Of a DNA stretch of 64,000 nucleotides, positions 1 to 64,000 are shown piece by piece. The notes under the pieces were generated by a model. It was not told the origin of the DNA, did not search any database, and saw only the letters and a list, made by a program, of their open reading frames with translations. This DNA is from a virus: the IMG/VR virus record IMGVR_UViG_3300044627_003356; one strand, written 5' to 3'. Position numbers and translations under genes: made by a program. Position 1 is the stretch's first letter. Each line of letters starts with the position of its first letter.

Positions 1-2
1 TC

Positions 3-401
3 TTCATCAATAACGATGTTTTTGGTTGTAGTGGTTTGAGTTGATGCATCGTATTGTGTAACAATTTTTTCATAATGTTGCACAGTTGAATAAGGATTAA
101 ATGAAGTATACTTATTTGCTATGTAAGCATCAAAATCATTAGTTGATAATGGCCAATCCCATTGTGGGTCTGTTATTTGATTTGCAAATAAAACAATCCA
201 ATATCGATAAGAATCACCATAGTATTTGTATGCCACAATTTCAGGTGTGTCACCATCTTGCACATCGTAGTCATAATACACCATTGGATTTTTTAATATC
301 TCAGGTATAATGGAACACCGAGCCATCAAATCGGTCATAACAACAGAATTACGATTTGCGTCTGTCTTTATAATTTTTGGTAATGTATTAAAATATTGCA
401 T
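3..401 (-). CDS. gp53: Baseplate wedge subunit gp53 (partial, runs off window)
   Basis: Manual translation MQYFNTLPKII...YDVQDGDTPEIVAYKYYGDSYRYWIVLFANQITDPQWDWPL is typical of gp53; adjacent to gp48. Confidence 0.85.
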   Translation of the reverse strand, partial: MQYFNTLPKIIKTDANRNSVVMTDLMARCSIIPEILKNPMVYYDYDVQDGDTPEIVAYKYYGDSYRYWIVLFANQITDPQWDWPLSTNDFDAYIANKYTSFNPYSTVQHYEKIVTQYDASTQTTTTKNIVIDE

Positions 402-402
402 T

Positions 403-1347
403 TTAATATCCCTGTTCTATTCTATCTCTTGTCAAGAGTTCGATTTCTTTAAAATTAATAGTTAATTGAATTTGAGTTGGTGCACCATCAGATTGAGTGG
501 TAAAACCATTTGGTGCATAATTCACATCAATATTTTCTATAACACTTTTTGTTATCTTATTAATTTTTTTATTTTCTTGACCATTAAAAAAGAATTTTGG
601 TGTAAAAATAGAGGGTGGTACAAAAAACATACCGGCTGAACCTGTAGCAAGTCGAGGAGCGGCATGAACTTTAAATAGTTTAATAATCTTTTCTACAGTT
701 GCGGCTTCTTGTCTTGAATATGGTGTAAATGTAAAAGCCATTTGATAAGTTCTAAAATCAATACCTTCAAACAAAATTTGTTGTTGTGGGTTAAAAGCGT
801 AACCTTGACCTCTTAATAATAATTTGGCTGGTCCTGAATTAATGGCTCCCAAAACAGTTTTAGCTGCTTTACCAATAATAGGTGTTTGTTGTGCTGCAGT
901 GGCTAAACTTAATTTGTCATACTGAGCTGCATATGTAAAGTTTACTGTTTCTGGAATATATAATGAAATTGTTCCAACTGTTTTTAATTCTGGCTGAGTG
1001 AACTGAACTGATTTTAAAATACTGTTCGGATCTTCACGAAACTTAGAAATACCACTAGCTAATTGATTGTATGTTTCTAAAGGACTCGTAATTGCATCTG
1101 TGATTCCAGCGGCCGCTGACTTGGCTGCACCAAGAAGTTTATCTGTTACTTCATTAAATGTGGCTGGTTTAATTTCACCAATTGTAAACTGAACATAATG
1201 GCCTCTGGTGGCCGATTGCAAATCTCTTGGATACTGTAAATCGGTTCGACCAAACTTGTTTTGATAAAGAGCACCAAGTGGTCCGTTGACTACTGCACCG
1301 GGTATGGATACACCGCCGATGGATGTTGGTATTGAAATGATAGCCAT
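403..1347 (-). CDS. gp48: Baseplate tail-tube cap gp48-like
   Basis: FNPQQQILFEGIDFRTYQMAFTFTP ... VNYAPNG ... LTINFKEIELLTR; baseplate context. Confidence 0.8.
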   Translation of the reverse strand: MAIISIPTSIGGVSIPGAVVNGPLGALYQNKFGRTDLQYPRDLQSATRGHYVQFTIGEIKPATFNEVTDKLLGAAKSAAAGITDAITSPLETYNQLASGISKFREDPNSILKSVQFTQPELKTVGTISLYIPETVNFTYAAQYDKLSLATAAQQTPIIGKAAKTVLGAINSGPAKLLLRGQGYAFNPQQQILFEGIDFRTYQMAFTFTPYSRQEAATVEKIIKLFKVHAAPRLATGSAGMFFVPPSIFTPKFFFNGQENKKINKITKSVIENIDVNYAPNGFTTQSDGAPTQIQLTINFKEIELLTRDRIEQGY

Positions 1348-1380
1348 TAGGTTGTCCTAAAAGAGAGATACATAATACTA

Positions 1381-1388
1381 TATTTATG
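1381..1388 (-). promoter_or_regulatory. T4-type late promoter (CATAAATA) for gp48-gp53
   Basis: NATAAATA motif about 35 nt upstream of gp48 start. Confidence 0.6.
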
Positions 1389-1823
1389 GCATATTCTGGA
1401 CGATTTACACCCTCTAACCCCCAAAAATACATTGGGGATTATAATAATATCATCTACCGCAGTTCGTGGGAGGTGAGGTTTATGCATCATTTTGATAAAG
1501 CCGATTGGTGTGTTTCGTGGTCAAGTGAAGAAACTGCCATTCCTTATATGTCACCAGTAGACGGCCGATACCATAGATACTTTCCTGATTTCATAATTAA
1601 AGTTCGTACCAAAGATGGCATTTTAAAGACATGGATGGTTGAAGTTAAACCAAAAAAACAGACACAGCCACCAGAAAAACAAAAAAGAGTGACAAAACGA
1701 TATATTACGGAAGTGACAACCTGGGGAGTTAATCAGGCAAAGTGGCAACAAGCTAAAGAATATTGTGCGGACCGAGGCTGGGACTTTGTAATATTAACGG
1801 AGGATCACCTACCGTCTTTTTAG
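1386..1823 (+). CDS. gp4: Head completion nuclease gp4 (TnsA-like)
   Basis: MAYSGRFTPSNPQKYIGD..IIYRSSWE, WSSEE, HRYFPDF, EVKPKKQT, NQAKW. Confidence 0.9.
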   Translation: MAYSGRFTPSNPQKYIGDYNNIIYRSSWEVRFMHHFDKADWCVSWSSEETAIPYMSPVDGRYHRYFPDFIIKVRTKDGILKTWMVEVKPKKQTQPPEKQKRVTKRYITEVTTWGVNQAKWQQAKEYCADRGWDFVILTEDHLPSF

Positions 1824-2210
1824 TGCTTCCCTAATTAAAGCCAATTCTCGCATTTTTTGCTTAGTTTCTTCTGAATGTCCTTTTCCTTTTCGTGTTTTAG
1901 ACATCTTTAGTTTTGTTTCTTCGGAAGCTTTCTTACCAGTTTGTTTTAAAGATATTTTCTTTTTTGTTTCTAGAGTATGTTTTCCAGAAAAACCTTTGCA
2001 TTTACCTTTTAAACTATTGCTTATATTCTTTCTTTGTTGTTCTGTGTATTTGTAACCTGTGGTACCCATAGTTGCACCACCCCAACCGTTGTGGTTATAT
2101 TCAAAGCAGACGTCCTCATATTCTCTTGGTGTATATTCTATGTTGAAATGTCTACAAAGATTAATATCTACTATTCTTTGTTCTTCTTTGGTGAGCTTAT
2201 AAATACTCAT
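1809..2210 (-). CDS. NUMOD3-repeat DNA-binding protein (homing-endonuclease remnant, no obvious nuclease domain)
   Basis: Repeated HTLETKKKIS / ASEETKLKMS / HSEETKQKM motifs; inserted antisense between gp4 and gp2. Confidence 0.7.
   Translation of the reverse strand: MSIYKLTKEEQRIVDINLCRHFNIEYTPREYEDVCFEYNHNGWGGATMGTTGYKYTEQQRKNISNSLKGKCKGFSGKHTLETKKKISLKQTGKKASEETKLKMSKTRKGKGHSEETKQKMRELALIREALKRR
2198..2205 (+). promoter_or_regulatory. Late promoter TATAAATA for gp2-gp54-gp26 operon
   Basis: Exact T4 late consensus upstream of gp2. Confidence 0.65.
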
Positions 2211-2269
2211 ACTGGCATTCCTTTACAATGTTAGAGTAGGCGGATACCGTTAATATCGTGGCCTACACC

Positions 2270-2277
2270 TATTTATA
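2270..2277 (-). promoter_or_regulatory. Late promoter TATAAATA for NUMOD3 gene, followed by leader hairpin
   Basis: Exact consensus; GTAGGC...GCCTAC stem at 2236-2266. Confidence 0.6.
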
Positions 2278-2292
2278 ACACTTGGAAATATA

Positions 2293-2877
2293 TTGAGCTC
2301 TAAACTTACACAACTAGCAAGACAAAAAACCGCTTCGGAACTTCAAACGATGAGCCGAGATGCTTATCGTTGGATGACCAAGAAGATTAGTTCGCTTAGT
2401 AATCCTACAGGCATCGCTTCTACGATTGCACGAGAAGATAGAGGTAATCACTTTTACAATGGTGGTTTATATTTCTTTTATTATGATCCAAAAACAAAAG
2501 CAGATTTACCATATTATGACCGATTTCCATTGGTATTGGTACTCAACATTGAGGCAGATAGTTTTACTGGTTTGAACCTGCATTATTTACCAATTCAGTA
2601 CCGAGTCGCCTTTTTGGATAAATTGATGGATTTTGCGGTAGTTGACGGCAATAAAGACATACAGCGTATGAATGTCACCTACGACATATTAAACGCCTCC
2701 AGACGGTTTAAAGAGTTTAAACCATGCTTCAAAAAGTATCTGATGAGCCATGTTCAGTCAAAAATACTTGCCGTGCAGCCAAATGAATGGGACGTTGCGG
2801 CATTCTTGCCAATTCAACAGTTTAGAAAAGCTTCCACATCTCAGGTGTGGCAAGAATCACTAGAGCAGATACGATAA
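2293..2877 (+). CDS. gp2: DNA end protector protein gp2
   Basis: YFFYYDPKTKADLPYYDRFPLV, GLNLHYLP, FKPCFKKYL. Confidence 0.9.
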   Translation: MSSKLTQLARQKTASELQTMSRDAYRWMTKKISSLSNPTGIASTIAREDRGNHFYNGGLYFFYYDPKTKADLPYYDRFPLVLVLNIEADSFTGLNLHYLPIQYRVAFLDKLMDFAVVDGNKDIQRMNVTYDILNASRRFKEFKPCFKKYLMSHVQSKILAVQPNEWDVAAFLPIQQFRKASTSQVWQESLEQIR

Positions 2878-2886
2878 GGAAACAAA

Positions 2887-3597
2887 ATGGCAGGTTCGAT
2901 TACCGAATTTAAAGCAAGTTTTAGAAAAGAAATTGCACGACCAAATAAGTTTGATGTCAACATTCCTGTTCCATTAACTTTGATACCTTATGTCAATAAT
3001 GCAAAGAGTTTGAACTATCGGTGTGAAAGTGCTAGTTTACCTGGCAGGTCTTTGGCAACAACAGAACAAAAGATTGGTTCAAATCCTGTTGAGAAATATC
3101 CTTATCTTACAACATTTAATGATATACAATTAACATTCATTGTTGATGATGATATGAGCCAAAAGGTATTTTTTGACGCTTGGTTAAACTTTATCAACCC
3201 ACAATACAATTACAATTTTAGATACAAAGGTGATTATGCAACAGTTATTACTGTAAATCAGTATGACGTTACGAATCAAATATCATATTCTTGTAATTTA
3301 TATGATGCTTATCCTGTTTCTATTGAAGCTTTAGATTTAGATTGGGCGGTTGATGGTTATCACAAACTAAGAGTTACTTTTGCATACACATACTGGCAGA
3401 ACAATTCGTTGCAGGCTTACGGTATGCAATTGGTTGATGCCGGTATTGCAGCTGTTTCTGATGCAATTGGTGGTTTAGGTGGTAATGCAATTGGTGCTTT
3501 AGGTCAAGCGGGTAATTTAATTCCAAATTCCTTAGCGACTCAAAATATACCTTCAATACCAAACGAGCAGACACCAAGGCAACTACCGAATGTGTAA
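2887..3597 (+). CDS. gp54: Baseplate tail-tube initiator gp54 / tail tube-like
   Basis: ARPNKFDV, CESASLPG, YDAYPVSI...LDW, VTFAYTYW. Confidence 0.75.
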   Translation: MAGSITEFKASFRKEIARPNKFDVNIPVPLTLIPYVNNAKSLNYRCESASLPGRSLATTEQKIGSNPVEKYPYLTTFNDIQLTFIVDDDMSQKVFFDAWLNFINPQYNYNFRYKGDYATVITVNQYDVTNQISYSCNLYDAYPVSIEALDLDWAVDGYHKLRVTFAYTYWQNNSLQAYGMQLVDAGIAAVSDAIGGLGGNAIGALGQAGNLIPNSLATQNIPSIPNEQTPRQLPNV

Positions 3598-3628
3598 TAA
3601 TTTTATTAATTTATTATAGGAGTTAATT

Positions 3629-4354
3629 ATGGCTTTACCAAAACTTGACGTGCCGACATATGAAATTGAGTTGCCGGTTTCAAAAACTAAAATTAAATAT
3701 AGACCGTTTCTTGTTAAAGAACAAAGAAATCTATTAATGGCGATTGAATCGTCTGAATCGTCTACCATTCAACAGAACATTAAAGACATTTTGTATAACT
3801 GCACACTTACTGAAGGTGTGAACATAGAGAAGTTGCCCATCATTGATGTTGAATATTACTTCGTCAATCTTCGTGCCAAATCAGTTGGTGAGATAGTTGA
3901 ATCACGGTATCGTTGTAATAATGTGGTTGACGATGTTGAATGTGGTAATATTATGGAGAAAGAAGTTGATTTAACTCAAATTCAGGTACAAATGAATGAA
4001 GATGTTTCGGCTGAGATTAATCTCACATCAAACATTTCAATTAAGTTAAAGTATCCAGAGTTTGGTATTGTTAAAGATTCTTTGCAATATGAAAATATTA
4101 ATGATGTCACCTTTCATATGATTGCACAGAGTATTGAATACATTTATGATGGTGAACAATTTTACTACGCAACTGAATCAACACCAGAAGAATTAATGGA
4201 GTTTGTTGAAGGTTTAAACCAAGAACAATTTGGTAAGATAGAAAACTTTTTTAATAATTTACCAAAACTAAAAGAAACATTAGATATTAAATGTAACAAA
4301 TGTGGTTTTGACCACAAAATTGAAGTAGAAGGACTTGAAAGTTTTTTCGTTTAA
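3629..4354 (+). CDS. gp26: Baseplate hub assembly protein gp26
   Basis: MALPKLDVPTYEIELP, YRPFLVKE, LRAKSVGE, CNKCG...IEVEGLESFF. Confidence 0.9.
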   Translation: MALPKLDVPTYEIELPVSKTKIKYRPFLVKEQRNLLMAIESSESSTIQQNIKDILYNCTLTEGVNIEKLPIIDVEYYFVNLRAKSVGEIVESRYRCNNVVDDVECGNIMEKEVDLTQIQVQMNEDVSAEINLTSNISIKLKYPEFGIVKDSLQYENINDVTFHMIAQSIEYIYDGEQFYYATESTPEELMEFVEGLNQEQFGKIENFFNNLPKLKETLDIKCNKCGFDHKIEVEGLESFFV

Positions 4355-4539
4355 TATTTCGTCATGACAATTTAAAGAATTACTATAAGACAAACTTTGC
4401 GTTGATACATCACCATAAGTATAGTTTGTCAGAGCTTGAAAATATGATGCCTTGGGAGCGGGACATTTACGTTTCTATGTTGATTGCGTATATTGAAGAA
4501 GAAAACCAAAAGATACGGGAAAGACAAAGAAAAAAGTAA
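4342..4539 (+). CDS. gp51: gp51-like hub assembly chaperone, in the -1 frame of gp26 and probably reached by frameshift
   Basis: Manual translation FFRLIFRHDNLKNYYKTNFALIHHHKYSLSELENMMPWERDIYVSMLIAYIEEENQK; no ATG before the conserved N-terminal half; missing from ORF track. Confidence 0.75.
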   Translation, partial: FFRLIFRHDNLKNYYKTNFALIHHHKYSLSELENMMPWERDIYVSMLIAYIEEENQKIRERQRKK

Positions 4540-6183
4540 ATGGAATACGGCAAAGCTGAAGGCATACGAAAAAAAGGACTAGCAGGCCTCATCACCGACA
4601 ATTTGGTTGAAGGTCAAGGCATTGGTTCGTCTTTTGGTTCTGCTATATCCGATAGAACCAAAGCCACATTCACTGGCATTCAAGAAAAGTTCGACCCACT
4701 CAATATTGCCAAGAAACTTACTGGCGGTTCTAATCTAGCACCAGCACTTCTCGGCCGTTTAATGGGTCGTAAACAATCCACAATAGAACATTTTGCCAAA
4801 CCAAGAAAAAGACCTTCTGCACGAGGAGTTAATTTTGAAACTGGTGGTGCATTAGAAGAAGGTGGTGAAGCAACTAAAGTATTGGGAATGATTTATGAAG
4901 AATTAAAAATGGCTGAAGAAACTCGAAAGTCATTGGCCAAAGCCAGAAGAAATGAAGATGATGCAAATGAGGAAAGAGAAACACAAAGAAATAAAGCCAT
5001 CATTGCAGCTTTGACGGTCAGAAAGAAAAAAGAAGAAGAAGATAAAAAGAAAAGAAAAAAGAAAGAAGAAGTAAAAGAAAAACCTGGTGCACCAACAAAA
5101 CCTACACCACCAGGTAAAGGTAAAGGCAAAGGTAAAAAACCTGCTAAAGAAGCACCAAAAGAACCTGCTAAAGAAGCACCAAAGCCTCCTACTAAAGAAG
5201 CACCAAAGCCACCAGTTAAAGAAGCACCAAAGCCTCCTGCTAAAGAAGCAGAAAAACCCACGGCCGCACCTGCACCAAAACCAGAAGTAAAGCCACCCTC
5301 GGCAGCGCCTGCTCCCAAGCCTGAAGTTAAGCCGTCAACTACGGCACCTGCACCAAAACCAGAAGTAAAACCACCAACAGCAACACCAACTGCTAAACCT
5401 CCAATAGTTGGTGGTGCGGCAGGTAAACTAGGTGGGTCTGCAGCAATCGTCATTTCTTCATTGGCTGCTGCTGGCCTTTCTTCTAAAGCACAAGCAAATG
5501 TATTGGCACAAGTAAAATCAGAATCTAATTTCGTGGCAAAAAGTGAAAATTTAAATTATTCTTCCGCAAAAGCAATTCAAAATACTTTTGGTAAAAATAG
5601 AATACCTAGTGAAGAATTTGCTCAACAATTTGTTAAAAATCCAGAAGCACTAGCAAATCATGTATATGCAAAAACAGATGGTAATTCTCAACCAGGTGAC
5701 GGGTGGAAATATAGAGGCCGAGGTTTTTTACAAATTACAGGAAAAAATGCATATAAATCTTTAGGTGATTATCTTAAAATGGATTTAATTTCTAATCCAG
5801 ATTTACTTAATAGTCCTGAAGTTGCTGCAAAATCTATACCTTGGTTCTTTTTAAATTATAAATCATATTTAACTAAAGGAGATCCAAAATCTCTTGAAAA
5901 TATATCATTAGTAAATAAAGCCGTTGGTTTTTCTGATCCTACAGGTGAAAAAGCTACCAAACGAGCGGAATTGGCTTTAGAATTTGAATCACAAGGTTTA
6001 AACACCGGTAATCAAATTAACGCAGCTTCTGTTGAAAATAAAGATTTGAAACAAACTGAATCAGATAAGAATGCAAACATTGTAAATACCACCAATGTTA
6101 ATCAAACAAATAATACACAACAAACAAATAAAAAACAAAAAGAGAATGACAGGCCAGCAATTCTTGAAAAGAGTAAAGGTTAA
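4540..6183 (+). CDS. Tape-measure/hub-like virion protein with Pro/Lys-rich linker and C-terminal GH19 lysozyme domain
   Basis: ENLNYS, GDGWKYRGRGFLQITGKNAY GH19 motif; KEAPKPP repeats; follows gp26/51. Confidence 0.7.
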   Translation: MEYGKAEGIRKKGLAGLITDNLVEGQGIGSSFGSAISDRTKATFTGIQEKFDPLNIAKKLTGGSNLAPALLGRLMGRKQSTIEHFAKPRKRPSARGVNFETGGALEEGGEATKVLGMIYEELKMAEETRKSLAKARRNEDDANEERETQRNKAIIAALTVRKKKEEEDKKKRKKKEEVKEKPGAPTKPTPPGKGKGKGKKPAKEAPKEPAKEAPKPPTKEAPKPPVKEAPKPPAKEAEKPTAAPAPKPEVKPPSAAPAPKPEVKPSTTAPAPKPEVKPPTATPTAKPPIVGGAAGKLGGSAAIVISSLAAAGLSSKAQANVLAQVKSESNFVAKSENLNYSSAKAIQNTFGKNRIPSEEFAQQFVKNPEALANHVYAKTDGNSQPGDGWKYRGRGFLQITGKNAYKSLGDYLKMDLISNPDLLNSPEVAAKSIPWFFLNYKSYLTKGDPKSLENISLVNKAVGFSDPTGEKATKRAELALEFESQGLNTGNQINAASVENKDLKQTESDKNANIVNTTNVNQTNNTQQTNKKQKENDRPAILEKSKG

Positions 6184-6185
6184 GA

Positions 6186-7556
6186 ATGAACTACGAACAA
6201 GCCGATAGAATAAGAAAAAAAACATTATCAGATAGAATCTCTGAGAAAATGGTCGGTGGAGAATCTTTTGGTAAATCCATTTCTAAATCCGTTTCAGAAG
6301 GCAGCCAAGCAAGAATGACAAACTTAAAGAAAAAGTTTGATCCAATGAACATTGCTAAATTTATGACTGGTGGTTCAAATTTAGCTCCTGCTCTTGTTGG
6401 TAGATTGATGGGTAGAAGTGAAAAGGATATGAAATATTTTACCGGTAAACAAGGTAAAATGGATACAGCATCAAAGATAAAACCCACTCGTGAAAATGAA
6501 GAAGGTATGTTAGAGATGCTGAATGAGATTTATCTTTTGTTAGAAGATTCTCGACACTCACTTAAAAATCTATCACCAACAGAAGAAGAAATATTTGAAA
6601 GGGAATTAAAAGCTAAACAACGGCATAAAGAATTGCTTGAGGCTTTAAAATATAAAACAACAAAAGAAGAAACGGCAACAAAGAAAGAAGAACCAGATGT
6701 TTCAATATTTGATAATATCTTGGATATGTTTGGATTAAAAGACCTTGGTAAATTAGCAATTAGAGGATTGGGAAGTTTAGCAACAGCCGCTGTTACTGGT
6801 GCTGGTGGAGTTTTATTAGGCGGAGCAGCTGCAGCTGGTATTGCTTATTTCATGTATAAAGTTTTGACTGATGAATCCAGTTACGATAAAGATCCAAACT
6901 CACCTTTTAATTTGGCCTTAAAACAAGCAGAATCAGTTGGTGGCCTTGCCGGTGTTAAAGATGAGGAAGACCGTATTAGAAAACTTCCTGAATATGAAAA
7001 AACAAAAGCTGAAATTGCCAATTTTGAAAAGAACTATAATGAAAGTGAAAAATTAAATGATGCACAATTAAAAGGATATGCAGAGAGAGGTCCAGAAGCT
7101 GCACGAGCAGTTCAAGATTATAAAATTGAAAGAGATAAGTTACTTGGCAAACCGGCTACGGTACCAACATCAGCAACACCAAAGGCTGATTCAGGACCCA
7201 CAGCGACACCAAAGGCTGATTCAGGACCCACAGCGACACCAAAGGCTGATTCAGGACCCACAGCGACACCAAAGGCTGATTCAGGACCCACAGCGACACC
7301 AACGGCTTCAGCAGAATCTTCCGACACGGCCACACCAATGCCTTCGGCGCCTGCATCAGCAGCCGTAATGCCAGCAACTAATGAGAATTTAGAAATGAAT
7401 TTACCAACGGATTCAACTTCGGCTAATGAAACAATCAATACAACAAATATCAATGCACAAAATCAACCATCTCAAAGTGTTACCGAGATTCCTTCAGTAA
7501 GGAATATGGAAGAAACATTTCAAAGAATGATATTATACAGCACCAGAGTCGTATAA
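6186..7556 (+). CDS. Tape-measure/hub-like virion protein, N-terminal paralog of 4540..6183
   Basis: Shared KFDP(L/M)NIAKxxTGGSNLAPALxGRLMGR block; hydrophobic Gly/Ala segment. Confidence 0.6.
   Translation: MNYEQADRIRKKTLSDRISEKMVGGESFGKSISKSVSEGSQARMTNLKKKFDPMNIAKFMTGGSNLAPALVGRLMGRSEKDMKYFTGKQGKMDTASKIKPTRENEEGMLEMLNEIYLLLEDSRHSLKNLSPTEEEIFERELKAKQRHKELLEALKYKTTKEETATKKEEPDVSIFDNILDMFGLKDLGKLAIRGLGSLATAAVTGAGGVLLGGAAAAGIAYFMYKVLTDESSYDKDPNSPFNLALKQAESVGGLAGVKDEEDRIRKLPEYEKTKAEIANFEKNYNESEKLNDAQLKGYAERGPEAARAVQDYKIERDKLLGKPATVPTSATPKADSGPTATPKADSGPTATPKADSGPTATPKADSGPTATPTASAESSDTATPMPSAPASAAVMPATNENLEMNLPTDSTSANETINTTNINAQNQPSQSVTEIPSVRNMEETFQRMILYSTRVV
7171..7302 (+). repeat. 30-bp coding tandem repeat, 4 full units plus a partial (ATPKADSGPT)
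   Basis: cagcgacaccaaaggctgattcaggaccca repeated head to tail without spacers. Confidence 0.95.
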
Positions 7557-7560
7557 TAAC

Positions 7561-7600
7561 CAAAAGAAAACCACACCGTATCTTTCGACAGAGGGTGTGG
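7561..7600 (-). terminator. Rho-independent terminator between convergent tail operon and gp32
   Basis: CCACACC...GGTGTGG stem with a T-rich tail on the minus strand. Confidence 0.65.
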
Positions 7601-7624
7601 CCGTGTTACTCTTATATAGAAGAA

Positions 7625-8512
7625 TTAATCTTCTTCAGCTAACTTGCTGAAATATGCCATATCATCATCTTCCGATTCATCTTTAAAAGGAGAATCATTA
7701 GATTTAGTTTTGGCGTCAAAGTTCTTCGCTTTGGTTTGTTCTACGGTTGTCTTTGGTGCTTCACCATTGAGACCTAGAACTTTATCAAGGCGTTGTTTCA
7801 GAACATCATATGACTTGAATTCTTTATCAGAAGTCATCTCAGACAAAGAGAACTCTGACTTCCAAATCTTTTCCAATTCATCATCATCACTCAACAATGG
7901 AGATGATGATTCAAATTCAGACTTGTCATAGTTCTGATAACCTTCAACCTTACGAATCTTTAATTTGAAGTTGGCACCTTTCCATAAATCAAATGGATTG
8001 ACTGCTGTTTCATCTTCAAACTGAGGATTCATCGCTTCAGTAATCTTATCAAAGATTTTCTTACCAAACTTAAACAATTTAACCTGACCTTCATTCTCAG
8101 GATGTTTTGGGTCGGACACAATATAAACGTTGGCAATGTAATTTAGTTTACGTTTTTGTTTACGAACAATATCTTTATTCGCTTCGATACCAGAATTCCA
8201 CAATGCAGAATTGTGTTCACACACAGGACATTGTTGATTTTTGGTGGTTAAACAGTTATCAATTAACCAACCACCAGGACCTTGAAATCCATGTGAGAAT
8301 ACTTTGACCCATGGTAATGCATCATCGCCATCTACAGCAGGTGCTGGTAGAAAACGAATCGTAGCCATGCCGTTGCCAGCTTTGTCTACTTCTGGTCGCC
8401 AGAAATTATCGGATTTTTCGTTACCCTCGGATGAGGTATTGAGTGCCTCGATTGCTTTAGATAACTTATCGAGGTTGCCAGATTGGCGTTTGAGGTTCGC
8501 AAATGAACTCAT
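7625..8512 (-). CDS. gp32: Single-stranded DNA-binding protein gp32
   Basis: DKAGNGMATIRFLP, HGFQGPGGW, CPVCE, GANFKLK, acidic C-terminal tail. Confidence 0.97.
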   Translation of the reverse strand: MSSFANLKRQSGNLDKLSKAIEALNTSSEGNEKSDNFWRPEVDKAGNGMATIRFLPAPAVDGDDALPWVKVFSHGFQGPGGWLIDNCLTTKNQQCPVCEHNSALWNSGIEANKDIVRKQKRKLNYIANVYIVSDPKHPENEGQVKLFKFGKKIFDKITEAMNPQFEDETAVNPFDLWKGANFKLKIRKVEGYQNYDKSEFESSSPLLSDDDELEKIWKSEFSLSEMTSDKEFKSYDVLKQRLDKVLGLNGEAPKTTVEQTKAKNFDAKTKSNDSPFKDESEDDDMAYFSKLAEED

Positions 8513-8576
8513 AATTTACTTCCTTTCGTATAAACGGATTATTAACGGTGTATAAAACGGCTTGTCCACATTATTC

Positions 8577-8605
8577 ATTATATAAGAATATTTATCCAAT
8601 GTCAA
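8577..8605 (-). promoter_or_regulatory. sigma70-type promoter of gp32
   Basis: TTGACA-N17-TATAAT exact; overlaps a GATAAATA late-like motif. Confidence 0.8.
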
Positions 8606-9087
8606 GTATACATTTTCAAAATACCGATGGTGGTCATAGCATCAGTATGAAGTATACCAATACCACCCTCTACTCTCCATTGGTCGATGTTCTGTGAAGT
8701 ATCATCAATCAATAGTGAATTTTCATTAGAGAAATCTCTCTTAAATCTTTTACCTGGTACTAAATTAACAGGAAACTCAATGTTGTGTTTATTCAACCAA
8801 TCAATTTTTTGTTCTCTAATTTCTGCATCACGCTTTTCGGATGATGTTGAAGATAGAATCTCTGTTGGTATTGATAATGACCTGAGGTAGTTAATTAGCA
8901 TCAGAGCATCAGGCATTAAATCTAATTTGGCAAACTGTCTTTCAGCAATGAACATGGTAAAAAACTTATCAAATGTTTTGTATGTGTCTGCATCTTTTGG
9001 TTCAATCTTATACAATTCTTTGTATCGCTTATTGAAATCAGCAATCACACCATCCATGTCCAAGTAAATCTTGGTAATCTTATGCAT
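8602..9087 (-). CDS. HAD-family 5'(3')-nucleotidase
   Basis: IYLDMDGVIADF and LLIDD motifs. Confidence 0.8.
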   Translation of the reverse strand: MHKITKIYLDMDGVIADFNKRYKELYKIEPKDADTYKTFDKFFTMFIAERQFAKLDLMPDALMLINYLRSLSIPTEILSSTSSEKRDAEIREQKIDWLNKHNIEFPVNLVPGKRFKRDFSNENSLLIDDTSQNIDQWRVEGGIGILHTDAMTTIGILKMYT

Positions 9088-9700
9088 ATTCTTTAATCTT
9101 TTCTTTTAAAAACTTCGTAAACTTTTCTTTATCGTATTGTATAAACGGTGTATATTTCTTTATAATTCTTCGGTGTGTTGGCCAAATAATATCTTCGGTG
9201 ATTTGTTTTTCCCATTTTGGCATACAACCAAGTATATCAACTAGGATACAAACTGTTTCCAATGAAATCTTATCGTGCATCATTTTGGTAATTAACATTG
9301 GCCAACCACCATCGATTGGTTTAAAGTAATCATCAATATGCCAGAACTCAGCACCATCAACACTATCAAACATATACATTATATCATTCTCAAAGGTATA
9401 TGTCAAGCTCTGTTGGGTTTTTTGCCACTTGGTATAGTTCTCATCACCATCCTGAAGTAAGTCGCCCACCCAATCACCTTTACCTTGGATAAAGTTGGCA
9501 ATATAGAAGTTTTTTAATTCTTCTATATCGTATTTACGGGATAATTTATAGAATTGGTATTTTGATTTGTTGATGGTGAATGTCTGTTTAGATACATTTG
9601 TTTTTCCGTTATACTTAAAGTAATCGTAAGATTCGGAAGTAAAATGCAACTTCAAGGCATTCCATAATGCATATGCGGCAAAACCTGAATTTTCTGTCAT
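9080..9700 (-). CDS. gp59: Helicase loader gp59
   Basis: ALKLHFTSESYDYFKYNGKT, ISLET, KYTPF. Confidence 0.9.
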   Translation of the reverse strand: MTENSGFAAYALWNALKLHFTSESYDYFKYNGKTNVSKQTFTINKSKYQFYKLSRKYDIEELKNFYIANFIQGKGDWVGDLLQDGDENYTKWQKTQQSLTYTFENDIMYMFDSVDGAEFWHIDDYFKPIDGGWPMLITKMMHDKISLETVCILVDILGCMPKWEKQITEDIIWPTHRRIIKKYTPFIQYDKEKFTKFLKEKIKEYA

Positions 9701-9706
9701 AACAAA

Positions 9707-9970
9707 TTATAGAGGGAGTTTTGAACTCTTTTTAATCAAATTTAATTCTTGTGCTTCTTCACGAATTTTTGCTTTGAGTGCGGAAGAAATTAATGTAGAT
9801 GCCACTTCAACTTCTAATCCTTTTTCTTTGCAATGTTGTAGAATGGCATCCATGTGATTACATCTCAATTTGGATGCCAATTCTTCAATCATCATACTAA
9901 AATCTTTAATCTCACTTTTTGTTGGCATATTATATTTTACTTCTCTCTTTATAAAAAATGTGATTACCAA
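9707..9970 (-). CDS. gp33: Late transcription coactivator gp33 (true start probably MPTKSE)
   Basis: FSMMIEE, MDAILQHC, LISSALKAKIREEAQELNL. Confidence 0.85.
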   Translation of the reverse strand: MVITFFIKREVKYNMPTKSEIKDFSMMIEELASKLRCNHMDAILQHCKEKGLEVEVASTLISSALKAKIREEAQELNLIKKSSKLPL

Positions 9971-10472
9971 TCTGTGTGATTCTTGGTAAATTCCAATTAG
10001 GCTTTACATAATTGGCATGATAAAACATTGCTTTCTCTTTATGGAGTGTAACATGAGCAACTTCACTTGTCAAGGCTTTCTTTGCAACAAGTACCGATTC
10101 TTCCCATTGATATGGGTTACGAACCATCGAGTATACATGGCCACAGAACCAAGAGAATTGGCAAATCATTTTACCATTGATTACATCTTTCTGTTTTACT
10201 ACACCACAAACGGTGTTTGGAAATTTGCCAGAGTTTACACGATTGAGTGTTACTTGTGCAACTGCCAATTTACCTTCAAATGATTCACCAGCAGATTCAT
10301 AATAAATGTTTTCAGCTAAACATTGAATTTCATTATTGAAATGTTGACTGGCAACTTTCATTGTTTGTTTTTCTACCTGAGCTTTTGCTACAGGCACGAA
10401 TAGATTAACCGCAATTAATATTACTGAGGTTGCAATTAAAAATTTATTAGTTACTTTTTTGTTGAAATACAT
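9930..10472 (-). CDS. SleB-like cell wall hydrolase
   Basis: CLAENIYYESAGE, AVAQVTLNRV, CQFSW, IGNHIFY; N-terminal signal/TM segment. Confidence 0.9.
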   Translation of the reverse strand: MYFNKKVTNKFLIATSVILIAVNLFVPVAKAQVEKQTMKVASQHFNNEIQCLAENIYYESAGESFEGKLAVAQVTLNRVNSGKFPNTVCGVVKQKDVINGKMICQFSWFCGHVYSMVRNPYQWEESVLVAKKALTSEVAHVTLHKEKAMFYHANYVKPNWNLPRITQIGNHIFYKERSKI

Positions 10473-10528
10473 CTTTCTTCCTTTTTGATGTTCTGGCCAC
10501 CAAACATCAGGCGGCCAGATTTCTCCAA

Positions 10529-10807
10529 TTACGAATTCGTTTTCTTTGTAATTTTTACTTCAGGTTGTGGAGTGGTTTGAGAAACGAAACCATTGAGCAT
10601 CTCTGCTTTTTTAATGATTTCTTCTTCGGAGGGAAATGGTGGAAAACCTGGATGTTGTGGTGAAGGAGTTCCGTTAATCTTGGATTCTTCTACCTTGGTT
10701 GTCCACTCGTTTGAAATAACTTCACGCTTGCCATAATAGTCATCGGTGAGCATTTCTTTGGCCATTTTTAAGAGTTCTAGCCGAATCTCATAAGGTGTCA
10801 TACTCAT
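10529..10807 (-). CDS. Conserved phage hypothetical protein
   Basis: TPYEIRLELLKMAK...FPSEEEIIKKAEMLNGFVS; late motif CATAAATA at 10867-10874 and a sigma70-like promoter at 10897-10925. Confidence 0.7.
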   Translation of the reverse strand: MSMTPYEIRLELLKMAKEMLTDDYYGKREVISNEWTTKVEESKINGTPSPQHPGFPPFPSEEEIIKKAEMLNGFVSQTTPQPEVKITKKTNS

Positions 10808-10963
10808 TTACTTCTCCTTGTGTGTGTTTATGTGTATTACCAGCGGTTTGTGTGTTGCTGGTACTTTATTTATGCAGAGTTAATCTACATTCTTGGAGTG
10901 TATACTAATCCAACATAAATGTCAAGCGGTTGCTGCAATTATCTTACAATGTGAAACTGGTAA

Positions 10964-11083
10964 TTAACCGAACAGGTAAAATACCGTAAACAAAACGGTC
11001 AAACCGGCTGCAAGTACTATCAATGTACCTAATCTCTGTTCAATTTTTTCTTCCGAATAGTTTTCGAAGTTATCTTTACTCAT
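10964..11083 (-). CDS. Small membrane protein (39 aa)
   Basis: MSKDNFENYSEEKIEQRLGTLIVLAAGLTVLFTVFYLFG; TATAAATA at 11117-11124 upstream. Confidence 0.5.
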   Translation of the reverse strand: MSKDNFENYSEEKIEQRLGTLIVLAAGLTVLFTVFYLFG

Positions 11084-11173
11084 TTTTTTCTTTCGTATTA
11101 GTGTTTGTACTATTAGTATTTATACTTAGAGAATTACCATTTTTGGTCATTATAATTATGTGTGTAATTAGTT

Positions 11174-11458
11174 TTAAAAAAATTCTGCCGTTTTTTCTAT
11201 ACCATTATTTTTACAATAGTCGTTTCTGTAATTAAAAAACGATTCAACAGCTGGTTCTAATTTCCATTTTTCAAAAGTTTCGGCATCTTTAAAAATTGTA
11301 GTAAAAACTACCGTTTTTTGGTTTTCATTTTCAACTTTATAATTATCAATTATTTTATTTGTGGTTAGATATTCATCTCTGGTTTGAATAAAATTTTCAG
11401 GCACATCCCAAAAAACAGGTGGCCAAGTTGGGAATTTAAATGTCATCACGGTTGTCAT
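11174..11458 (-). CDS. Hypothetical protein
   Basis: ORF overlapping exonuclease stop by 4 nt. Confidence 0.6.
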   Translation of the reverse strand: MTTVMTFKFPTWPPVFWDVPENFIQTRDEYLTTNKIIDNYKVENENQKTVVFTTIFKDAETFEKWKLEPAVESFFNYRNDYCKNNGIEKTAEFF

Positions 11459-12111
11459 TTGTATTGGTCCTTATAAAATTGTATAGCTTTTACCAAACCA
11501 AGAATGTGGTCTTGTGTCTGTTGTTTAAATATCAATGGCTGTTCATCTTCAACCGCCATAATAATAACTAAGTTATTTATAGGTATGCCAATCATTTCTT
11601 CATACATCAAAGCGTATGCTGCCGTTTGCCAATAATAATCTTCAATGTCTGCACTTGATTTAATCTTCTTGGATGTTTTAAAATCAATTACGGATAACTC
11701 ACCATCGAACTCAGCAATACAATCGACCCTACCTGCCATTTCTAATTGTTTAGACCATAAGGCACACTCTTGATAATGAATATTGTTAATGCGATTGAGT
11801 AATGGTTTAAGTGTTCTAAACATTTCAACAGCATCAGGCATAATATCACCTAACGGTTCATTATTTAAATATCGTTCACATAGTGTATGTACATTGGTGC
11901 CACGACTAGTTGCCTTCTTTGATACACGATTGGCTTCTTCTTCACCAACTCTCTTACGCCATTTCATAATAGCTTCTTTCTTCTGAGCACCAAGAACTGT
12001 GGTGACCGATGGTAACTTCGTACCATCTTCTAGTGTGTAGTAACGTTTACCATCAGGAAAGGTTTCGGATTTTAAGTCAGCAAGGACTTTAGGGGGGCAA
12101 AATTTAAACAT
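11455..12111 (-). CDS. PD-(D/E)xK Cas4-like exonuclease
   Basis: LPSVTTVL, RGTNVH, AGRVDCIAEFDGELSVIDFKTS, QTAAYA. Confidence 0.9.
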   Translation of the reverse strand: MFKFCPPKVLADLKSETFPDGKRYYTLEDGTKLPSVTTVLGAQKKEAIMKWRKRVGEEEANRVSKKATSRGTNVHTLCERYLNNEPLGDIMPDAVEMFRTLKPLLNRINNIHYQECALWSKQLEMAGRVDCIAEFDGELSVIDFKTSKKIKSSADIEDYYWQTAAYALMYEEMIGIPINNLVIIMAVEDEQPLIFKQQTQDHILGLVKAIQFYKDQYK

Positions 12112-12472
12112 TTTTTATTTTTTCCAATACTTCATTTGATATTTCATGATGATACTGATACCACAAATGCACTCTTTCTGTTTCAATAGGAATAAAAACT
12201 GAATGTTCCAGACTATTCGTCTTAATTAATACCGGTATGCCATCGGCGGGCTGATGTATTTCGGTAATTTTTCCATTTTCTTTGAATCTCCATATTGTAT
12301 CAGGACTAGTTTTTAATGCTATGTGTATTCTATAAGGTGTGTGTTCATCATAATGATAACTTATTTCATTCCAAGTATTTGGTTTAACAAATTTATCTAT
12401 TTCGGTTGTCAGCCTTTCTATATCAACAAAAAAGTTTTTTAACGGTATAAAAAAATTATTCATAGTTACCAT
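12104..12472 (-). CDS. Short AspH/2OG-Fe(II) oxygenase-like protein
   Basis: HYD...RIHIALKT...EHSV...ERVHL. Confidence 0.55.
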   Translation of the reverse strand: MVTMNNFFIPLKNFFVDIERLTTEIDKFVKPNTWNEISYHYDEHTPYRIHIALKTSPDTIWRFKENGKITEIHQPADGIPVLIKTNSLEHSVFIPIETERVHLWYQYHHEISNEVLEKIKNV

Positions 12473-12630
12473 TTATTTTTGGGGCATTTTGTGTCAATTA
12501 AAAGTGTTTTTGTTTTTAAAACACAATTACAAACGGAACACATTGCTACCATTTTATTAACCATAAACTCACATTTAGAACAAATTTCCATTCTTTCTTT
12601 TTGCATTTTAAATTGTGGTAAAGTTAACAT
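12466..12630 (-). CDS. Cys-rich 54-aa protein
   Basis: Manual translation MLTLPQFKMQKERMEICSKCEFMVNKMVAMCSVCNCVLKTKTLLIDTKCPKNKW; translationally coupled on both sides. Confidence 0.7.
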   Translation of the reverse strand: MLTLPQFKMQKERMEICSKCEFMVNKMVAMCSVCNCVLKTKTLLIDTKCPKNKW

Positions 12631-13205
12631 CATCTTTTATCCAATAAATTTAATTCTTGAAACACTTCAACCATTTTGTCCCAAGTTTTAATATTTCCTT
12701 TTAGACGAATACTAATAGCCCATCTTGGTTTTTCCCCCATCATTATTGCATGAGGAATATCCACTCTCACTAGTGTTAAATTAGATTGTATTCGTGTTTT
12801 ATCAATTTCTTTTAATTCATCAATTGGCCAATTAATATATGGAGTTCCCGCTACAGTATATAATATTTTTTTTTCTTTTTTTGGTAATTCATACCAAATC
12901 ATATCGGAATCTTCCCCTCCCACCACAAAATTTAATCCAGATATATCACAATCAACACTTCCAACTTTTATATCTATGTGTGCAAAATTTGTATTAAAAT
13001 TTGAAGGTCTATAAAATAACATTGCATGATTTACAATAGGAATATTTAATTTTTCAATGTATTTTAACCATTCCGCATCGACAATATCTTTTATGTTTAG
13101 TCTCCAAACTCCGTTGCCTGAAGAATTATTTGGCGCTGGAAAATTCCATTGCGGATTAATAACCGGACAATCAACTTTTAATTTGTACCAACAATTATTC
13201 ATCAA
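12630..13205 (-). CDS. 2OG-Fe(II) oxygenase/cupin-like protein
   Basis: AHID...VRVDIPHAI...PRWAISIR (HxD...H...R). Confidence 0.65.
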   Translation of the reverse strand: MMNNCWYKLKVDCPVINPQWNFPAPNNSSGNGVWRLNIKDIVDAEWLKYIEKLNIPIVNHAMLFYRPSNFNTNFAHIDIKVGSVDCDISGLNFVVGGEDSDMIWYELPKKEKKILYTVAGTPYINWPIDELKEIDKTRIQSNLTLVRVDIPHAIMMGEKPRWAISIRLKGNIKTWDKMVEVFQELNLLDKR

Positions 13206-13821
13206 TGTAACCCAAACGTTTTAGTATTTGTTTACAATGTTTATAATCCCATTTCCAATTTTTAAAATTCCAACCCACAGCAATTCTTTCCTGGCCACTT
13301 AAATTTTTAACTCCATGCCATTCATGTACATTAGTCAGATAAGCATTTCCATAAACTGAATATGTACATATTGGCAATGGAAAATTAGAAATAACTTGAT
13401 TATTATTAGTTTGTTTTTTTGGTAAATCATAATACTCAGAAACACACAATTCAGAACATCCATCTATTGGAAAATAAATTGCTTCAGGTCGCCATTTCCT
13501 ATCAACATGTGGACTCATTATTTGTCCTGGGTTTATTTTTGTTATTGAAGCCGATTTACTCATGTATGGCAACAAGTCTGAAAACTGTTTCCAGAGAGGA
13601 TCCAATCTACATTCTTCAGAAACAAATCCTTTATTAAAATGATTTATGTCTTTACCTTTAGATGGTTCCCATATACCATCTTTTTCCCATATGGCAACAA
13701 TAGCTCTACCTTCATAATCACTGGTCATATTTTTAGCAAAATATTTGTAATAAATTTGCCTCATTGCATTCAATTGAAATTCACTAAACTCACATTTAGA
13801 ATACAAATTGTTAGCATTCAT
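13195..13821 (-). CDS. 2OG-Fe(II) oxygenase-like protein
   Basis: PHVD...NVHEWHGVKN...ERIAVGW. Confidence 0.7.
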   Translation of the reverse strand: MNANNLYSKCEFSEFQLNAMRQIYYKYFAKNMTSDYEGRAIVAIWEKDGIWEPSKGKDINHFNKGFVSEECRLDPLWKQFSDLLPYMSKSASITKINPGQIMSPHVDRKWRPEAIYFPIDGCSELCVSEYYDLPKKQTNNNQVISNFPLPICTYSVYGNAYLTNVHEWHGVKNLSGQERIAVGWNFKNWKWDYKHCKQILKRLGYIDE

Positions 13822-13822
13822 T

Positions 13823-14455
13823 TTAATATTCTTGTATGTGTGGATTTTTTATTCCCAATCGAATAATATCTTCATTTGTTAATTCTGGATGAAATCTTAA
13901 ACCACAAATTGTTCTATTGATATTATCAGAAATACCAGAATGTAATATTGTTGTGTTGACCAATAAAGGCCTTTCATCCCAAAGAACCCTTTTAATTTCT
14001 GTAGCGTCATGCCGAGGTAACCATCCATAATTTATTTTAGGATTCAATCCATCTTTCATTGCATCAATTAATTTAATTTTGTCAGTTTTAAACCAAGCTG
14101 TGTAAGAATTTTCATAATCTGATATACCTATGTTTATGGAGTGTGTTGAAATGTATGGGCTGTAAGCGTCAACATGAACCTTATGTATATTGTTTAATAT
14201 GACTTTTTTTGAAACCAAAATTCTACGAAATTTATTTTGCAAACCAACACTATTTAAATATTTCTTTAAGGTTGGACAATAATTATATACATGAACAGCA
14301 TCGATATTATAATAAGATGCGTTTGTTGCATAAATTTGTTTATTTGGTTCATTTATTAATTTTTTCAATTCCTCCCTAATAATTTCTAAATTAGGAATAA
14401 CAAAATAACTATAAAACCAGTCCGGAAACAATGGAGTATAAACCATTTTTTCCAC
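13823..14455 (-). CDS. 2OG-Fe(II) oxygenase/cupin-like protein
   Basis: VHVD...VNTTILHSG...NRTICGLRF; CATAAATA at 14502-14509 upstream. Confidence 0.65.
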   Translation of the reverse strand: MEKMVYTPLFPDWFYSYFVIPNLEIIREELKKLINEPNKQIYATNASYYNIDAVHVYNYCPTLKKYLNSVGLQNKFRRILVSKKVILNNIHKVHVDAYSPYISTHSINIGISDYENSYTAWFKTDKIKLIDAMKDGLNPKINYGWLPRHDATEIKRVLWDERPLLVNTTILHSGISDNINRTICGLRFHPELTNEDIIRLGIKNPHIQEY

Positions 14456-14523
14456 CCATCTGGAATATTCTTGTTGCTGTTTTTCCGAGGTAATTTGTAG
14501 ATATTTATGAATTTTTATTTTTC

Positions 14524-14976
14524 CTATAACATTCTACCAACAATGATATCCTCATCAATGTAACCCATTCGATGAAGTATTGGGCTAAAGTCATTTGACG
14601 ACTTTATGTGCCAGGTAATTTTGTTGGCACCAAGTTCTTTCATTTTTTGTTCGGAATATTTAATTAATTTTAATCCAAATCTTCCTACTCTATGTTCCTT
14701 TTTTAGAAACAATACATCGTTACTTGCAACCAAGATATCTTTATAATGTATATGTGGTTTTAAAAAGAAAGCACTATAACCAATCAATTCTTTATTGATT
14801 CTAGCTGTAAATAAAAAAAACTGATTGTTATCTTCTAATTTTTTATATGCTTCCCAATCAGGATTCAATTTTACTTTATCTTTATACAAAGTAATTTCTT
14901 GGTAATGAAAATTTGTCAATTCTTCCATTTCAGGAAGAATGTCAAACAAAGATTCAATTTTTAAATCGAGTGTCAT
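14524..14976 (-). CDS. GNAT-family acyltransferase
   Basis: DVLFLKKEHRVGRFGLKLIKYSEQKMKELGA acetyl-CoA-binding motif. Confidence 0.8.
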   Translation of the reverse strand: MTLDLKIESLFDILPEMEELTNFHYQEITLYKDKVKLNPDWEAYKKLEDNNQFFLFTARINKELIGYSAFFLKPHIHYKDILVASNDVLFLKKEHRVGRFGLKLIKYSEQKMKELGANKITWHIKSSNDFSPILHRMGYIDEDIIVGRML

Positions 14977-15839
14977 TATTTATTAATGTTTTGAATAATG
15001 TTTTTAAGGTTTTGAGAACCCAATGCATAAGTTGTGGATTCCTCTTGTTTAAAATCTTCAATTACTTTAGAGTTATTCATATAATCATTTATAAGATTTT
15101 GCCAATAAGTTATTGTTTCTTGTGGGGTGCCTTTAGGTGCCACGAAGCAGTAGCCCGCAATATCGATCCAATTTTTGTACAAACTATCAAAAGCAACTAA
15201 ATTTGGTTCAACACTCAATTTACTCGTTGATCCTAACATAATCAATTTTCCTGATTGTACATGGTCTTTTACAACCGCATAAGGAAGAATGGCAAAATCA
15301 GTTTGACCACCTATCAAATCCGTCAAAACATTAGAAACACTTTTGTATGAAGCTTTAACAACTTCGGTCTTTGGTTTAACATTATCCAATACTTGGTTGA
15401 TAAACAACAACTGTGCCGGTGTATTATACCCAAACGCATATGGCACACCCATCTTCATTCTTTTTGAAAAATCATTATATGATTTAACATTTGTTTTTGT
15501 ATTGGTTACCAACACGGCTGTAAATTTACGAGTTGCTGTAATGTATTCAAACTCTAAATTGTTATTTTTTACGACTGATGCTACCGATCCAATAGTTGTA
15601 TAACCAATGAAAGTACCGTCTTTCGGTGATTTAGAAAGTTCTTGTAGTCCAATAAGACCTTCAGCTCCAGGTTTCATCATTGCGACAAATTTTACATTCT
15701 TATTTTCATTTACATATTTTTCAAAATGTCTTAAAGAAAGTTCAACACCACCACCTTGGCCAAAAGGTACAATTACTTTTGTTTCGGCAAACACATTGAG
15801 AGAAAGTAGGCATAAAAATGCCAATATAATTTTATTCAT
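14976..15839 (-). CDS. Bug/TctC tripartite tricarboxylate transporter substrate-binding protein
   Basis: Signal peptide; IVPFGQGGG, KPGAEGLIG, PKDGT, YKS...DLIGGQTD, APKGTP. Confidence 0.85.
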   Translation of the reverse strand: MNKIILAFLCLLSLNVFAETKVIVPFGQGGGVELSLRHFEKYVNENKNVKFVAMMKPGAEGLIGLQELSKSPKDGTFIGYTTIGSVASVVKNNNLEFEYITATRKFTAVLVTNTKTNVKSYNDFSKRMKMGVPYAFGYNTPAQLLFINQVLDNVKPKTEVVKASYKSVSNVLTDLIGGQTDFAILPYAVVKDHVQSGKLIMLGSTSKLSVEPNLVAFDSLYKNWIDIAGYCFVAPKGTPQETITYWQNLINDYMNNSKVIEDFKQEESTTYALGSQNLKNIIQNINK

Positions 15840-16995
15840 CGTTTCCTTTTCTTACAAAAAAAATATCACTAATCATTGTTTTTATTCCTGGTGTTGAACT
15901 ATTAAAATTTGTTAAGAATCTTTTATCTATACCAGAAGTGACTGTTTTGACATTACTAAAAAATGCATCTTTTAGTTCATCAAATTCACCACATTCAAAA
16001 AACCAAAACCATTTGTCTTGTCGTGTTGCACTTCTTGGTTTATCAGCTTGAAATTTGTTATAATCCCAAGTGTCATAACAAGTTAACTTACCAATATTAT
16101 TTTGAACTTGAATTATAACACTTAACTGAAAATTAAATTGTGAACCCTTTTGAGCAACGGCATTGTTTGCTACCTCATATATTCTCAAAAACTTTTTTTT
16201 ATCTTCATTAATGATATAATAATTGGCGGCCTGATATGCCATTTCAAAAGTTAAAATAGGAAAATCTGGCGACCAATAAAAACACTCTTTATTATCTGGA
16301 TCATCATCTTTTGTTTTATTGGCGTATAACATTGTTGTCGCCAAATCATTAAAAAACATATAAATGTCATTGTTGTGTATTGCTAGTGATGGTTTATCAA
16401 TACCAAAAATATGTCCGGTTCTTTTTTTCGACAATGATATATCTATACCGGTAAAAGATTGCAGTATGCCTGCTCGAGTGTGGTCAATAATTTCAAAAGA
16501 AGATTCTAAATTTTTTATAGTCAGTTCATCTGTATAATCATTAATTGTTATTTTAATTTCCGGATTAGTAAGTTTAAGTTTATCCAATTCAGGTTTGACA
16601 ACAAAATCCCATTCACTCCAGTAATTTCTGGCTGTTCCATCGACAATGTTTTTCTCATAGAACTTACCATCAACCAAGGGTTTTGGCCAATTCACAATAA
16701 TTTCATCTAATTTTATATTATTATTGATAAACGACATCAATACATTATGACTATCAGCGCCACCAGAATAATAAAGAATTAAATATTCATAGTTGTCCCG
16801 CAACTGTTGAGCTCGTTCTTTATATAATTGATTTAAAGGTATTTTACCTAAAACAGACCGGTCAAATTTTTTCCACACATCATCATGGTACATAAATTTA
16901 ACTTTAGTGTCATTACGAGATGCATAAAGTAAAGCTTCAATTTTGTTGTAAAATTTTAACCCATTCGTATACCAATAGCCATATTTTTCTGTCAT
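15832..16995 (-). CDS. PP-loop (AsnB/QueC-like) ATP pyrophosphatase
   Basis: YKERAQQLRDNYEYLILYYSGGADSHNVL, GIDKP, FYWSPD. Confidence 0.7.
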   Translation of the reverse strand: MTEKYGYWYTNGLKFYNKIEALLYASRNDTKVKFMYHDDVWKKFDRSVLGKIPLNQLYKERAQQLRDNYEYLILYYSGGADSHNVLMSFINNNIKLDEIIVNWPKPLVDGKFYEKNIVDGTARNYWSEWDFVVKPELDKLKLTNPEIKITINDYTDELTIKNLESSFEIIDHTRAGILQSFTGIDISLSKKRTGHIFGIDKPSLAIHNNDIYMFFNDLATTMLYANKTKDDDPDNKECFYWSPDFPILTFEMAYQAANYYIINEDKKKFLRIYEVANNAVAQKGSQFNFQLSVIIQVQNNIGKLTCYDTWDYNKFQADKPRSATRQDKWFWFFECGEFDELKDAFFSNVKTVTSGIDKRFLTNFNSSTPGIKTMISDIFFVRKGNDE

Positions 16996-17630
16996 GATTT
17001 TATGATATTTCTAAAACTATTTTTTGAAAGTGAATCACACAATTCTTGAAAAGAAGGATTTCCTTCAAATTTTGTTTGTAATACAATTCTATCTTTGGGG
17101 CCAGAACAAACATAACTATGAAAAACATCTGTATTCACAACATACACATCACCAACTTCTGTTCGGAGTTCTTCTGTATAAGGAAAATTTTCAAAATCTT
17201 CTATTGCGTGAGCATTTCTGGTATAATTTAATTCAATTTTTGCCGGCACATCACCAAATTTATAAACATCTTCATCTTTATGCCAACGCACCCAATCATT
17301 ATCATTACAGTTTATTGCAATATTTAATGCTGCTTTATCGTTAATACCATCTTTATGTATTAAAAATTTAGATCCAGCTGGTGTATAAAATGCTTTTTGA
17401 TTGTAATAATTTTTTTTATGTGCCATTTCACCAACCCCGTTGGCGATTAATCTGACATACAAATTATAATTTTCAAATATTTTTAAAAACTCACAATTCA
17501 AATTATACGTTAACCATATCCATTGATTTTTTGATTTTTTCGGATCTTTTAACTTTAGTATTTCTTCACGAAAAAAATCAATCGTTTCTTTAGGTAATTT
17601 GCCTAATTTTTTATAATTTTTTGGCATCAT
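16992..17630 (-). CDS. 2OG-Fe(II) oxygenase/cupin-like protein
   Basis: IHKDG...ALNIAIN...VNTDVFHS...DRIVL. Confidence 0.65.
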   Translation of the reverse strand: MMPKNYKKLGKLPKETIDFFREEILKLKDPKKSKNQWIWLTYNLNCEFLKIFENYNLYVRLIANGVGEMAHKKNYYNQKAFYTPAGSKFLIHKDGINDKAALNIAINCNDNDWVRWHKDEDVYKFGDVPAKIELNYTRNAHAIEDFENFPYTEELRTEVGDVYVVNTDVFHSYVCSGPKDRIVLQTKFEGNPSFQELCDSLSKNSFRNIIKS

Positions 17631-18582
17631 GCAATATATTTCTTTCTCTTTTCCAATCAGTCGTAATGTATAACGGCATTCTTTCTAGAATTTGTGTTGG
17701 TGTTCTATATGATCTCCAAGAATGAAGTTTAATTTTTTCTTTTGTATATTCGTCATCTTTGGTGAACTCATATAGTTGTTTTTTTAATGGTAACTTATAA
17801 TTTTTAAACTCATATCCAGGATATTTATTTTCAGCTGAAGTGGATACGGCATAATCATTCCAATCTGATGTACCACCAAAATGAAATAAATTTTTATCCA
17901 AAATCATTTCATCAATCTCCAACAACCACATCAATTGTTCTGCTTGGTAATTCAATGCATAATCTAACCACCAAAAGAAATCTTTAACGTCCACAATTTC
18001 TCTTGGGCAGGCCTGTATTAATCTAGTATAGTTCTCCTGTGAGAATTTGTCAACCTCTTTAAGAAAGTCTGCCATTTTTTGTGAAAGTTTACTTTGAGGC
18101 ATAGTTCTATACATTCCAGCACCAAACACAGGATCCAATAAATGGCCAGTAACAATGATGCCATCTTTTAATGAATTTTTTAAAGAATTGGTCGTATAGA
18201 AATCCATTTGGCGAATTTCTAATTGGTCTTTAATATACTTTTCATAATATTCAGAATACTCCCTAATTGAGTTATCGTTCATCATTACAGCTATCTGTTC
18301 TTTGGGAGCAATCTTTAATAATTCAGATAATGTTAATGTAGAATCAATACCTCCACTCCAAGTTACAACTATTTTTTTTGAACCAGCGGCATTCACTATT
18401 TTTTTAGCTGAATCGTAACAAAGTTCTTCAACGGTTTTTGGTGTACAGAGTTTACCAATAGGTGTAATTGTTTCAATCTCAGGCAAATCAAACATTTTAC
18501 CTGTTCTGTCGTGTGCTGTAAAAATAACGATTGGATTTTTTATAGCAGGATTTATACCCCAATGGTAAAAATACTTTTTCAC
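17611..18582 (-). CDS. PP-loop (asparagine synthase-like) ATP pyrophosphatase
   Basis: DRT, VTWSGGIDST, IVTGHLLD, DFFWW, YKLPLK. Confidence 0.7.
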   Translation of the reverse strand: MKKYFYHWGINPAIKNPIVIFTAHDRTGKMFDLPEIETITPIGKLCTPKTVEELCYDSAKKIVNAAGSKKIVVTWSGGIDSTLTLSELLKIAPKEQIAVMMNDNSIREYSEYYEKYIKDQLEIRQMDFYTTNSLKNSLKDGIIVTGHLLDPVFGAGMYRTMPQSKLSQKMADFLKEVDKFSQENYTRLIQACPREIVDVKDFFWWLDYALNYQAEQLMWLLEIDEMILDKNLFHFGGTSDWNDYAVSTSAENKYPGYEFKNYKLPLKKQLYEFTKDDEYTKEKIKLHSWRSYRTPTQILERMPLYITTDWKRERNILHDAKKL

Positions 18583-18752
18583 AAGATACCTTCTTTTTTT
18601 AGAAAATCAATAGATTCGGTTTTACCTAACCACACATGAGATGGAAATTTAATATTTAAGTTATAATTTTCTGGTGGAGGAGAATACAGATGAGAAAACC
18701 TATAATCTTTTAAATCTTCTTCTATATTAGTGGGACATTCATTGTTTACCAT
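18579..18752 (-). CDS. Small hypothetical protein (57 aa)
   Basis: Manual translation MVNNECPTNIEEDLKDYRFSHLYSPPPENYNLNIKFPSHVWLGKTESIDFLKKEGIL; fills the gap and overlaps both neighbours. Confidence 0.55.
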   Translation of the reverse strand: MVNNECPTNIEEDLKDYRFSHLYSPPPENYNLNIKFPSHVWLGKTESIDFLKKEGIL

Positions 18753-19479
18753 GTTCTATTACCTTTATTAAAATACCACCCAAATCAAAAAATTCTGGCC
18801 GGTGATTGAAGATATATCTTTTAGCATTGTTGTGATGTTCTTTATGTATCCATTCACCTGCCATTGGAATAATGAATTCCATGTACCACAAATTTTGTGG
18901 TTCTCCATTTTTATGAGCATAGATGGTTTGTAAACCACTAGTAACAAGATATGTTGAAATTGGTAAAGCAAAACCGTATAAAAAAAGATTGCTATCAATA
19001 ACAAATAACATTATACCTGCCACTAAAAATAAAGATAAAGAATGATTCATTAAAAATCTGTGCATTGGATCACGCATCATCTTCAATTCATTTTTCCCTG
19101 CCACAATATTATTTCTTTCTTTAAATCTTAAAAAATATTTAAAGTTGCTTTCATATGGATCCATAGGTGTGTCAGAATATCGATGATGGGTACGATGAAC
19201 AGCAGACCAAGAAACTGGAGAAGAATTTAAAGTGATTGCACCAAATAGTCCAAAAATCCAATGCCATACTTTGGAACAAATAAATGCGTTATGACAAAAT
19301 AATCGGTGATAACCAACTGTTACTGTGATAGCAATACAGAGATAAACAAAAAAAGATAATACAAACCAAAGAAAGTTTGTGTTAGTTGTGTATACTAAAA
19401 TTAATATTGGTAAAAGCATCCATGCACCTATGGTTCGGTGCCAAGATTTGGTTTTCATGTGAAAAATAATCCATAACAA
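18739..19479 (-). CDS. Membrane fatty-acid (delta-9-like) desaturase
   Basis: His boxes GYHRLFCH, HRTHHRYSD, HKEHH; TM helices. Confidence 0.9.
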   Translation of the reverse strand: MLWIIFHMKTKSWHRTIGAWMLLPILILVYTTNTNFLWFVLSFFVYLCIAITVTVGYHRLFCHNAFICSKVWHWIFGLFGAITLNSSPVSWSAVHRTHHRYSDTPMDPYESNFKYFLRFKERNNIVAGKNELKMMRDPMHRFLMNHSLSLFLVAGIMLFVIDSNLFLYGFALPISTYLVTSGLQTIYAHKNGEPQNLWYMEFIIPMAGEWIHKEHHNNAKRYIFNHRPEFFDLGGILIKVIEHGKQ

Positions 19480-19955
19480 TCTTTATCTAAAGCTTGAACT
19501 TCAACATCTCCACTACGGACTCGCACTTGACATGGTCCTGTAAATATCTTTGTATTAATTTCGAATTGACCTCTGGCCAACCAGAAATTGGTTTTATTGG
19601 TAAAATTTGTTTTTTCACCTGATTTTAAAACTAACGATGAAAGATTTGGCAAACCATTTTTATTATGTTTATGTGATATACAAACCCATTCTGTTTCTAC
19701 GGGAAATGATAATAATAAATTTCCTGTTGAATTTGCTTTAGCATCAGGATGTTCATAATTCAGCCAACCAGGAATCCTGTCCTGAAGTTCTTCATTTGTT
19801 TCAATGACTTTTACCTTGGCCAAACCTTTTGTGTAGAAATAATATCCTGATGTTACAAGTCCATCAACACCCAACTCAACAACTCTTTCATCACCTACAT
19901 CCGCTTCAACAACAAAAACGGTGTAACCAAAAGCTGCATAAGGTTTCATTTTCAT
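19455..19955 (-). CDS. Hypothetical beta-rich (cupin-like?) protein
   Basis: ORF within the operon; beta-strand-rich sequence. Confidence 0.55.
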   Translation of the reverse strand: MKMKPYAAFGYTVFVVEADVGDERVVELGVDGLVTSGYYFYTKGLAKVKVIETNEELQDRIPGWLNYEHPDAKANSTGNLLLSFPVETEWVCISHKHNKNGLPNLSSLVLKSGEKTNFTNKTNFWLARGQFEINTKIFTGPCQVRVRSGDVEVQALDKDCYGLFFT

Positions 19956-20344
19956 ACAGTTGCTCCAGCCATTTCAGATAAAGTTCTTTGAATTGCAACA
20001 GTAATTTTTACTCTATACAATTCAGCGAAATCAAAATTATCAATAGTTGAGATTTGATATTGGCCAGGAACTGGTTGAACATTTGTAAATCTTTCACAAA
20101 CTTGTTGTTTTCCAATTGATTCTTCTATAAAAGATAAATCAGCATCAGTAACAGATTGAGCTTTCATATGTTCAACTGTTGGAGCATATTTTTTAATAAT
20201 TTCTTGCAAGTCGGAAAGGCTTTCTGGTAGCGGTGAAGTTAGTCTAATGAAAGCCCAAGTACCATCTCCAAAAGTAACTTTCAAAGTTTTGTTTTCTTTA
20301 TTGAATTCTTCAATTTTATATTGTAAAATAAAAACATCGTTCAT
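19952..20344 (-). CDS. Hypothetical protein, possible fibre/adhesin chaperone
   Basis: Immediately downstream of adhesin gene. Confidence 0.5.
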   Translation of the reverse strand: MNDVFILQYKIEEFNKENKTLKVTFGDGTWAFIRLTSPLPESLSDLQEIIKKYAPTVEHMKAQSVTDADLSFIEESIGKQQVCERFTNVQPVPGQYQISTIDNFDFAELYRVKITVAIQRTLSEMAGATV

Positions 20345-20345
20345 T

Positions 20346-21350
20346 TTATGCTAATCCTCCAGCTACTGTTCCACTATTATTTAATGTTACTGAGTTTATG
20401 CCTTTAACGAGATATCTACCAGCAGATCCAGCTGCATTTCCACCAGCGCCACCTGAACCAGCAGAACCAGCGCCATTATTACCGGAAGATCCTGTACCTC
20501 CGGTACTACCAGACCCACCATTAGTTCCGGCCGCACCAAATGCTCCTCCAGCACCACCAAGCCCCCCCGTGCCGCCTGTACCTCCAACACCTGCATTTGT
20601 GCCACCAGCAGCACCAGCGTTTCCTCCTGCACCACCAACACCATTGGTAGAAGCTTGATTATACCCTTGGCCTACTCCACCAGATCCTCCAGCTCCACCA
20701 GATCCTCCAGCTCCACCACTTGTAAAAGTTCTATTATATTGATTAAAAAAGTTTGTGTTTTTAGCGCAAGAAACACCTGTATCGATAGCGTAAGTATAAC
20801 CACCTGGATTACCACAAGTTTGTGTTATAAAAGTATCAAAAAATCCTGGTCCACCTTGGCCACCTGTGCCACCAGTACCACCAGAACCACCACCGCCGCC
20901 ACCACCGTAAATAACAGCTCCCGATTTATTGTTAATAACAACGGTTTGATTTCCGAAATTAGCATTTATTGCATCACCACCAACTGAGCTTCCTGCTCCA
21001 CCAAATCCTTGGATTGCTCCATAGTTATTGATAATACACGTTGATCCTGTTGGAAATTGGCCAAGTGTTAAAGCTGTTGTGCCGGATCCACCAATCACCC
21101 TTGCTGTATCAACAAGGACTTTATATGTGGCTACCGTAGCGGGAGATGATAAAAAACTATAAACATTTAAATTTGTTGTGTTTGATGCATATCCAGTACC
21201 TCTGGCAGAATTTGTATCAATTGCACCAGCCAACTGGTCGGCTAACTTTCTAAACGTATCATCATTCCAACTGAATTGAGCGGTAGATGACCTACCCAAT
21301 TCAGTATTAATTTGAGATGCGGAAATTGCGCCTGTGATAGATAATGGCAT
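20346..21350 (-). CDS. Glycine-rich tail-fibre adhesin, T2 gp38-like
   Basis: IINNYGAIQGFGGAG...INNKSGAVIYGGGGGGG...GSAGRYL...NSGTVAGG, resembling gp38 polyglycine architecture. Confidence 0.7.
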   Translation of the reverse strand: MPLSITGAISASQINTELGRSSTAQFSWNDDTFRKLADQLAGAIDTNSARGTGYASNTTNLNVYSFLSSPATVATYKVLVDTARVIGGSGTTALTLGQFPTGSTCIINNYGAIQGFGGAGSSVGGDAINANFGNQTVVINNKSGAVIYGGGGGGGSGGTGGTGGQGGPGFFDTFITQTCGNPGGYTYAIDTGVSCAKNTNFFNQYNRTFTSGGAGGSGGAGGSGGVGQGYNQASTNGVGGAGGNAGAAGGTNAGVGGTGGTGGLGGAGGAFGAAGTNGGSGSTGGTGSSGNNGAGSAGSGGAGGNAAGSAGRYLVKGINSVTLNNSGTVAGGLA

Positions 21351-21376
21351 TTGTGTTTTTTTTAGTTAATAATGGT

Positions 21377-21384
21377 TATTTATG
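21377..21384 (-). promoter_or_regulatory. Late promoter (CATAAATA) heading the adhesin/enzyme operon
   Basis: NATAAATA about 27 nt upstream of adhesin ATG. Confidence 0.65.
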
Positions 21385-21388
21385 TCAA

Positions 21389-22147
21389 TCATTCCTGATC
21401 TTCGATCTTCAATTTGGCCAAAATATACTCTTTTACAAGACTACTACGAACAATATCGTCAGCAGTAAATTCAATCTTGGTAAAAGCGGTCATGTGCATG
21501 GCAATATCAAAGAATCTTAATATGCCCGACATATCATTCTTGCGTTTATTTAAATCAGTCTGGCGATAATCACCACACCATAATATCTTTGACCTGTAAC
21601 CTACTCGTGTCATTACAGTATCAATTTCTTCAAAGGTTAAGTTCTGCATCTCATCTACAAGAATAATGGCATCATCAAATGACATACCACGAATGAATGA
21701 TGTAGAGATAAACTCAATGTGACCTTGTTCAGTTAATCGTTGATAAGCATCTTTACGACCAAAAAGTGTTTCACAAATTTGTTGATATGGCTGTTGAAAG
21801 ATTTCCATCTTCTCAGATACATCACCTGGTAGATGGCCAATCTCTCTTGATTGTACGGCTGACCGAACAATAATAATCTTATTGAATGGATTGGATTTAT
21901 CCAATACTTCTTCTAGTGCTTTGTATAAGGCACAGAATGTTTTACCTGTACCTGCAACACCATGTAATGCAACAAAGTAGTCCCCTTGTTTGTATGCATC
22001 AAAGAAAATCTTTTGGTTATCTGTTAATGGTTCAAATGTTTTTAAATCATCAATACGGACTTTTAATGCGTTTGTCTGTCTATTGTGTGGTTCTTTGTCG
22101 TGCGGTGTTGCCACATCAGGTAGAACTCTTTTTTTGGTCGCCATCAA
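21389..22147 (-). CDS. phoH: PhoH-like ATPase
   Basis: GVAGTGKT, IGHLPG, FIRGMSFDDAIILVDEMQN, GDYRQTD. Confidence 0.95.
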   Translation of the reverse strand: MMATKKRVLPDVATPHDKEPHNRQTNALKVRIDDLKTFEPLTDNQKIFFDAYKQGDYFVALHGVAGTGKTFCALYKALEEVLDKSNPFNKIIIVRSAVQSREIGHLPGDVSEKMEIFQQPYQQICETLFGRKDAYQRLTEQGHIEFISTSFIRGMSFDDAIILVDEMQNLTFEEIDTVMTRVGYRSKILWCGDYRQTDLNKRKNDMSGILRFFDIAMHMTAFTKIEFTADDIVRSSLVKEYILAKLKIEDQE

Positions 22148-22171
22148 ACTTCCCTTGTTGTTAGAAATCGT

Positions 22172-22450
22172 TTACCACTCCCTAGGCTTCTTTGTCTTAT
22201 GACCAGACATTGTATTACCAGGTATTGTATCTTTCATTCGCTGAATCACACCGTGTTCAAATGCCGCATGAGGTTGGCCAATGCCTGGAACCGACATACG
22301 AGCACCATCACCAAAGATGGGAAGGTTATCAGCCGAGTGGTATCGTGTAAGATGTGGATTGTCTTGCAGAAATTGATCCAACACCGTGTAAGACATACGG
22401 TGCTCTTCAATTGTATCTGTTTGTTTATTTAAAAAATCATATGCAGGCAT
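22172..22450 (-). CDS. Conserved T4-like hypothetical (FmdB-like N-terminus)
   Basis: MPAYDFLNKQT...FLQDNPHL; start reassigned to the coupled ATG. Confidence 0.6.
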   Translation of the reverse strand: MPAYDFLNKQTDTIEEHRMSYTVLDQFLQDNPHLTRYHSADNLPIFGDGARMSVPGIGQPHAAFEHGVIQRMKDTIPGNTMSGHKTKKPREW

Positions 22451-23019
22451 TATGCGGCTTTCTTCATGATCATATTTGTTAACCATTTAGGTTCTGGTCT
22501 ACTATTTATCTTACCTTTCCATGACCACATACGTTGTTTTTCATTAAAGTAATAATTGTGGTATGACTGTAATGAATTACCTGGTACTTTGCAATAGTCT
22601 GGCATGGCAGGTGTAGGACCAGTAAATGGTTTATTTGGAATATTGGTAGGTAGAACACCAAGGTCTGGTATCAAACGAGCACACGCATGAACCTTACCAT
22701 AACGATAGGTAAACTCACTCAATAGTTCACACCACATATTGTACAACCATAGATAGTTTTTGTCTGATTGGCGCACCCATATGGCGGATGGGTGGTTCAT
22801 CATTGTAGGCTTCATGAGGCGTTCTTCACGACCATCAGGCAGTCGCCATGCCTTAATTGAACGGTTATTGGCAGACAGTCTGCGGTATTCTTCACCGTCA
22901 AGTACACGATGTGTAGTGGAAAGTAACTGAGCATACTCGATTACCATTTTGCAAACGTGTTTGTCAAGGTGCATTTCAGCACAAATTTTGGGATCATTAT
23001 CTAGATAAAAAATATTCAT
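22450..23019 (-). CDS. Pyrimidine-dimer DNA glycosylase (DenV-like family)
   Basis: MNIFYLD..P..CAEMHLDKHVCKMVIEYAQLLST, NHPSAIW, PTPAMPD. Confidence 0.75.
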   Translation of the reverse strand: MNIFYLDNDPKICAEMHLDKHVCKMVIEYAQLLSTTHRVLDGEEYRRLSANNRSIKAWRLPDGREERLMKPTMMNHPSAIWVRQSDKNYLWLYNMWCELLSEFTYRYGKVHACARLIPDLGVLPTNIPNKPFTGPTPAMPDYCKVPGNSLQSYHNYYFNEKQRMWSWKGKINSRPEPKWLTNMIMKKAA

Positions 23020-23306
23020 AGCATTCTAATTAAGCCGATTGTATCAATAGTGGTTAACAAAATGTAGTTAGCCAACATACCAAAAGATTTGCGAGTCCAT
23101 GAAGCCCAAGCATACATAGCACAGCCAAGAATCCAAATAGGATATAAAACCAGTAGCGGTGGGTTTGGAACGGTAAGTGCCATAGTAACAGAACAACCAA
23201 TACTAATAGCCCAAGCCAAGAGCTCCACAATAAAACGGGAACGACCACTTCGCCAATCATCACGAATCCAATCAAACAGGTTGTAAAATAAATCGTTCAT
23301 CATCAC
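23016..23306 (-). CDS. Small membrane protein
   Basis: Three hydrophobic helices. Confidence 0.65.
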   Translation of the reverse strand: MMMNDLFYNLFDWIRDDWRSGRSRFIVELLAWAISIGCSVTMALTVPNPPLLVLYPIWILGCAMYAWASWTRKSFGMLANYILLTTIDTIGLIRML

Positions 23307-24558
23307 TCATCAGAACGAATCAGACTTTTCTTTCCGGAGAAAATAGAATCCAAATCATCTAAATCAAAAGATTGTCTTGCTTCTAAATCTAATTCACCAT
23401 CTTTTGATAAACTAAAATTATTTTTTTTAAACGATGAATCTTCATGTTTATAGATTTCCAAATTACCTTCAAAATGAAAACCACAACCACGTAAAAAGGT
23501 TTCAAATTCACCAATGACACTATCTAAACGGTCAGCATTAAACTCAAATGTTTTTTTGGTTGTGATTGATTCTCCAAAAGGACACGGATCTTCTTCACAA
23601 ATAAATGTAAACTTACTCATAGTTTTGGAATATCCAAAGATAGGTCTTTAGCTTTTGTTTTACCAAACTTCTTTGCAATATCTTCAGGCTTTACAGTTTC
23701 TAAAACGAATTGCTTAAACTCATTGTAATCATTTGAAACTTTCATTGAAACGGCACCGCCATGACCATCAGCCATAAACAATGCACAACCGCCACCAACT
23801 AATGGTGCAATTTCAACAATTGCTTCTAAATTAATAATTACGGGACACTTCTTATCTAACGAATTAACTTCAATCAACATAGTCATACTTCTTCTCCTTT
23901 GGGTTCACGAATCTTTGCAAATTTAGCCAGTTTGGCGGACATCTCAGCTTCAATATATGATTTCTTCCATAGACTTCTTTTTTCTGATGTCATAGTAGCC
24001 AACATTCGTTTTGCTGATTTACTTAATTTAAAATCTTTATTTGGTTTCATTTAATTGCCTTAATGGTTGTGTCAGACTTATCACAATCTTTAACACGAAT
24101 CAAATAAACAGTTTCATCTGAATGTGGCCTAACAAAAAAACATCCACCTTTGATTGACCAAACTAAATGATGTTGAATACTACCTTCAGCTACATTAATG
24201 GTTGGGGGTTTACGAACAACATCAACCAAATTAAATATGGCAATAGCACACGAAAACAAAAGAGCAACAACAAAAATACTAATTGTGTTCTTGCCAACCC
24301 ACACATACAATTTATCAAACATTATATAATCCCTTTAGAATATAATACATACAGTATAACAGATACCACACCAAATGTCAAGAGGCCAATGGTAAAGAAC
24401 CAAGAAACTTTTCGGTAATATGCCACTTCAAGCTCCAACATATCACGCTGACCTAATAACATAGGTTGGCATTCATCTTCGCCACCCATTAGTTCTATGG
24501 TCTCTTTGGCGTTGGCCAATCGCTGTTTGGCCTCATATAAATAGTAATAAGATATCAT
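23303..24558 (-). other. Run of small hypothetical CDSs (23303-23620, 23617-23886, 23883-24050, 24047-24322, 24322-24558)
   Basis: Tightly coupled ORFs downstream of the sigma70 promoter at 24567-24595. Confidence 0.65.
24536..24543 (+). promoter_or_regulatory. Late promoter TATAAATA for the inverted Bug/PP-loop cassette
   Basis: Exact consensus about 60 nt upstream of 24603. Confidence 0.6.
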
Positions 24559-24566
24559 GGTAGTAT

Positions 24567-24595
24567 ATTATATATTACTTCGTTTTAAATGTCAA
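24567..24595 (-). promoter_or_regulatory. sigma70-type early promoter
   Basis: TTGACA-N17-TATAAT exact. Confidence 0.8.
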
Positions 24596-24602
24596 TAAGA
24601 AA

Positions 24603-25559
24603 ATGGTGGACTTTATGCTTAAGATTTTTATATTTTGTTTGTTTTTCATTTCATCACACTTTTCACATTCCAGTGATTTTAAAGATAAACCCATTACCAT
24701 AATTTCAGGTTTTTCTCCTGGTGCAACCGACCAAGCTTTAAGACCTTATATAGAAGCATTTGAGAAGAATGGTTATAAAATTGTGGTAGAACACAAACCT
24801 GGAGCAAATGGTATAGTTGCATTAAATTATTTTTCAAATAATGTTAAACCTGATGGGTATACATTGTTTGCAACTGCTTCTTCCATGTTTACTCTCGCAC
24901 CTATAGTTTCTTCCGACATTTTAAAAAATAATGGAGTTGATTTAATTACCACTATTGCCGCTGGTCCAATAGTTTTGGTTTCAAATAAACAATCGAATGT
25001 AAAAACATTAAAACAATTTCAAGATGATTTATTAAAGAATGATAACTCAATAAGCATTGCTTCACCAAGTTTATTTTTTGAATATGCCTCAAGATATTTG
25101 ATTAAAGAATCAACAAAACAATCAATTAATGTTCCAATTGTTAACTATAAATCTGGATCAGATGCTATTAAAGATGTTTTGGGTGGTCATGTAAAATATG
25201 GAGTTCTACAATTATCTGTAGCCACACCATTTATAAATTCTGGTGATATAAACATTATTGCAATAAGTGGAGAAAAACGATTTGTTAATTTACCAAATAC
25301 TCCAACATTTTCAGAATTTTTTCCCAATTTCAATTCAAATTTAGAAGCAAGCTGGGGTATAGCATTACCAAAAAATACAGACCCTAAAATTTATAAATTT
25401 TATCATGATTTTTTCACAAAAGTGGCTCGTGAAGAAGAAACAAAAGAAAAACTATTAAAAACTTTTATGATAATTCCCAATAATTACGTTGGCAAAAAAG
25501 CTTTTGAAAATAGAATTAATAAAGAATCTATAATGTGGAAATCAATTACAATAAAATGA
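24603..25559 (+). CDS. Bug/TctC substrate-binding protein (second paralog)
   Basis: Signal peptide; KPITIISGFSPGATD, EHKPGANG, KPDGYTL, YKSGSDAIKDVLGGHV, WGIALPKNTDP. Confidence 0.9.
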   Translation: MVDFMLKIFIFCLFFISSHFSHSSDFKDKPITIISGFSPGATDQALRPYIEAFEKNGYKIVVEHKPGANGIVALNYFSNNVKPDGYTLFATASSMFTLAPIVSSDILKNNGVDLITTIAAGPIVLVSNKQSNVKTLKQFQDDLLKNDNSISIASPSLFFEYASRYLIKESTKQSINVPIVNYKSGSDAIKDVLGGHVKYGVLQLSVATPFINSGDINIIAISGEKRFVNLPNTPTFSEFFPNFNSNLEASWGIALPKNTDPKIYKFYHDFFTKVAREEETKEKLLKTFMIIPNNYVGKKAFENRINKESIMWKSITIK

Positions 25560-26263
25560 ATGGTATTGAACAATATCTGTATCTCGTTGTTAACCGAGAA
25601 AATAATTTTATATACTCCATGTGTGACAATTGTTCAATAGCAAACGCATTGAGTAAAGGTTTTATAAATTCTTCTGTAATGGCCATTCCTTATACGTTAT
25701 TTAAAAGGCCTGCGACCGTTATTGACTATGTAAAAAATGAACATATCACATACAAGCTTGTTAATCAATTTATGTATGGAGGTAATAATTTAGAGTCAAA
25801 TTTAGGGGAAACTATAAAAAAAACAAACACAGGTAAACTTTTTGACATTGTTTTAATTGATACAAATTTACCGAATGACTGGATAAAAATAAGAAAAATT
25901 TGTAATACTCGTACAATTATACTGATCAATTTAGAAAACAAATTAAAACGTTACTTCGCTAGATATAAAGAATCTTTTTATGATGAATCTTTCTACAATT
26001 TTTTAACAAAAGAACTGGAAGAATGTTTTCCTACAGAAAATATTTTTTCCCCTTTAATTTTAGAATATGCAAAAATAATAAAATTAGAACCAAACGAAAC
26101 TTTTCAACATCTAAAAATGAAACATGATTGTTTTAAACTATGTATTTTTAGACATACGGCTTTATGGGAAAAATATGTTGATTTGGTAATCAAAACTGAT
26201 GAAGAAAAAAATGAATTATATCAAAATTTTGAGTTTGAATTGATGGGTATGAATAGAAATTAA
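25535..26263 (+). CDS. Hypothetical protein
   Basis: 242-aa ORF between Bug and PP-loop genes. Confidence 0.65.
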   Translation: MEINYNKMNGIEQYLYLVVNRENNFIYSMCDNCSIANALSKGFINSSVMAIPYTLFKRPATVIDYVKNEHITYKLVNQFMYGGNNLESNLGETIKKTNTGKLFDIVLIDTNLPNDWIKIRKICNTRTIILINLENKLKRYFARYKESFYDESFYNFLTKELEECFPTENIFSPLILEYAKIIKLEPNETFQHLKMKHDCFKLCIFRHTALWEKYVDLVIKTDEEKNELYQNFEFELMGMNRN

Positions 26264-26266
26264 ACA

Positions 26267-27358
26267 ATGAATTCAATAATTGTTAGCACCGACCATAGTT
26301 ATTCTTTTAAAAAGAATATACAATTTTCTATGAACAAACCCGATTTAAATTTATATTCGGATATACTAAAAATTACTCCTTTTACATGGTTGGTGGACAG
26401 AACAAAATTGTGTAATTTACCTTTCAAGACACATTTTATTGAAGATTATCAATTACCGGAAATAACAAAACATTCTTGTGATAGTTTGGATAATATCTGT
26501 CAAAATATTGTAGAACAGTACAAAAACATCGATAAACAAATTTATATACTTTGGAGTGGAGGAATAGATTCCACTCTGTTAGTAGTTTCTTTTTTAAAAT
26601 CAACAGTACCATACAGTAAAATTACGATTGCATGTAATTTTGATTCTATCAAAGAAAATTATGATTTTTATAAAAAACATATTTTACCAAATTTTAAAAT
26701 AATCTCATCGGATTTTTTAATGCAATCTGTGAGCACATCAACAATTGATGGTATAATATTAAATGGTGATCCAGCTGATGTTTTATATGGATATGATTTA
26801 ACTACTAGTATTTCTAAAATTTTAGGTTTTGATTATTTACAATTACCATGTAATAGAGATAATGTAACAAACTATTTTAAAATAAAAGGACTTTCTGAAC
26901 AATCAGCAAATTTTTGGTATGATTATTTTACTCATTCCATAGACAAATCTCCAAAACCAATAAAAACAATGCAAGATTTTTCTTGGTGGGAAGGGTTTAA
27001 TTATAGATGGCAAGCTGCCAATGAAAAATTTTACGTCAGGTTACCTTTGAATAACTCAAACTGTTACGAAAAAATTTTTAATCGTGCTGAGTTTCAATTG
27101 TGGGCAATTTTTAAAGAACCAATTATCATTAAAAAATTAAATGATATCAAGTTAGAATCTAAAAAAATAATTTTAGATTATACAAAAGATGAGTTCTATT
27201 TTTATAATAAAATAAAATTAAATTCTAATAGCCATGTATTTGGATTGAATTCTTACTCTGCTGTTTTAAACACCGGCCAAAGATTGGCCCAAGAAGAATT
27301 TAATGTTTTTGATTTTTATGATGAAAATAATTTTATTAATGATTGGTTATCTTCTTAG
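26267..27358 (+). CDS. PP-loop (asparagine synthase-like) ATP pyrophosphatase, paralog of 17611..18582
   Basis: VDRT, ILWSGGIDST, NGDPAD, DFSWW..FNYRWQ. Confidence 0.7.
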   Translation: MNSIIVSTDHSYSFKKNIQFSMNKPDLNLYSDILKITPFTWLVDRTKLCNLPFKTHFIEDYQLPEITKHSCDSLDNICQNIVEQYKNIDKQIYILWSGGIDSTLLVVSFLKSTVPYSKITIACNFDSIKENYDFYKKHILPNFKIISSDFLMQSVSTSTIDGIILNGDPADVLYGYDLTTSISKILGFDYLQLPCNRDNVTNYFKIKGLSEQSANFWYDYFTHSIDKSPKPIKTMQDFSWWEGFNYRWQAANEKFYVRLPLNNSNCYEKIFNRAEFQLWAIFKEPIIIKKLNDIKLESKKIILDYTKDEFYFYNKIKLNSNSHVFGLNSYSAVLNTGQRLAQEEFNVFDFYDENNFINDWLSS

Positions 27359-28080
27359 TCCCACAGTCCTTCGTAATACTTACCAAATAAACGGTAACCA
27401 TTAGTCTTTCTTTCTTGGTGTGCCTTTAATCCATCCCAATCAACCTTTAACTTACTATGGCCTTCGGTCATTTCTTTGAACCATTGGTCATGATTGGTTT
27501 TTCCATCATCTCTTTTGTATGCAGAATGGTCAAAGAATTCAGACTCATCATCGTCTTTAACCTTTTGTTCAAATGCCCAAATCATTTCACCAAGTACCCA
27601 TTCCCATTTTTGGTGTAGAAGCGTATATTCATCTTCTAGGTCGATTGCATGAACCTGTAGTGTACCACGAATATCATTCTTTTTTCTTTTGATTTTTGGT
27701 TTCTTTGCTTCACGCAATTCTTCAGGCACATCTTCATCATCAACCATTGGTGAACCGTTTTTAGTTTCTTGTAACTGTTTCAACATTGGCAGAATGATAT
27801 ACGCCAAGGTATGGTCCATTGACCAAGTATCCCATCGGTCAAGCTTCACATACATGATTCGTGGATGAATCAAATTCAAAACCCATTGAATAGCATAAGA
27901 AAACGGATCAAGGTACTTTGTTGCCTTGTCTACCCATTTTGGATGGTCAATCCATTCTTTGTCATCAATTATGCGTTTGTTACGACTGCATTTACTCCAA
28001 TCAGTCCAGAAAAACACATAATCAATAATGGTGTATGGAGAAATCCAATGATTTCGATAATTACTCAATATTACTTTCAT
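27355..28080 (-). CDS. Conserved phage hypothetical protein
   Basis: DTWSMDHTLAYIILPMLKQL...LFGKYYEGLWD. Confidence 0.7.
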   Translation of the reverse strand: MKVILSNYRNHWISPYTIIDYVFFWTDWSKCSRNKRIIDDKEWIDHPKWVDKATKYLDPFSYAIQWVLNLIHPRIMYVKLDRWDTWSMDHTLAYIILPMLKQLQETKNGSPMVDDEDVPEELREAKKPKIKRKKNDIRGTLQVHAIDLEDEYTLLHQKWEWVLGEMIWAFEQKVKDDDESEFFDHSAYKRDDGKTNHDQWFKEMTEGHSKLKVDWDGLKAHQERKTNGYRLFGKYYEGLWD

Positions 28081-28916
28081 TTTATTTCCAATAATTGTGA
28101 TAATGTATAAGTGGATTCCATATATGTAGATGGATTATCCAATACACTATATTCTAAATCACCTTCTCGTTTTTGGCAATAGTTTACAGCGAAATCACAA
28201 TTGTTTACCAGTTTAAAAATATCTACCATTTCTTTAACGGTATGACCTTTACCATGTCCTAGATTTTGTAATGAGTTGGCCGGCGTTTCAATTGCCTTTT
28301 TGATAGAATGGCATATTTCGTTCACATGAACATAATCTCTAACAGGTGTGCCATCTGGTGTATTGTAATTACCACCATATAGATTGAATGAACCTGTTTC
28401 TTTTGCTTTCATTAAGTTATACATCAACCCATCCATATTGGTGGGTGCAATCCCATCAGACCCAATCACATTATAAAATCTGAATGAAGTGAAAGTTTTT
28501 GAATTTTCAATGCAATATCTTTCCACTATATCTTCAGCACAACGCTTACTCAAGGCATATGGGTTGATGGGATTAGCTGCTGTGCCTGTTGAGGCAAATA
28601 CAAAATTTTTGAATTTAACATTTAACAATACATTGTGTGTACCATTAATGTTTGTATCATAATACTCATATGGTTTTAATACTGATTCGTTTACTTTGAC
28701 CAATGCGGCCAAATGTACCACAGTATCAAACTCATCAGAATAACATAATTGATAACCATTGGTAATATCATATGAAAGAAATTGTTTTGGTAACAAATAA
28801 TCATTCATACGTGGTTGATTGTCAAGGCCAAAAACCTCGTAGCCTTCCTTTTTGAGGAGCTTTACGAGGTGTTGACCAATGTAACCTGAACTACCAGTTA
28901 TCAATATTTTTTTCAT
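28077..28916 (-). CDS. NAD-dependent epimerase/dehydratase (GalE-like)
   Basis: MKKILITGSSGYIG, HLAA, YALSK, RFYNV, DGTPVRDYVHV; start reassigned. Confidence 0.9.
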   Translation of the reverse strand: MKKILITGSSGYIGQHLVKLLKKEGYEVFGLDNQPRMNDYLLPKQFLSYDITNGYQLCYSDEFDTVVHLAALVKVNESVLKPYEYYDTNINGTHNVLLNVKFKNFVFASTGTAANPINPYALSKRCAEDIVERYCIENSKTFTSFRFYNVIGSDGIAPTNMDGLMYNLMKAKETGSFNLYGGNYNTPDGTPVRDYVHVNEICHSIKKAIETPANSLQNLGHGKGHTVKEMVDIFKLVNNCDFAVNYCQKREGDLEYSVLDNPSTYMESTYTLSQLLEIK

Positions 28917-28932
28917 AATAAAATTTAGTTTA

Positions 28933-29370
28933 TTACTGTTCTGCTTTGTGTGCTGCCAAGGTTTTTGTAAATTTATTAGCATGACTGCGTTCTGCTTTGG
29001 CTAATGTTTCAAACCAATCGGCAATCTCATCAAAGCCTTCATCACGAGCAGTTTTTGCCATACCAGGATACATATCGGTATACTCATGTGTTTCGCCAGC
29101 AATCGCAGATTCAAGAGCCTCTGTGACACTACCTGCGGGTAGACCTGTTTCGGGATCACCTGCACCACCTGTAATCAAATACTCCATGTGACCGTGTGCA
29201 TGACCCGTTTCACCTTCTGCTGTGCTACGGAATACTGCTGCAACATCTGGTGCACCAGCAACGTCAGCCATGTTTGCGAAATACAAATAGCGGCGGTTGG
29301 CTTTGGATTCGCCTGCAAATGCATCTTTCAATGCCTGTTCGGTAAGAGTACCTTTTACTGTTTTTGCCAT
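28933..29370 (-). CDS. rbr: Rubrerythrin
   Basis: [44 protein letters not shown]. Confidence 0.95.
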
Positions 29371-29382
29371 ACTATTTTCTCC

Positions 29383-29517
29383 TTAAATTAATGAATATTC
29401 ATCTTTGTAACAGCCACATTCGGGACAGATAAAATTATCTGACAAAGTTTCCCATTTACCTTCGGTCATTTCATCGTGAACATGACCACAAACACCACAA
29501 ACATACTGTTGTTCCAT
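29383..29517 (-). CDS. Rubredoxin (44 aa)
   Basis: Manual translation MEQQYVCGVCGHVHDEMTEGKWETLSDNFICPECGCYKDEYSLI; two CxxCG motifs; strong RBS. Confidence 0.9.
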   Translation of the reverse strand: MEQQYVCGVCGHVHDEMTEGKWETLSDNFICPECGCYKDEYSLI

Positions 29518-29561
29518 ACTTCTCTCCTTTAATAGTAATAAACTAACATCATTACTTATAC

Positions 29562-29629
29562 ATAGTTTATCACTATTACACAGTTTTGTCTAATGATATT
29601 TTTATATGTTCCTAATCAATAAAATCAAT
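29562..29629 (-). promoter_or_regulatory. Putative OxyR-type operator and promoter of rubredoxin-rubrerythrin
   Basis: ATTG-N7-TGAT-N7-ATAT-N7-TCAT abutting -35 TAGACA; exact ATAG-N7-CTAT at 29562-29576. Confidence 0.5.
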
Positions 29630-30646
29630 CATCAGTCCACCATTCAATTTTAGGATTATTTCTTTCATACATTTCAACCAATTGATCCATAGTCCACATA
29701 TCATCTGTTTCAACCGTATTCAACCAATTACCAAATCGAGCCCATGATTCATCTTTCATAGGATCAACACCAATCTCAGCACCAAATTGACCTAAATCTT
29801 CACCACGGCAATCAATACGACCACACGAATAACCTTGAATCACCTCATCATACTCAAATGATTCACCAGCTTTTCTGCCAGTTAATGAAGAATCTTCTGT
29901 TAATGTTTTAGTAACTCTTTTAATGAGGCCACGGTCTCTATACCATTGCATACTGGCCACACCCATCCAGTTTGTACTATATCTAACAGGCATAATTTAA
30001 TTCTTTCCAATTTGTACTCTCAGGCATAATTTCAATTTTGTAATCTGCCTTATCAATAAAGTTTGCTAACACACTGCCGCCATAACCATTGGTGCCGTAT
30101 GAATTCTTGTGGCAAGAATATATCGATCCAGAATAACCATGAAAATCATAGCAATCATTTACCAAATCAACTTTAACAATACCACTATTCATTTTCCATG
30201 AATCAGAGCCGGCATATCCACCATACCAACAGGCAAATACCTTGTATAATGATTCTTTATCGGTTGTAATCTTCACCACAACCCATCTATCTGGTGTATA
30301 ATCACTCATCAATTTTCTCAATCTTCAATAATTGGCCATTCATGAATAGCGCTTTATATTCTATCCATTTATCGGCCTTATAACCACCATTCTCTTTATC
30401 TTCACGATAGAACCGAATGGCACCATCAAAATCCCAACAATGTACCCAACGATGATTGAATTGCTTCAAATGACCGCCAAAGAGTCCTTCTTCTTCAACC
30501 CACTCAGCATCATAATCTTCATGCCACAAATATATGTGGCCAGAATCTTGGTCATGTTCAATTTTGTATTTGTCCAAAGTTTGGCAAGGTGTATCTTTAG
30601 TTTGATACACCTCACCTTGGTAATGAATCTCATCAAACATTCCCAT
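29625..30646 (-). other. Three hypothetical CDSs (29625-29993, 29983-30321, 30302-30646)
   Basis: Coupled ORFs with phage-typical starts (YTPDRWVVV, MGMFD). Confidence 0.65.
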
Positions 30647-31522
30647 TTAAACCTCCAAATATTGCAGTTTAAATTCTTTTGCTCTCTGTTCATAACCAAC
30701 ATAACCACGAGGATTACAAACTACTCTTGTACCACCAACCATATAATCAGATACATTGTGCATATGGCCATGGGTCCACACTTTAATTTGTGGCCGATCC
30801 ATAATGAACTCGGTCAAATCAGAAGCAAACGCACCATTCATTAGTGTATCATGTTTATAACACTCAGCAATACTAATTGGTGATGGTGCATGGTGTGTTA
30901 CCACAACATATTGTTTTGTTTTATTTTCAGTAGCAATCTTTATGTAGTCCAACATTTTCTTATGGTCTTCCACAGAATCTTCGGTTGACCACTTTGAAGG
31001 TGACTGATAATGATCCACAGTTTTAATAGTCAAAGTGCCATCTTCATTTCGCTCACTCTCATGGTAAACATTTTTCTTATGCTGAACCATACGATTGCTA
31101 TTTGTAATCAAACGAAAATCGTTCATCGATTTGCTACAATGCCACAAAGTTAATGAATCACCTCTGTTCATATCTGTCCATAATGTACCAGCAACAAAGG
31201 TCGTGCCATTATGTTCCCATGTTTCTTTTTCAAGCAAATGAATGTTTGGCAAATCGGCCAATTCAGCTTTTAATCTATCATAGGTTTTAGCAATGTCAAA
31301 ATCATAATGCTCGTGATTACCCATAATATACACGACATGAGGAAATTGAAACGAGCACCGCTTAAAGAAATCTTTGACCATCATTCTTTCTTTTGGCTTA
31401 TGATTAAATACTTTAGCGGTACAGATATCCCCACTCAAAACAAGAACGTCAGCATTCTCCTCATTCTTTAAAATGAGGTCTGCAAATTCTAAGTGAATAT
31501 CTGACGCTAACGCAATTTTCAT
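30647..31522 (-). CDS. Calcineurin-like metallophosphoesterase
   Basis: SDIHLEF, LSGDI, GNHEHY, THHAPS, HGHMH, NPRGY. Confidence 0.92.
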   Translation of the reverse strand: MKIALASDIHLEFADLILKNEENADVLVLSGDICTAKVFNHKPKERMMVKDFFKRCSFQFPHVVYIMGNHEHYDFDIAKTYDRLKAELADLPNIHLLEKETWEHNGTTFVAGTLWTDMNRGDSLTLWHCSKSMNDFRLITNSNRMVQHKKNVYHESERNEDGTLTIKTVDHYQSPSKWSTEDSVEDHKKMLDYIKIATENKTKQYVVVTHHAPSPISIAECYKHDTLMNGAFASDLTEFIMDRPQIKVWTHGHMHNVSDYMVGGTRVVCNPRGYVGYEQRAKEFKLQYLEV

Positions 31523-33693
31523 TTAATGTACCTGTTTTCTTTCTTGTTCAGTTTCACCAATAATATTTTTTGGTGATTCTAATAGTTTTAAATAATCTTC
31601 TTCAATGTTGGCCTGTTTAGCCAACCATGTTAATCGTGCTAATATGATGGCAGTCAGGTTCAATGGATGGATTTCAAATGTAGTCAACCATTTTAATATT
31701 TCAGTATCTACATCCATTGACAACTGTTCCAACATTTCATCATCCATTATTTCTTCTCCATAATATGTTTGATAACAATACTGGCTTCAGGAAATCCTTG
31801 TTTTTCTCTACTCTCAACTGCCGCTTCAATTAGATTGAATTGTGTTTCATGTAACATCGAGAGAAATTTTGGAATGTCAGCACGACCTATTTTGATAGAA
31901 ATAGGTTTCTGTGATGTTGAATACACTTTGCCATACCTGGTTTTTCCATCAGATGAAATATATTTACTATATTCTGGATTATCGTTTGGCATTTTTCTTT
32001 TCTGCTTTCTCTAATTGTTCACGCAATGCAGCACATTCTTCATTCAACATTTTGTTCTCACGAACTAAATCCATCACCACAGTTTCAAATTGATTCCACA
32101 ATTTATTAAATTTAATTTCATAATTGTTGGCAATACCCAAGATATGGTTAGATACATTGTCTTGGTTGAATTCTAACCAACCATCAAAAAGACCTTCATC
32201 AAGGTCTTTGAGGTCATCAGTAATATTCCAACATTTTAAAATCTGTTGTTCAAAATCAAATCTATCGCTGGGCATATGTATTCATCCATTCCATTAATAC
32301 AGTTCTAGCTTCTCTGCGGTCAACACCAAATGCCTGTTGCAAATAAGGACCAGCACCAAACATATTGGTTACACCTGTTTCACGCAAGGTGTCCAAGTAT
32401 TCAAACATTTCATTTTTATCAATATTCATAATTAATCCAATAAAGTCATATACGCTTCACAATTGTGCTCTCTAAACCAATCAAGGCCTTTACGCACACC
32501 CTTATAATCACCAATCAATTCACAACCTTTGACGTAATCATATACTGCCACTTCATCAGGTGATAACATCACGCTTTCACCACTAAATGGATTTTCTACA
32601 CAAACTGGCTCAAAATCCAAAATCATAATACCTGGAAAAATATCTTTAATAGATTTATTGATTGCTTTTTTCATAACAAAAACTCCTTCTCAATTTGAAC
32701 TGCCATTATAACACAACCACGGTGGTAATCAAGCGGTCTGTTGTATGGACACAACACTTTTTAGTCTATGTGGAGCGCCTCTGGTGACAGTATCCCTATG
32801 ACTATAAGCCCTAGTGCTATGGCACAGAATAAGAGACCTCCAAGCGCTTCTGGTGAGAAATCTAGTGTATTTTTACTAGAGTATTCCATGCCAGCGGCAA
32901 ATGCACAAAGCAATGCAAAGATTAAAAGAATGATGGACATTTAACACCATGTCCGATGCTTCTCAGCAATATGTTCCAAACCATCATATTCTTCAATCTG
33001 CCATGCCACGCCATAAGGAATTTCCACAATCTTTAATGATGCAGCCCAACCATGAGCTTTGTCACCAAACTCCTCAATCACAGCAATTAAATCTGGATCG
33101 TTTCGTGGTTCATAATACTCATATTGAGAAATGAAATACTCATCATCACCCGCATGGCCTTTGGCATAATAATTTGAACAACCAAATTGTGATTCAGATA
33201 TTTCAAACTCAATACCTTTTCGTTTCAGCAAGGCTTCAAAGGCCTCATCAGAGAGGCCAAATCCACCGTGCTGTCTATTAATTGCAATTTTCATTTTGTC
33301 ATTTCATCTACAATTTTTCTAAATTCTTCTTCGGTCATTTTTTCATAAGGAGAATAATTCAACATCTGTGAACCACCTATACTATAGGCATAATGAAAGA
33401 TTTTAACATTATCTTCCTCTTCCTCTATGCTAAACCAATAACTATAATCTTTATAATGCCAAATACTTTTCATATTATCTCAACTCATATTGTTTATATA
33501 TCAAGCCACCTTGATTCTTTGCATACTTTACAAACTCTTTTGGTTTACAGGCAGCCACCACTTTTGTACCAACTTCTTTGAAAACATTATTGTAATACGA
33601 TTCTTTGACAGAACAATCCACTTTCATATCATAATGCGAATGCACCTGATAATTGTTTGGTGTGTTCAAATAGAAAATTAAAATCCAACCCAT
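31523..33693 (-). other. Run of small early hypothetical CDSs (31523-31747, 31747-31992, 31979-32275, 32262-32429, 32432-32674, 32761-32940, 32941-33294, 33291-33473, 33475-33693)
   Basis: Tightly packed minus-strand ORFs. Confidence 0.65.
32705..32756 (-). promoter_or_regulatory. Early promoter with upstream TGTTG-N8-CAACA operator
   Basis: TTGATT-N16-TATAAT; palindrome at 32739-32756. Confidence 0.7.
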
Positions 33694-33711
33694 GATATAG
33701 AACTCCTTGTC

Positions 33712-33922
33712 ATATTGAAACACACTGGTATCTCGGAGTGTATATGTAGAGCAGACCGGCCGGTTCTCTCTACTTCAACTCCCCATTGAATCTGGATCAA
33801 GATTCAACTCAATGTGTTTCAATATAACGCCATATTAAAACACACCATCAGCTTACGCCTTTGCTACCAGAGTAATCGGTTCGTATGGTGTGTTTTAATA
33901 TGGCGGCCTCTCCCGAGGGGCC
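33712..33922 (-). ncRNA. Two tandem stem-bracketed structured RNA elements
   Basis: Inverted repeats ATATTGAAACACA/TGTGTTTCAATAT (33712-33825) and a perfect 21-bp IR (33828-33905); internal hairpins. Confidence 0.5.
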
Positions 33923-33934
33923 ATATTCTACTAC

Positions 33935-34267
33935 TTACGCTGTAACGGGTTGGTCAACAACAGGTTTTACAGCAGGCTGAGCAGGTTTTGCAACTGCTTT
34001 GCCTTTGTAACGGCCATTGCTATCGAACTCGGTGAAATTAACCAATTGATATGCCTTTACTTTACGGCCATCTTTGATTACTTTCACAATACCACCATCT
34101 TTACGAATGTTATAGATGTTGGTTGAGAGGCGGTACAGCACTGCCTCTTGATTGGTGCCTTTGAAAACTGTAGCAATCTCATCAGGACTTACAGGTTTGC
34201 CAGACAACAACACTTGGGTAATTTTCTCATGACGGTTTACCTTACCTTTACGAACTGTTAAAGCCAT
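33935..34267 (-). CDS. Hypothetical basic protein, possible winged-helix DNA-binding
   Basis: Own promoter TTGCCA-N17-TACAAT at 34323-34351. Confidence 0.6.
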   Translation of the reverse strand: MALTVRKGKVNRHEKITQVLLSGKPVSPDEIATVFKGTNQEAVLYRLSTNIYNIRKDGGIVKVIKDGRKVKAYQLVNFTEFDSNGRYKGKAVAKPAQPAVKPVVDQPVTA

Positions 34268-34328
34268 ACTAATACTCCTATCAAATTAAACATAATATAA
34301 ATTACTACACACTACATTGACCATTGTA

Positions 34329-35498
34329 TCACACCTGTGGTTGATTGGCAACCTCGGTTGTGGTAGAAATGGTACTTGTATTCGCTGGTGATTCAACGGT
34401 GTTATCCACTTTTGAATACAAATCTAAGAATGCCATTTTAGTTTCGGCATCAAAACGATTCACACAAAGCTCAATCGCTTTCATGCGGTCTTTAAATATA
34501 CCAAATGCCTTGGCAATATGTACCAAACGGCGAGTGGAAATAATCTCATCAGTAGCACCTTGGTCAAACGATTGGCGTACCACATCTGCCCATTGGCATA
34601 GATTCTCAACGAATTCTTTATCAGCAATTAACGGTGTAAGAATCTTACGCTCAGTTTTGGCATCAGGATATTCCTGTTCTACCGTGATTGGGAATCGCTC
34701 TAAGAAGGCATCATCAAGCACTTGTGATAGATAACGACCTTCTTCTGAACCACGACCTTTGGTGTTGGCGGTGGCAATCACGGTGAAACCATCGGCAGGT
34801 TTTACAACCTCACCAGTCTTTTTGTTGTAGTATGGTTTGCCTTCTAGAATGCCTTGCAAGCACATCAACTTATTAGAACCACGGTCAACTTCGTCAATCA
34901 ACAATACAGCACCTTTCTTCATTGCTTGAAGAACAGGACCATCACGATTCACCACATTACCATTGATAAGAGTAGGACCACCAAGCAGGTCGGTCTCATC
35001 AGTTTCAATGGAGATATTCACACGAATACATTCACGCTTGAGTTCAGCACACACTTGCTCAACCATCAAGGTCTTGCCGTTGCCTGATAAACCAGTAATG
35101 AATACAGGATAAAACATTTTAGATTTTACAATGCCAAACAAATCTTTGTAGAAACCAAATGGCACATAGCCTTCAAACTTAGTAGGCACGGCAGAATCAG
35201 ATTCATCCAACAATTTTGGTTGACGGAATTCCAACACTTGAGCAGGTTGTGCGTAGGCAATTTCCAATTCTTCTTCAACAACGGAAGCTTTTTGTTTCTT
35301 GGTGCCAATGTTAGGTAACAAATACTCACCACGGTTACCATTACGATATTCTGCTTTGGTTACAAACCAATATGGATATGGTACATCTGCCTCGCTGACC
35401 ACATGAGCAATGTTATCTCTGGTCAACACGGCACCAATGCCATATAATTTCTCGGCTGCCTCTACGAAAGCAATACCGTTTTTATTCAATTTATTCAT
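34329..35498 (-). CDS. MoxR/CbbQ/CobS-like AAA+ ATPase
   Basis: GLSGNGKT, LLIDEVD, ATANTKG, AFLERF, ISTRRL. Confidence 0.92.
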   Translation of the reverse strand: MNKLNKNGIAFVEAAEKLYGIGAVLTRDNIAHVVSEADVPYPYWFVTKAEYRNGNRGEYLLPNIGTKKQKASVVEEELEIAYAQPAQVLEFRQPKLLDESDSAVPTKFEGYVPFGFYKDLFGIVKSKMFYPVFITGLSGNGKTLMVEQVCAELKRECIRVNISIETDETDLLGGPTLINGNVVNRDGPVLQAMKKGAVLLIDEVDRGSNKLMCLQGILEGKPYYNKKTGEVVKPADGFTVIATANTKGRGSEEGRYLSQVLDDAFLERFPITVEQEYPDAKTERKILTPLIADKEFVENLCQWADVVRQSFDQGATDEIISTRRLVHIAKAFGIFKDRMKAIELCVNRFDAETKMAFLDLYSKVDNTVESPANTSTISTTTEVANQPQV

Positions 35499-35622
35499 AA
35501 CGAAAATCTTTCAATTTATGTTTAACCCGCCTTTTGAAGGCGACCTTTGACACCACTCTTTTTGGTTTGAATGGTGTATTACTACAAAACAATACGAAAT
35601 GTGCTCTAGTTTTTCTTTTCAT
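35491..35622 (-). CDS. Small basic protein, ArfA-like (43 aa)
   Basis: Manual translation MKRKTRAHFVLFCSNTPFKPKRVVSKVAFKRRVKHKLKDFRYE. Confidence 0.5.
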   Translation of the reverse strand: MKRKTRAHFVLFCSNTPFKPKRVVSKVAFKRRVKHKLKDFRYE

Positions 35623-35651
35623 AATCTACTATTTAATACTTTTAATACTTT

Positions 35652-35726
35652 TGGTACACGATACCAGAATCGAACTGGTCTTCCTGCCGTGAAAGGGCAA
35701 TGTCCTAACCGATAGACGAACCGTGC
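35652..35726 (-). tRNA. tRNA-Glu (UUC)
   Basis: GCACGGTTCGTCTATCGGTTAGGACATTGCCC-TTC-ACGGCAGGAAGACCAGTTCGATTCTGGTATCGTGTACCA; cloverleaf with T-loop GTTCGA and encoded CCA. Confidence 0.95.
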
Positions 35727-35739
35727 AATTTAAACTACC

Positions 35740-35791
35740 ATTATACAGGTACCACACAGGATGTCAACCAGCCTGTTGTTTTTTAGCAACA
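35740..35791 (-). promoter_or_regulatory. Promoter of tRNA-Glu with TGTTG-N8-CAACA operator
   Basis: TTGACA-N16-TATAAT; palindrome at 35774-35791. Confidence 0.75.
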
Positions 35792-36165
35792 CTTTCCGAA
35801 TGTTTACATTTACCACGATAACCATAACCAATACAATTACAATGATATTTACCACCAATCAACTCAACGGTATAGGTTTTACCACTATCCGATTTCACCT
35901 GCCAATTAGGAAAGTCTGATTGTAAAGTTTTTTCGGTTGATTGTAAAGTTACTGCAATTGATTGTAAACCTTTATGGTTCACTTTGACAAATTTACGCCT
36001 ACGGGTATCCATTGGGATTGGTTTGGTGAATATCTTAATCTCACCATCACTCTCACGAGCATAGGCCAATATATTAGACTTACCATCAAACAAATAGGTA
36101 TGACTAGGCACCACAAAATCTGGTTCATTCCATTCGGTAATTTCTTTGTATGCTGATATACCCAT
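35764..36165 (-). CDS. SWIM zinc-finger protein
   Basis: SDSGKTYTV...CNCIGYGYRGKCKH. Confidence 0.75.
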   Translation of the reverse strand: MGISAYKEITEWNEPDFVVPSHTYLFDGKSNILAYARESDGEIKIFTKPIPMDTRRRKFVKVNHKGLQSIAVTLQSTEKTLQSDFPNWQVKSDSGKTYTVELIGGKYHCNCIGYGYRGKCKHSESVAKKQQAG

Positions 36166-39100
36166 TATTCATCTTTCCATTGGTCGTTTTCACCACAATC
36201 AATCCAAACATTCCAAATCTTGGCGTTAGGCCAACCAAATTTAATACTATACACCGCCTCTTGTGCTGAAATGGCGGTCACTTCTTCATATTGAGTATGA
36301 ACCGAATCATCCACAAATTCTACGAGGTAATAATTCATTCTTCGTTTTCCTCGCCACCAACATAAACTTCTTTATAAATTATTTTGATGGTTTCATCTGG
36401 ATGCTCATCAGCACAATACTCTCTCACTTCTTGAACTTCATAAAAGCTCACATGGATGGTACGACCTGATTCAAATTCAACCATGTATACACTTTCAAAA
36501 TCTGAATCATAACTCATGCTGTTTCCTTTTCTTTACAGAACTCCACAAATTCAGGCAGTGAACCAGAGAAAATAACTTCACTATCATAATCACTACTCAT
36601 ACCAAACATATTGCAACCACAATAATACACTTCAATTTTGAATTCACCATCAACATTCAAAATATGATATTCGTAATCCTGTCCACATGATTGTTGAACA
36701 ACAGGATGAATATAAAATCCACCAGATGATTGTTTGAAATTTGCAATCATCTGTGCAGCCAAACAACCCATGCCATTGAAGAATTTCTCATTGGCACCAA
36801 GGCGTAAGCCATTGGTCATTGTACCGCTCGATAGAAACTCTGCCAACTCAGCACCATGGCCTGTTGGATAACCATCGTATTGGCGGTACATATTGACAAT
36901 ACGCTCTGCGGCCTCACCACTCTTGGATTCTTCATATACAAATGTTAAACTTCTGGTGCCCATAATTAAACTCCACTCAAATTAGTATTATAACGCTCTT
37001 CATAAATTTTGATAATTGTATCGTCAGTCAATTCACGCAAATTATCAGTCAACAAATCTTTGGTAAGGTCAATCAATTCAGCTTTTTTTAGCTTTTTCAT
37101 TTGAACCATGCCATCTTCTACCAACTCACTAATCAATCTGTTAATCACTCTACTCATATAATCTCCAAAAAATAAGGTTTGGTTTACATTATCTCAGTTG
37201 AAACCAAAAAACTATCAGCCGCTGTTTTGGCTTTTTAAAGTCTGCCACGGATATTCCTCCAGTAAGACCAAGCAATGTGATTTTCCTACACATTACTACG
37301 CACATCGGATTAAACTAGTTACACCGTATGCGATTTTTTATACTCAACACCACGCAAAAATGCCTCACGCTCAATACGAAGCTCACGGACAGTCCGTGCA
37401 TCACGCTCATACACATCAAACGCTTTTGCATCACGCTTACGGGTAGAACTTTGATTAAAGCTTGGTCGTGGACCACGGAACATTACAAAATACTTGGTGA
37501 AATCAATAAATTGCTTGATTTGTTCATAATTGTCAATTGGCACAGCTTTGTAAACTGACCGAAAACCAATTGGTGAAAGATGATTAGCAAATATAGATTG
37601 CATAATATCTTCTTTCTGTTGATAATTTAGTTTCATACAGTTTCCTTTTCTACTGGTGTAAACATTTTACGAGCATCATTCATAAACACACGGCACGCCG
37701 TATTTTCATCAGGCCAAAAATGGTCACATTTACCATCCACCTGATACTTGTCATATTCTTGTAAAATTTCCAAAATACCTGTACCACGATGTTTGGCCAT
37801 TTCTTGAACAATATTACACGCTCTACTAATATCCATATTAACCTCTACTCAAATTAATTACACGAAAATCAAATTCCATAAAACTCGTTTGATGTGGAAC
37901 AAATACAATCTTTCCTACACGATTACGAGGATTAGGTTTAGTTTCGTATTTCTTAAACTTATCAACTGTCACCGTGACCTTGTAAGAATTAAAACCAGAT
38001 TCATTACAATTGGCCTGTTCTACAACACCTTCAATAAAAGCATCATCACGACCTGCACATGGCTTAAAATCATATGCACGGATAATATCACCAACTTTTG
38101 CAACATTTTCAAATTTCAACATAATATCTCCTAATCAATCAATACAAACCATTATACAGGTATTGGACTATACCACAACCAACATGGCATACTCCGATAA
38201 CAATACTTGGCCAATTTTTATCAAAGTGTTGTATCAAAACAACGCACCGGCCAGATATATGGACAATAATACGGAATTCACTAAAATAATACAATTTTCT
38301 CTTATTCTATATCCCCATATTATCCATAATACGCATCCTATATTGAATGCGTAGATATTATAAGGATATAGATTGGCGGCTGTCAATACTGCACCAATTA
38401 AGGTAATAATTGTTGCCGACCATTTTAAGATACTGTTTGACACTTATGCGCCCTATTCTTTTTAATAGAATAACCATTTAGTAAAACCCACTCCACATAC
38501 GCCTCAACAATTAGTGGTGTATCTGGCGTTTTCTGTTGTAATGCCTTTAATTCTTTAATTGTAAATTCCCATCTATTCATTATGTTTACCTTCATATATT
38601 TCAATAAATTCATCACCACAATATACATCATATCCATTGCTAAGCAAAGACATCATTGTGGCCGCTGTTGATTCTTTAGATAAACCAACACCTAAAGTCT
38701 TTTCCCACTCTCTGACGACATCATACCATGTTGTATTGTTTTCCCAACAGTCATAATGGGTATACTCAATTGGTTCCAAATCATCAGGTTGTATTGTATA
38801 TAACATTCCCATAATATTATTCAATTTCCACTATATTAAAAACACTAGATTCCAAATCAATTTCTTTCCATGTGGTAAAATCTAAATCACCGCCGTCAAA
38901 TTGATTGTGAATATTCTTTATTGATTCTGCTTCAACCTCTGCTTCATAATAGATTGTCGAGGCAATCGTTACTTTAAATTTATTCACACGGCCTCCTTAA
39001 ACCAAGCATTCCAAAGCTCACGCTCATTCATTTCCTGCACCAATTGTTCTTCGGTGTAGTTTTCGTAGCCTTTAAAACCAGTATACAAAATTTCTGCCAA

Positions 39101-39244
39101 TACTGATAAATCATTTTGATTGGCATCAGCCATAATACTATCAATATCATTATCAACCAACATTTCAATCATTTCACGGCGTCTACTCATCTTCGTTCTC
39201 CTCTTCCCATTCACGCATTGATTCGGTGATACCATACATTTCAT
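36165..39244 (-). other. Cluster of small early hypothetical CDSs (36165-36338, 36335-36517, 36514-36963, 36966-37157, 37319-37636, 37633-37836, 37838-38122, 38234-38443 membrane, 38573-38824, 38984-39244)
   Basis: Co-oriented short ORFs; promoter at 38151-38178 and operator at 38227-38244. Confidence 0.6.
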
Positions 39245-39713
39245 TCAAGGCTTCAGGCAGATATTCTTCCGCTTCATCAGCATTCATGCCAGAATAATCG
39301 TAGCATTCATCCGAACCTTCATACATTCCAGCAAAACCCATACCAGGTTCATGATAGTAGGCCCTAACATCAAAGCCTAATTCTTCCAACTTTGCATATG
39401 CCTCAATTGGAGGACCCCATGGACTATCAAAAGCACCAACTAATACGCCATTCTCATTGATTTCAGAACCATATGGCGAGATATCCCACTTGGTACCCCA
39501 ATTATTCACACACCACGAATACCAGTCAGAAGCACCGTATTTCTCCACCAATGCTTCATTGGTTTCACTTGGTGATGTGGTATCTTTCAATTCAACAGGC
39601 AATGGAATAAATTCATTCAAAAATGTGCCATCAGCAAATGCTTTGGCTGCCCGTTCTACCATTGCTTTATCTTCGTGATAAAGCTCAATATTATTATTAC
39701 ACCAATTTGGCAT
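39183..39713 (-). CDS. Api92/DUF1281-like ferredoxin-fold protein
   Basis: MPNWCNN, WYSWCVNNWGTKWD, FDSPWGPP, YHEPGMGFAG. Confidence 0.7.
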   Translation of the reverse strand: MPNWCNNNIELYHEDKAMVERAAKAFADGTFLNEFIPLPVELKDTTSPSETNEALVEKYGASDWYSWCVNNWGTKWDISPYGSEINENGVLVGAFDSPWGPPIEAYAKLEELGFDVRAYYHEPGMGFAGMYEGSDECYDYSGMNADEAEEYLPEALNEMYGITESMREWEEENEDE

Positions 39714-39808
39714 AGTTTAATACTCCTTAATTACATAATAAATTAAAAAACTTGATGCTACCATATACAACAAAATACATATGTTTATTGCTACTAACAT
39801 AATTCTCC

Positions 39809-39871
39809 CTATTATAAAGGATTCTACCAAAAATGTCAAGAACCCTTTATAATAGCTGACCAAATTGGTCA
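39809..39871 (-). promoter_or_regulatory. Early promoter embedded in an inverted repeat, with upstream palindrome
   Basis: TTGACA-N17-TATAAT inside CTATTATAAAGG/CCTTTATAATAG; TGACCAAATTGGTCA at 39857-39871. Confidence 0.7.
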
Positions 39872-39882
39872 ACTATTGTGGA

Positions 39883-40829
39883 TTAATCACACAGATTAAC
39901 CGAACAACCTAAGCGCAACTGGCGCCTTACTACATCCACACCAAGTATGGTATCGGCATTTGACCATCTTAATGCACCATAACCACTTTGATTGGTGCCA
40001 AGACGACCAGATTTCTCCCATGCTTCACAGATTGCTCTGCATACCGCTGGTGTCAATTCACCATCATATGAAATGTCCACCGAATCTTCCCAAGTATCTT
40101 GGTATGAATGCATGCGATGGGTGCCTTCAATTTGCTTCCTAGTGCTCACTAACAATTTACCACCGAACATACTACGCCTCCAATGTTAATTCTTCAATTT
40201 CAACAGATTCCATTTCAAAATTCATAATCTGCTCTTCTACCGTTTTACTAAAATTTACGGCTTTATCATAATCAGAAAAGGCACGAAGATTTAACCATTC
40301 CCATCCAACAAGGTCAATAAATTGACCAGATTTCACAACATATACATTCATAATAATACTCCAATTAATAATAATACTAAACCAATACTAAACCGAGTTA
40401 ATAACAGTTTATCCAAATAAGTCATTTCAAGCATAATCACTCTTTATAATCGGTATAACACTCAATGGCCGCTCTAACCAATTTAATATCAACACCGAGC
40501 TTTTTAGCGATTTGCTTTTCGGTCATACCATCTTGGTATAACTCTATGATTTCTTCATAGGTTCTTTTCATATAACTCATACTACCTCTTTTTTAATAAT
40601 CTTACTAATAACCACTCATAGAATGGTTACTATAAAACTACGGTGTAATAAATTCTTTAGTTAATACTGATACAATTTTTTCCAATGATACATGGCGCCT
40701 TCTTTCCAATTTCTTTTCATTATACAATGATAACGCTTTATTATAATTGGATATTGATTTAATATCATTACAACCAAACTTAGGTTCGTACCAACTAACC
40801 TCATATCTAACATTTTTAAATGTTTTCAT
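39883..40829 (-). other. Small early hypothetical CDSs (39883-40170, 40638-40829 and shorter ORFs between)
   Basis: Co-oriented short ORFs. Confidence 0.5.
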
Positions 40830-40830
40830 A

Positions 40831-41607
40831 TTATGCCGCCTTATCTAATTTGATAGTGAACGAATAATTTCCAACTGGATATTTCACGAAACCGCTCGTA
40901 TCCTTCTTGGCCTTACCTTTGGCATATAGACCAACCACACAACCTTTAGGATCAAGAAAGCGTAGGTCGCTATCGTCACCATTGAATACGGATAGATTGT
41001 GATTAAAGAATTTCTTAGGCATTGCAGTACCTTTCTTGATACCAAACACCACAGCAATATTCAATCCTTCTTCTACCGCACGCTTACAATCCATATAATT
41101 GCCATCCGCCATAGAAAAGGTCAAATGGTAATTGTCAATGTCAGCAACCTTACGACCAATCACCTTGGTATAGTCATAGAATTGGATATCAGGGAAAGCT
41201 GCAAAGATGTTAGTAAAGACTTCACCATTACGCACAACCTCATACTTTTCCCATGATAAATCAGAGGTGCCATTCAATCTAAACACCGGTACTAAACCTA
41301 ACCGATTAGACTGCTTGATACCTAATTCAATATCTTTAACTAAATCAACCATGAATTCCGAACGGTTATCATAGAATTGCTTAGTCTTACGGATACGAGC
41401 TTGCTGAATAACATTAGTGGACTCACCACGCTTAAACATACCACCACGACCTGCCAGATTAAGGCAAGAAGCAATACAACCAACCGTTGCCTTAGGACAG
41501 GTATTATGTCCAGATAATGAAGCAGGCGCAAGATGCAAAATGTAGGTATTGTAACCTTGTGCCAAACCTTTCAAAATCTTAGGATTGCCAGTAGATAATA
41601 ATTTCAT
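40831..41607 (-). CDS. GP88-like protein with Cys cluster
   Basis: CPKATVGCIASCLN, RLNGTSDLSWE, FYDYTK, YHLTFS, GDDSDLRFLDP, AKGKAKKDTSGFV. Confidence 0.7.
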   Translation of the reverse strand: MKLLSTGNPKILKGLAQGYNTYILHLAPASLSGHNTCPKATVGCIASCLNLAGRGGMFKRGESTNVIQQARIRKTKQFYDNRSEFMVDLVKDIELGIKQSNRLGLVPVFRLNGTSDLSWEKYEVVRNGEVFTNIFAAFPDIQFYDYTKVIGRKVADIDNYHLTFSMADGNYMDCKRAVEEGLNIAVVFGIKKGTAMPKKFFNHNLSVFNGDDSDLRFLDPKGCVVGLYAKGKAKKDTSGFVKYPVGNYSFTIKLDKAA

Positions 41608-41645
41608 AATATAATTTCCTAATCAAATAATTCAATAATACCACC

Positions 41646-41707
41646 ATTATACAGAAAATGGTAGAGTAAATCAATATAAATCCGCAATATGTTGCTACAA
41701 AACAACA
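41646..41707 (-). promoter_or_regulatory. Early promoter with TGTTG-N8-CAACA operator
   Basis: TTGATT-N17-TATAAT; palindrome at 41690-41707. Confidence 0.7.
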
Positions 41708-41740
41708 CACAAAACCTCTTATATAACCAAAAGTAATATA

Positions 41741-41870
41741 GAAAGTGGGATAAAGTGTGAAAAAGTGGGATTATCGTGGATTGTGTCGCTGCATAGAGTA
41801 CCATTGCGGCTCTTAGTCTGTTTCCACGATTCTCCTACTGTTTCCTACCATTTCCTGAGTATCCTAGAGC
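41741..41870. repeat. Two inverted arrays of 10-bp phased repeats
   Basis: gaaagtggga taaagtgtga aaaagtggga ttatcgtgga ... tttccacgat tctcctactg tttcctacca tttcctgagt. Confidence 0.65.
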
Positions 41871-41900
41871 ATATCTAAGCTATTCAGAGAATAATAGAGC

Positions 41901-42110
41901 TTATTCACAGCTCTGTAAGTCTGTATAGATTACCTGTCCACCACTACGCTTTACTATAGCTATCTCATTACAGCGGCGGGTTTCTATTTGATACCATGTA
42001 GGTTTATCTACTGTAATATCCACATTAACTGTAAGCCCTAAATCTGCTTGAAGCATAGCTAATAGTGTTTTTTTATCTGCTAGTGGTAATTCTCTAATAT
42101 TATCTAACAT
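41901..42110 (-). CDS. Hypothetical protein
   Basis: ORF with RBS; N-terminus resembles that of 42169..42444 (IxxLPxAxKxxL). Confidence 0.55.
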   Translation of the reverse strand: MLDNIRELPLADKKTLLAMLQADLGLTVNVDITVDKPTWYQIETRRCNEIAIVKRSGGQVIYTDLQSCE

Positions 42111-42168
42111 AATTTTCCTAATAAATTTACTAATGACACCTCAGCGAAGCATCATTATAAATTCACTA

Positions 42169-42444
42169 TTAAGCGAAAGTGGTAGTGGTAACCTTACCAG
42201 GTTTGCGATTAGCTTTAACTGCTTTAACACCGACAGGATTGCGGAGTGCTTCGAGCTTTGCTTCTAGTTTAGCGATGCGTTCCGCCTTGCGGGCTTCACG
42301 CTCTACACGTTTAGCGGCGCTAGCTAGCTGCTTACTGGTACGGTTGGAGGCGATATCTTCCTTAATCATTTCCTTAATGGATTTGACTAGTGAGCGCTTC
42401 TGAGCAACCGGTAAATTCTGGATGGTGTCAATATATGAAAACAT
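42169..42444 (-). CDS. Basic coiled-coil hypothetical protein
   Basis: First gene after promoter TTGACG-N16-TATAAT (42478-42505). Confidence 0.65.
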   Translation of the reverse strand: MFSYIDTIQNLPVAQKRSLVKSIKEMIKEDIASNRTSKQLASAAKRVEREARKAERIAKLEAKLEALRNPVGVKAVKANRKPGKVTTTTFA

Positions 42445-42862
42445 TTTAAAACCTTTCTTTTCTGAGTTAATGAGATAATTATACAGGTATTCTGGTATCC
42501 GTCAAGCGTTATTTTTGCATGCGGTAAGTGGTTGATCCGGTTATGGATAATACTTGACCGGACTACTGGAGAATTGGTCGGGGTTCACGAGGACGCTCGA
42601 AAACGCTTAGAGGTGGTACGGCTCGGAGGGTTGTGTGGCAGCTTTGGGCGCCGTGTGGGGATTGAGTGGGATACTGTATGGGAGTGGTGATAGAGTCTTA
42701 CGGATACTGCTTCGGAGTGCTTCGGGACTGCTATACAGCGCCTTGCCTGGTCTTGCTTGGAGGGCAGCTATGAAAACGACTATATGGTGTAAGGGCGGGA
42801 GGGCCATAGTATAGTGATAAGCTAAAAAAGCTCCACCAGGTCAAACTCTTTTTCTCGAATTT

Positions 42863-43564
42863 TTATTTTCTGGGGCTTCCACTAGGTTTTCGTTTTTTCT
42901 GGAATTTTTTCCTAGGAGGTTTCTGAGTTTCTTTGAATTCCAGAAAGGTCATCTGTCGTTCACCTTCTGGTACCGTCTTGACATAGGCACGATACCTATC
43001 ATTCAGTTGTATGGTTTTATTGGTCTTATACCATGAGGCCTTACTGGCTTCTCTGGATACTTCATTGTCTGACTTTGCACCAGATCCTTGATAATTTCTA
43101 CCCATGATTCAAATTCTCCATATTTTTTTTCTGGTCCCGTTCCTTGATCCAGACCAATGCTGCATCGAGGTCCATCCACGGAGATTCCTCTTTGGTTGTT
43201 TCGTGATACCATTGATATTCTCTAGTACCGACTGACCACTTATTATTATCGTGGTCCCACCGTGCGGTCTGAGAGTTTCTCTTATTCAGTATCATTGATT
43301 CTCAGATTTTTTTTCGTGGAGCCGGTTGCCAATTTTAGCGAGCTCATCAGCAAGTAATCGGACCTTAATACTTTCTTCGGGGTCCTCTATGGTTCTCGAA
43401 AGTTTATGGAGTTTGATAATAGTACCACTTATATCGGGAGGTCTACAGGTACAGTTTCTCCCTTGGTTACAATAACCAGTACAGGAGTATTCAGACGTAA
43501 AAAAATTTTTCAGGAGGTTCCAGAGATACCAGAAGCGTTCTCTATACAGTTTAACGGGATCCAT
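42863..43564 (-). other. Small hypothetical CDSs (42863-43105, 43098-43295, 43292-43564)
   Basis: Coupled ORFs. Confidence 0.55.
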
Positions 43565-43682
43565 AGATTTGTTTCTCCAGTTCTTGTATTCGTTCCAATA
43601 GTTTCAGAACATCTTGGATTGGTACCCATTTACCAGATACATCAGTTGTTATATTCATATTGTATGAAAGTCCTTTCTTATA

Positions 43683-44156
43683 TTAAACTATTTCCATCCA
43701 TGTGTGGTCACCCATATACTTTACCTGTGTCTGATATTCATAATCTTCAGGTACACCACTAGTCCAATCGTTTGGGCCATTCTGTGTGAGGAGTATGTGT
43801 TGTTTTCTTTTATCCCATACTAACCAATAGATATGTCCCATTACTGGTGAAAACTGGTACACAGCAGCATGAACAGCATCCGTGACATTTAATCTGCGTT
43901 TAATATCGTCAGCCTGTTTTTGTAATACAGAGACCAGTTCCATGATTCTATCGTATTCCTGCTGGGCATACATCCTAGCATGGTTAATCATTAAGTCTTT
44001 TTGTTGAGTTACAGGTACCAGTTCAAATTTAACTGCGCCTGCCTCTGTGGGATATTCTGATATGTTTCTGTTAAGGAAAGGTACCAGAGTTCCACCTATC
44101 TCGGCATCGAAACTGTGTCGGCCTTTGGCAGTATTCGATTTCTTATTTTCTTCCAT
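43683..44156 (-). CDS. DUF2452-like protein
   Basis: YPTEAGAVKF, AQQEYDRIME, QVKYMGDHTW. Confidence 0.65.
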   Translation of the reverse strand: MEENKKSNTAKGRHSFDAEIGGTLVPFLNRNISEYPTEAGAVKFELVPVTQQKDLMINHARMYAQQEYDRIMELVSVLQKQADDIKRRLNVTDAVHAAVYQFSPVMGHIYWLVWDKRKQHILLTQNGPNDWTSGVPEDYEYQTQVKYMGDHTWMEIV

Positions 44157-44619
44157 GCTTCATATGGATATCTCTGGTCGGTCAAAGACGAAGCAAATAC
44201 CACAAAGAGTGAATAATCGGAATCCTTTGGGAGTGATTTCGTTATAGTACCAGAATTTTGGTTTGAACCAGAGTGATGTATCGGTCCAATATTGGAATAT
44301 GTGTAGTAGTTTCATTTAGTGTGGCTCAGCGGCTTCTGAGAATGGTTATTGGAACCTTTCGGAAGCGCTGGCCCGGATGCGGCGGAAACGCAGAGGAATA
44401 CGAGAGGTACTAGGAGTGGTTTCGCCATAATATGGTGATGCGTTTCGCTGGTTTACTTCGTTATATTATACCAGAGGTTTTTGTAAGTTTCAATGAGGTC
44501 CAACCATAGAGCAAGAATGGTTCGGATTGGATGTTCGATAAGGGTGGCAATAGCAATCAGAGTTGCTGGTACTGCCACAAGTACGGTGATGAGTATTCCA
44601 AATATACCAAAAAATGTAA

Positions 44620-44928
44620 TCATGTTCTTAAAAAGTCAATAATGCCTTGTGCTGTGTTAGAGTGGCGAGTTTTAAAGGAACGGTATTCTTCTAGTTCTTT
44701 TTCTAGTTCAAGGATCCGTTTGCGGAGTAAAGAGTTCTGTTCTTCTGCGCTGGGTAAATCTAGTTTCAGTTGAGTATTCGGTATGACACCTTCGTAACCA
44801 GGATGATACGGTGCTTCGTCTACAATCTTTTGTGCTGATTGCCTATCTTCACTGGTGAAAGTGGTCATGTCTATCTCCTTAAAGTTTCCACACCCATTGG
44901 TAACCAGTATATATTCTTTCTTTGCCAA
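44620..44928 (-). CDS. Hypothetical protein (start probably MTTFTSEDR)
   Basis: ORF track. Confidence 0.55.
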   Translation of the reverse strand: MAKKEYILVTNGCGNFKEIDMTTFTSEDRQSAQKIVDEAPYHPGYEGVIPNTQLKLDLPSAEEQNSLLRKRILELEKELEEYRSFKTRHSNTAQGIIDFLRT

Positions 44929-45457
44929 TCAAATCCATAAATTCTTTTACATAACCACCTTTACCAACGGTGTCAAAGTTATCATCAACACAAATCATGG
45001 TGCCTTCTCTGAGGCATGGCATAATAGCGGTCAGTTCAAAGATGTGGTGTAATGAGGATGGATGTGGATTGTCCATATCAAAGTCAAACGAATCCAAATA
45101 CAGTAAATCAATCTTACGATTCTGTGCTACCCATATTTTAGAATGATTGTATAAAAACTTTACAGAATCGGAACAAGTCAGATTGGCTTTCTTGGCCGTA
45201 GCGGCTGCAAATCGAACATTCTCAGAATTAATATCTACCGAATAGAATTCACCACCATGATAATCAACAAAGGTATCAAAGATGGTGGTAGACATACCAT
45301 CACCTTCAAAATTGTTTTCTTGTCGAGCACAACCAGTTTCTACAATCAGTGGTTCATGGATTGGCATGACATGATTGAGCATCAAAGCAAAAGACGGCGC
45401 CCGTTTAGTTGTTTTGTTAACGAGGTCCGTCAGGTGTTGTATTTGTTCTTCGGTCAT
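44879..45457 (-). CDS. Class I SAM-dependent methyltransferase
   Basis: IVETGC, SVDIN, SDSV, IDLLYLDS, ICVDDN. Confidence 0.8.
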   Translation of the reverse strand: MTEEQIQHLTDLVNKTTKRAPSFALMLNHVMPIHEPLIVETGCARQENNFEGDGMSTTIFDTFVDYHGGEFYSVDINSENVRFAAATAKKANLTCSDSVKFLYNHSKIWVAQNRKIDLLYLDSFDFDMDNPHPSSLHHIFELTAIMPCLREGTMICVDDNFDTVGKGGYVKEFMDLIGKERIYTGYQWVWKL

Positions 45458-45512
45458 AATGTATAGGTGTGAAAGGTGTATGCTACCAAGATAATAGAAA
45501 TAATAACTAGTA

Positions 45513-46767
45513 TTACTGTGAGCGTTGTTTCCATAATTCCTCGCAAATTGATTTTTTGTCAGCTAACGATAAACAATCTTCCATAAACTCTTTTTGTTCT
45601 TTACTTATCTGTGTCACAACAGGTTGCACAGGTTCAGGTTTTACTTCTACTTTTGGTGGTGGCGTTTCATCAATCACCACAGGCGGTGCAGTTTTGGCAA
45701 TTACACTTAGAGGTTCAGGTGTGCCTTCTGACCGTGAGAATACAAAGATAATCACAAGCGCAAAGAAACCTGCCAACAAAAATTTCCAATACATTACACA
45801 GATAATACCAATACCAATGGCAATTATCGAAAAGATGATAATTGTTTCTAGTCGACCTTGTGTGATGCCTAAGGTCGATAGAATTGTATTATAGTCCATG
45901 ATTAAGATTTTTTACGTTTAGGGTCACAATGAACATTAATTGGTACTAATACTTTACCATGAGGAGTAGTTTGTGTAACATACTCAACATAAGGTTTCAT
46001 ATCAGCATCTTCACATTCACCGACACCACGAATTACATCACGGCGTTCCATCTTTTCTACCTTTTCTGCACCAGCCACAGTCGGTGGGTTTGATGCACAA
46101 GCCGGTAGTAATAACAACGGTAATAACATAATAAGATACTTCTTCACTTTAAATCTCCATTAATAAACATAATTAAAATATTATACTACAGGTGAATATA
46201 ATTAGCAACCAGTCCATCTAATTGTACCATATTCTTTTCGTATAACATTACCACGAGGAAAGTTTTTAGCTGGTGCTTTCCAACTTGCCGCTTTCCATAT
46301 ATCACCAGTATTCAAGTCGATGAATGAATGGCAACTTCTTTGTTTCAAGGACGAACCACTATCGTACCAATGAAAGATTCTGACATACTTATTACCAGCT
46401 TCAAAGCCAGTAGTAAAACCTAAATCATTTTTGTATTCACACCTATTACTATAAAATTGATAGTTGCTCTCAATGTATCTTTGGTATTCTTCAATATGTG
46501 GAAGAAGTTTTAAAAGTTTTTCACCTGATTTCGTCATAATTAATCCTCAAATTGCCAACCTTCTGATTCTAACTGAGCACGACCAGCTGGCGTGGCTTTC
46601 ATTTTATCCATGTGGTCATGTAATGAATTTATTTCGTGTTTCAACCATTCAAGATTATACCATTGTTCGGTTGTATGATAACGAGGACGGAAATTAAAAA
46701 TTGCTTTGTGGAAATCGGAATAATATCCTTGTAATTCTGCCACACTCATGTTATCAAATTCACTCAC
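45513..46767 (-). other. Small hypothetical CDSs incl. membrane protein 45513-45899, lipoprotein 45902-46147, 46202-46537, 46540-46767
   Basis: TM segments; LPAC lipobox; promoter 46794-46821 upstream. Confidence 0.65.
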
Positions 46768-46793
46768 TCAATTCATCTCCATAATTTAATACC

Positions 46794-46845
46794 ATTATAA
46801 CACAACCAAGGATGGTGTCAACCAAGGTGTTGTTTTTTAGCAACA
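46794..46845 (-). promoter_or_regulatory. Early promoter with TGTTG-N8-CAACA operator
   Basis: TTGACA-N16-TATAAT; TGTTGTTTTTTAGCAACA at 46828-46845. Confidence 0.75.
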
Positions 46846-46945
46846 CTACTTACCACCTAGTGCCTGTATCAATTCGGTAATCAATTTTCTGGCCATAGAA
46901 TCTGCCGTTGTCCAACACCTAATTCTTTTCAAATTGGTAACTAAA

Positions 46946-47242
46946 TCATTCTGTGTCATAAATGCTTGACCAAATCTTTAGTTTTTCTTTTTTGTAATGT
47001 CTTGCTGCATTGATGGCGGTATCTGATAATACACATTGTTCTGTCAAAATGTCAATCATCGCCAATACTTGGCCAACTTCCATTTGCAGTTCTTCTAATG
47101 TAGTTCCTGATTCTTCGGTTGGCCACCTAGATTCTGTACCAAAACGAAATACTTTAGATGCAGCTTGGATTACTTCAGCACATTCTTCTTGTAATATTAA
47201 TAGTGCCTCTTTTTGTTTCTCATTCATTATTATCTTCTTCAA
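46946..47242 (-). CDS. MazG-like nucleotide pyrophosphohydrolase
   Basis: ILQEECAEVIQAASKVFRFG...EVGQVLAMI. Confidence 0.7.
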   Translation of the reverse strand: MKKIIMNEKQKEALLILQEECAEVIQAASKVFRFGTESRWPTEESGTTLEELQMEVGQVLAMIDILTEQCVLSDTAINAARHYKKEKLKIWSSIYDTE

Positions 47243-47876
47243 TAAACTTAATCACAGGCATATATTCTTCCACTTTTTTAAGTGCTTCCAATTTCGTGGC
47301 AGCAATTACTTTGCAAGTATATAAACCATCTTTCATACTAATCGTAAATGGAACAACTCCATTTATAAACCATTCTTCTTTCACATAACACTTGATGTGC
47401 CATTCTCTGGCATTAAGGCATCGTTTAATCATTTCATCAGCGATCCTTTTAGGATCAAAATCATCCGCTTCAATAATATTAGACATTTTCGTTCAATAAT
47501 TGTTGGTTACGACCTTCGTTTAAAAATACTTCAACCATATGTTTAGCATCAACTAATGTTTCTAATACATTCATCTTTCTATACAAACGGTCACCAATAT
47601 ACAACTCAACAACATAACAATGGTCATTATGAAAAATGTTGGCCTTTCTGTCAGGCCCATATTGTGTATGTAATAATTTCATTCATTTTCTCCAAAAGCA
47701 TATTTCATAGCATCCGCTTCTGCTTCTTCTTCGGTGTTATAAAATTCGGTTTTAAATAAATCGGACTCTTTAAAAAAATCCACAATATATGGTGCCATAA
47801 TACACGATGCCACAAATAATATGTCGGCATGGCGGTGTCCTTGGGCACCAAAAAAGGATACTAATTGTTCTATCAT
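47220..47876 (-). other. Three small hypothetical CDSs (47220-47486, 47479-47682, 47679-47876)
   Basis: Coupled ORFs. Confidence 0.6.
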
Positions 47877-49990
47877 GCTATCATTCCTATAAATCGGTTG
47901 AGAACAACACGGTTAGCGACACGACCACCAGCATACTTACTAAACGCAGATACTAGACCACGGGTGGTGGCATTTTCTTTTACTTCAAAAGTATTATCTT
48001 CTTCTGTATCTAATGCTTCAGAACGGAGAACATAATACTCATCAAAGCCAGCCGTAGTAACAACAGCAAATTTAGTTTTACGGAATGAAGCCTTGATTGT
48101 ATCGTAATTTGCGGTGCGTGGATAGAATTCATAAATCTTACGACCAAATTCACGACCAGAGATTACATAAAAACCTAACACATTACAATTGGTGCGAGCT
48201 TTCAATAACTTGACATATGCACCAGTATGACTAGCACAATTATATATGTTATCAACAATTTCTTGGTGCTTAGTCAATGGGTCACGAATAATCAAACCAA
48301 AATCTCTAATACCATAGTCTTTACCAATCCTGTGTAATTTGCCTTCTGTATTCTGGTCATAAGTCTGACGGAGTGAATGGCCTTCACCATCAGTTAAAAA
48401 CACAGAATTTACAACTTGCAATTTGTATTGTTTCTGAAATGCGGGAATAATTTCCATAGCGGCAATAACTGCTTCATTCAATGGTGTACCACCCATCGAC
48501 ATAAAGGTAGGAGTGTATCTCTGATGATTGGCCATGAATGTTAAAATCTTGGCCGCTTTGGTAAATTCACCAGCCGACATTTTGCTTGATAGCAGATTCA
48601 TCAGGTAGAAAGGGTTACTTGCAATATCGCCTTTCTTTGGTGTAATTTCATACTGGTGTGCATTAAACGATTCTGGTGAAGCGAAAGCATACACATCATA
48701 TGGAATGTTTACTTTCTTACAGAACATTACCAAACTGATTAATTGCTTCATGGTGTTTGCAAGATGGTCGTGCATTGAACCAGACCAGTCTAAGAACATA
48801 ACAAGACCATGTGATTTACCATTCGGCACTACCGATATCTTTTTAAAGATATCATCATTGAATTGATAAGAGAAAATCTTCTTCATATCAAGGTCGCCAG
48901 TTTTGGCCGTAGATGCACGTTTTAACTGGTCGGCATTTTTACGCAATTCAAATTCTTTAACAAGATAAGAAACCACCTTGCTCGTATCACGGCGCAGTTT
49001 ATTATACTGACCATTTTCTGCTTTGTCAAAATTTAATGACCAGCGAGAATATTCATCTTCAATTTTTGCATACAAAACCTTGTATGATAGAATACCTTTC
49101 TTCATATCAAATTTTGGAATGTTACCATACATATAATTGCTTGCATTTTCAGCAAACAACTTTTTCTCATTTTGTTTAAATGCTTCATCGGTGAAAGCAC
49201 GAACATTATCTTGTTCTATTTCTTTATGGTTGAATCGGTCATCATTACCAATAATTTCAGTATCTTCATCTTCACCATCGTCATAATCATCAGAAGCCTG
49301 TTTTGATCCAGATTCGGTTTCTTCGCCTTCTTCAGTTTCGTCACCAAAGTCATCGTCCCATTCGTTTGCAAAATCTTCACCATCATCACCATCCTCATAA
49401 TCTTCGGAATCTGGCATATTGGCTTTACGCTCTTCTTCTTTTTGTTTCATAAAAGCGAGAACTTTTTGAGCCACAACTAAAACATCATCATAACTTTCGG
49501 TAGATTCAATCTCATTGAGTAAATTTCTTTCTTCGGCATCAAAACGAATACCGAGCATCGCACCACCTTTGCTGTGCATATTCACTCGGTCAACAAAATT
49601 CAATTCGTTTAAATCGACACCATTAGTGCCAAAGAAATTCTTTTGAGTTAATTCAACATATGCTTTTGTGAAAGATGAACGGAGGCCAGGATATTTGTAT
49701 TTGACTTTCTTTTCAATACGAACATCTTCAATAACATTGGAAATGGATTGTGGGATCTTTAAATCTCTGGCACGGAGAAGGCCAGATTCAGGAGTATAAA
49801 GTGCATGGCCAACTTCATGACCAACAAAAAGGTCATAAAGGTAACCAGAAATATTCTTATCTAATACAGGAATTGTCAAAACACGATTTTTGACATCAAA
49901 GCAAGCAGTAGGAACATTACGCTGTTCTACTACTAAGTTCTCGGTAGCCATCAATTTGGCTAAAAGTGATTTGGATTCAAGTAATTGCAT
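47873..49990 (-). CDS. CobT-like metallopeptidase + vWA protein (MoxR partner)
   Basis: HEVGHALYT, NVIEDVRIE, acidic linker, MIDAS DWSGS, GGTPL, FLTDGE. Confidence 0.88.
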   Translation of the reverse strand: MQLLESKSLLAKLMATENLVVEQRNVPTACFDVKNRVLTIPVLDKNISGYLYDLFVGHEVGHALYTPESGLLRARDLKIPQSISNVIEDVRIEKKVKYKYPGLRSSFTKAYVELTQKNFFGTNGVDLNELNFVDRVNMHSKGGAMLGIRFDAEERNLLNEIESTESYDDVLVVAQKVLAFMKQKEEERKANMPDSEDYEDGDDGEDFANEWDDDFGDETEEGEETESGSKQASDDYDDGEDEDTEIIGNDDRFNHKEIEQDNVRAFTDEAFKQNEKKLFAENASNYMYGNIPKFDMKKGILSYKVLYAKIEDEYSRWSLNFDKAENGQYNKLRRDTSKVVSYLVKEFELRKNADQLKRASTAKTGDLDMKKIFSYQFNDDIFKKISVVPNGKSHGLVMFLDWSGSMHDHLANTMKQLISLVMFCKKVNIPYDVYAFASPESFNAHQYEITPKKGDIASNPFYLMNLLSSKMSAGEFTKAAKILTFMANHQRYTPTFMSMGGTPLNEAVIAAMEIIPAFQKQYKLQVVNSVFLTDGEGHSLRQTYDQNTEGKLHRIGKDYGIRDFGLIIRDPLTKHQEIVDNIYNCASHTGAYVKLLKARTNCNVLGFYVISGREFGRKIYEFYPRTANYDTIKASFRKTKFAVVTTAGFDEYYVLRSEALDTEEDNTFEVKENATTRGLVSAFSKYAGGRVANRVVLNRFIGMIA

Positions 49991-50016
49991 ATAAGCTCCT
50001 AACGATTAATATAACA

Positions 50017-50078
50017 ATTATACAGGAATCCTATATTCCGTCAAGCATTTTCTTAGAAAGTGTTGTTTTTTAGCAACA
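50017..50078 (-). promoter_or_regulatory. Early promoter with TGTTG-N8-CAACA operator
   Basis: TTGACG-N16-TATAAT; palindrome at 50061-50078. Confidence 0.75.
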
Positions 50079-50233
50079 CCAGTGATTATTGATACATTTC
50101 CTTCATCTTTTGGTAGTCGGAAAGGTCTTTTTCGTGTTGAGATAGTATTGCCCACTTGCGAGTTACGATATCCAAGCGTTTCCAAGCAGGAATTTCTTCA
50201 TCATCTGCTCGTGCCGCTTCAAAAAATAGCATA

Positions 50234-51317
50234 TTATTTGACATTTTTCAAATCTTTCTCAAAAAAGTTGTGTTCAATCGCTGATGCAAGCTCATCGGCA
50301 AGCTTCGGATTGAATTTTACGAGAAAATAAGCAACATCTTCAGCAGGAATATGCCTTAGATTGAATATAATCTCATCCATACCTCTATGTATTTGTGTTT
50401 CTTCCCATTGTGTTAACATAATTTCTCACATTTCATAATATTGTTCAATTACAACGACATTTTTGCCTCGTTGTTTGGCTTTTCCTAGTGCCACCATGGA
50501 TTGTAACTCAATTTGTTGTTCTTGGCAAGATAAGGATTCAAAATATTCCTGAAAATCGTACCACTCATCATCTGTCCAACCTTTTGGTGCTGACATATCA
50601 TCTCCTCATACTTGAAATTTCTTTGGCTTCAGTATCCGTGAATACCGGAACAGCATTAGACTTGTGCATTGTGCCAATGCCTTTCATTTTATCGCCAGTA
50701 TAAGAATATTCCGTTTTTTTAACGCAAGGTATAAAACCTGTGTCAACGGATGCGTAATGGGGAGTTTCCCTGCCAGCAGGAATTCTAGGAGATGGTACAG
50801 ATTTGGAAATAGTCGTGGACTTGGCATATTTGCAAATCCGTGGTATTTCTGAAATTGATTTTAACCAATCTTCGTGACGTTGTTTCACTAATTTTGGAAC
50901 TTTGCGTTTTTTAGACTTCGGAATGTAACCGTATATAATCATAATGTAATCTCCCACTCGGAAATTACAAGTATACTACAGTTTAAGGAGAATGTCAAGA
51001 GATAGTGTTGTTTTTAAGACACACATACCAGTACCTATGGTACCAAAGCTTTATTTCGAAAGCGGACACCGATACTTATGCTAAAAAAATTAAAAAATAG
51101 TGGAAATAATAAAATTTCTTATAATATGAAATTAAAACCTGGTTGGCCAATCTTCCTTCTCAACCAATTTATGAGAATCTTCATATTCGTAATTTTTTAA
51201 CTTCTTTACTTCTCCGTGTTCATCACGGCGTTTCTTACTGTGTAGAACATTTCTTGCGTAATCGTAATCATCAGAGTAATCTTTGTTTTTACGAAATTTA
51301 CCTACAAATTTTGTCAC
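50234..51317 (-). other. Small hypothetical CDSs (50234-50419, 50598-50957, 51132-51317)
   Basis: 50598-50957 carries YTGDKMKGIGTMHKSNAVPVF motif; promoter TTGACA-N17-TATACT at 50970-50998. Confidence 0.6.
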
Positions 51318-51326
51318 TTACCTCTC

Positions 51327-51698
51327 CTATTTCATCGTTTCAAAAGTTATGCCTCTAATTTTAGTTTCGGGCATATTATGCATATCCATATTTGACACAT
51401 AGGTAATGTCGGAATGTGGATAACAAATTTTTACTATTTTAAGTAGTTGGCAGACTGTACCATCAGAATCATTGAATGAGAATACTTCACCAACACATCT
51501 TATATTTTCAACAATCTCTCGGCGAGTATTGTAATTGTGAGTAAACCCACCAAGAGCATAGACCATCCACCAATCTGAATGAACTCCTACGACCAACCAA
51601 TCACCTTTTCTCCTGCACCGTTGGAGAAAGCGTAAATCGTTAGAATCTAACGGATCGAATTCACCAACTGTTACGATAATTCGTTCTTTGTCGTGCAT
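51327..51698 (-). CDS. Cytidylyltransferase-like protein with degenerate HxGH motif
   Basis: GEFDPLDSNDL..GDWLVVGVHSD..R.EIVENIRCV.EV. Confidence 0.7.
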   Translation of the reverse strand: MHDKERIIVTVGEFDPLDSNDLRFLQRCRRKGDWLVVGVHSDWWMVYALGGFTHNYNTRREIVENIRCVGEVFSFNDSDGTVCQLLKIVKICYPHSDITYVSNMDMHNMPETKIRGITFETMK

Positions 51699-52121
51699 TT
51701 AGGGTAAAAGATTAGGGAACGCCTCTTTAACAAAATTATATGTCAAACCTTTCACGCCTTGGTCTTTTTTGAAGATACCAATAATAACTTCAGCTTCACG
51801 AGGTTCTATTGATTCTAAAAGTTGAATTAATAGTTCGTTTTGTTTTCTTGGAGATAATTTTTCAGCTTCAGGATGTCCTTCTTGGAAAAGATACAACTTT
51901 CTAATTTCGGTGGAAAGTTGGCATCGAGATATTCCTGGTTTTGTATCAGGAGTTTTATAATTCTCTGGCATTTCTTTAATTTTCCATTTACACTCTGGAT
52001 GAAATGTGAATTGTAACACATCTACCAAGGTCTTTGATAGATTTTTTTCAATTACTAACATTCGTTCTTTTTTAGTGGTTACAGCTTCAAATTCATCAAA
52101 TACTTCATAGATATTTTTCAT
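51699..52121 (-). CDS. Conserved T4-like hypothetical protein
   Basis: LFQEGH...LLESIEPREAE...VKEAFPNLL. Confidence 0.7.
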   Translation of the reverse strand: MKNIYEVFDEFEAVTTKKERMLVIEKNLSKTLVDVLQFTFHPECKWKIKEMPENYKTPDTKPGISRCQLSTEIRKLYLFQEGHPEAEKLSPRKQNELLIQLLESIEPREAEVIIGIFKKDQGVKGLTYNFVKEAFPNLLP

Positions 52122-52969
52122 TAAAATTCCTCAATAACGTCCATTAAATTCTTTAGTTTGTTTTCAATAAAATAATTTAACAGTTTTTGGCGAGATGCCG
52201 GTTTTGCTTCATTATATGTATTTATAATTTTTTCTTTGATATCGGTCGGTATTAAAGACAGGTCAATAAGTGTGGCATTTCTGGAATAGTTGGCTTTATC
52301 AGTTTCACTATAGTCAACCACATCTTCTTTAAGATACTTATCCAATACACTCTTGGTAATAGGTTTCTGTCGTAAGTCACGGACAAAGCAATCAGATGGT
52401 GAGAACATATTTGGAATACCGTCACCTTTATCACCACGAATAATCTTCTCTTTCAATTCTAAAGATGGATTATCAGATTTAACAAATTTCTTTTGTGCCG
52501 GATTATATTGTTTTACATTGCTGCCATAATATTGTAATTGTAAAAAATCTCCATCGCTTGATAGAATTAAAATCTTCTCATGAGCCGAATAAATTGGTAC
52601 AAGTGTACCAATGATATCATCCGCTTCAGCACCTTCAACATCAATCACTTTGTATGGAAAGTTTTCACGCAGTTCAGATTTAAATTTGGCTAACATATCA
52701 AAAATCATATGCCAATCTAAATCAGACTTTTCTCTGGTCTTTTTACGACCAGCTTTATAGAATGGGAAAAATTCTTTGCGCCAATATTTACGATTATCAC
52801 AACATAATACAACATCACCATAATCTTTACGGAAATTACGAATGTGCATACGGAGAATATTCAGAATCATGTGGCGAACCAGACCTTCGTCTAGTTTAAC
52901 ACCTTTTTGACTGGATATCTGTGCCATGAGGCCAGACAATAATACTTGATTTAAATCAACGAGAATCAT
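52121..52969 (-). CDS. rnh: T4-type RNase H (5'-3' exonuclease)
   Basis: MILVDLNQ, YWRKEFFPFYKAGRKK, EADDIIG, SSDGDFLQL, GDKGDGIPN. Confidence 0.95.
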   Translation of the reverse strand: MILVDLNQVLLSGLMAQISSQKGVKLDEGLVRHMILNILRMHIRNFRKDYGDVVLCCDNRKYWRKEFFPFYKAGRKKTREKSDLDWHMIFDMLAKFKSELRENFPYKVIDVEGAEADDIIGTLVPIYSAHEKILILSSDGDFLQLQYYGSNVKQYNPAQKKFVKSDNPSLELKEKIIRGDKGDGIPNMFSPSDCFVRDLRQKPITKSVLDKYLKEDVVDYSETDKANYSRNATLIDLSLIPTDIKEKIINTYNEAKPASRQKLLNYFIENKLKNLMDVIEEF

Positions 52970-53006
52970 AACAAACTTTCAACAGTTTCAAAACTACATT
53001 ATACTA

Positions 53007-53351
53007 TTATTTCTTCATCATGGCAAGCAGTTTATCCATGAGTTTATGTGACGTGGTAGTCTTTCTAGCAACTATGCCATAAAATCCACTTGGTATTAAT
53101 CCTGAAATATATTCTAGAGGACAGGTGAGAATGGCTTCAAAGTTATCAACATCATCATATTCTTCCGAATTTTCTTGACTATCACGAAATAGAACAATGT
53201 GATATAGTTTGCCTAAAGTATTACCACCAACATCTTCACCGGGGTTCGCATATTCGGATCCCATAATATTGATTTTGCCTTCCTCATCTCCTGATAGAAA
53301 TGTGATAAAATCAAATTTGTCTTTTTTTAGTGGTTGTAGAAAGTCCAGCAT
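53007..53351 (-). CDS. Hypothetical protein
   Basis: ORF track; promoter TTGCCA-N17-TATAAT at 52998-53026 lies in its 3' end. Confidence 0.6.
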   Translation of the reverse strand: MLDFLQPLKKDKFDFITFLSGDEEGKINIMGSEYANPGEDVGGNTLGKLYHIVLFRDSQENSEEYDDVDNFEAILTCPLEYISGLIPSGFYGIVARKTTTSHKLMDKLLAMMKK

Positions 53352-53757
53352 CTTTTTCCTTTATGTGAGTTTTTCTTACTCTAACCATAATCCATGTGTT
53401 GTAATATTCATCGCTTTCCAAAACTCCTCTGGTAAACTGTTCTTTTGCTTCCAAATAAGAACATTGACCTTTAGAGTGGCATAAATGAAGAATCTCACGG
53501 ACAAAGTTATCGTGTCCGTATTGTAACACATCTTGTGTTAAGATGTCACTACTTCCATAGTAAGTTTGCCAATTTGAACTGGCTTTGTACCGTTTCTTTT
53601 TACCTTTGACTTGTTTGGTTTTGGCAGAATAAAATAATTTCTTGCCTATGTATTTTTTACCATTTGTCAGATTAGTTATCTGATACACGAACCCGTAATT
53701 ATTACCAATCAAGTCTTCCGTAAAATCTTTACCATCATATTGCCAGTTTAGTCCCAT
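53311..53757 (-). CDS. GIY-YIG nuclease-like protein
   Basis: GFVYQITNLTNGKKYIGKK, YYGSS, YYN. Confidence 0.8.
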   Translation of the reverse strand: MGLNWQYDGKDFTEDLIGNNYGFVYQITNLTNGKKYIGKKLFYSAKTKQVKGKKKRYKASSNWQTYYGSSDILTQDVLQYGHDNFVREILHLCHSKGQCSYLEAKEQFTRGVLESDEYYNTWIMVRVRKTHIKEKDAGLSTTTKKRQI

Positions 53758-53936
53758 TCCTTAGTATCCAAATCATCGTCATCATCCTCTATATAGTCCT
53801 CGGACAATTCTTCGATTTGTTCACCACAGAATGGGCAATGTTCTGGTAATTCTTGTGACACCATTTCTTCCATGAAAGAAACATTGTAGGTTGATTCACA
53901 ACTCAGGCATTCGCCTGATAATGATTTGTTTGTCAT
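53748..53936 (-). CDS. Small zinc-ribbon protein
   Basis: CLSC...CPFCG, acidic tail. Confidence 0.7.
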   Translation of the reverse strand: MTNKSLSGECLSCESTYNVSFMEEMVSQELPEHCPFCGEQIEELSEDYIEDDDDDLDTKEWD

Positions 53937-53945
53937 TTAAACTCC

Positions 53946-54932
53946 TTAATGAGCCCAAACTTCACCCCAATTTCCTGACAAAGCTCCTTTTGCATAATCA
54001 GTTGCTCTATTCTCAAAGAAATTAGTATGTGTTGGTGCGTTAATCATTTCTTCTACCCATGGTAGAGGATTCTTTTTCACTTTAAACACACCTTTAAGAC
54101 CCAAAGAGATTAGGCGGCGGTCTGCAATATAACGAATATACTTCTTAACATCTTCTGAAGATAAACCTTCCATTTGATTTACGCCAAATGCTAGGTCAAT
54201 AAACTTATCTTCTAGTTGTACCATTCTTTCAGCAATGGTATAAATTTTTCCTTTTAGTTCATCATTCCAAATTTCACGATTTTCTTCTATGTATGTTCTA
54301 AACAATTTAATCATAGATTCTGCGTGTTGTGTTTCATCAACAATCGACCATGTGATAATCTGTCCCATACCTTTCATTTTACCATGACGAGCAAAATTCA
54401 ACAACATAATGAATGAACTGAATAGTTGCATACCTTCGGTAAAGGCTGAGAACACGGCAATATGTGTTGCGGTATTCTCTCTGGTGGTATTCTTACTGGA
54501 GATATCCATCACATAGTCATGTTTCTCTCTCATGGCTTCATACTCTAGGAACTCATTGTAAGTGGTTTCAGGTAGACCTAGTGTTTCAATCAGGTGTGAG
54601 TAGGCGGCAATATGTAACGCTTCTCTGGCAGCGAATCCTGTAAGCATCATACGAACTTCAGGTTGTGGAAAGTATGGTAGATAGTTCTTAACATAACCAC
54701 CAGCCACATCAATATCACCTTGTGTAAAGAAACGGAAGATTTGTGTTAGAAATGTTTTTTCTTCTTTGGATAATTTCTTCTTCCAATCCTTTACATCTTC
54801 AGCCATAGGAACTTCGGTATGTAACCAATGAGATTGTTCATGTTTTAACCAAGCATCATAAGCCCAAGGATAATTAAAGGGTTTGAAATAGTTGCGTTCT
54901 TCCGATAGATTTGATTCTACTTTTTTTATCAT
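53946..54932 (-). CDS. nrdB: Ribonucleotide reductase class Ia beta subunit
   Basis: FFTQGD, EALHIAAY, EGMQLFSSF, DETQH, NFFE. Confidence 0.97.
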   Translation of the reverse strand: MIKKVESNLSEERNYFKPFNYPWAYDAWLKHEQSHWLHTEVPMAEDVKDWKKKLSKEEKTFLTQIFRFFTQGDIDVAGGYVKNYLPYFPQPEVRMMLTGFAAREALHIAAYSHLIETLGLPETTYNEFLEYEAMREKHDYVMDISSKNTTRENTATHIAVFSAFTEGMQLFSSFIMLLNFARHGKMKGMGQIITWSIVDETQHAESMIKLFRTYIEENREIWNDELKGKIYTIAERMVQLEDKFIDLAFGVNQMEGLSSEDVKKYIRYIADRRLISLGLKGVFKVKKNPLPWVEEMINAPTHTNFFENRATDYAKGALSGNWGEVWAH

Positions 54933-54950
54933 TATTGTTTTCCTTTAAAA

Positions 54951-56741
54951 TTAACCTTCGCAAGCCAAACATTCGTTGCCTTGTGCAATAGCACTCATAT
55001 CTAATTCTTTAATCACTTCTCTTTCAATTTTTCTGGCAACTTTGTCTGCTTTACCAATCTTTTCAGAACGACAATAGTATAGAGTTTTCAATCCTTTTTT
55101 CCATGCAAGAAAATGACAGGCATGGAGATACTTCAAATTAACATCTGGTCTAAAGAATAAATTAAGTGATTGTGCTTGGTCAATATACTGTTGTCTATCA
55201 GCAGCCAATTCAATCACCCATCGTTGGTCAATTTCCATTGATGTTTTAAATACATCTTTATCATGTTCAGACATCCATTCTAAATGTTGAACAGAACCAT
55301 CATTTGCAATAATAGAGGACCAAACATCATTATACCAATCTTCTGGTTTATCATGTGATAGTTTGATAATCAATTCGTCCAACCAACGATTTTTATTTAA
55401 GAAAGAACCCGATAAAGTATCTTGACGGTAAGCATTTGCACGGTAAGGTTCAATAGAAGGACTAGTATTGCCCATAATAATGGAAGAAGAAGCATTGGGA
55501 GCAATAGCCATGAGATGACTAAAACGGTTACCAGTACCACTTGCATCTGGAGCTTCGCCTCTTTCCATACCCAATTGTTTGTTAGCTTCATTTAATCCCT
55601 TTCTGATACTACTAAAGATTCTGTTGTTGGCTACTTTTGCCATAACTCCCTCAAAAGCAATTCCGTTACGCTGAAGATAAGCATGGAACCCCAAAGCACC
55701 GATGCCAATGGAACGCTCTCTTTCAGCGGAGTATCTAGCACGAGCGATAGCATCAGGAGCATTAGCAATAAAGAAACTAAGCACATTATCGAGCATTTCA
55801 GCAACATCTTTAAGAAAGAGAGGTTCGTTTTTCCACTCATCGTATGTTTCCAAGTTTAAAGAAGATAAACAACATACAGCAGTTCTTTCTTCGTTTGTTG
55901 GTAGAATAATTTCAGAACATAGATTTGATTGGTGTACCTTCAAACCTTTATCTTTTAACCATTGTGGCAAATGATTGTTACTTGTATCAATGTAATGAAT
56001 GTATGGTTCGCCTGTCATCATACGAAGCTCTAGAATTTTCTGCCAGAGTTCTTTTGCTGATACAACTTCACGCACTTCACCGGAATGTGGATCTTTTAAT
56101 TCCCAATCATCTTTTGCTTCAGGATCCAACATACACGTTTCAATGATTTGCATGAAGTCATCGGTGATGTTGATACCATGATGTAGATTTAAACAACGAA
56201 CATTAGGATCGCCTGTCGGCTTCCGCATCTCTAAGAAAGAGATAATGTCTGGATGAGAAATACTGAGGTAAGCAGCATAACTGCCCCTGCGAGTACGACC
56301 TTGCCGGTATGCCAAAGAACTGGCGTCATAGATTTTGAGGTGAGGCATGACACCAGTAGATTTATCGTCTGCTGAACGAATACCAAAGCCAATGCCAACA
56401 CCACCCCCGAGCATAGAAAGCCAATTAGTTTCTGATAGGTTATCAACTAGTCCCTCCGCAGTATCTTCAATATAATTAAGGAAGCATGATATAGGCATAC
56501 CACGCTTACTACGACCAAAAGAAAGAATGGGAGTAGAATAACTGAGCCAATGTTTACTGCTGTAGTCGTATAATCTCTGTGCGTGTTCCGGATTGGAACT
56601 AAACGATTTTGATACAAATGCGAATCTGTGTTGTGGGGATTCTTCATCTTCCTTCATGTAACTTTCTTTAAGTCTTTTAATTCCAAGTTCATCGAATAAT
56701 TTATCTTTTTCTAAATCTATCTTGATACCTAGGTATTCCAT
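54951..56741 (-). CDS. nrdA: Ribonucleotide reductase class Ia alpha subunit
   Basis: SNLCSEI, CCLSSLN, APNASSS, DQAQSLN, KTLYY, C-terminal CLACEG. Confidence 0.97.
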   Translation of the reverse strand: MEYLGIKIDLEKDKLFDELGIKRLKESYMKEDEESPQHRFAFVSKSFSSNPEHAQRLYDYSSKHWLSYSTPILSFGRSKRGMPISCFLNYIEDTAEGLVDNLSETNWLSMLGGGVGIGFGIRSADDKSTGVMPHLKIYDASSLAYRQGRTRRGSYAAYLSISHPDIISFLEMRKPTGDPNVRCLNLHHGINITDDFMQIIETCMLDPEAKDDWELKDPHSGEVREVVSAKELWQKILELRMMTGEPYIHYIDTSNNHLPQWLKDKGLKVHQSNLCSEIILPTNEERTAVCCLSSLNLETYDEWKNEPLFLKDVAEMLDNVLSFFIANAPDAIARARYSAERERSIGIGALGFHAYLQRNGIAFEGVMAKVANNRIFSSIRKGLNEANKQLGMERGEAPDASGTGNRFSHLMAIAPNASSSIIMGNTSPSIEPYRANAYRQDTLSGSFLNKNRWLDELIIKLSHDKPEDWYNDVWSSIIANDGSVQHLEWMSEHDKDVFKTSMEIDQRWVIELAADRQQYIDQAQSLNLFFRPDVNLKYLHACHFLAWKKGLKTLYYCRSEKIGKADKVARKIEREVIKELDMSAIAQGNECLACEG

Positions 56742-56758
56742 GTATTCGCCTTGCTTTG

Positions 56759-57403
56759 TTATTGTGTTATAAATTCTTGAATCATCGGGAAAACCGGTTC
56801 AATTGCTTTAGCACAAGCCAATGCAATTTCACGATGTTCCTTTTGGGTACCTTTTTCACTTCGTAGTTGTATATAGTGAACCCAAGACCTCAGAGTTCCA
56901 TTCATATACAACCTTGAAACTGTAATGCCTTCAGGCAATACTGCTCGTGCCTGTTCTTTTGCAATACCGTGTTCAATAGCCCAACGATATGCTCTCTCTG
57001 CTGCTACGATAACATAATCTTGTTGTGTTTCCCAATTTAATTTCAAACCAACATTATCCGTTTCAATACTATTTTGTCGATTCTTTTCATCTTGCAGTCT
57101 TGCTTCTTTAAATTCAAAGCCCAAATCTGCTACTGCATATCTTTGAGAAAACTCTTGGAATGAAAAGGAACGATGTCGTAATATTTGCCTTGCTATATCT
57201 CTTGTAGTTTCAATTTCTAAACATATATTCACCATTTCAAGTGGCGACCAATGTTGATGCTTAATTAAATAACGGACCAACTTTTCAGCTGTGTCGTTAC
57301 TATTTTGATTTGATGGATTTGAAACTCTAGCAGCATATGCAACTTGCTCTAATAAATTTTTACCATCTGTTCCTTGTGTGTATGATATTAATTTTACATT
57401 CAT
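56759..57403 (-). CDS. thyX: Flavin-dependent thymidylate synthase
   Basis: RHRSFSFQEFSQRY motif, AKEQARAVLP. Confidence 0.96.
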   Translation of the reverse strand: MNVKLISYTQGTDGKNLLEQVAYAARVSNPSNQNSNDTAEKLVRYLIKHQHWSPLEMVNICLEIETTRDIARQILRHRSFSFQEFSQRYAVADLGFEFKEARLQDEKNRQNSIETDNVGLKLNWETQQDYVIVAAERAYRWAIEHGIAKEQARAVLPEGITVSRLYMNGTLRSWVHYIQLRSEKGTQKEHREIALACAKAIEPVFPMIQEFITQ

Positions 57404-57406
57404 AAC

Positions 57407-58420
57407 TTAAACCTTCTTCCAATTCACCAATTCTGCTTTTGCTCTTAAATTAACAAATGTATATTTACTTATGATATCTTGAATTTCATCTGGTGAGAAC
57501 CCATCTAGTATCATATCATTAATGTCTTTAGATTCAATCATTTCTGGCCAAATCACTACTTGATAATGTTTTTCTATCGCTTCATCAATTTTTTTAACTA
57601 TCTCTTTATTACGGGGTTCATTATCAAACACCAATGTAACTTTGGACTTATCGTATATCGACATGATTGATTCCAAGTTACTGTCTGCGGTAGCCACAGC
57701 ATTGTCTAGGAACATACTGTCAATAGGACCTTCCACCACATATATCATCTTCTCCTCGTCTATCCTATCAAGTCCAAAGAACTTGTGGTTATCTTCGTGA
57801 AGTTTGATAGTGATGTATCTTAGTTTAGATTCACCTAGTGCTCTCCCTTGAACAGCGACCAAGTTCTTTTCTTTATCATAAAACGGTATGACGAGCCGAT
57901 TGTCTTTCTCTTTAAGGTTTGTGTTCTCAATCCCAAGACTTTGTATGAAGGCTGCGAAATCTTCCGCATAGTATAGTTGCGAGAAAAAGTCCTTCGGAAT
58001 CCGTCTTTGCTGAACATAGACTTTAGCAAAATGCGCTTCTGGTAAAGAGTCGATAGATGGAAGATCCAATGACTTTTTGAATGTCGGTTTCTCCGTTTTG
58101 AATTCTTCAAATTCTGGAGTTTTATGGTCGCTTTTGTTGTTATCACCATTTTTATATCTTTCTAAAGCATATTCTTTTATAAGTGTTGGGTCAACTTTGT
58201 CCAAAAAGTTATAAAATGAAGTTGAAGCACCACAGTTATGACACATATAAAAGTAGTCATTCTTTTTGCGATAAACATAACCACGAGATTTGGTTTTATT
58301 TTTCTGTGAGTCGCCACAGAGCGGACACCTAAAATTATAAAGGTCTTCCTTCTTTTGGGTAAACCTTTGTAATTTTGGCGAAATGCGGAGCAGAAAAGCT
58401 CTGTCAATAAAAACACTCAT
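57407..58420 (-). CDS. gp61: DNA primase gp61
   Basis: CPLCGDS...CHNCG zinc finger, EGPIDS, DNEPRN, KDIND. Confidence 0.95.
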   Translation of the reverse strand: MSVFIDRAFLLRISPKLQRFTQKKEDLYNFRCPLCGDSQKNKTKSRGYVYRKKNDYFYMCHNCGASTSFYNFLDKVDPTLIKEYALERYKNGDNNKSDHKTPEFEEFKTEKPTFKKSLDLPSIDSLPEAHFAKVYVQQRRIPKDFFSQLYYAEDFAAFIQSLGIENTNLKEKDNRLVIPFYDKEKNLVAVQGRALGESKLRYITIKLHEDNHKFFGLDRIDEEKMIYVVEGPIDSMFLDNAVATADSNLESIMSIYDKSKVTLVFDNEPRNKEIVKKIDEAIEKHYQVVIWPEMIESKDINDMILDGFSPDEIQDIISKYTFVNLRAKAELVNWKKV

Positions 58421-58445
58421 AATATATTTAATCTAAATTGTAATA

Positions 58446-58868
58446 CTATTTAAGGAATTTGCTTATTGTATCAGGATTTACATGAGAAATCAACCATGAG
58501 ATAGCAATAATACCACCGGCAACCATCCACTTCCATTTGAGTAAAGCATCCAAAGCATCTTTCTCTTGTTTGTTATGTTCACTCATATCTTTACGGAGAG
58601 ATTTGAATTCATCCATAATTTCTTTGTTTGAAGATTCCATCTTATCCAAAACGGTATCTATTCGCTGATGAATTTCTTTGATATCGGTTTCCGTTTCTAA
58701 TCTTCGTTTGTCCATGTCCGTATATACCTTTGCAATATGGCGGTCGTGTTGGTCCACCAGTTTTTCTATAATCTGGTCCATTTTATTACAAAGTGCAGAT
58801 AAAGTCAATACTTGTGTTTTTAAAACACCAATATCCACTTTAATGTCGGTATCGTCAAACTCTGCCAT
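58446..58868 (-). CDS. Coiled-coil protein with C-terminal TM (lysis region)
   Basis: Heptad-rich; KWKWMVAGGIIAISWLI. Confidence 0.6.
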   Translation of the reverse strand: MAEFDDTDIKVDIGVLKTQVLTLSALCNKMDQIIEKLVDQHDRHIAKVYTDMDKRRLETETDIKEIHQRIDTVLDKMESSNKEIMDEFKSLRKDMSEHNKQEKDALDALLKWKWMVAGGIIAISWLISHVNPDTISKFLK

Positions 58869-60073
58869 TTATTTCTTTTCTGGTACTTTTGTGCCTTCTA
58901 ATTTCTTATGCACTTTTATTTCTTTACAAACTTCTTTTTCTTTACCAGTTTTTTGGTCTTTCTGCACCACGCAAGCCTTTTTAGTTTCAGCTGCATATGC
59001 AACTTGATAACCAACAGCAGACCAAATAACGAGATTGAGTGCAATTAAAAACTTTTTCATTTCTGTTCTTCCTTTTTAGCAAATTTTTCTGAGGCAGTAA
59101 ATCCTAATCCCGCAATCACCAAGTATATCATTGAATCAAATAATGATGTGGTTACTTTATAACCATGTATGTCAGCAATAAAACCATAAACACACACAAT
59201 AAACGCCAATAATGTAATAACCCTCTTACTACTAACAGAGCCATTAACACCATCAGATAACATACTATTTAACCAATTCATTTCATAACTCTGGTTGTGG
59301 TGGTTGAACAGGTGCTGGTTTACCACCAAATCCCGTTACAACTCCCGGTGTAAATGGTGATGCTGTTGGTGTTGCGGTAAATTGATTTGTGTTGCCACCA
59401 AACGAACCAGTAAACTGTGATGTATTTCCACCAAAGCTTGTTGATGAACTTGGTGTAGATGGTGTGGTTGGTGCAGGCGATACTGTTGTTGGTCTATTAG
59501 CCAATTCTAATGCTCTTTTTTGTGCATCCTTATCACCACCAGCCAACATGATACCTGACAATGTACCAGTCAAGAATGTGGCGATAGGTACAATCAACTC
59601 AAAGAACTTTTGGTCGATTGGAGAAATAGCGTTGAGTGGTTGTGTTACAAAAATTAAAGAATACAACACAACGAATACAATACCAAACAATGTGAGTGTC
59701 AAACAAATACCAATGAAAAACTTCAGTCGAGCCATCAACTGCTCTTCTGTATACATGAAATCTGTTTCTGGTTGTTTTTGTTCTTTGTTAAATAAATTCA
59801 TTTGCAATTCGCTCCGGTTACTGTTGGTGTTGGTGTTTTTTGTGCGAGTGACTTATCTCCAGCAGGACCAACTCTTGGATCATTTTGACCTTTAAAAATA
59901 TGTTCCGGACAAGTTCTAGTTACATCACACCATGGTAATTTACATATATCTTTATCCCAATTTGCTGGATCTTGGCATGGATATCGAAATCTATCACCAC
60001 TAAAATAAGCCAACGTTAAGGGCAATAATAATATAAACAAAATCCACTTTAATAACTTCTTATCATTCATCAA
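58869..60073 (-). other. Four membrane/exported proteins, holin/antiholin candidates (58869-59060, 59057-59329, 59283-59807, 59798-60073)
   Basis: Signal/TM segments; directly downstream of endolysin. Confidence 0.6.
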
Positions 60074-60696
60074 TGAACTCCCAATACATGAAGTGCGTGT
60101 TCATAATGTTTAATTCTATCTTCAAGTCCAATGGTACCACCATTAATACGCTTTGTTAATGTGAGAATGTCGCCTTTATCAGCCCATTGGTTTAGATTGT
60201 TTGTTTCCCAGAACCAACAAGCAGATTGTGCTGCACCTTCAAATGTTTGTAAATATTCAGATGCTTCTTCAACAGGTACTTCAATTGAGGCAGCAAACCA
60301 AGAATAGTTCTCTTTGCCTGTCAATTGAATTAGGCCACGACCACAATATCTGAAACCATCACCAGAAGCTTCATCACCATTACCCATACGATTAGCATAG
60401 ATACGATTTGCAATTGCTTCTTGTTTATTTGGTTTGTTTGCATACTCATTGGCCAATTCATCTGTTGGAAAATACTTGGCAAAGAGTTTACGCAAAGTCG
60501 GCGCACGATAATTTAAATTCTCTTTGAGAAATACAAAATTACCGGATTCGTGAGCGCATTGTGCTATGAAGGCAGCAATGCGTTGAGGTGTATTGATACC
60601 ATAATCGGGTAACAATTGTGACAATGCATTGTGCCATTGGTCAATGTATGGATTCTTTGGAAGCAATTGCTTCAGTTGATCTTTTGTCAGTTCCAT
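60070..60696 (-). CDS. GH19 endolysin
   Basis: AAFIAQCAHES, ENLNY, GDGFRYCGRGLIQLTGKENY, INGGTIGL. Confidence 0.93.
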   Translation of the reverse strand: MELTKDQLKQLLPKNPYIDQWHNALSQLLPDYGINTPQRIAAFIAQCAHESGNFVFLKENLNYRAPTLRKLFAKYFPTDELANEYANKPNKQEAIANRIYANRMGNGDEASGDGFRYCGRGLIQLTGKENYSWFAASIEVPVEEASEYLQTFEGAAQSACWFWETNNLNQWADKGDILTLTKRINGGTIGLEDRIKHYEHALHVLGVH

Positions 60697-61429
60697 TATT
60701 TCTTGATCATTCCTAAAATTTTAGCTTTAATTGCTTTAGCCCAAAAAGGTTCTGGAAAATGCCAACCTACAAATGCGCCAACTAAAACCCAAAAAAGTGT
60801 ATCTACCATTTTTTATTCCCCTTATGCCATTAAAGAAGCTGCACTAATAGCAGCGTTGATGATTAAATTTAATTGCTCTTTTAATGCCAATCCTTCAGCA
60901 TCGTCAGCAATACCTTCCATAATATTAATGCCTTTCAGCAATTCGACATATTCTTCTTTACTAACTAATCCATCGGCCAACATTTTATTGTATTCAATGA
61001 TGTAAGCATTTAATTGTTCTGGTGTCATCTTGGTTTGCTCCCTAGTACATGTTGAATTGTATCAGCTGATTTAACAATCTGTTGTAGTTTTGCTTTACAA
61101 AAAATTGGTGAAATCTTTTCTGCTTTGTTAAAATAATCTCTTGTATCTTTTGTCAATGTCAATAACTTGGTTGACATATTATCCGTATCTTTATTTCTTG
61201 GTATATGAGATGTAAAATTCTTAAATTCTAAAGTTTTAATATACAAATCATTTACCTGTGCAACAACTAATAATTGATTGCCACAATTTTCTTCGGCAAC
61301 TTGTGCTTTTGTTTTAATATCATTAACAATGAAGTATTCGTTAGTGTCATACTTGGCCATAAAGTAGGCATCAAATAAAGTACAACCACTTAACAATACA
61401 ACAAAGGCCAATGGTATTAATTTTTTCAT
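60696..61429 (-). other. Small proteins 60696-60809 (membrane), 60822-61028, lipoprotein 61025-61429
   Basis: LSGC lipobox in 61025-61429. Confidence 0.6.
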
Positions 61430-61863
61430 TAATTACACCATGATTGCTTTGCATCACCAAAGTATTCACGAGCAAAACCATTTTGAATTAGACCTGTGCG
61501 TAATGATTGTCCATCTAAAATGATGTCACCTAAGACACGGCCACCAAATTTATCCCAGCTATACAACACAACTTGACGCTTGGTAGATTTTGCAATGGCG
61601 GCTTTTGTAAATTCAGTAGCGGCCTTGCCACGGGTATCTTCGGAAGGACATTGAGCTCTGTGTCCTTTTTCTGGAGTATCCACACCGAATATTCTAACGG
61701 CAAGTTCGGGTTTAAGTGGTGCTGGTAAAAAGGGAGCCGCTATGACCACAGTATCGCCATCAATCATGCGGACAATCTGTGCATCATAGGTTACACCTTG
61801 CGGAGTTTTTTGTGCCATCACCAACATTGGCATTGCAAGTAATACAAGTAGTAGTTTTTTCAT
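61429..61863 (-). CDS. Exported thermonuclease (SNase-like)
   Basis: Signal peptide; IDGDT, RIFGVDTPE, DKFGGRVLG. Confidence 0.88.
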   Translation of the reverse strand: MKKLLLVLLAMPMLVMAQKTPQGVTYDAQIVRMIDGDTVVIAAPFLPAPLKPELAVRIFGVDTPEKGHRAQCPSEDTRGKAATEFTKAAIAKSTKRQVVLYSWDKFGGRVLGDIILDGQSLRTGLIQNGFAREYFGDAKQSWCN

Positions 61864-62153
61864 TTTACACTATCAAATATTTGTTTCTGTTGTTTATACC
61901 ATAACTGCCATGCGTTATATCTATCTTGTAACTCATAATACAGTCCGTAATTCTCATTAGCATTTTGTAACAGGTCTGCTAATGTCTTTTTATCTTCACT
62001 TAGAGGCTTTAGAACCGGAGCGGGCTCCATTAGCACTTGAGGAGCCTCTGGAAATTTTTGGCTCAACGGCACGGTTGTAGAGCATCCAAGCATCATCAGA
62101 CAACTCACACTTAGAATTAATAGCTTCTCTCTTTGCTTCAATATCCCTAGCAT
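61860..62153 (-). CDS. Outer-membrane spanin (Rz1-like lipoprotein)
   Basis: MLGC lipobox, Pro-rich; overlaps i-spanin 3' end. Confidence 0.75.
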   Translation of the reverse strand: MLGILKQREKLLILSVSCLMMLGCSTTVPLSQKFPEAPQVLMEPAPVLKPLSEDKKTLADLLQNANENYGLYYELQDRYNAWQLWYKQQKQIFDSVK

Positions 62154-62490
62154 TTCTATTCACCTTCTCTTTAATCAACTCTTTATTTTTACTAACTTCA
62201 TTTGCCAACTTTTCATTGACCTTTGCAGATTTAATTTCTGCTTCTTTTATCTTTGCTTGCATTTCGGCTATTCTAGCACGATATGACATTTCTGTGGCAT
62301 ATCCTCCTTCAAAGAATACACCAATCACTAATAATACTATACCCAATTGTCTGCCAACCAAAGCGTATGGTTGAACCATAGGTATAAATCTAACAAATGA
62401 TCCTATAAATGTTAATACAAGTCCAAGAATGACTAGACCATGTATTGCCCATTGTAAAATCCAATCAGGAATGAATGACAAGAACCACAT
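61996..62490 (-). CDS. Inner-membrane spanin (Rz-like)
   Basis: N-terminal TM segments, periplasmic coiled coil. Confidence 0.7.
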   Translation of the reverse strand: MWFLSFIPDWILQWAIHGLVILGLVLTFIGSFVRFIPMVQPYALVGRQLGIVLLVIGVFFEGGYATEMSYRARIAEMQAKIKEAEIKSAKVNEKLANEVSKNKELIKEKVNRNARDIEAKREAINSKCELSDDAWMLYNRAVEPKISRGSSSANGARSGSKASK

Positions 62491-62491
62491 A

Positions 62492-63037
62492 TTAAGCCTT
62501 TGGAGGTTTTCTCCTGATGGACATCATAACAGGACTCTTTCTTTTCCTTCTATTAACAGCACTAGCACTAATGGGATCGGTAGACGTTGCAACACCAGTT
62601 ACATTCGTTGGTCCTGATGAACCACCTATTGCACCATCTTCATCTATAACTCTCATTGACCATTCTTCTTCACCTTCTAAAACTGGAATATCAATTTCTT
62701 CAGGTACACAATTAGGTACCATACGGTCACCTTTTTTCTTCATACCTCTGGCAACATAACCTCTCCAACAGGCTTCAAAAACGTTTTCAGTTTTTACATT
62801 AATTGGTGCACCACGGCGTTCTGGATTAGGATCTTCTCTACGCTTTCTACGAGCAGCTGAAGCACGGGCATCTTTACCAATGGCGTGTGCTTTGGCTTGA
62901 GGTAAACACTTTGGTTTGCCTTCGCCTGGTTCTCTCGCACAATCACCTTTGATATTACCTTTAGTGTCCATGCGAACCCACTTTTGCTTAAACCATTGGC
63001 GTAAATCTTCACCAAGGTATTCTTTAAAAGATTGCAT
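62492..63037 (-). CDS. Probable internal head protein
   Basis: Reassigned start MQSFKEYLGE resembles T4 IP capsid-targeting sequence; LRQWFKQKWV, KPKCLP. Confidence 0.55.
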   Translation of the reverse strand: MQSFKEYLGEDLRQWFKQKWVRMDTKGNIKGDCAREPGEGKPKCLPQAKAHAIGKDARASAARRKRREDPNPERRGAPINVKTENVFEACWRGYVARGMKKKGDRMVPNCVPEEIDIPVLEGEEEWSMRVIDEDGAIGGSSGPTNVTGVATSTDPISASAVNRRKRKSPVMMSIRRKPPKA

Positions 63038-63357
63038 TAGCAGTTCCACTTTCTTAAAGCTTTATTGATACGGCTATCTGGATCATTTGCTGTCTTAGCA
63101 GAGGTTAATCGTTTCTTCATGCCACCCATACGAGCACAAAATGATTTTCTACGATTGGCTGATTTAGAACCTGGTTTTAGTTTAGACGGCTTTGTTGTGA
63201 CAGCCATAGATAATTTGGAACCTGGATTTTCTCTACGATAAGAGGCAATACCTTTACGATTCAGTCCACCCTCTGGATCTTTACCTGCAGAACGTTGCCA
63301 TGCTGGAGATTTTTCATCCAAGTATTCTTCGGTTACAAACTGTTTGAATGTTTTCAT
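63037..63357 (-). CDS. Probable internal head protein (basic)
   Basis: MKTFKQFVTE capsid-targeting-like start; RRKSFCARM...LRKWNC. Confidence 0.6.
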   Translation of the reverse strand: MKTFKQFVTEEYLDEKSPAWQRSAGKDPEGGLNRKGIASYRRENPGSKLSMAVTTKPSKLKPGSKSANRRKSFCARMGGMKKRLTSAKTANDPDSRINKALRKWNC

Positions 63358-63740
63358 ATTTGCCTCAATATCTCTGCGACATTAACATCTATTTGTATTT
63401 CTACGACCGAAATGTTTTTACCTCTAATACCGTAAACCATTTCTGGTACAATGTTCAAATATGACAAGAAAGTTTTGAGTATATCATAATCTCTCTCGTC
63501 TATCTTATAGAATAATATTCTAGCCGTTGCTTCAGGACCAAAAACATTATTCAATAAAATAATATGATTTAATATTAATCTCTCTTTAAGAGATTTAGTA
63601 ATTTTATATCTACGAAACAAACGCTTCAAATATTTTGTTCGTTTAATATCGCTCTCAAATTCAGACATAATACAATGTGGTGCATCGTAGCACTTTACCG
63701 CATATATCAAAAAATTATCATCATTTAAATCATCAATCAT
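63354..63740 (-). CDS. Conserved T4-like hypothetical protein
   Basis: YAVKCYDAPHC..EF..D.KR.KYLKRL, ERLILNHIILLNNVFG. Confidence 0.75.
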   Translation of the reverse strand: MIDDLNDDNFLIYAVKCYDAPHCIMSEFESDIKRTKYLKRLFRRYKITKSLKERLILNHIILLNNVFGPEATARILFYKIDERDYDILKTFLSYLNIVPEMVYGIRGKNISVVEIQIDVNVAEILRQI

Positions 63741-63744
63741 TATA

Positions 63745-63975
63745 TCATTCTTCTTCTATGTCTGGTTCCTCTGAAGAAAGATAATCATCTAACTCATTTT
63801 CATCAGATATCATCGCTTCAACATCATAGTAACCATTATCATTCATTTCATAAGAAAAATAAAAATAATGTTGAACTTCATCCAAATTATTCATCTTCTC
63901 TACTGTGCCATTTAATTCGGCACCCGAGCGAGCACCGAATTGATCTATATGCACAATTTCTTCACCCATATCCAA
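63745..63975 (-). CDS. Acidic hypothetical protein (probably partial, continues beyond window)
   Basis: ORF at window edge. Confidence 0.5.
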   Translation of the reverse strand: MDMGEEIVHIDQFGARSGAELNGTVEKMNNLDEVQHYFYFSYEMNDNGYYDVEAMISDENELDDYLSSEEPDIEEE

Positions 63976-64000
63976 ATCGTGAAATATTACTTTAGGGAGA

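Follow-up and report, generated by a model that had tools for sequence, protein, structure and literature searches.

A mobile adhesin-coupled enzyme cassette in an uncultured aquatic T4-like phage

One of the closest known systems belongs to pelagimyophages and cyanomyophages: their host-recognition cluster (HRC), a plastic region with little synteny in marine T4-like phages, mixes tail-fibre genes with enzymes that have no obvious connection to them (Zaragoza-Solas et al. 2020, PMC7029224). The locus described here, from an uncultured, aquatic, T4-like phage (the window: the whole analysed stretch of 64,000 nucleotides, IMG/VR record IMGVR_UViG_3300044627_003356), likewise brings tail-fibre genes and seemingly unrelated enzymes together. 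The HRC, however, is described as non-syntenic, glycosyltransferase-rich and located between VrlC and gp14, whereas our cassette is an ordered gene set with no glycosyltransferase, occupies a PhoH/exonuclease site in the window, and is also found on a podophage-like contig. In Pelagibacter phage Mosig EXVC030M (MT647606), an enzyme cluster (Mosig_00072-00081: Asp_Arg_Hydrox; FA_desaturase; TauD-type dioxygenase; N-acetyltransferase; and a second Asp_Arg_Hydrox) lies directly beside tail-fibre genes, as in our cassette. Its desaturase, however, is 27% identical to ours, homologues of p166, ASNB1 and ox208 (see below) are undetectable, and its other partners are an aminotransferase, an FMN reductase, a peroxiredoxin and a methylase. 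Phage-encoded lipid desaturases are a known auxiliary gene class, linked to photosynthesis-related genes (Roitman et al. 2018, PMC5776448), whereas the desaturase of our cassette is linked to an adhesin.

The cassette forms a minus-strand chain from 21350 to 12104 with the adhesin first and a short oxygenase-like ORF last. The order is: Gly-rich adhesin (X), p130, p166, SCD-type desaturase (DES), p57, and AsnB-type synthetase (ASNB1); then an oxygenase (ox212), a second PP-loop protein (PP387), an exported TctC protein, and a GNAT; and lastly three HxD..H..R oxygenases, a DUF6171 protein, and the short oxygenase-like ORF (ox122). Start and stop codons overlap along the whole chain, its junctions being overlapping or 1 nt apart with the exception of two gaps (21351-21388 and 14456-14523). 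The late-promoter-like motif CATAAATA is present, on the minus strand, in both of these only two intergenic gaps: at 21377-21384, in the 38 nt that separate the PhoH stop codon from the start of the adhesin gene, and at 14502-14509, in the 68 nt preceding ox210. The GC content is 30.4% in the enzyme genes and 36.4% in the remainder of the window. The first-pass annotation had described this chain with its order and tight coupling, both motifs and the AT-richness, and all of these were recovered. Across the window the ATAAATA core is rarer than chance (14 observed, 34 expected) and exact TATAAATA is not enriched (6 observed, 8.5 expected). The CATAAATA copy before the adhesin gene, a putative late promoter, is a one-off variant of the T4 consensus. 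Every gene from 21350 down to 11174 lies on the minus strand; the run extends beyond 12104 and takes in the genes for the exonuclease and p94, so that shared orientation by itself does not set the island apart. The flanking genes for PhoH (21389-22147, minus strand; PF02562, 4.6e-44) and the PD-(D/E)XK exonuclease (11455-12111, minus strand; phrog_298, 1.8e-75) are conserved and lie outside the cassette.

The cassette is cohesive and adhesin-linked, with the catalytic motifs of its enzymes intact, and dozens of further uncultured phages show the same succession, adhesin-p130-p166-desaturase-(p57-AsnB)-GNAT-oxygenases. An orthologous ASNB1 is present at 21 distinct loci, and every one of them has p166 and DES immediately ahead of ASNB1 in this order and GNAT downstream wherever the contig extends far enough. 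An X protein with the N-terminal motif, then p130 with its common C-terminus, precede p166 in nearly all loci; L001 keeps the enzymes with no adjoining adhesin. The p166-DES pair is still adjacent at 29-38% identity (L095, L096). Three genomic contexts were found (the nrdAB side, the PhoH/exonuclease interval, and behind a 1297-aa fibre), and the PhoH-exonuclease site is unoccupied in L012, L034 and L042, where the exonuclease lies close to PhoH. On a podophage-like contig of 63% GC (L123), from an unrelated phage, adhesin-p130-p166-desaturase-GNAT sit inside the fibre module at 34-45% identity, His boxes intact. This minimal version and those of L118-L121 are without ASNB1, and L123 is also without the oxygenases. 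No homologue of p166, ASNB1 or ox208 was detectable in any cultured phage. The conserved part is adhesin-p130-p166-desaturase-GNAT: a variable adhesin of the distal fibre, two non-enzymatic proteins found in phages, a desaturase whose translation is coupled to that of p166, and a small GNAT. Most T4-like versions also have p57-AsnB and one to five oxygenases; PP387, TctC, ox212, DUF6171 and ox122 are accessory inserts that vary by insertion and deletion. The gene-neighbourhood comparison proposed in the first-pass annotation therefore bears out its coherent adhesin-linked set, and the independent reassortment of enzymes and adhesin that it named as counter-evidence is not seen for the core; its single indivisible 15-gene pathway is not upheld, since only the core is conserved and five members are accessory. 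Adhesin bodies beside the same enzyme core differ widely (Gly-rich, or about 190 aa), and adhesin type clusters on the ASNB1 tree.

There is only a slim chance that these genes have no common function and that auxiliary genes independent of one another (a membrane-fluidity desaturase, stress-related 2OG oxygenases, an acetyltransferase) have been kept side by side in a hyperplastic region only by common inheritance. Marine T4-like phages are indeed known to carry desaturases and several 2OG oxygenases as auxiliary genes (PMC5776448; PMC7029224), the accessory part of the island is variable, and its low GC suggests a plastic region; but order is kept in three contexts and on the diverged podophage-like contig, p166 and DES remain neighbours down to 29% identity, and start and stop codons are coupled. 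The cassette is a cohesive, mobile module coupled to the adhesin and not a random AMG mosaic.

The first gene encodes X (20346-21350; 334 aa; phrog_10745, 1.2e-10), a Gly-rich adhesin-like protein whose N-terminal cap motif (M-P-L-S-I-T-G-A-I-S) is common to the X proteins of nearly all loci; it is 68% identical to that of L005 and 45% identical over 96 aa to that of L123. The earlier label "gp38-like" proved weak: a Pfam search with the window protein gave no match, and a homologue in L009 reaches only E 0.0099. The small protein p130 (19952-20344) belongs to a family that immediately precedes p166 at nearly every locus and keeps a conserved C-terminus (..IQRTLSEMAGATV); it is 34% identical to its L123 counterpart and is probably an adhesin accessory or chaperone. 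Invariably adjoining the desaturase gene on its upstream side, p166 (19455-19955) is a phage-specific beta-rich protein (mean column identity 63% in alignment A7; 234 family clusters at 50% identity). Found in only 1 of 185,579 species genomes, the family is essentially phage-only; a cupin-like fold is a lead only. In L118/119 a second p166 paralogue adjoins fibre genes with no desaturase of its own, which suggests that p166 is fibre-associated.

DES (18739-19479; translation likely starts at an ATG at 19458, which overlaps the stop codon of p166) is a compact SCD-type (Delta9 acyl-CoA/acyl-lipid) membrane di-iron desaturase. Its Pfam FA_desaturase match (E 6.8e-5) is under the cutoff; a 15-sequence DES profile matches SCD1 (4ymk) at E 5e-10. 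It shares with SCD1 the three His boxes (HxxxxH, HxxHH, HxxHH; all invariant, as is H189) and the HxxHHxxSDTxxDP signature, and has hydrophobic segments at residues 33-58 and 142-174. From SCD1 and phage desaturases it differs in length (about 240 aa) and in its setting, always with the phage-specific p166 before it and GNAT or ASNB1 after. An intact membrane enzyme of this type favours a reading that we hold possible, if rather doubtful: that a lipid or amino-lipid of the host envelope (lipid A, ornithine-type lipids, or phospholipid acyl chains) is altered at the inner membrane, so that infected cells and debris no longer bind phages using the same adhesin class. This would be the lytic-phage counterpart of receptor-masking genes travelling with receptor-binding genes; as precedents, T5 llp adjoins pb5, and the O-antigen modification genes of P22/Sf6 adjoin the tailspike. 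The enzyme classes also match those of amino-lipid and lipid A tailoring, in which 2OG oxygenases (LpxO/OlsC/OlsD), a di-iron membrane hydroxylase (OlsE), and an ATP-dependent head-group carboxylate amide meet on one lipid, the enzyme of the amide-forming taurine transfer being not yet known (PMC12971839). Enzymes of the pelagimyophage HRC were proposed to change the host surface, avoiding co-infection (PMC7029224); the analogous desaturase/AspH/GNAT cluster of the cultured pelagimyophage Mosig adjoins tail fibres; and the accessory TctC proteins are exported. The likeness seen, however, is one of enzyme class and not of family homology: DES is SCD-type rather than OlsE-type, the cassette oxygenases are soluble and had no match to LpxO models, OlsB and OlsF are absent from the cassette, and no membrane segments were found in the oxygenases or ASNB1, unlike in LpxO. 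Moreover, instead of early expression the genes show translational coupling to a late structural gene, the adhesin body changes while the enzyme core stays, and envelope remodelling gives no reason for the phage-specific p130 and p166.

ASNB1 (17611-18582; 323 aa; WSGGIDST) is a stand-alone AsnB-type synthetase domain. The AF2 model (pLDDT 92) confirmed this first assignment by fold (Z: TsnB9 14.1, human ASNS 13.3, beta-lactam synthetase 13.1, AsnB 11.9, CarA 11.7; 218-252 residues aligned at 8-16% identity), as against Z of at most 7.7 to other PP-loop families. With the AsnB family (AsnB, human ASNS, beta-lactam and carbapenam synthetases, TsnB9) it shares SGGxDS and the whole synthetase-domain fold, and the modelled fold would imply carboxylate adenylation followed by amide formation. 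It differs in having no N-terminal Ntn glutaminase-type domain and in its dedicated partner, p57; a Pfam Asn_synthase search gave no match, and its 115 metagenomic homologues are all unnamed. The small protein p57 (18579-18752; nine invariant residues in the alignment) occurs only where the AsnB-like gene occurs, being absent from L118-L121 and L123, and its stop overlaps the ASNB1 start; it is a candidate partner or substrate of ASNB1. That linkage and an invariant acidic pair (E12-D13) would also suit a RiPP-like sub-module, an improbable reading in which p57, a ribosomal peptide, would undergo modification by ASNB1 (through amidation or a macrolactam, as by lasso cyclases and thiopeptide amidotransferases), the hydroxylases and GNAT. 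In lasso and thiopeptide pathways the substrates of AsnB homologues are indeed peptides; but domain and family searches of the island ORFs detected no leader protease, RRE/PqqD or exporter, conservation in p57 covers the entire protein and shows no division into a leader and a variable core, and the core cassette appears to manage without p57 and ASNB1.

PP387 (15832-16995; 387 aa; YSGGADS), an accessory protein travelling with TctC, had been called a second PP-loop ligase: it is related to the ASNB1 profile (hhalign 95.8%), but around the P-loop only. Its SGGxDS is invariant, and sequence searches of Pfam and PDB gave no match. TctC (14976-15839; PF03401, 1.1e-13, above cutoff) is an accessory TctC/Bug-family solute-binding protein with a signal peptide (N-terminal hydrophobic segment, residues 1-26). 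A second island on the plus strand (24603-27358; GC 26.9%; TATAAATA at 24536) holds TctC2 (24603-25559; 318 aa), p242 and ASNB2 (363 aa), paralogous to TctC (E 6e-13) and ASNB1 (26% identity, E 2e-19); p242 and ASNB2 are paired in at least nine other loci. TctC-type and PP-loop genes are thus paired in three ways (PP387-TctC; TctC2-p242-ASNB2; and, in L045 and L062, ASNB-TctC), which speaks for a quite unlikely small-molecule pathway, the first option raised in the first-pass annotation. Late in infection, a carboxylate or amino acid imported with TctC would be N-acylated or acetylated, amidated by the AsnB-type enzymes and hydroxylated, giving a lipo-amino acid or an amide metabolite. The presence of TsnB9 and of beta-lactam and carbapenam synthetases among the fold neighbours of ASNB1 points the same way, as does the top fold match of ox208, the caprazamycin beta-hydroxylase Cpz10 (PMC9814697). 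The clavulanate comparison drawn earlier holds for enzyme classes (AsnB-like ligase, 2OG oxygenase, GNAT and solute-binding protein, shared with clavulanate and carbapenem clusters), but nothing goes beyond class level: equivalents of CEAS, PAH, CarB and CarC are absent, ASNB1 is as close to AsnB, ASNS and TsnB9 as to beta-lactam synthetase, and minimal versions of the cassette do without ligase, oxygenases and binding protein (ASNB1 in L123 and L118-L121, the oxygenases in L123). A scaffold-forming enzyme, an exporter and a resistance gene are all absent, and a metabolite pathway is not expected to be strictly adhesin-linked.

GNAT (14524-14976; 150 aa; PF00583, 2.3e-9, above cutoff), an acetyl/acyl-transferase and core member, directly follows ASNB1 or DES in other loci; orthologues are 57-72% identical in other T4-like loci and 37% in L123, and the best named match, a weak one, is a RimI-type protein N-acetyltransferase. 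Of the HxD..H oxygenases recognized earlier, the 208-, 191- and 210/212-aa families all keep HxD..H and Arg invariant, the fold being modelled for the 208-aa family only. This small 2OG/Fe(II) oxygenase, ox208 (13195-13821; AF2 pLDDT 94.5), has a 2OG-oxygenase DSBH fold, with H105, D107, H169 and R179 invariant in 30 sequences; its nearest folds (Z: Cpz10 (7v4p) 10.8, proline hydroxylases 9.1, AspH 8.8) are aminoacyl or protein beta-hydroxylases (PMC9814697). Orthologues of ox210 (13823-14455; H94, D96, H172, R181 invariant) occur in L005, L024, L025, L027 and L116-L121; the accessory ox212 (16992-17630), which aligns with this family with H/D/H/R invariant, was seen in the window and L005 only. 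For ox191 (12630-13205; H76, D78, H152, R161 invariant), other loci have a variable one to four paralogues, with a tandem fusion in L001. Next come the accessory DUF6171-like Cys-rich protein (12466-12633; 55 aa; PF19668, 3e-4; phrog_13558, 2.5e-11) and ox122 (12104-12472; 122 aa). The earlier enzyme identities were mostly right (desaturase, TctC, GNAT, HxD..H oxygenases), but "AspH-like" for ox122 is weak (Asp_Arg_Hydrox, E 0.052). It is 81 residues shorter than its 203-aa L005 homologue, aligning to residues 80-203 only, and the 184-aa gene next to that homologue is absent from the window; judged by its sequence, ox122 is possibly non-functional.

Our tentative preference is for covalent tailoring of the adhesin or fibre-tip complex late in infection; by the functions we infer, envelope or receptor remodelling ranks second and a small-molecule product third. 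In this scheme, enzymes and adhesin would be made together at a late stage of infection; on the cytoplasmic side of the inner membrane, the desaturase, for which p166 would serve as adaptor, would supply or edit an acyl group; GNAT would move an acyl or acetyl group onto an amine of a fibre-tip protein; the AsnB-like enzyme with p57 would adenylate a carboxylate and close an amide; and the hydroxylases would put on beta-hydroxyl groups. Tailoring is favoured by the cohesion of the cassette in the 21 ASNB1 loci, the p166-DES pairing at low identity, the X and p130 motifs ahead of p166, the mobility (three contexts, empty sites, podophage-like contig), the enzyme identities, the protein or aminoacyl beta-hydroxylase folds nearest ox208, the weakly RimI-type GNAT, and the p166 paralogue beside fibre genes; overlapping start and stop codons and the late-type motif before the adhesin gene favour co-expression with the adhesin. 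Against it, one would hardly expect an acyl desaturase embedded in the membrane to work with a soluble virion protein, the 150-aa GNAT resembles an acetyl-transferase more than a long-chain acyl-transferase, the exported TctC proteins are unable to act on virion parts, the enzyme core is constant beside very different adhesin bodies and lacks an adjacent adhesin in L001, and the putative late promoter, a one-off variant, departs from the T4 consensus; the clustering of adhesin types on the ASNB1 tree counts for little, as plain co-inheritance predicts the same.

What is new is the fixed gene order across loci, the three contexts, the empty sites, the podophage-like minimal unit, and the near-restriction of p166 to phages. 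Because the same order recurs, even on a podophage-like contig, the cassette gives the impression of a single functional unit, as yet undescribed, with a tie to host recognition, and the stretch is best explained as a horizontally mobile, late-transcribed (from a putative promoter) host-recognition module of uncultured aquatic phages.

Comparison of gene contexts at about 120 loci defines a gene set that stays together: an adhesin, p130, p166, a desaturase of the SCD type (DES) and a GNAT protein. The set usually adds a glutaminase-less AsnB-type synthetase (ASNB1) and small 2OG hydroxylases; its order is kept across dozens of uncultured phages and it crosses phage types. At all 21 distinct loci with an ASNB1 orthologue (44-71% identity), p166, the desaturase, an ORF of ~60 aa and ASNB1 follow each other in that order. 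A GNAT gene lies downstream of ASNB1 wherever the contig reaches, and most of these loci also carry one to five ox191, ox208 or ox210 genes (oxygenase-like ORFs named by their length). The second PP-loop protein (PP387), TctC, ox212, DUF6171 and ox122 are confined to a few lineages and are therefore regarded as accessory inserts; elsewhere GNAT comes directly after ASNB1. The more divergent loci L118-L121 are devoid of ASNB1 and of the 57-aa ORF (p57) and keep p166-desaturase-GNAT-oxygenase, and the adjacency of p166 and desaturase is retained at 29-38% identity (L095, L096). ASNB paralogues at 25-32% identity never occur with the cassette partners. Set beside this constancy of order, a reading of the island as a collection of 'unrelated auxiliary genes' appears very unlikely.

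At nearly all loci a variable protein is encoded two genes upstream of p166, either Gly-rich and 285-384 aa long or of ~190-245 aa, with the common N-terminal motif M-x-L-P-x-S-G-x-I-S...G; the gene in between, p130, forms a single family with the C-terminus ..IQxVLxEMAGATV. The variable protein of the window (X) contains Gly-rich runs. Its label 'gp38-like' in the first-pass annotation is weak, since PF05268 matches neither X nor the corresponding protein of the closest relative, L005, even at E 1; the homologue in L009 reaches E 0.0099 (16.2 bits, below the 25-bit cutoff). In L009 a 1297-aa fibre is followed by the cassette and then by AspH and a tail-collar-domain protein. The proposed co-variation of the adhesin with the enzyme set was borne out: in the tree of ASNB1 a single supported clade (99/96) unites the loci whose adhesin is ~190 aa long, and adhesin type is clustered (6 changes vs 10.4 when shuffled), so that adhesin and enzymes do not reassort freely. 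This co-clustering is consistent with a functional link, though common ancestry by itself would produce such a pattern too. The atlas matches of p166 are pirin, KduI and cupin clusters (0.84-0.88), which we take as no more than a lead towards a cupin-like fold; profile-profile comparison revealed no relation of p166 to the oxygenases. Two metagenomic proteins (P0230 and P0236, of 291 and 298 aa) carry p166 fused behind unrelated N-terminal domains of ~130 aa, and in L096 the gene after such a p166 fusion still encodes a desaturase homologue.

In the window the island comprises 15 minus-strand ORFs, from 21350 down to 12104, with junctions that overlap or lie 1 nt apart; the only gaps in the chain are 21351-21388 and 14456-14523. 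All ORFs are indeed on one strand, as first described, but the entire region from 8.6 to 24.5 kb is co-oriented, so orientation alone is unremarkable: the run extends past the island into a PD-(D/E)XK exonuclease gene and further, with PhoH upstream. The AT-richness is real, the enzyme genes having 30.4% GC vs 36.4% in the remainder of the window. The phage itself is T4-like: a 705-aa protein of the window matches 'peptidase' genes, at no more than ~38% identity, in 464 phage records, nearly all of them cyanomyophages, plus three Pelagibacter phage records. The island DNA had no cultured-phage match in a megablast search of 50,697 phage records, nor did tblastn of ASNB1, PP387 and ox208 against cultured phages return any.

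In T4-type late promoters TATAAATA lies some 10 nt ahead of the site where transcription begins. The CATAAATA motifs that the first-pass annotation had placed at 21377-21384 and 14502-14509 are both present, one in each intergenic gap. TATAAATA itself is not enriched in the window, and its core ATAAATA is strongly depleted, with 14 copies vs 34 expected. The majority of these copies closely precede gene starts, and two are located in the island's only two gaps. Depletion and placement fit a counter-selected late-promoter core, a role that remains putative. An exact TATAAATA precedes a second, plus-strand island (24603-27358, or 24536-27358 with the motif), which at 26.9% GC is even more AT-rich and encodes an exported TctC2, p242 and ASNB2, paralogous to TctC and ASNB1. 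One subgroup of the ASNB paralogues pairs with p242 in the same way, and the p242-ASNB2 pair occurs in at least 9 other viral contigs.

The cassette occupies several genomic sites. The interval between PhoH and the exonuclease holds it in the window, L005, L022, L024, L025 and L117; in L034 (PhoH 79% identical) and similar relatives only one or two unrelated genes lie there. In L009 it comes after a long fibre and in one clade it adjoins nrdAB. In phages with the nrdAB context, a conserved secreted protein (~105 aa) with abundant His, Tyr, Gly and Pro is encoded upstream, several genes away from the cassette (L001:7630-7950, L004:7102-7419, L007:7028-7405); genes for a CHAP peptidase and an APS-kinase-like protein lie nearby. 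Among 185,579 species genomes p166 was found in just one, on an 11-kb contig of 63% GC (DATJCV010000280.1; L123) within a Burkholderiaceae MAG. This contig carries podophage markers (SU10 adaptor, GP4 gp80 fibre, gp53-like fibre C-terminus), and its fibre module ends with Gly-rich adhesin-p130-p166-desaturase-GNAT, no other island gene being present. These core proteins are 34-45% identical to those of the window, with the desaturase His boxes intact, so the adhesin and the rest of the five-gene core have moved jointly between phage types that are unrelated. The binning of L123 with a Burkholderiaceae MAG weakly suggests that phages with the cassette infect Burkholderiales among others, a group in which Bug/TctC proteins abound.

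Alone among the island's products, DES is an integral-membrane protein; it is predicted to be a membrane fatty-acid desaturase of the SCD/DesC type. Its His boxes HxxxxH (H58/H63), HxxHH (H95/H98/H99) and HxxHH (H212/H215/H216) and the lone H189 are invariant in 15 sequences; the family profile matches SCD1 (4ymk) with E 5e-10, confined to box 1 and box 2, and the score against PF00487 (23.2 bits) is below the 29.7-bit cutoff. Among cultured phages tblastn with DES matched just Mosig (27%) and two Acinetobacter phage records. The GNAT and Bug/TctC labels given earlier proved sound: GNAT scores 37.9 bits against PF00583, over the curated 20.7-bit cutoff (phrog_1249, 1.9e-13), and TctC and TctC2 score 51.8 and 98.3 bits against PF03401 (cutoff 27 bits), both with an N-terminal hydrophobic segment predicted to be an export signal. 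In the island no cognate TctA/TctB membrane components were noticed. L045 and L062, too, pair TctC-type with PP-loop genes, and long fibre-like genes adjoin them. A membrane desaturase and a predicted-exported TctC favour remodelling of the host envelope or receptor by the enzymes. The same enzyme classes tailor ornithine lipid and lipid A (PMC12971839), such remodelling was proposed for pelagimyophage host-recognition clusters (PMC7029224), and Pelagibacter phage Mosig has an analogous cluster beside its tail fibres; we consider this reading possible, if on the unlikely side.

The HxD..H oxygenases recognized at first reading are supported by conservation, HxD..H and a downstream Arg being invariant in ox208 (H105, D107, H169, R179), ox191 (H76, D78, H152, R161) and ox210/212 (H94, D96, H172, R181). 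In ox122 the HxD..H..R motif was recognized by eye only, and its earlier designation as AspH-like is weak: the Asp_Arg_Hydrox match has E 0.052, and the 122-aa ORF is shorter than its 203-aa homologue. No Pfam 2OG or AspH model matched ox208, ox191, ox210, ox212 or their homologues, and members of the ox208 and ox191 families, scanned against Pfam, matched at chance level only. Profile-profile alignment places HxD..H..R of the families in register with P of just 0.013-0.05, so that sequence does not establish common ancestry; sequence-profile searches of the PDB yielded nothing useful for ox208, ox191, p166, PP387 or GNAT. The model of ox208, the one island oxygenase modelled, has a pLDDT of 94.5 and the double-stranded beta-helix of 2OG oxygenases. 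Its top 50 structural matches are nearly all 2OG oxygenases or other cupin-type proteins, led by the caprazamycin beta-hydroxylase Cpz10 (PMC9814697; Z 10.8) and followed by proline hydroxylases and AspH. The genes vary in number and position. Compared with L005:16996-18328, the window (12104-12633) is without a 184-aa gene and its last oxygenase-like ORF has 122 vs 203 aa; the 203-aa protein of L005 repeats its first 28 residues internally. In L001:12579-13745 two ox191-type oxygenase domains are naturally fused in tandem into a single ~390-aa protein, and elsewhere ox191 paralogues occur as 1-4 separate copies per locus. In one lineage (L016:8867-9500) an ox208 gene lies between desaturase and p57, so oxygenases can move inside the cassette.

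The PP-loop of ASNB1 (S76-G-G-I-D-S-T82), with the SGGxDS motif of ATP pyrophosphatases, is invariant in 28 of 28 sequences. The model of this 323-aa protein (WSGGIDST; pLDDT 92) confirms the suggested AsnB-like ligase as an AsnB-type C-terminal synthetase-domain fold. VIA-align Z scores are 14.1 for TsnB9 (7ylz), 13.3 for human asparagine synthetase (9b6c), 13.1 for beta-lactam synthetase (1jgt), 11.9 for AsnB (1ct9) and 11.7 for carbapenam synthetase (1q15), vs at most 7.7 for the remaining PP-loop families. Sequence and model agree that the N-terminal Ntn glutaminase domain with its catalytic Cys is absent: just ~45 residues precede the helix entering the P-loop, and the model aligns to the reference chains from their residues ~116-178 onward. 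ASNB1 has no above-cutoff match to Pfam Asn_synthase or NCBIfam asn_synth_AEB, only sub-threshold ones to NAD_synthase, PP-loop and TilS, and ASNB2 reaches E 0.021 against asn_synth_AEB (13.9 bits, below the 267-bit cutoff). PP387 (387 aa) resembles ASNB1 over the P-loop region only (hhalign 95.8%), and an IMG/VR scan with it confirmed nothing. NCBIfam offers no specific family for any PP-loop protein, which leaves a WbuX/PseA-type sugar amidotransferase unsupported; DNA or tRNA modification is rejected because the fold is AsnB-type, TilS/QueC/ThiI-type folds having Z of at most 6. In BFVD six uncultured-phage proteins match ASNB1 at TM 0.64-0.76, some auto-named 'asparagine synthase', and its 115 metagenomic homologues are all unnamed. 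At least 517 IMG/VR contigs encode relatives, and the T4-like contigs L012, L013, L042 and L011 each have two to four tandem AsnB-like paralogues, adjoining radical SAM, DegT aminotransferase, epimerase and glyoxalase-type genes; this 'asparagine synthase' superfamily of phages has thus diversified widely.

The clavulanate pathway, to which the island had been likened, shares its enzyme classes, but the likeness stops at that level, and a clavam, carbapenem or lasso pathway is rejected for lack of the defining partners. Literature searches for the enzyme combination in phages returned nothing relevant. A small-molecule product is given little weight in the ranking of readings that we infer, and a peptide product centred on p57 still less; no island ORF matches a leader protease (transglutaminase-type B) or RRE/PqqD in Pfam or PHROG.

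Tentatively, we favour tailoring of the adhesin or fibre tip by the enzymes. Translational coupling ties them to a presumably late structural gene, and they sit within fibre modules, even in a small podophage; two phage-only non-enzymatic proteins are required; p166 also occurs beside fibre genes without desaturase (L118/119); and the fold neighbours of ox208 are aminoacyl and protein beta-hydroxylases. A more specific form of adhesin tailoring, which we hold doubtful, is a kit transferable across phage morphotypes by which the phage would chemically modify its own receptor-binding tip, for example by adding hydroxyls and amides as well as an unsaturated acyl or an acetyl group. Here p166 would act as the phage-specific adaptor that recruits the membrane desaturase. 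If true, it would be the first case of a phage adhesin with an enzymatic system for its lipidation or tailoring after translation.

It was known already that marine T4-like phages have enzymes embedded among their fibre genes and that phages encode desaturases and multiple 2OG oxygenases; in the literature we found no account of the conserved cassette, its phage-only members or its occurrence in a podophage. In abundant myophages of the sea and of fresh water, enzyme genes scattered among those for tail fibres had been noted just as a variable mosaic whose roles were guessed. With five genes, the unit is now concrete enough for expression and for assays of adhesin tailoring versus masking of the host receptor through lipid chemistry. 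Either outcome bears on host range and superinfection, and also on the function of large unannotated protein families, namely p166, ox208, ox191 and the phage 'asparagine synthase' family with its at least 517 IMG/VR members.
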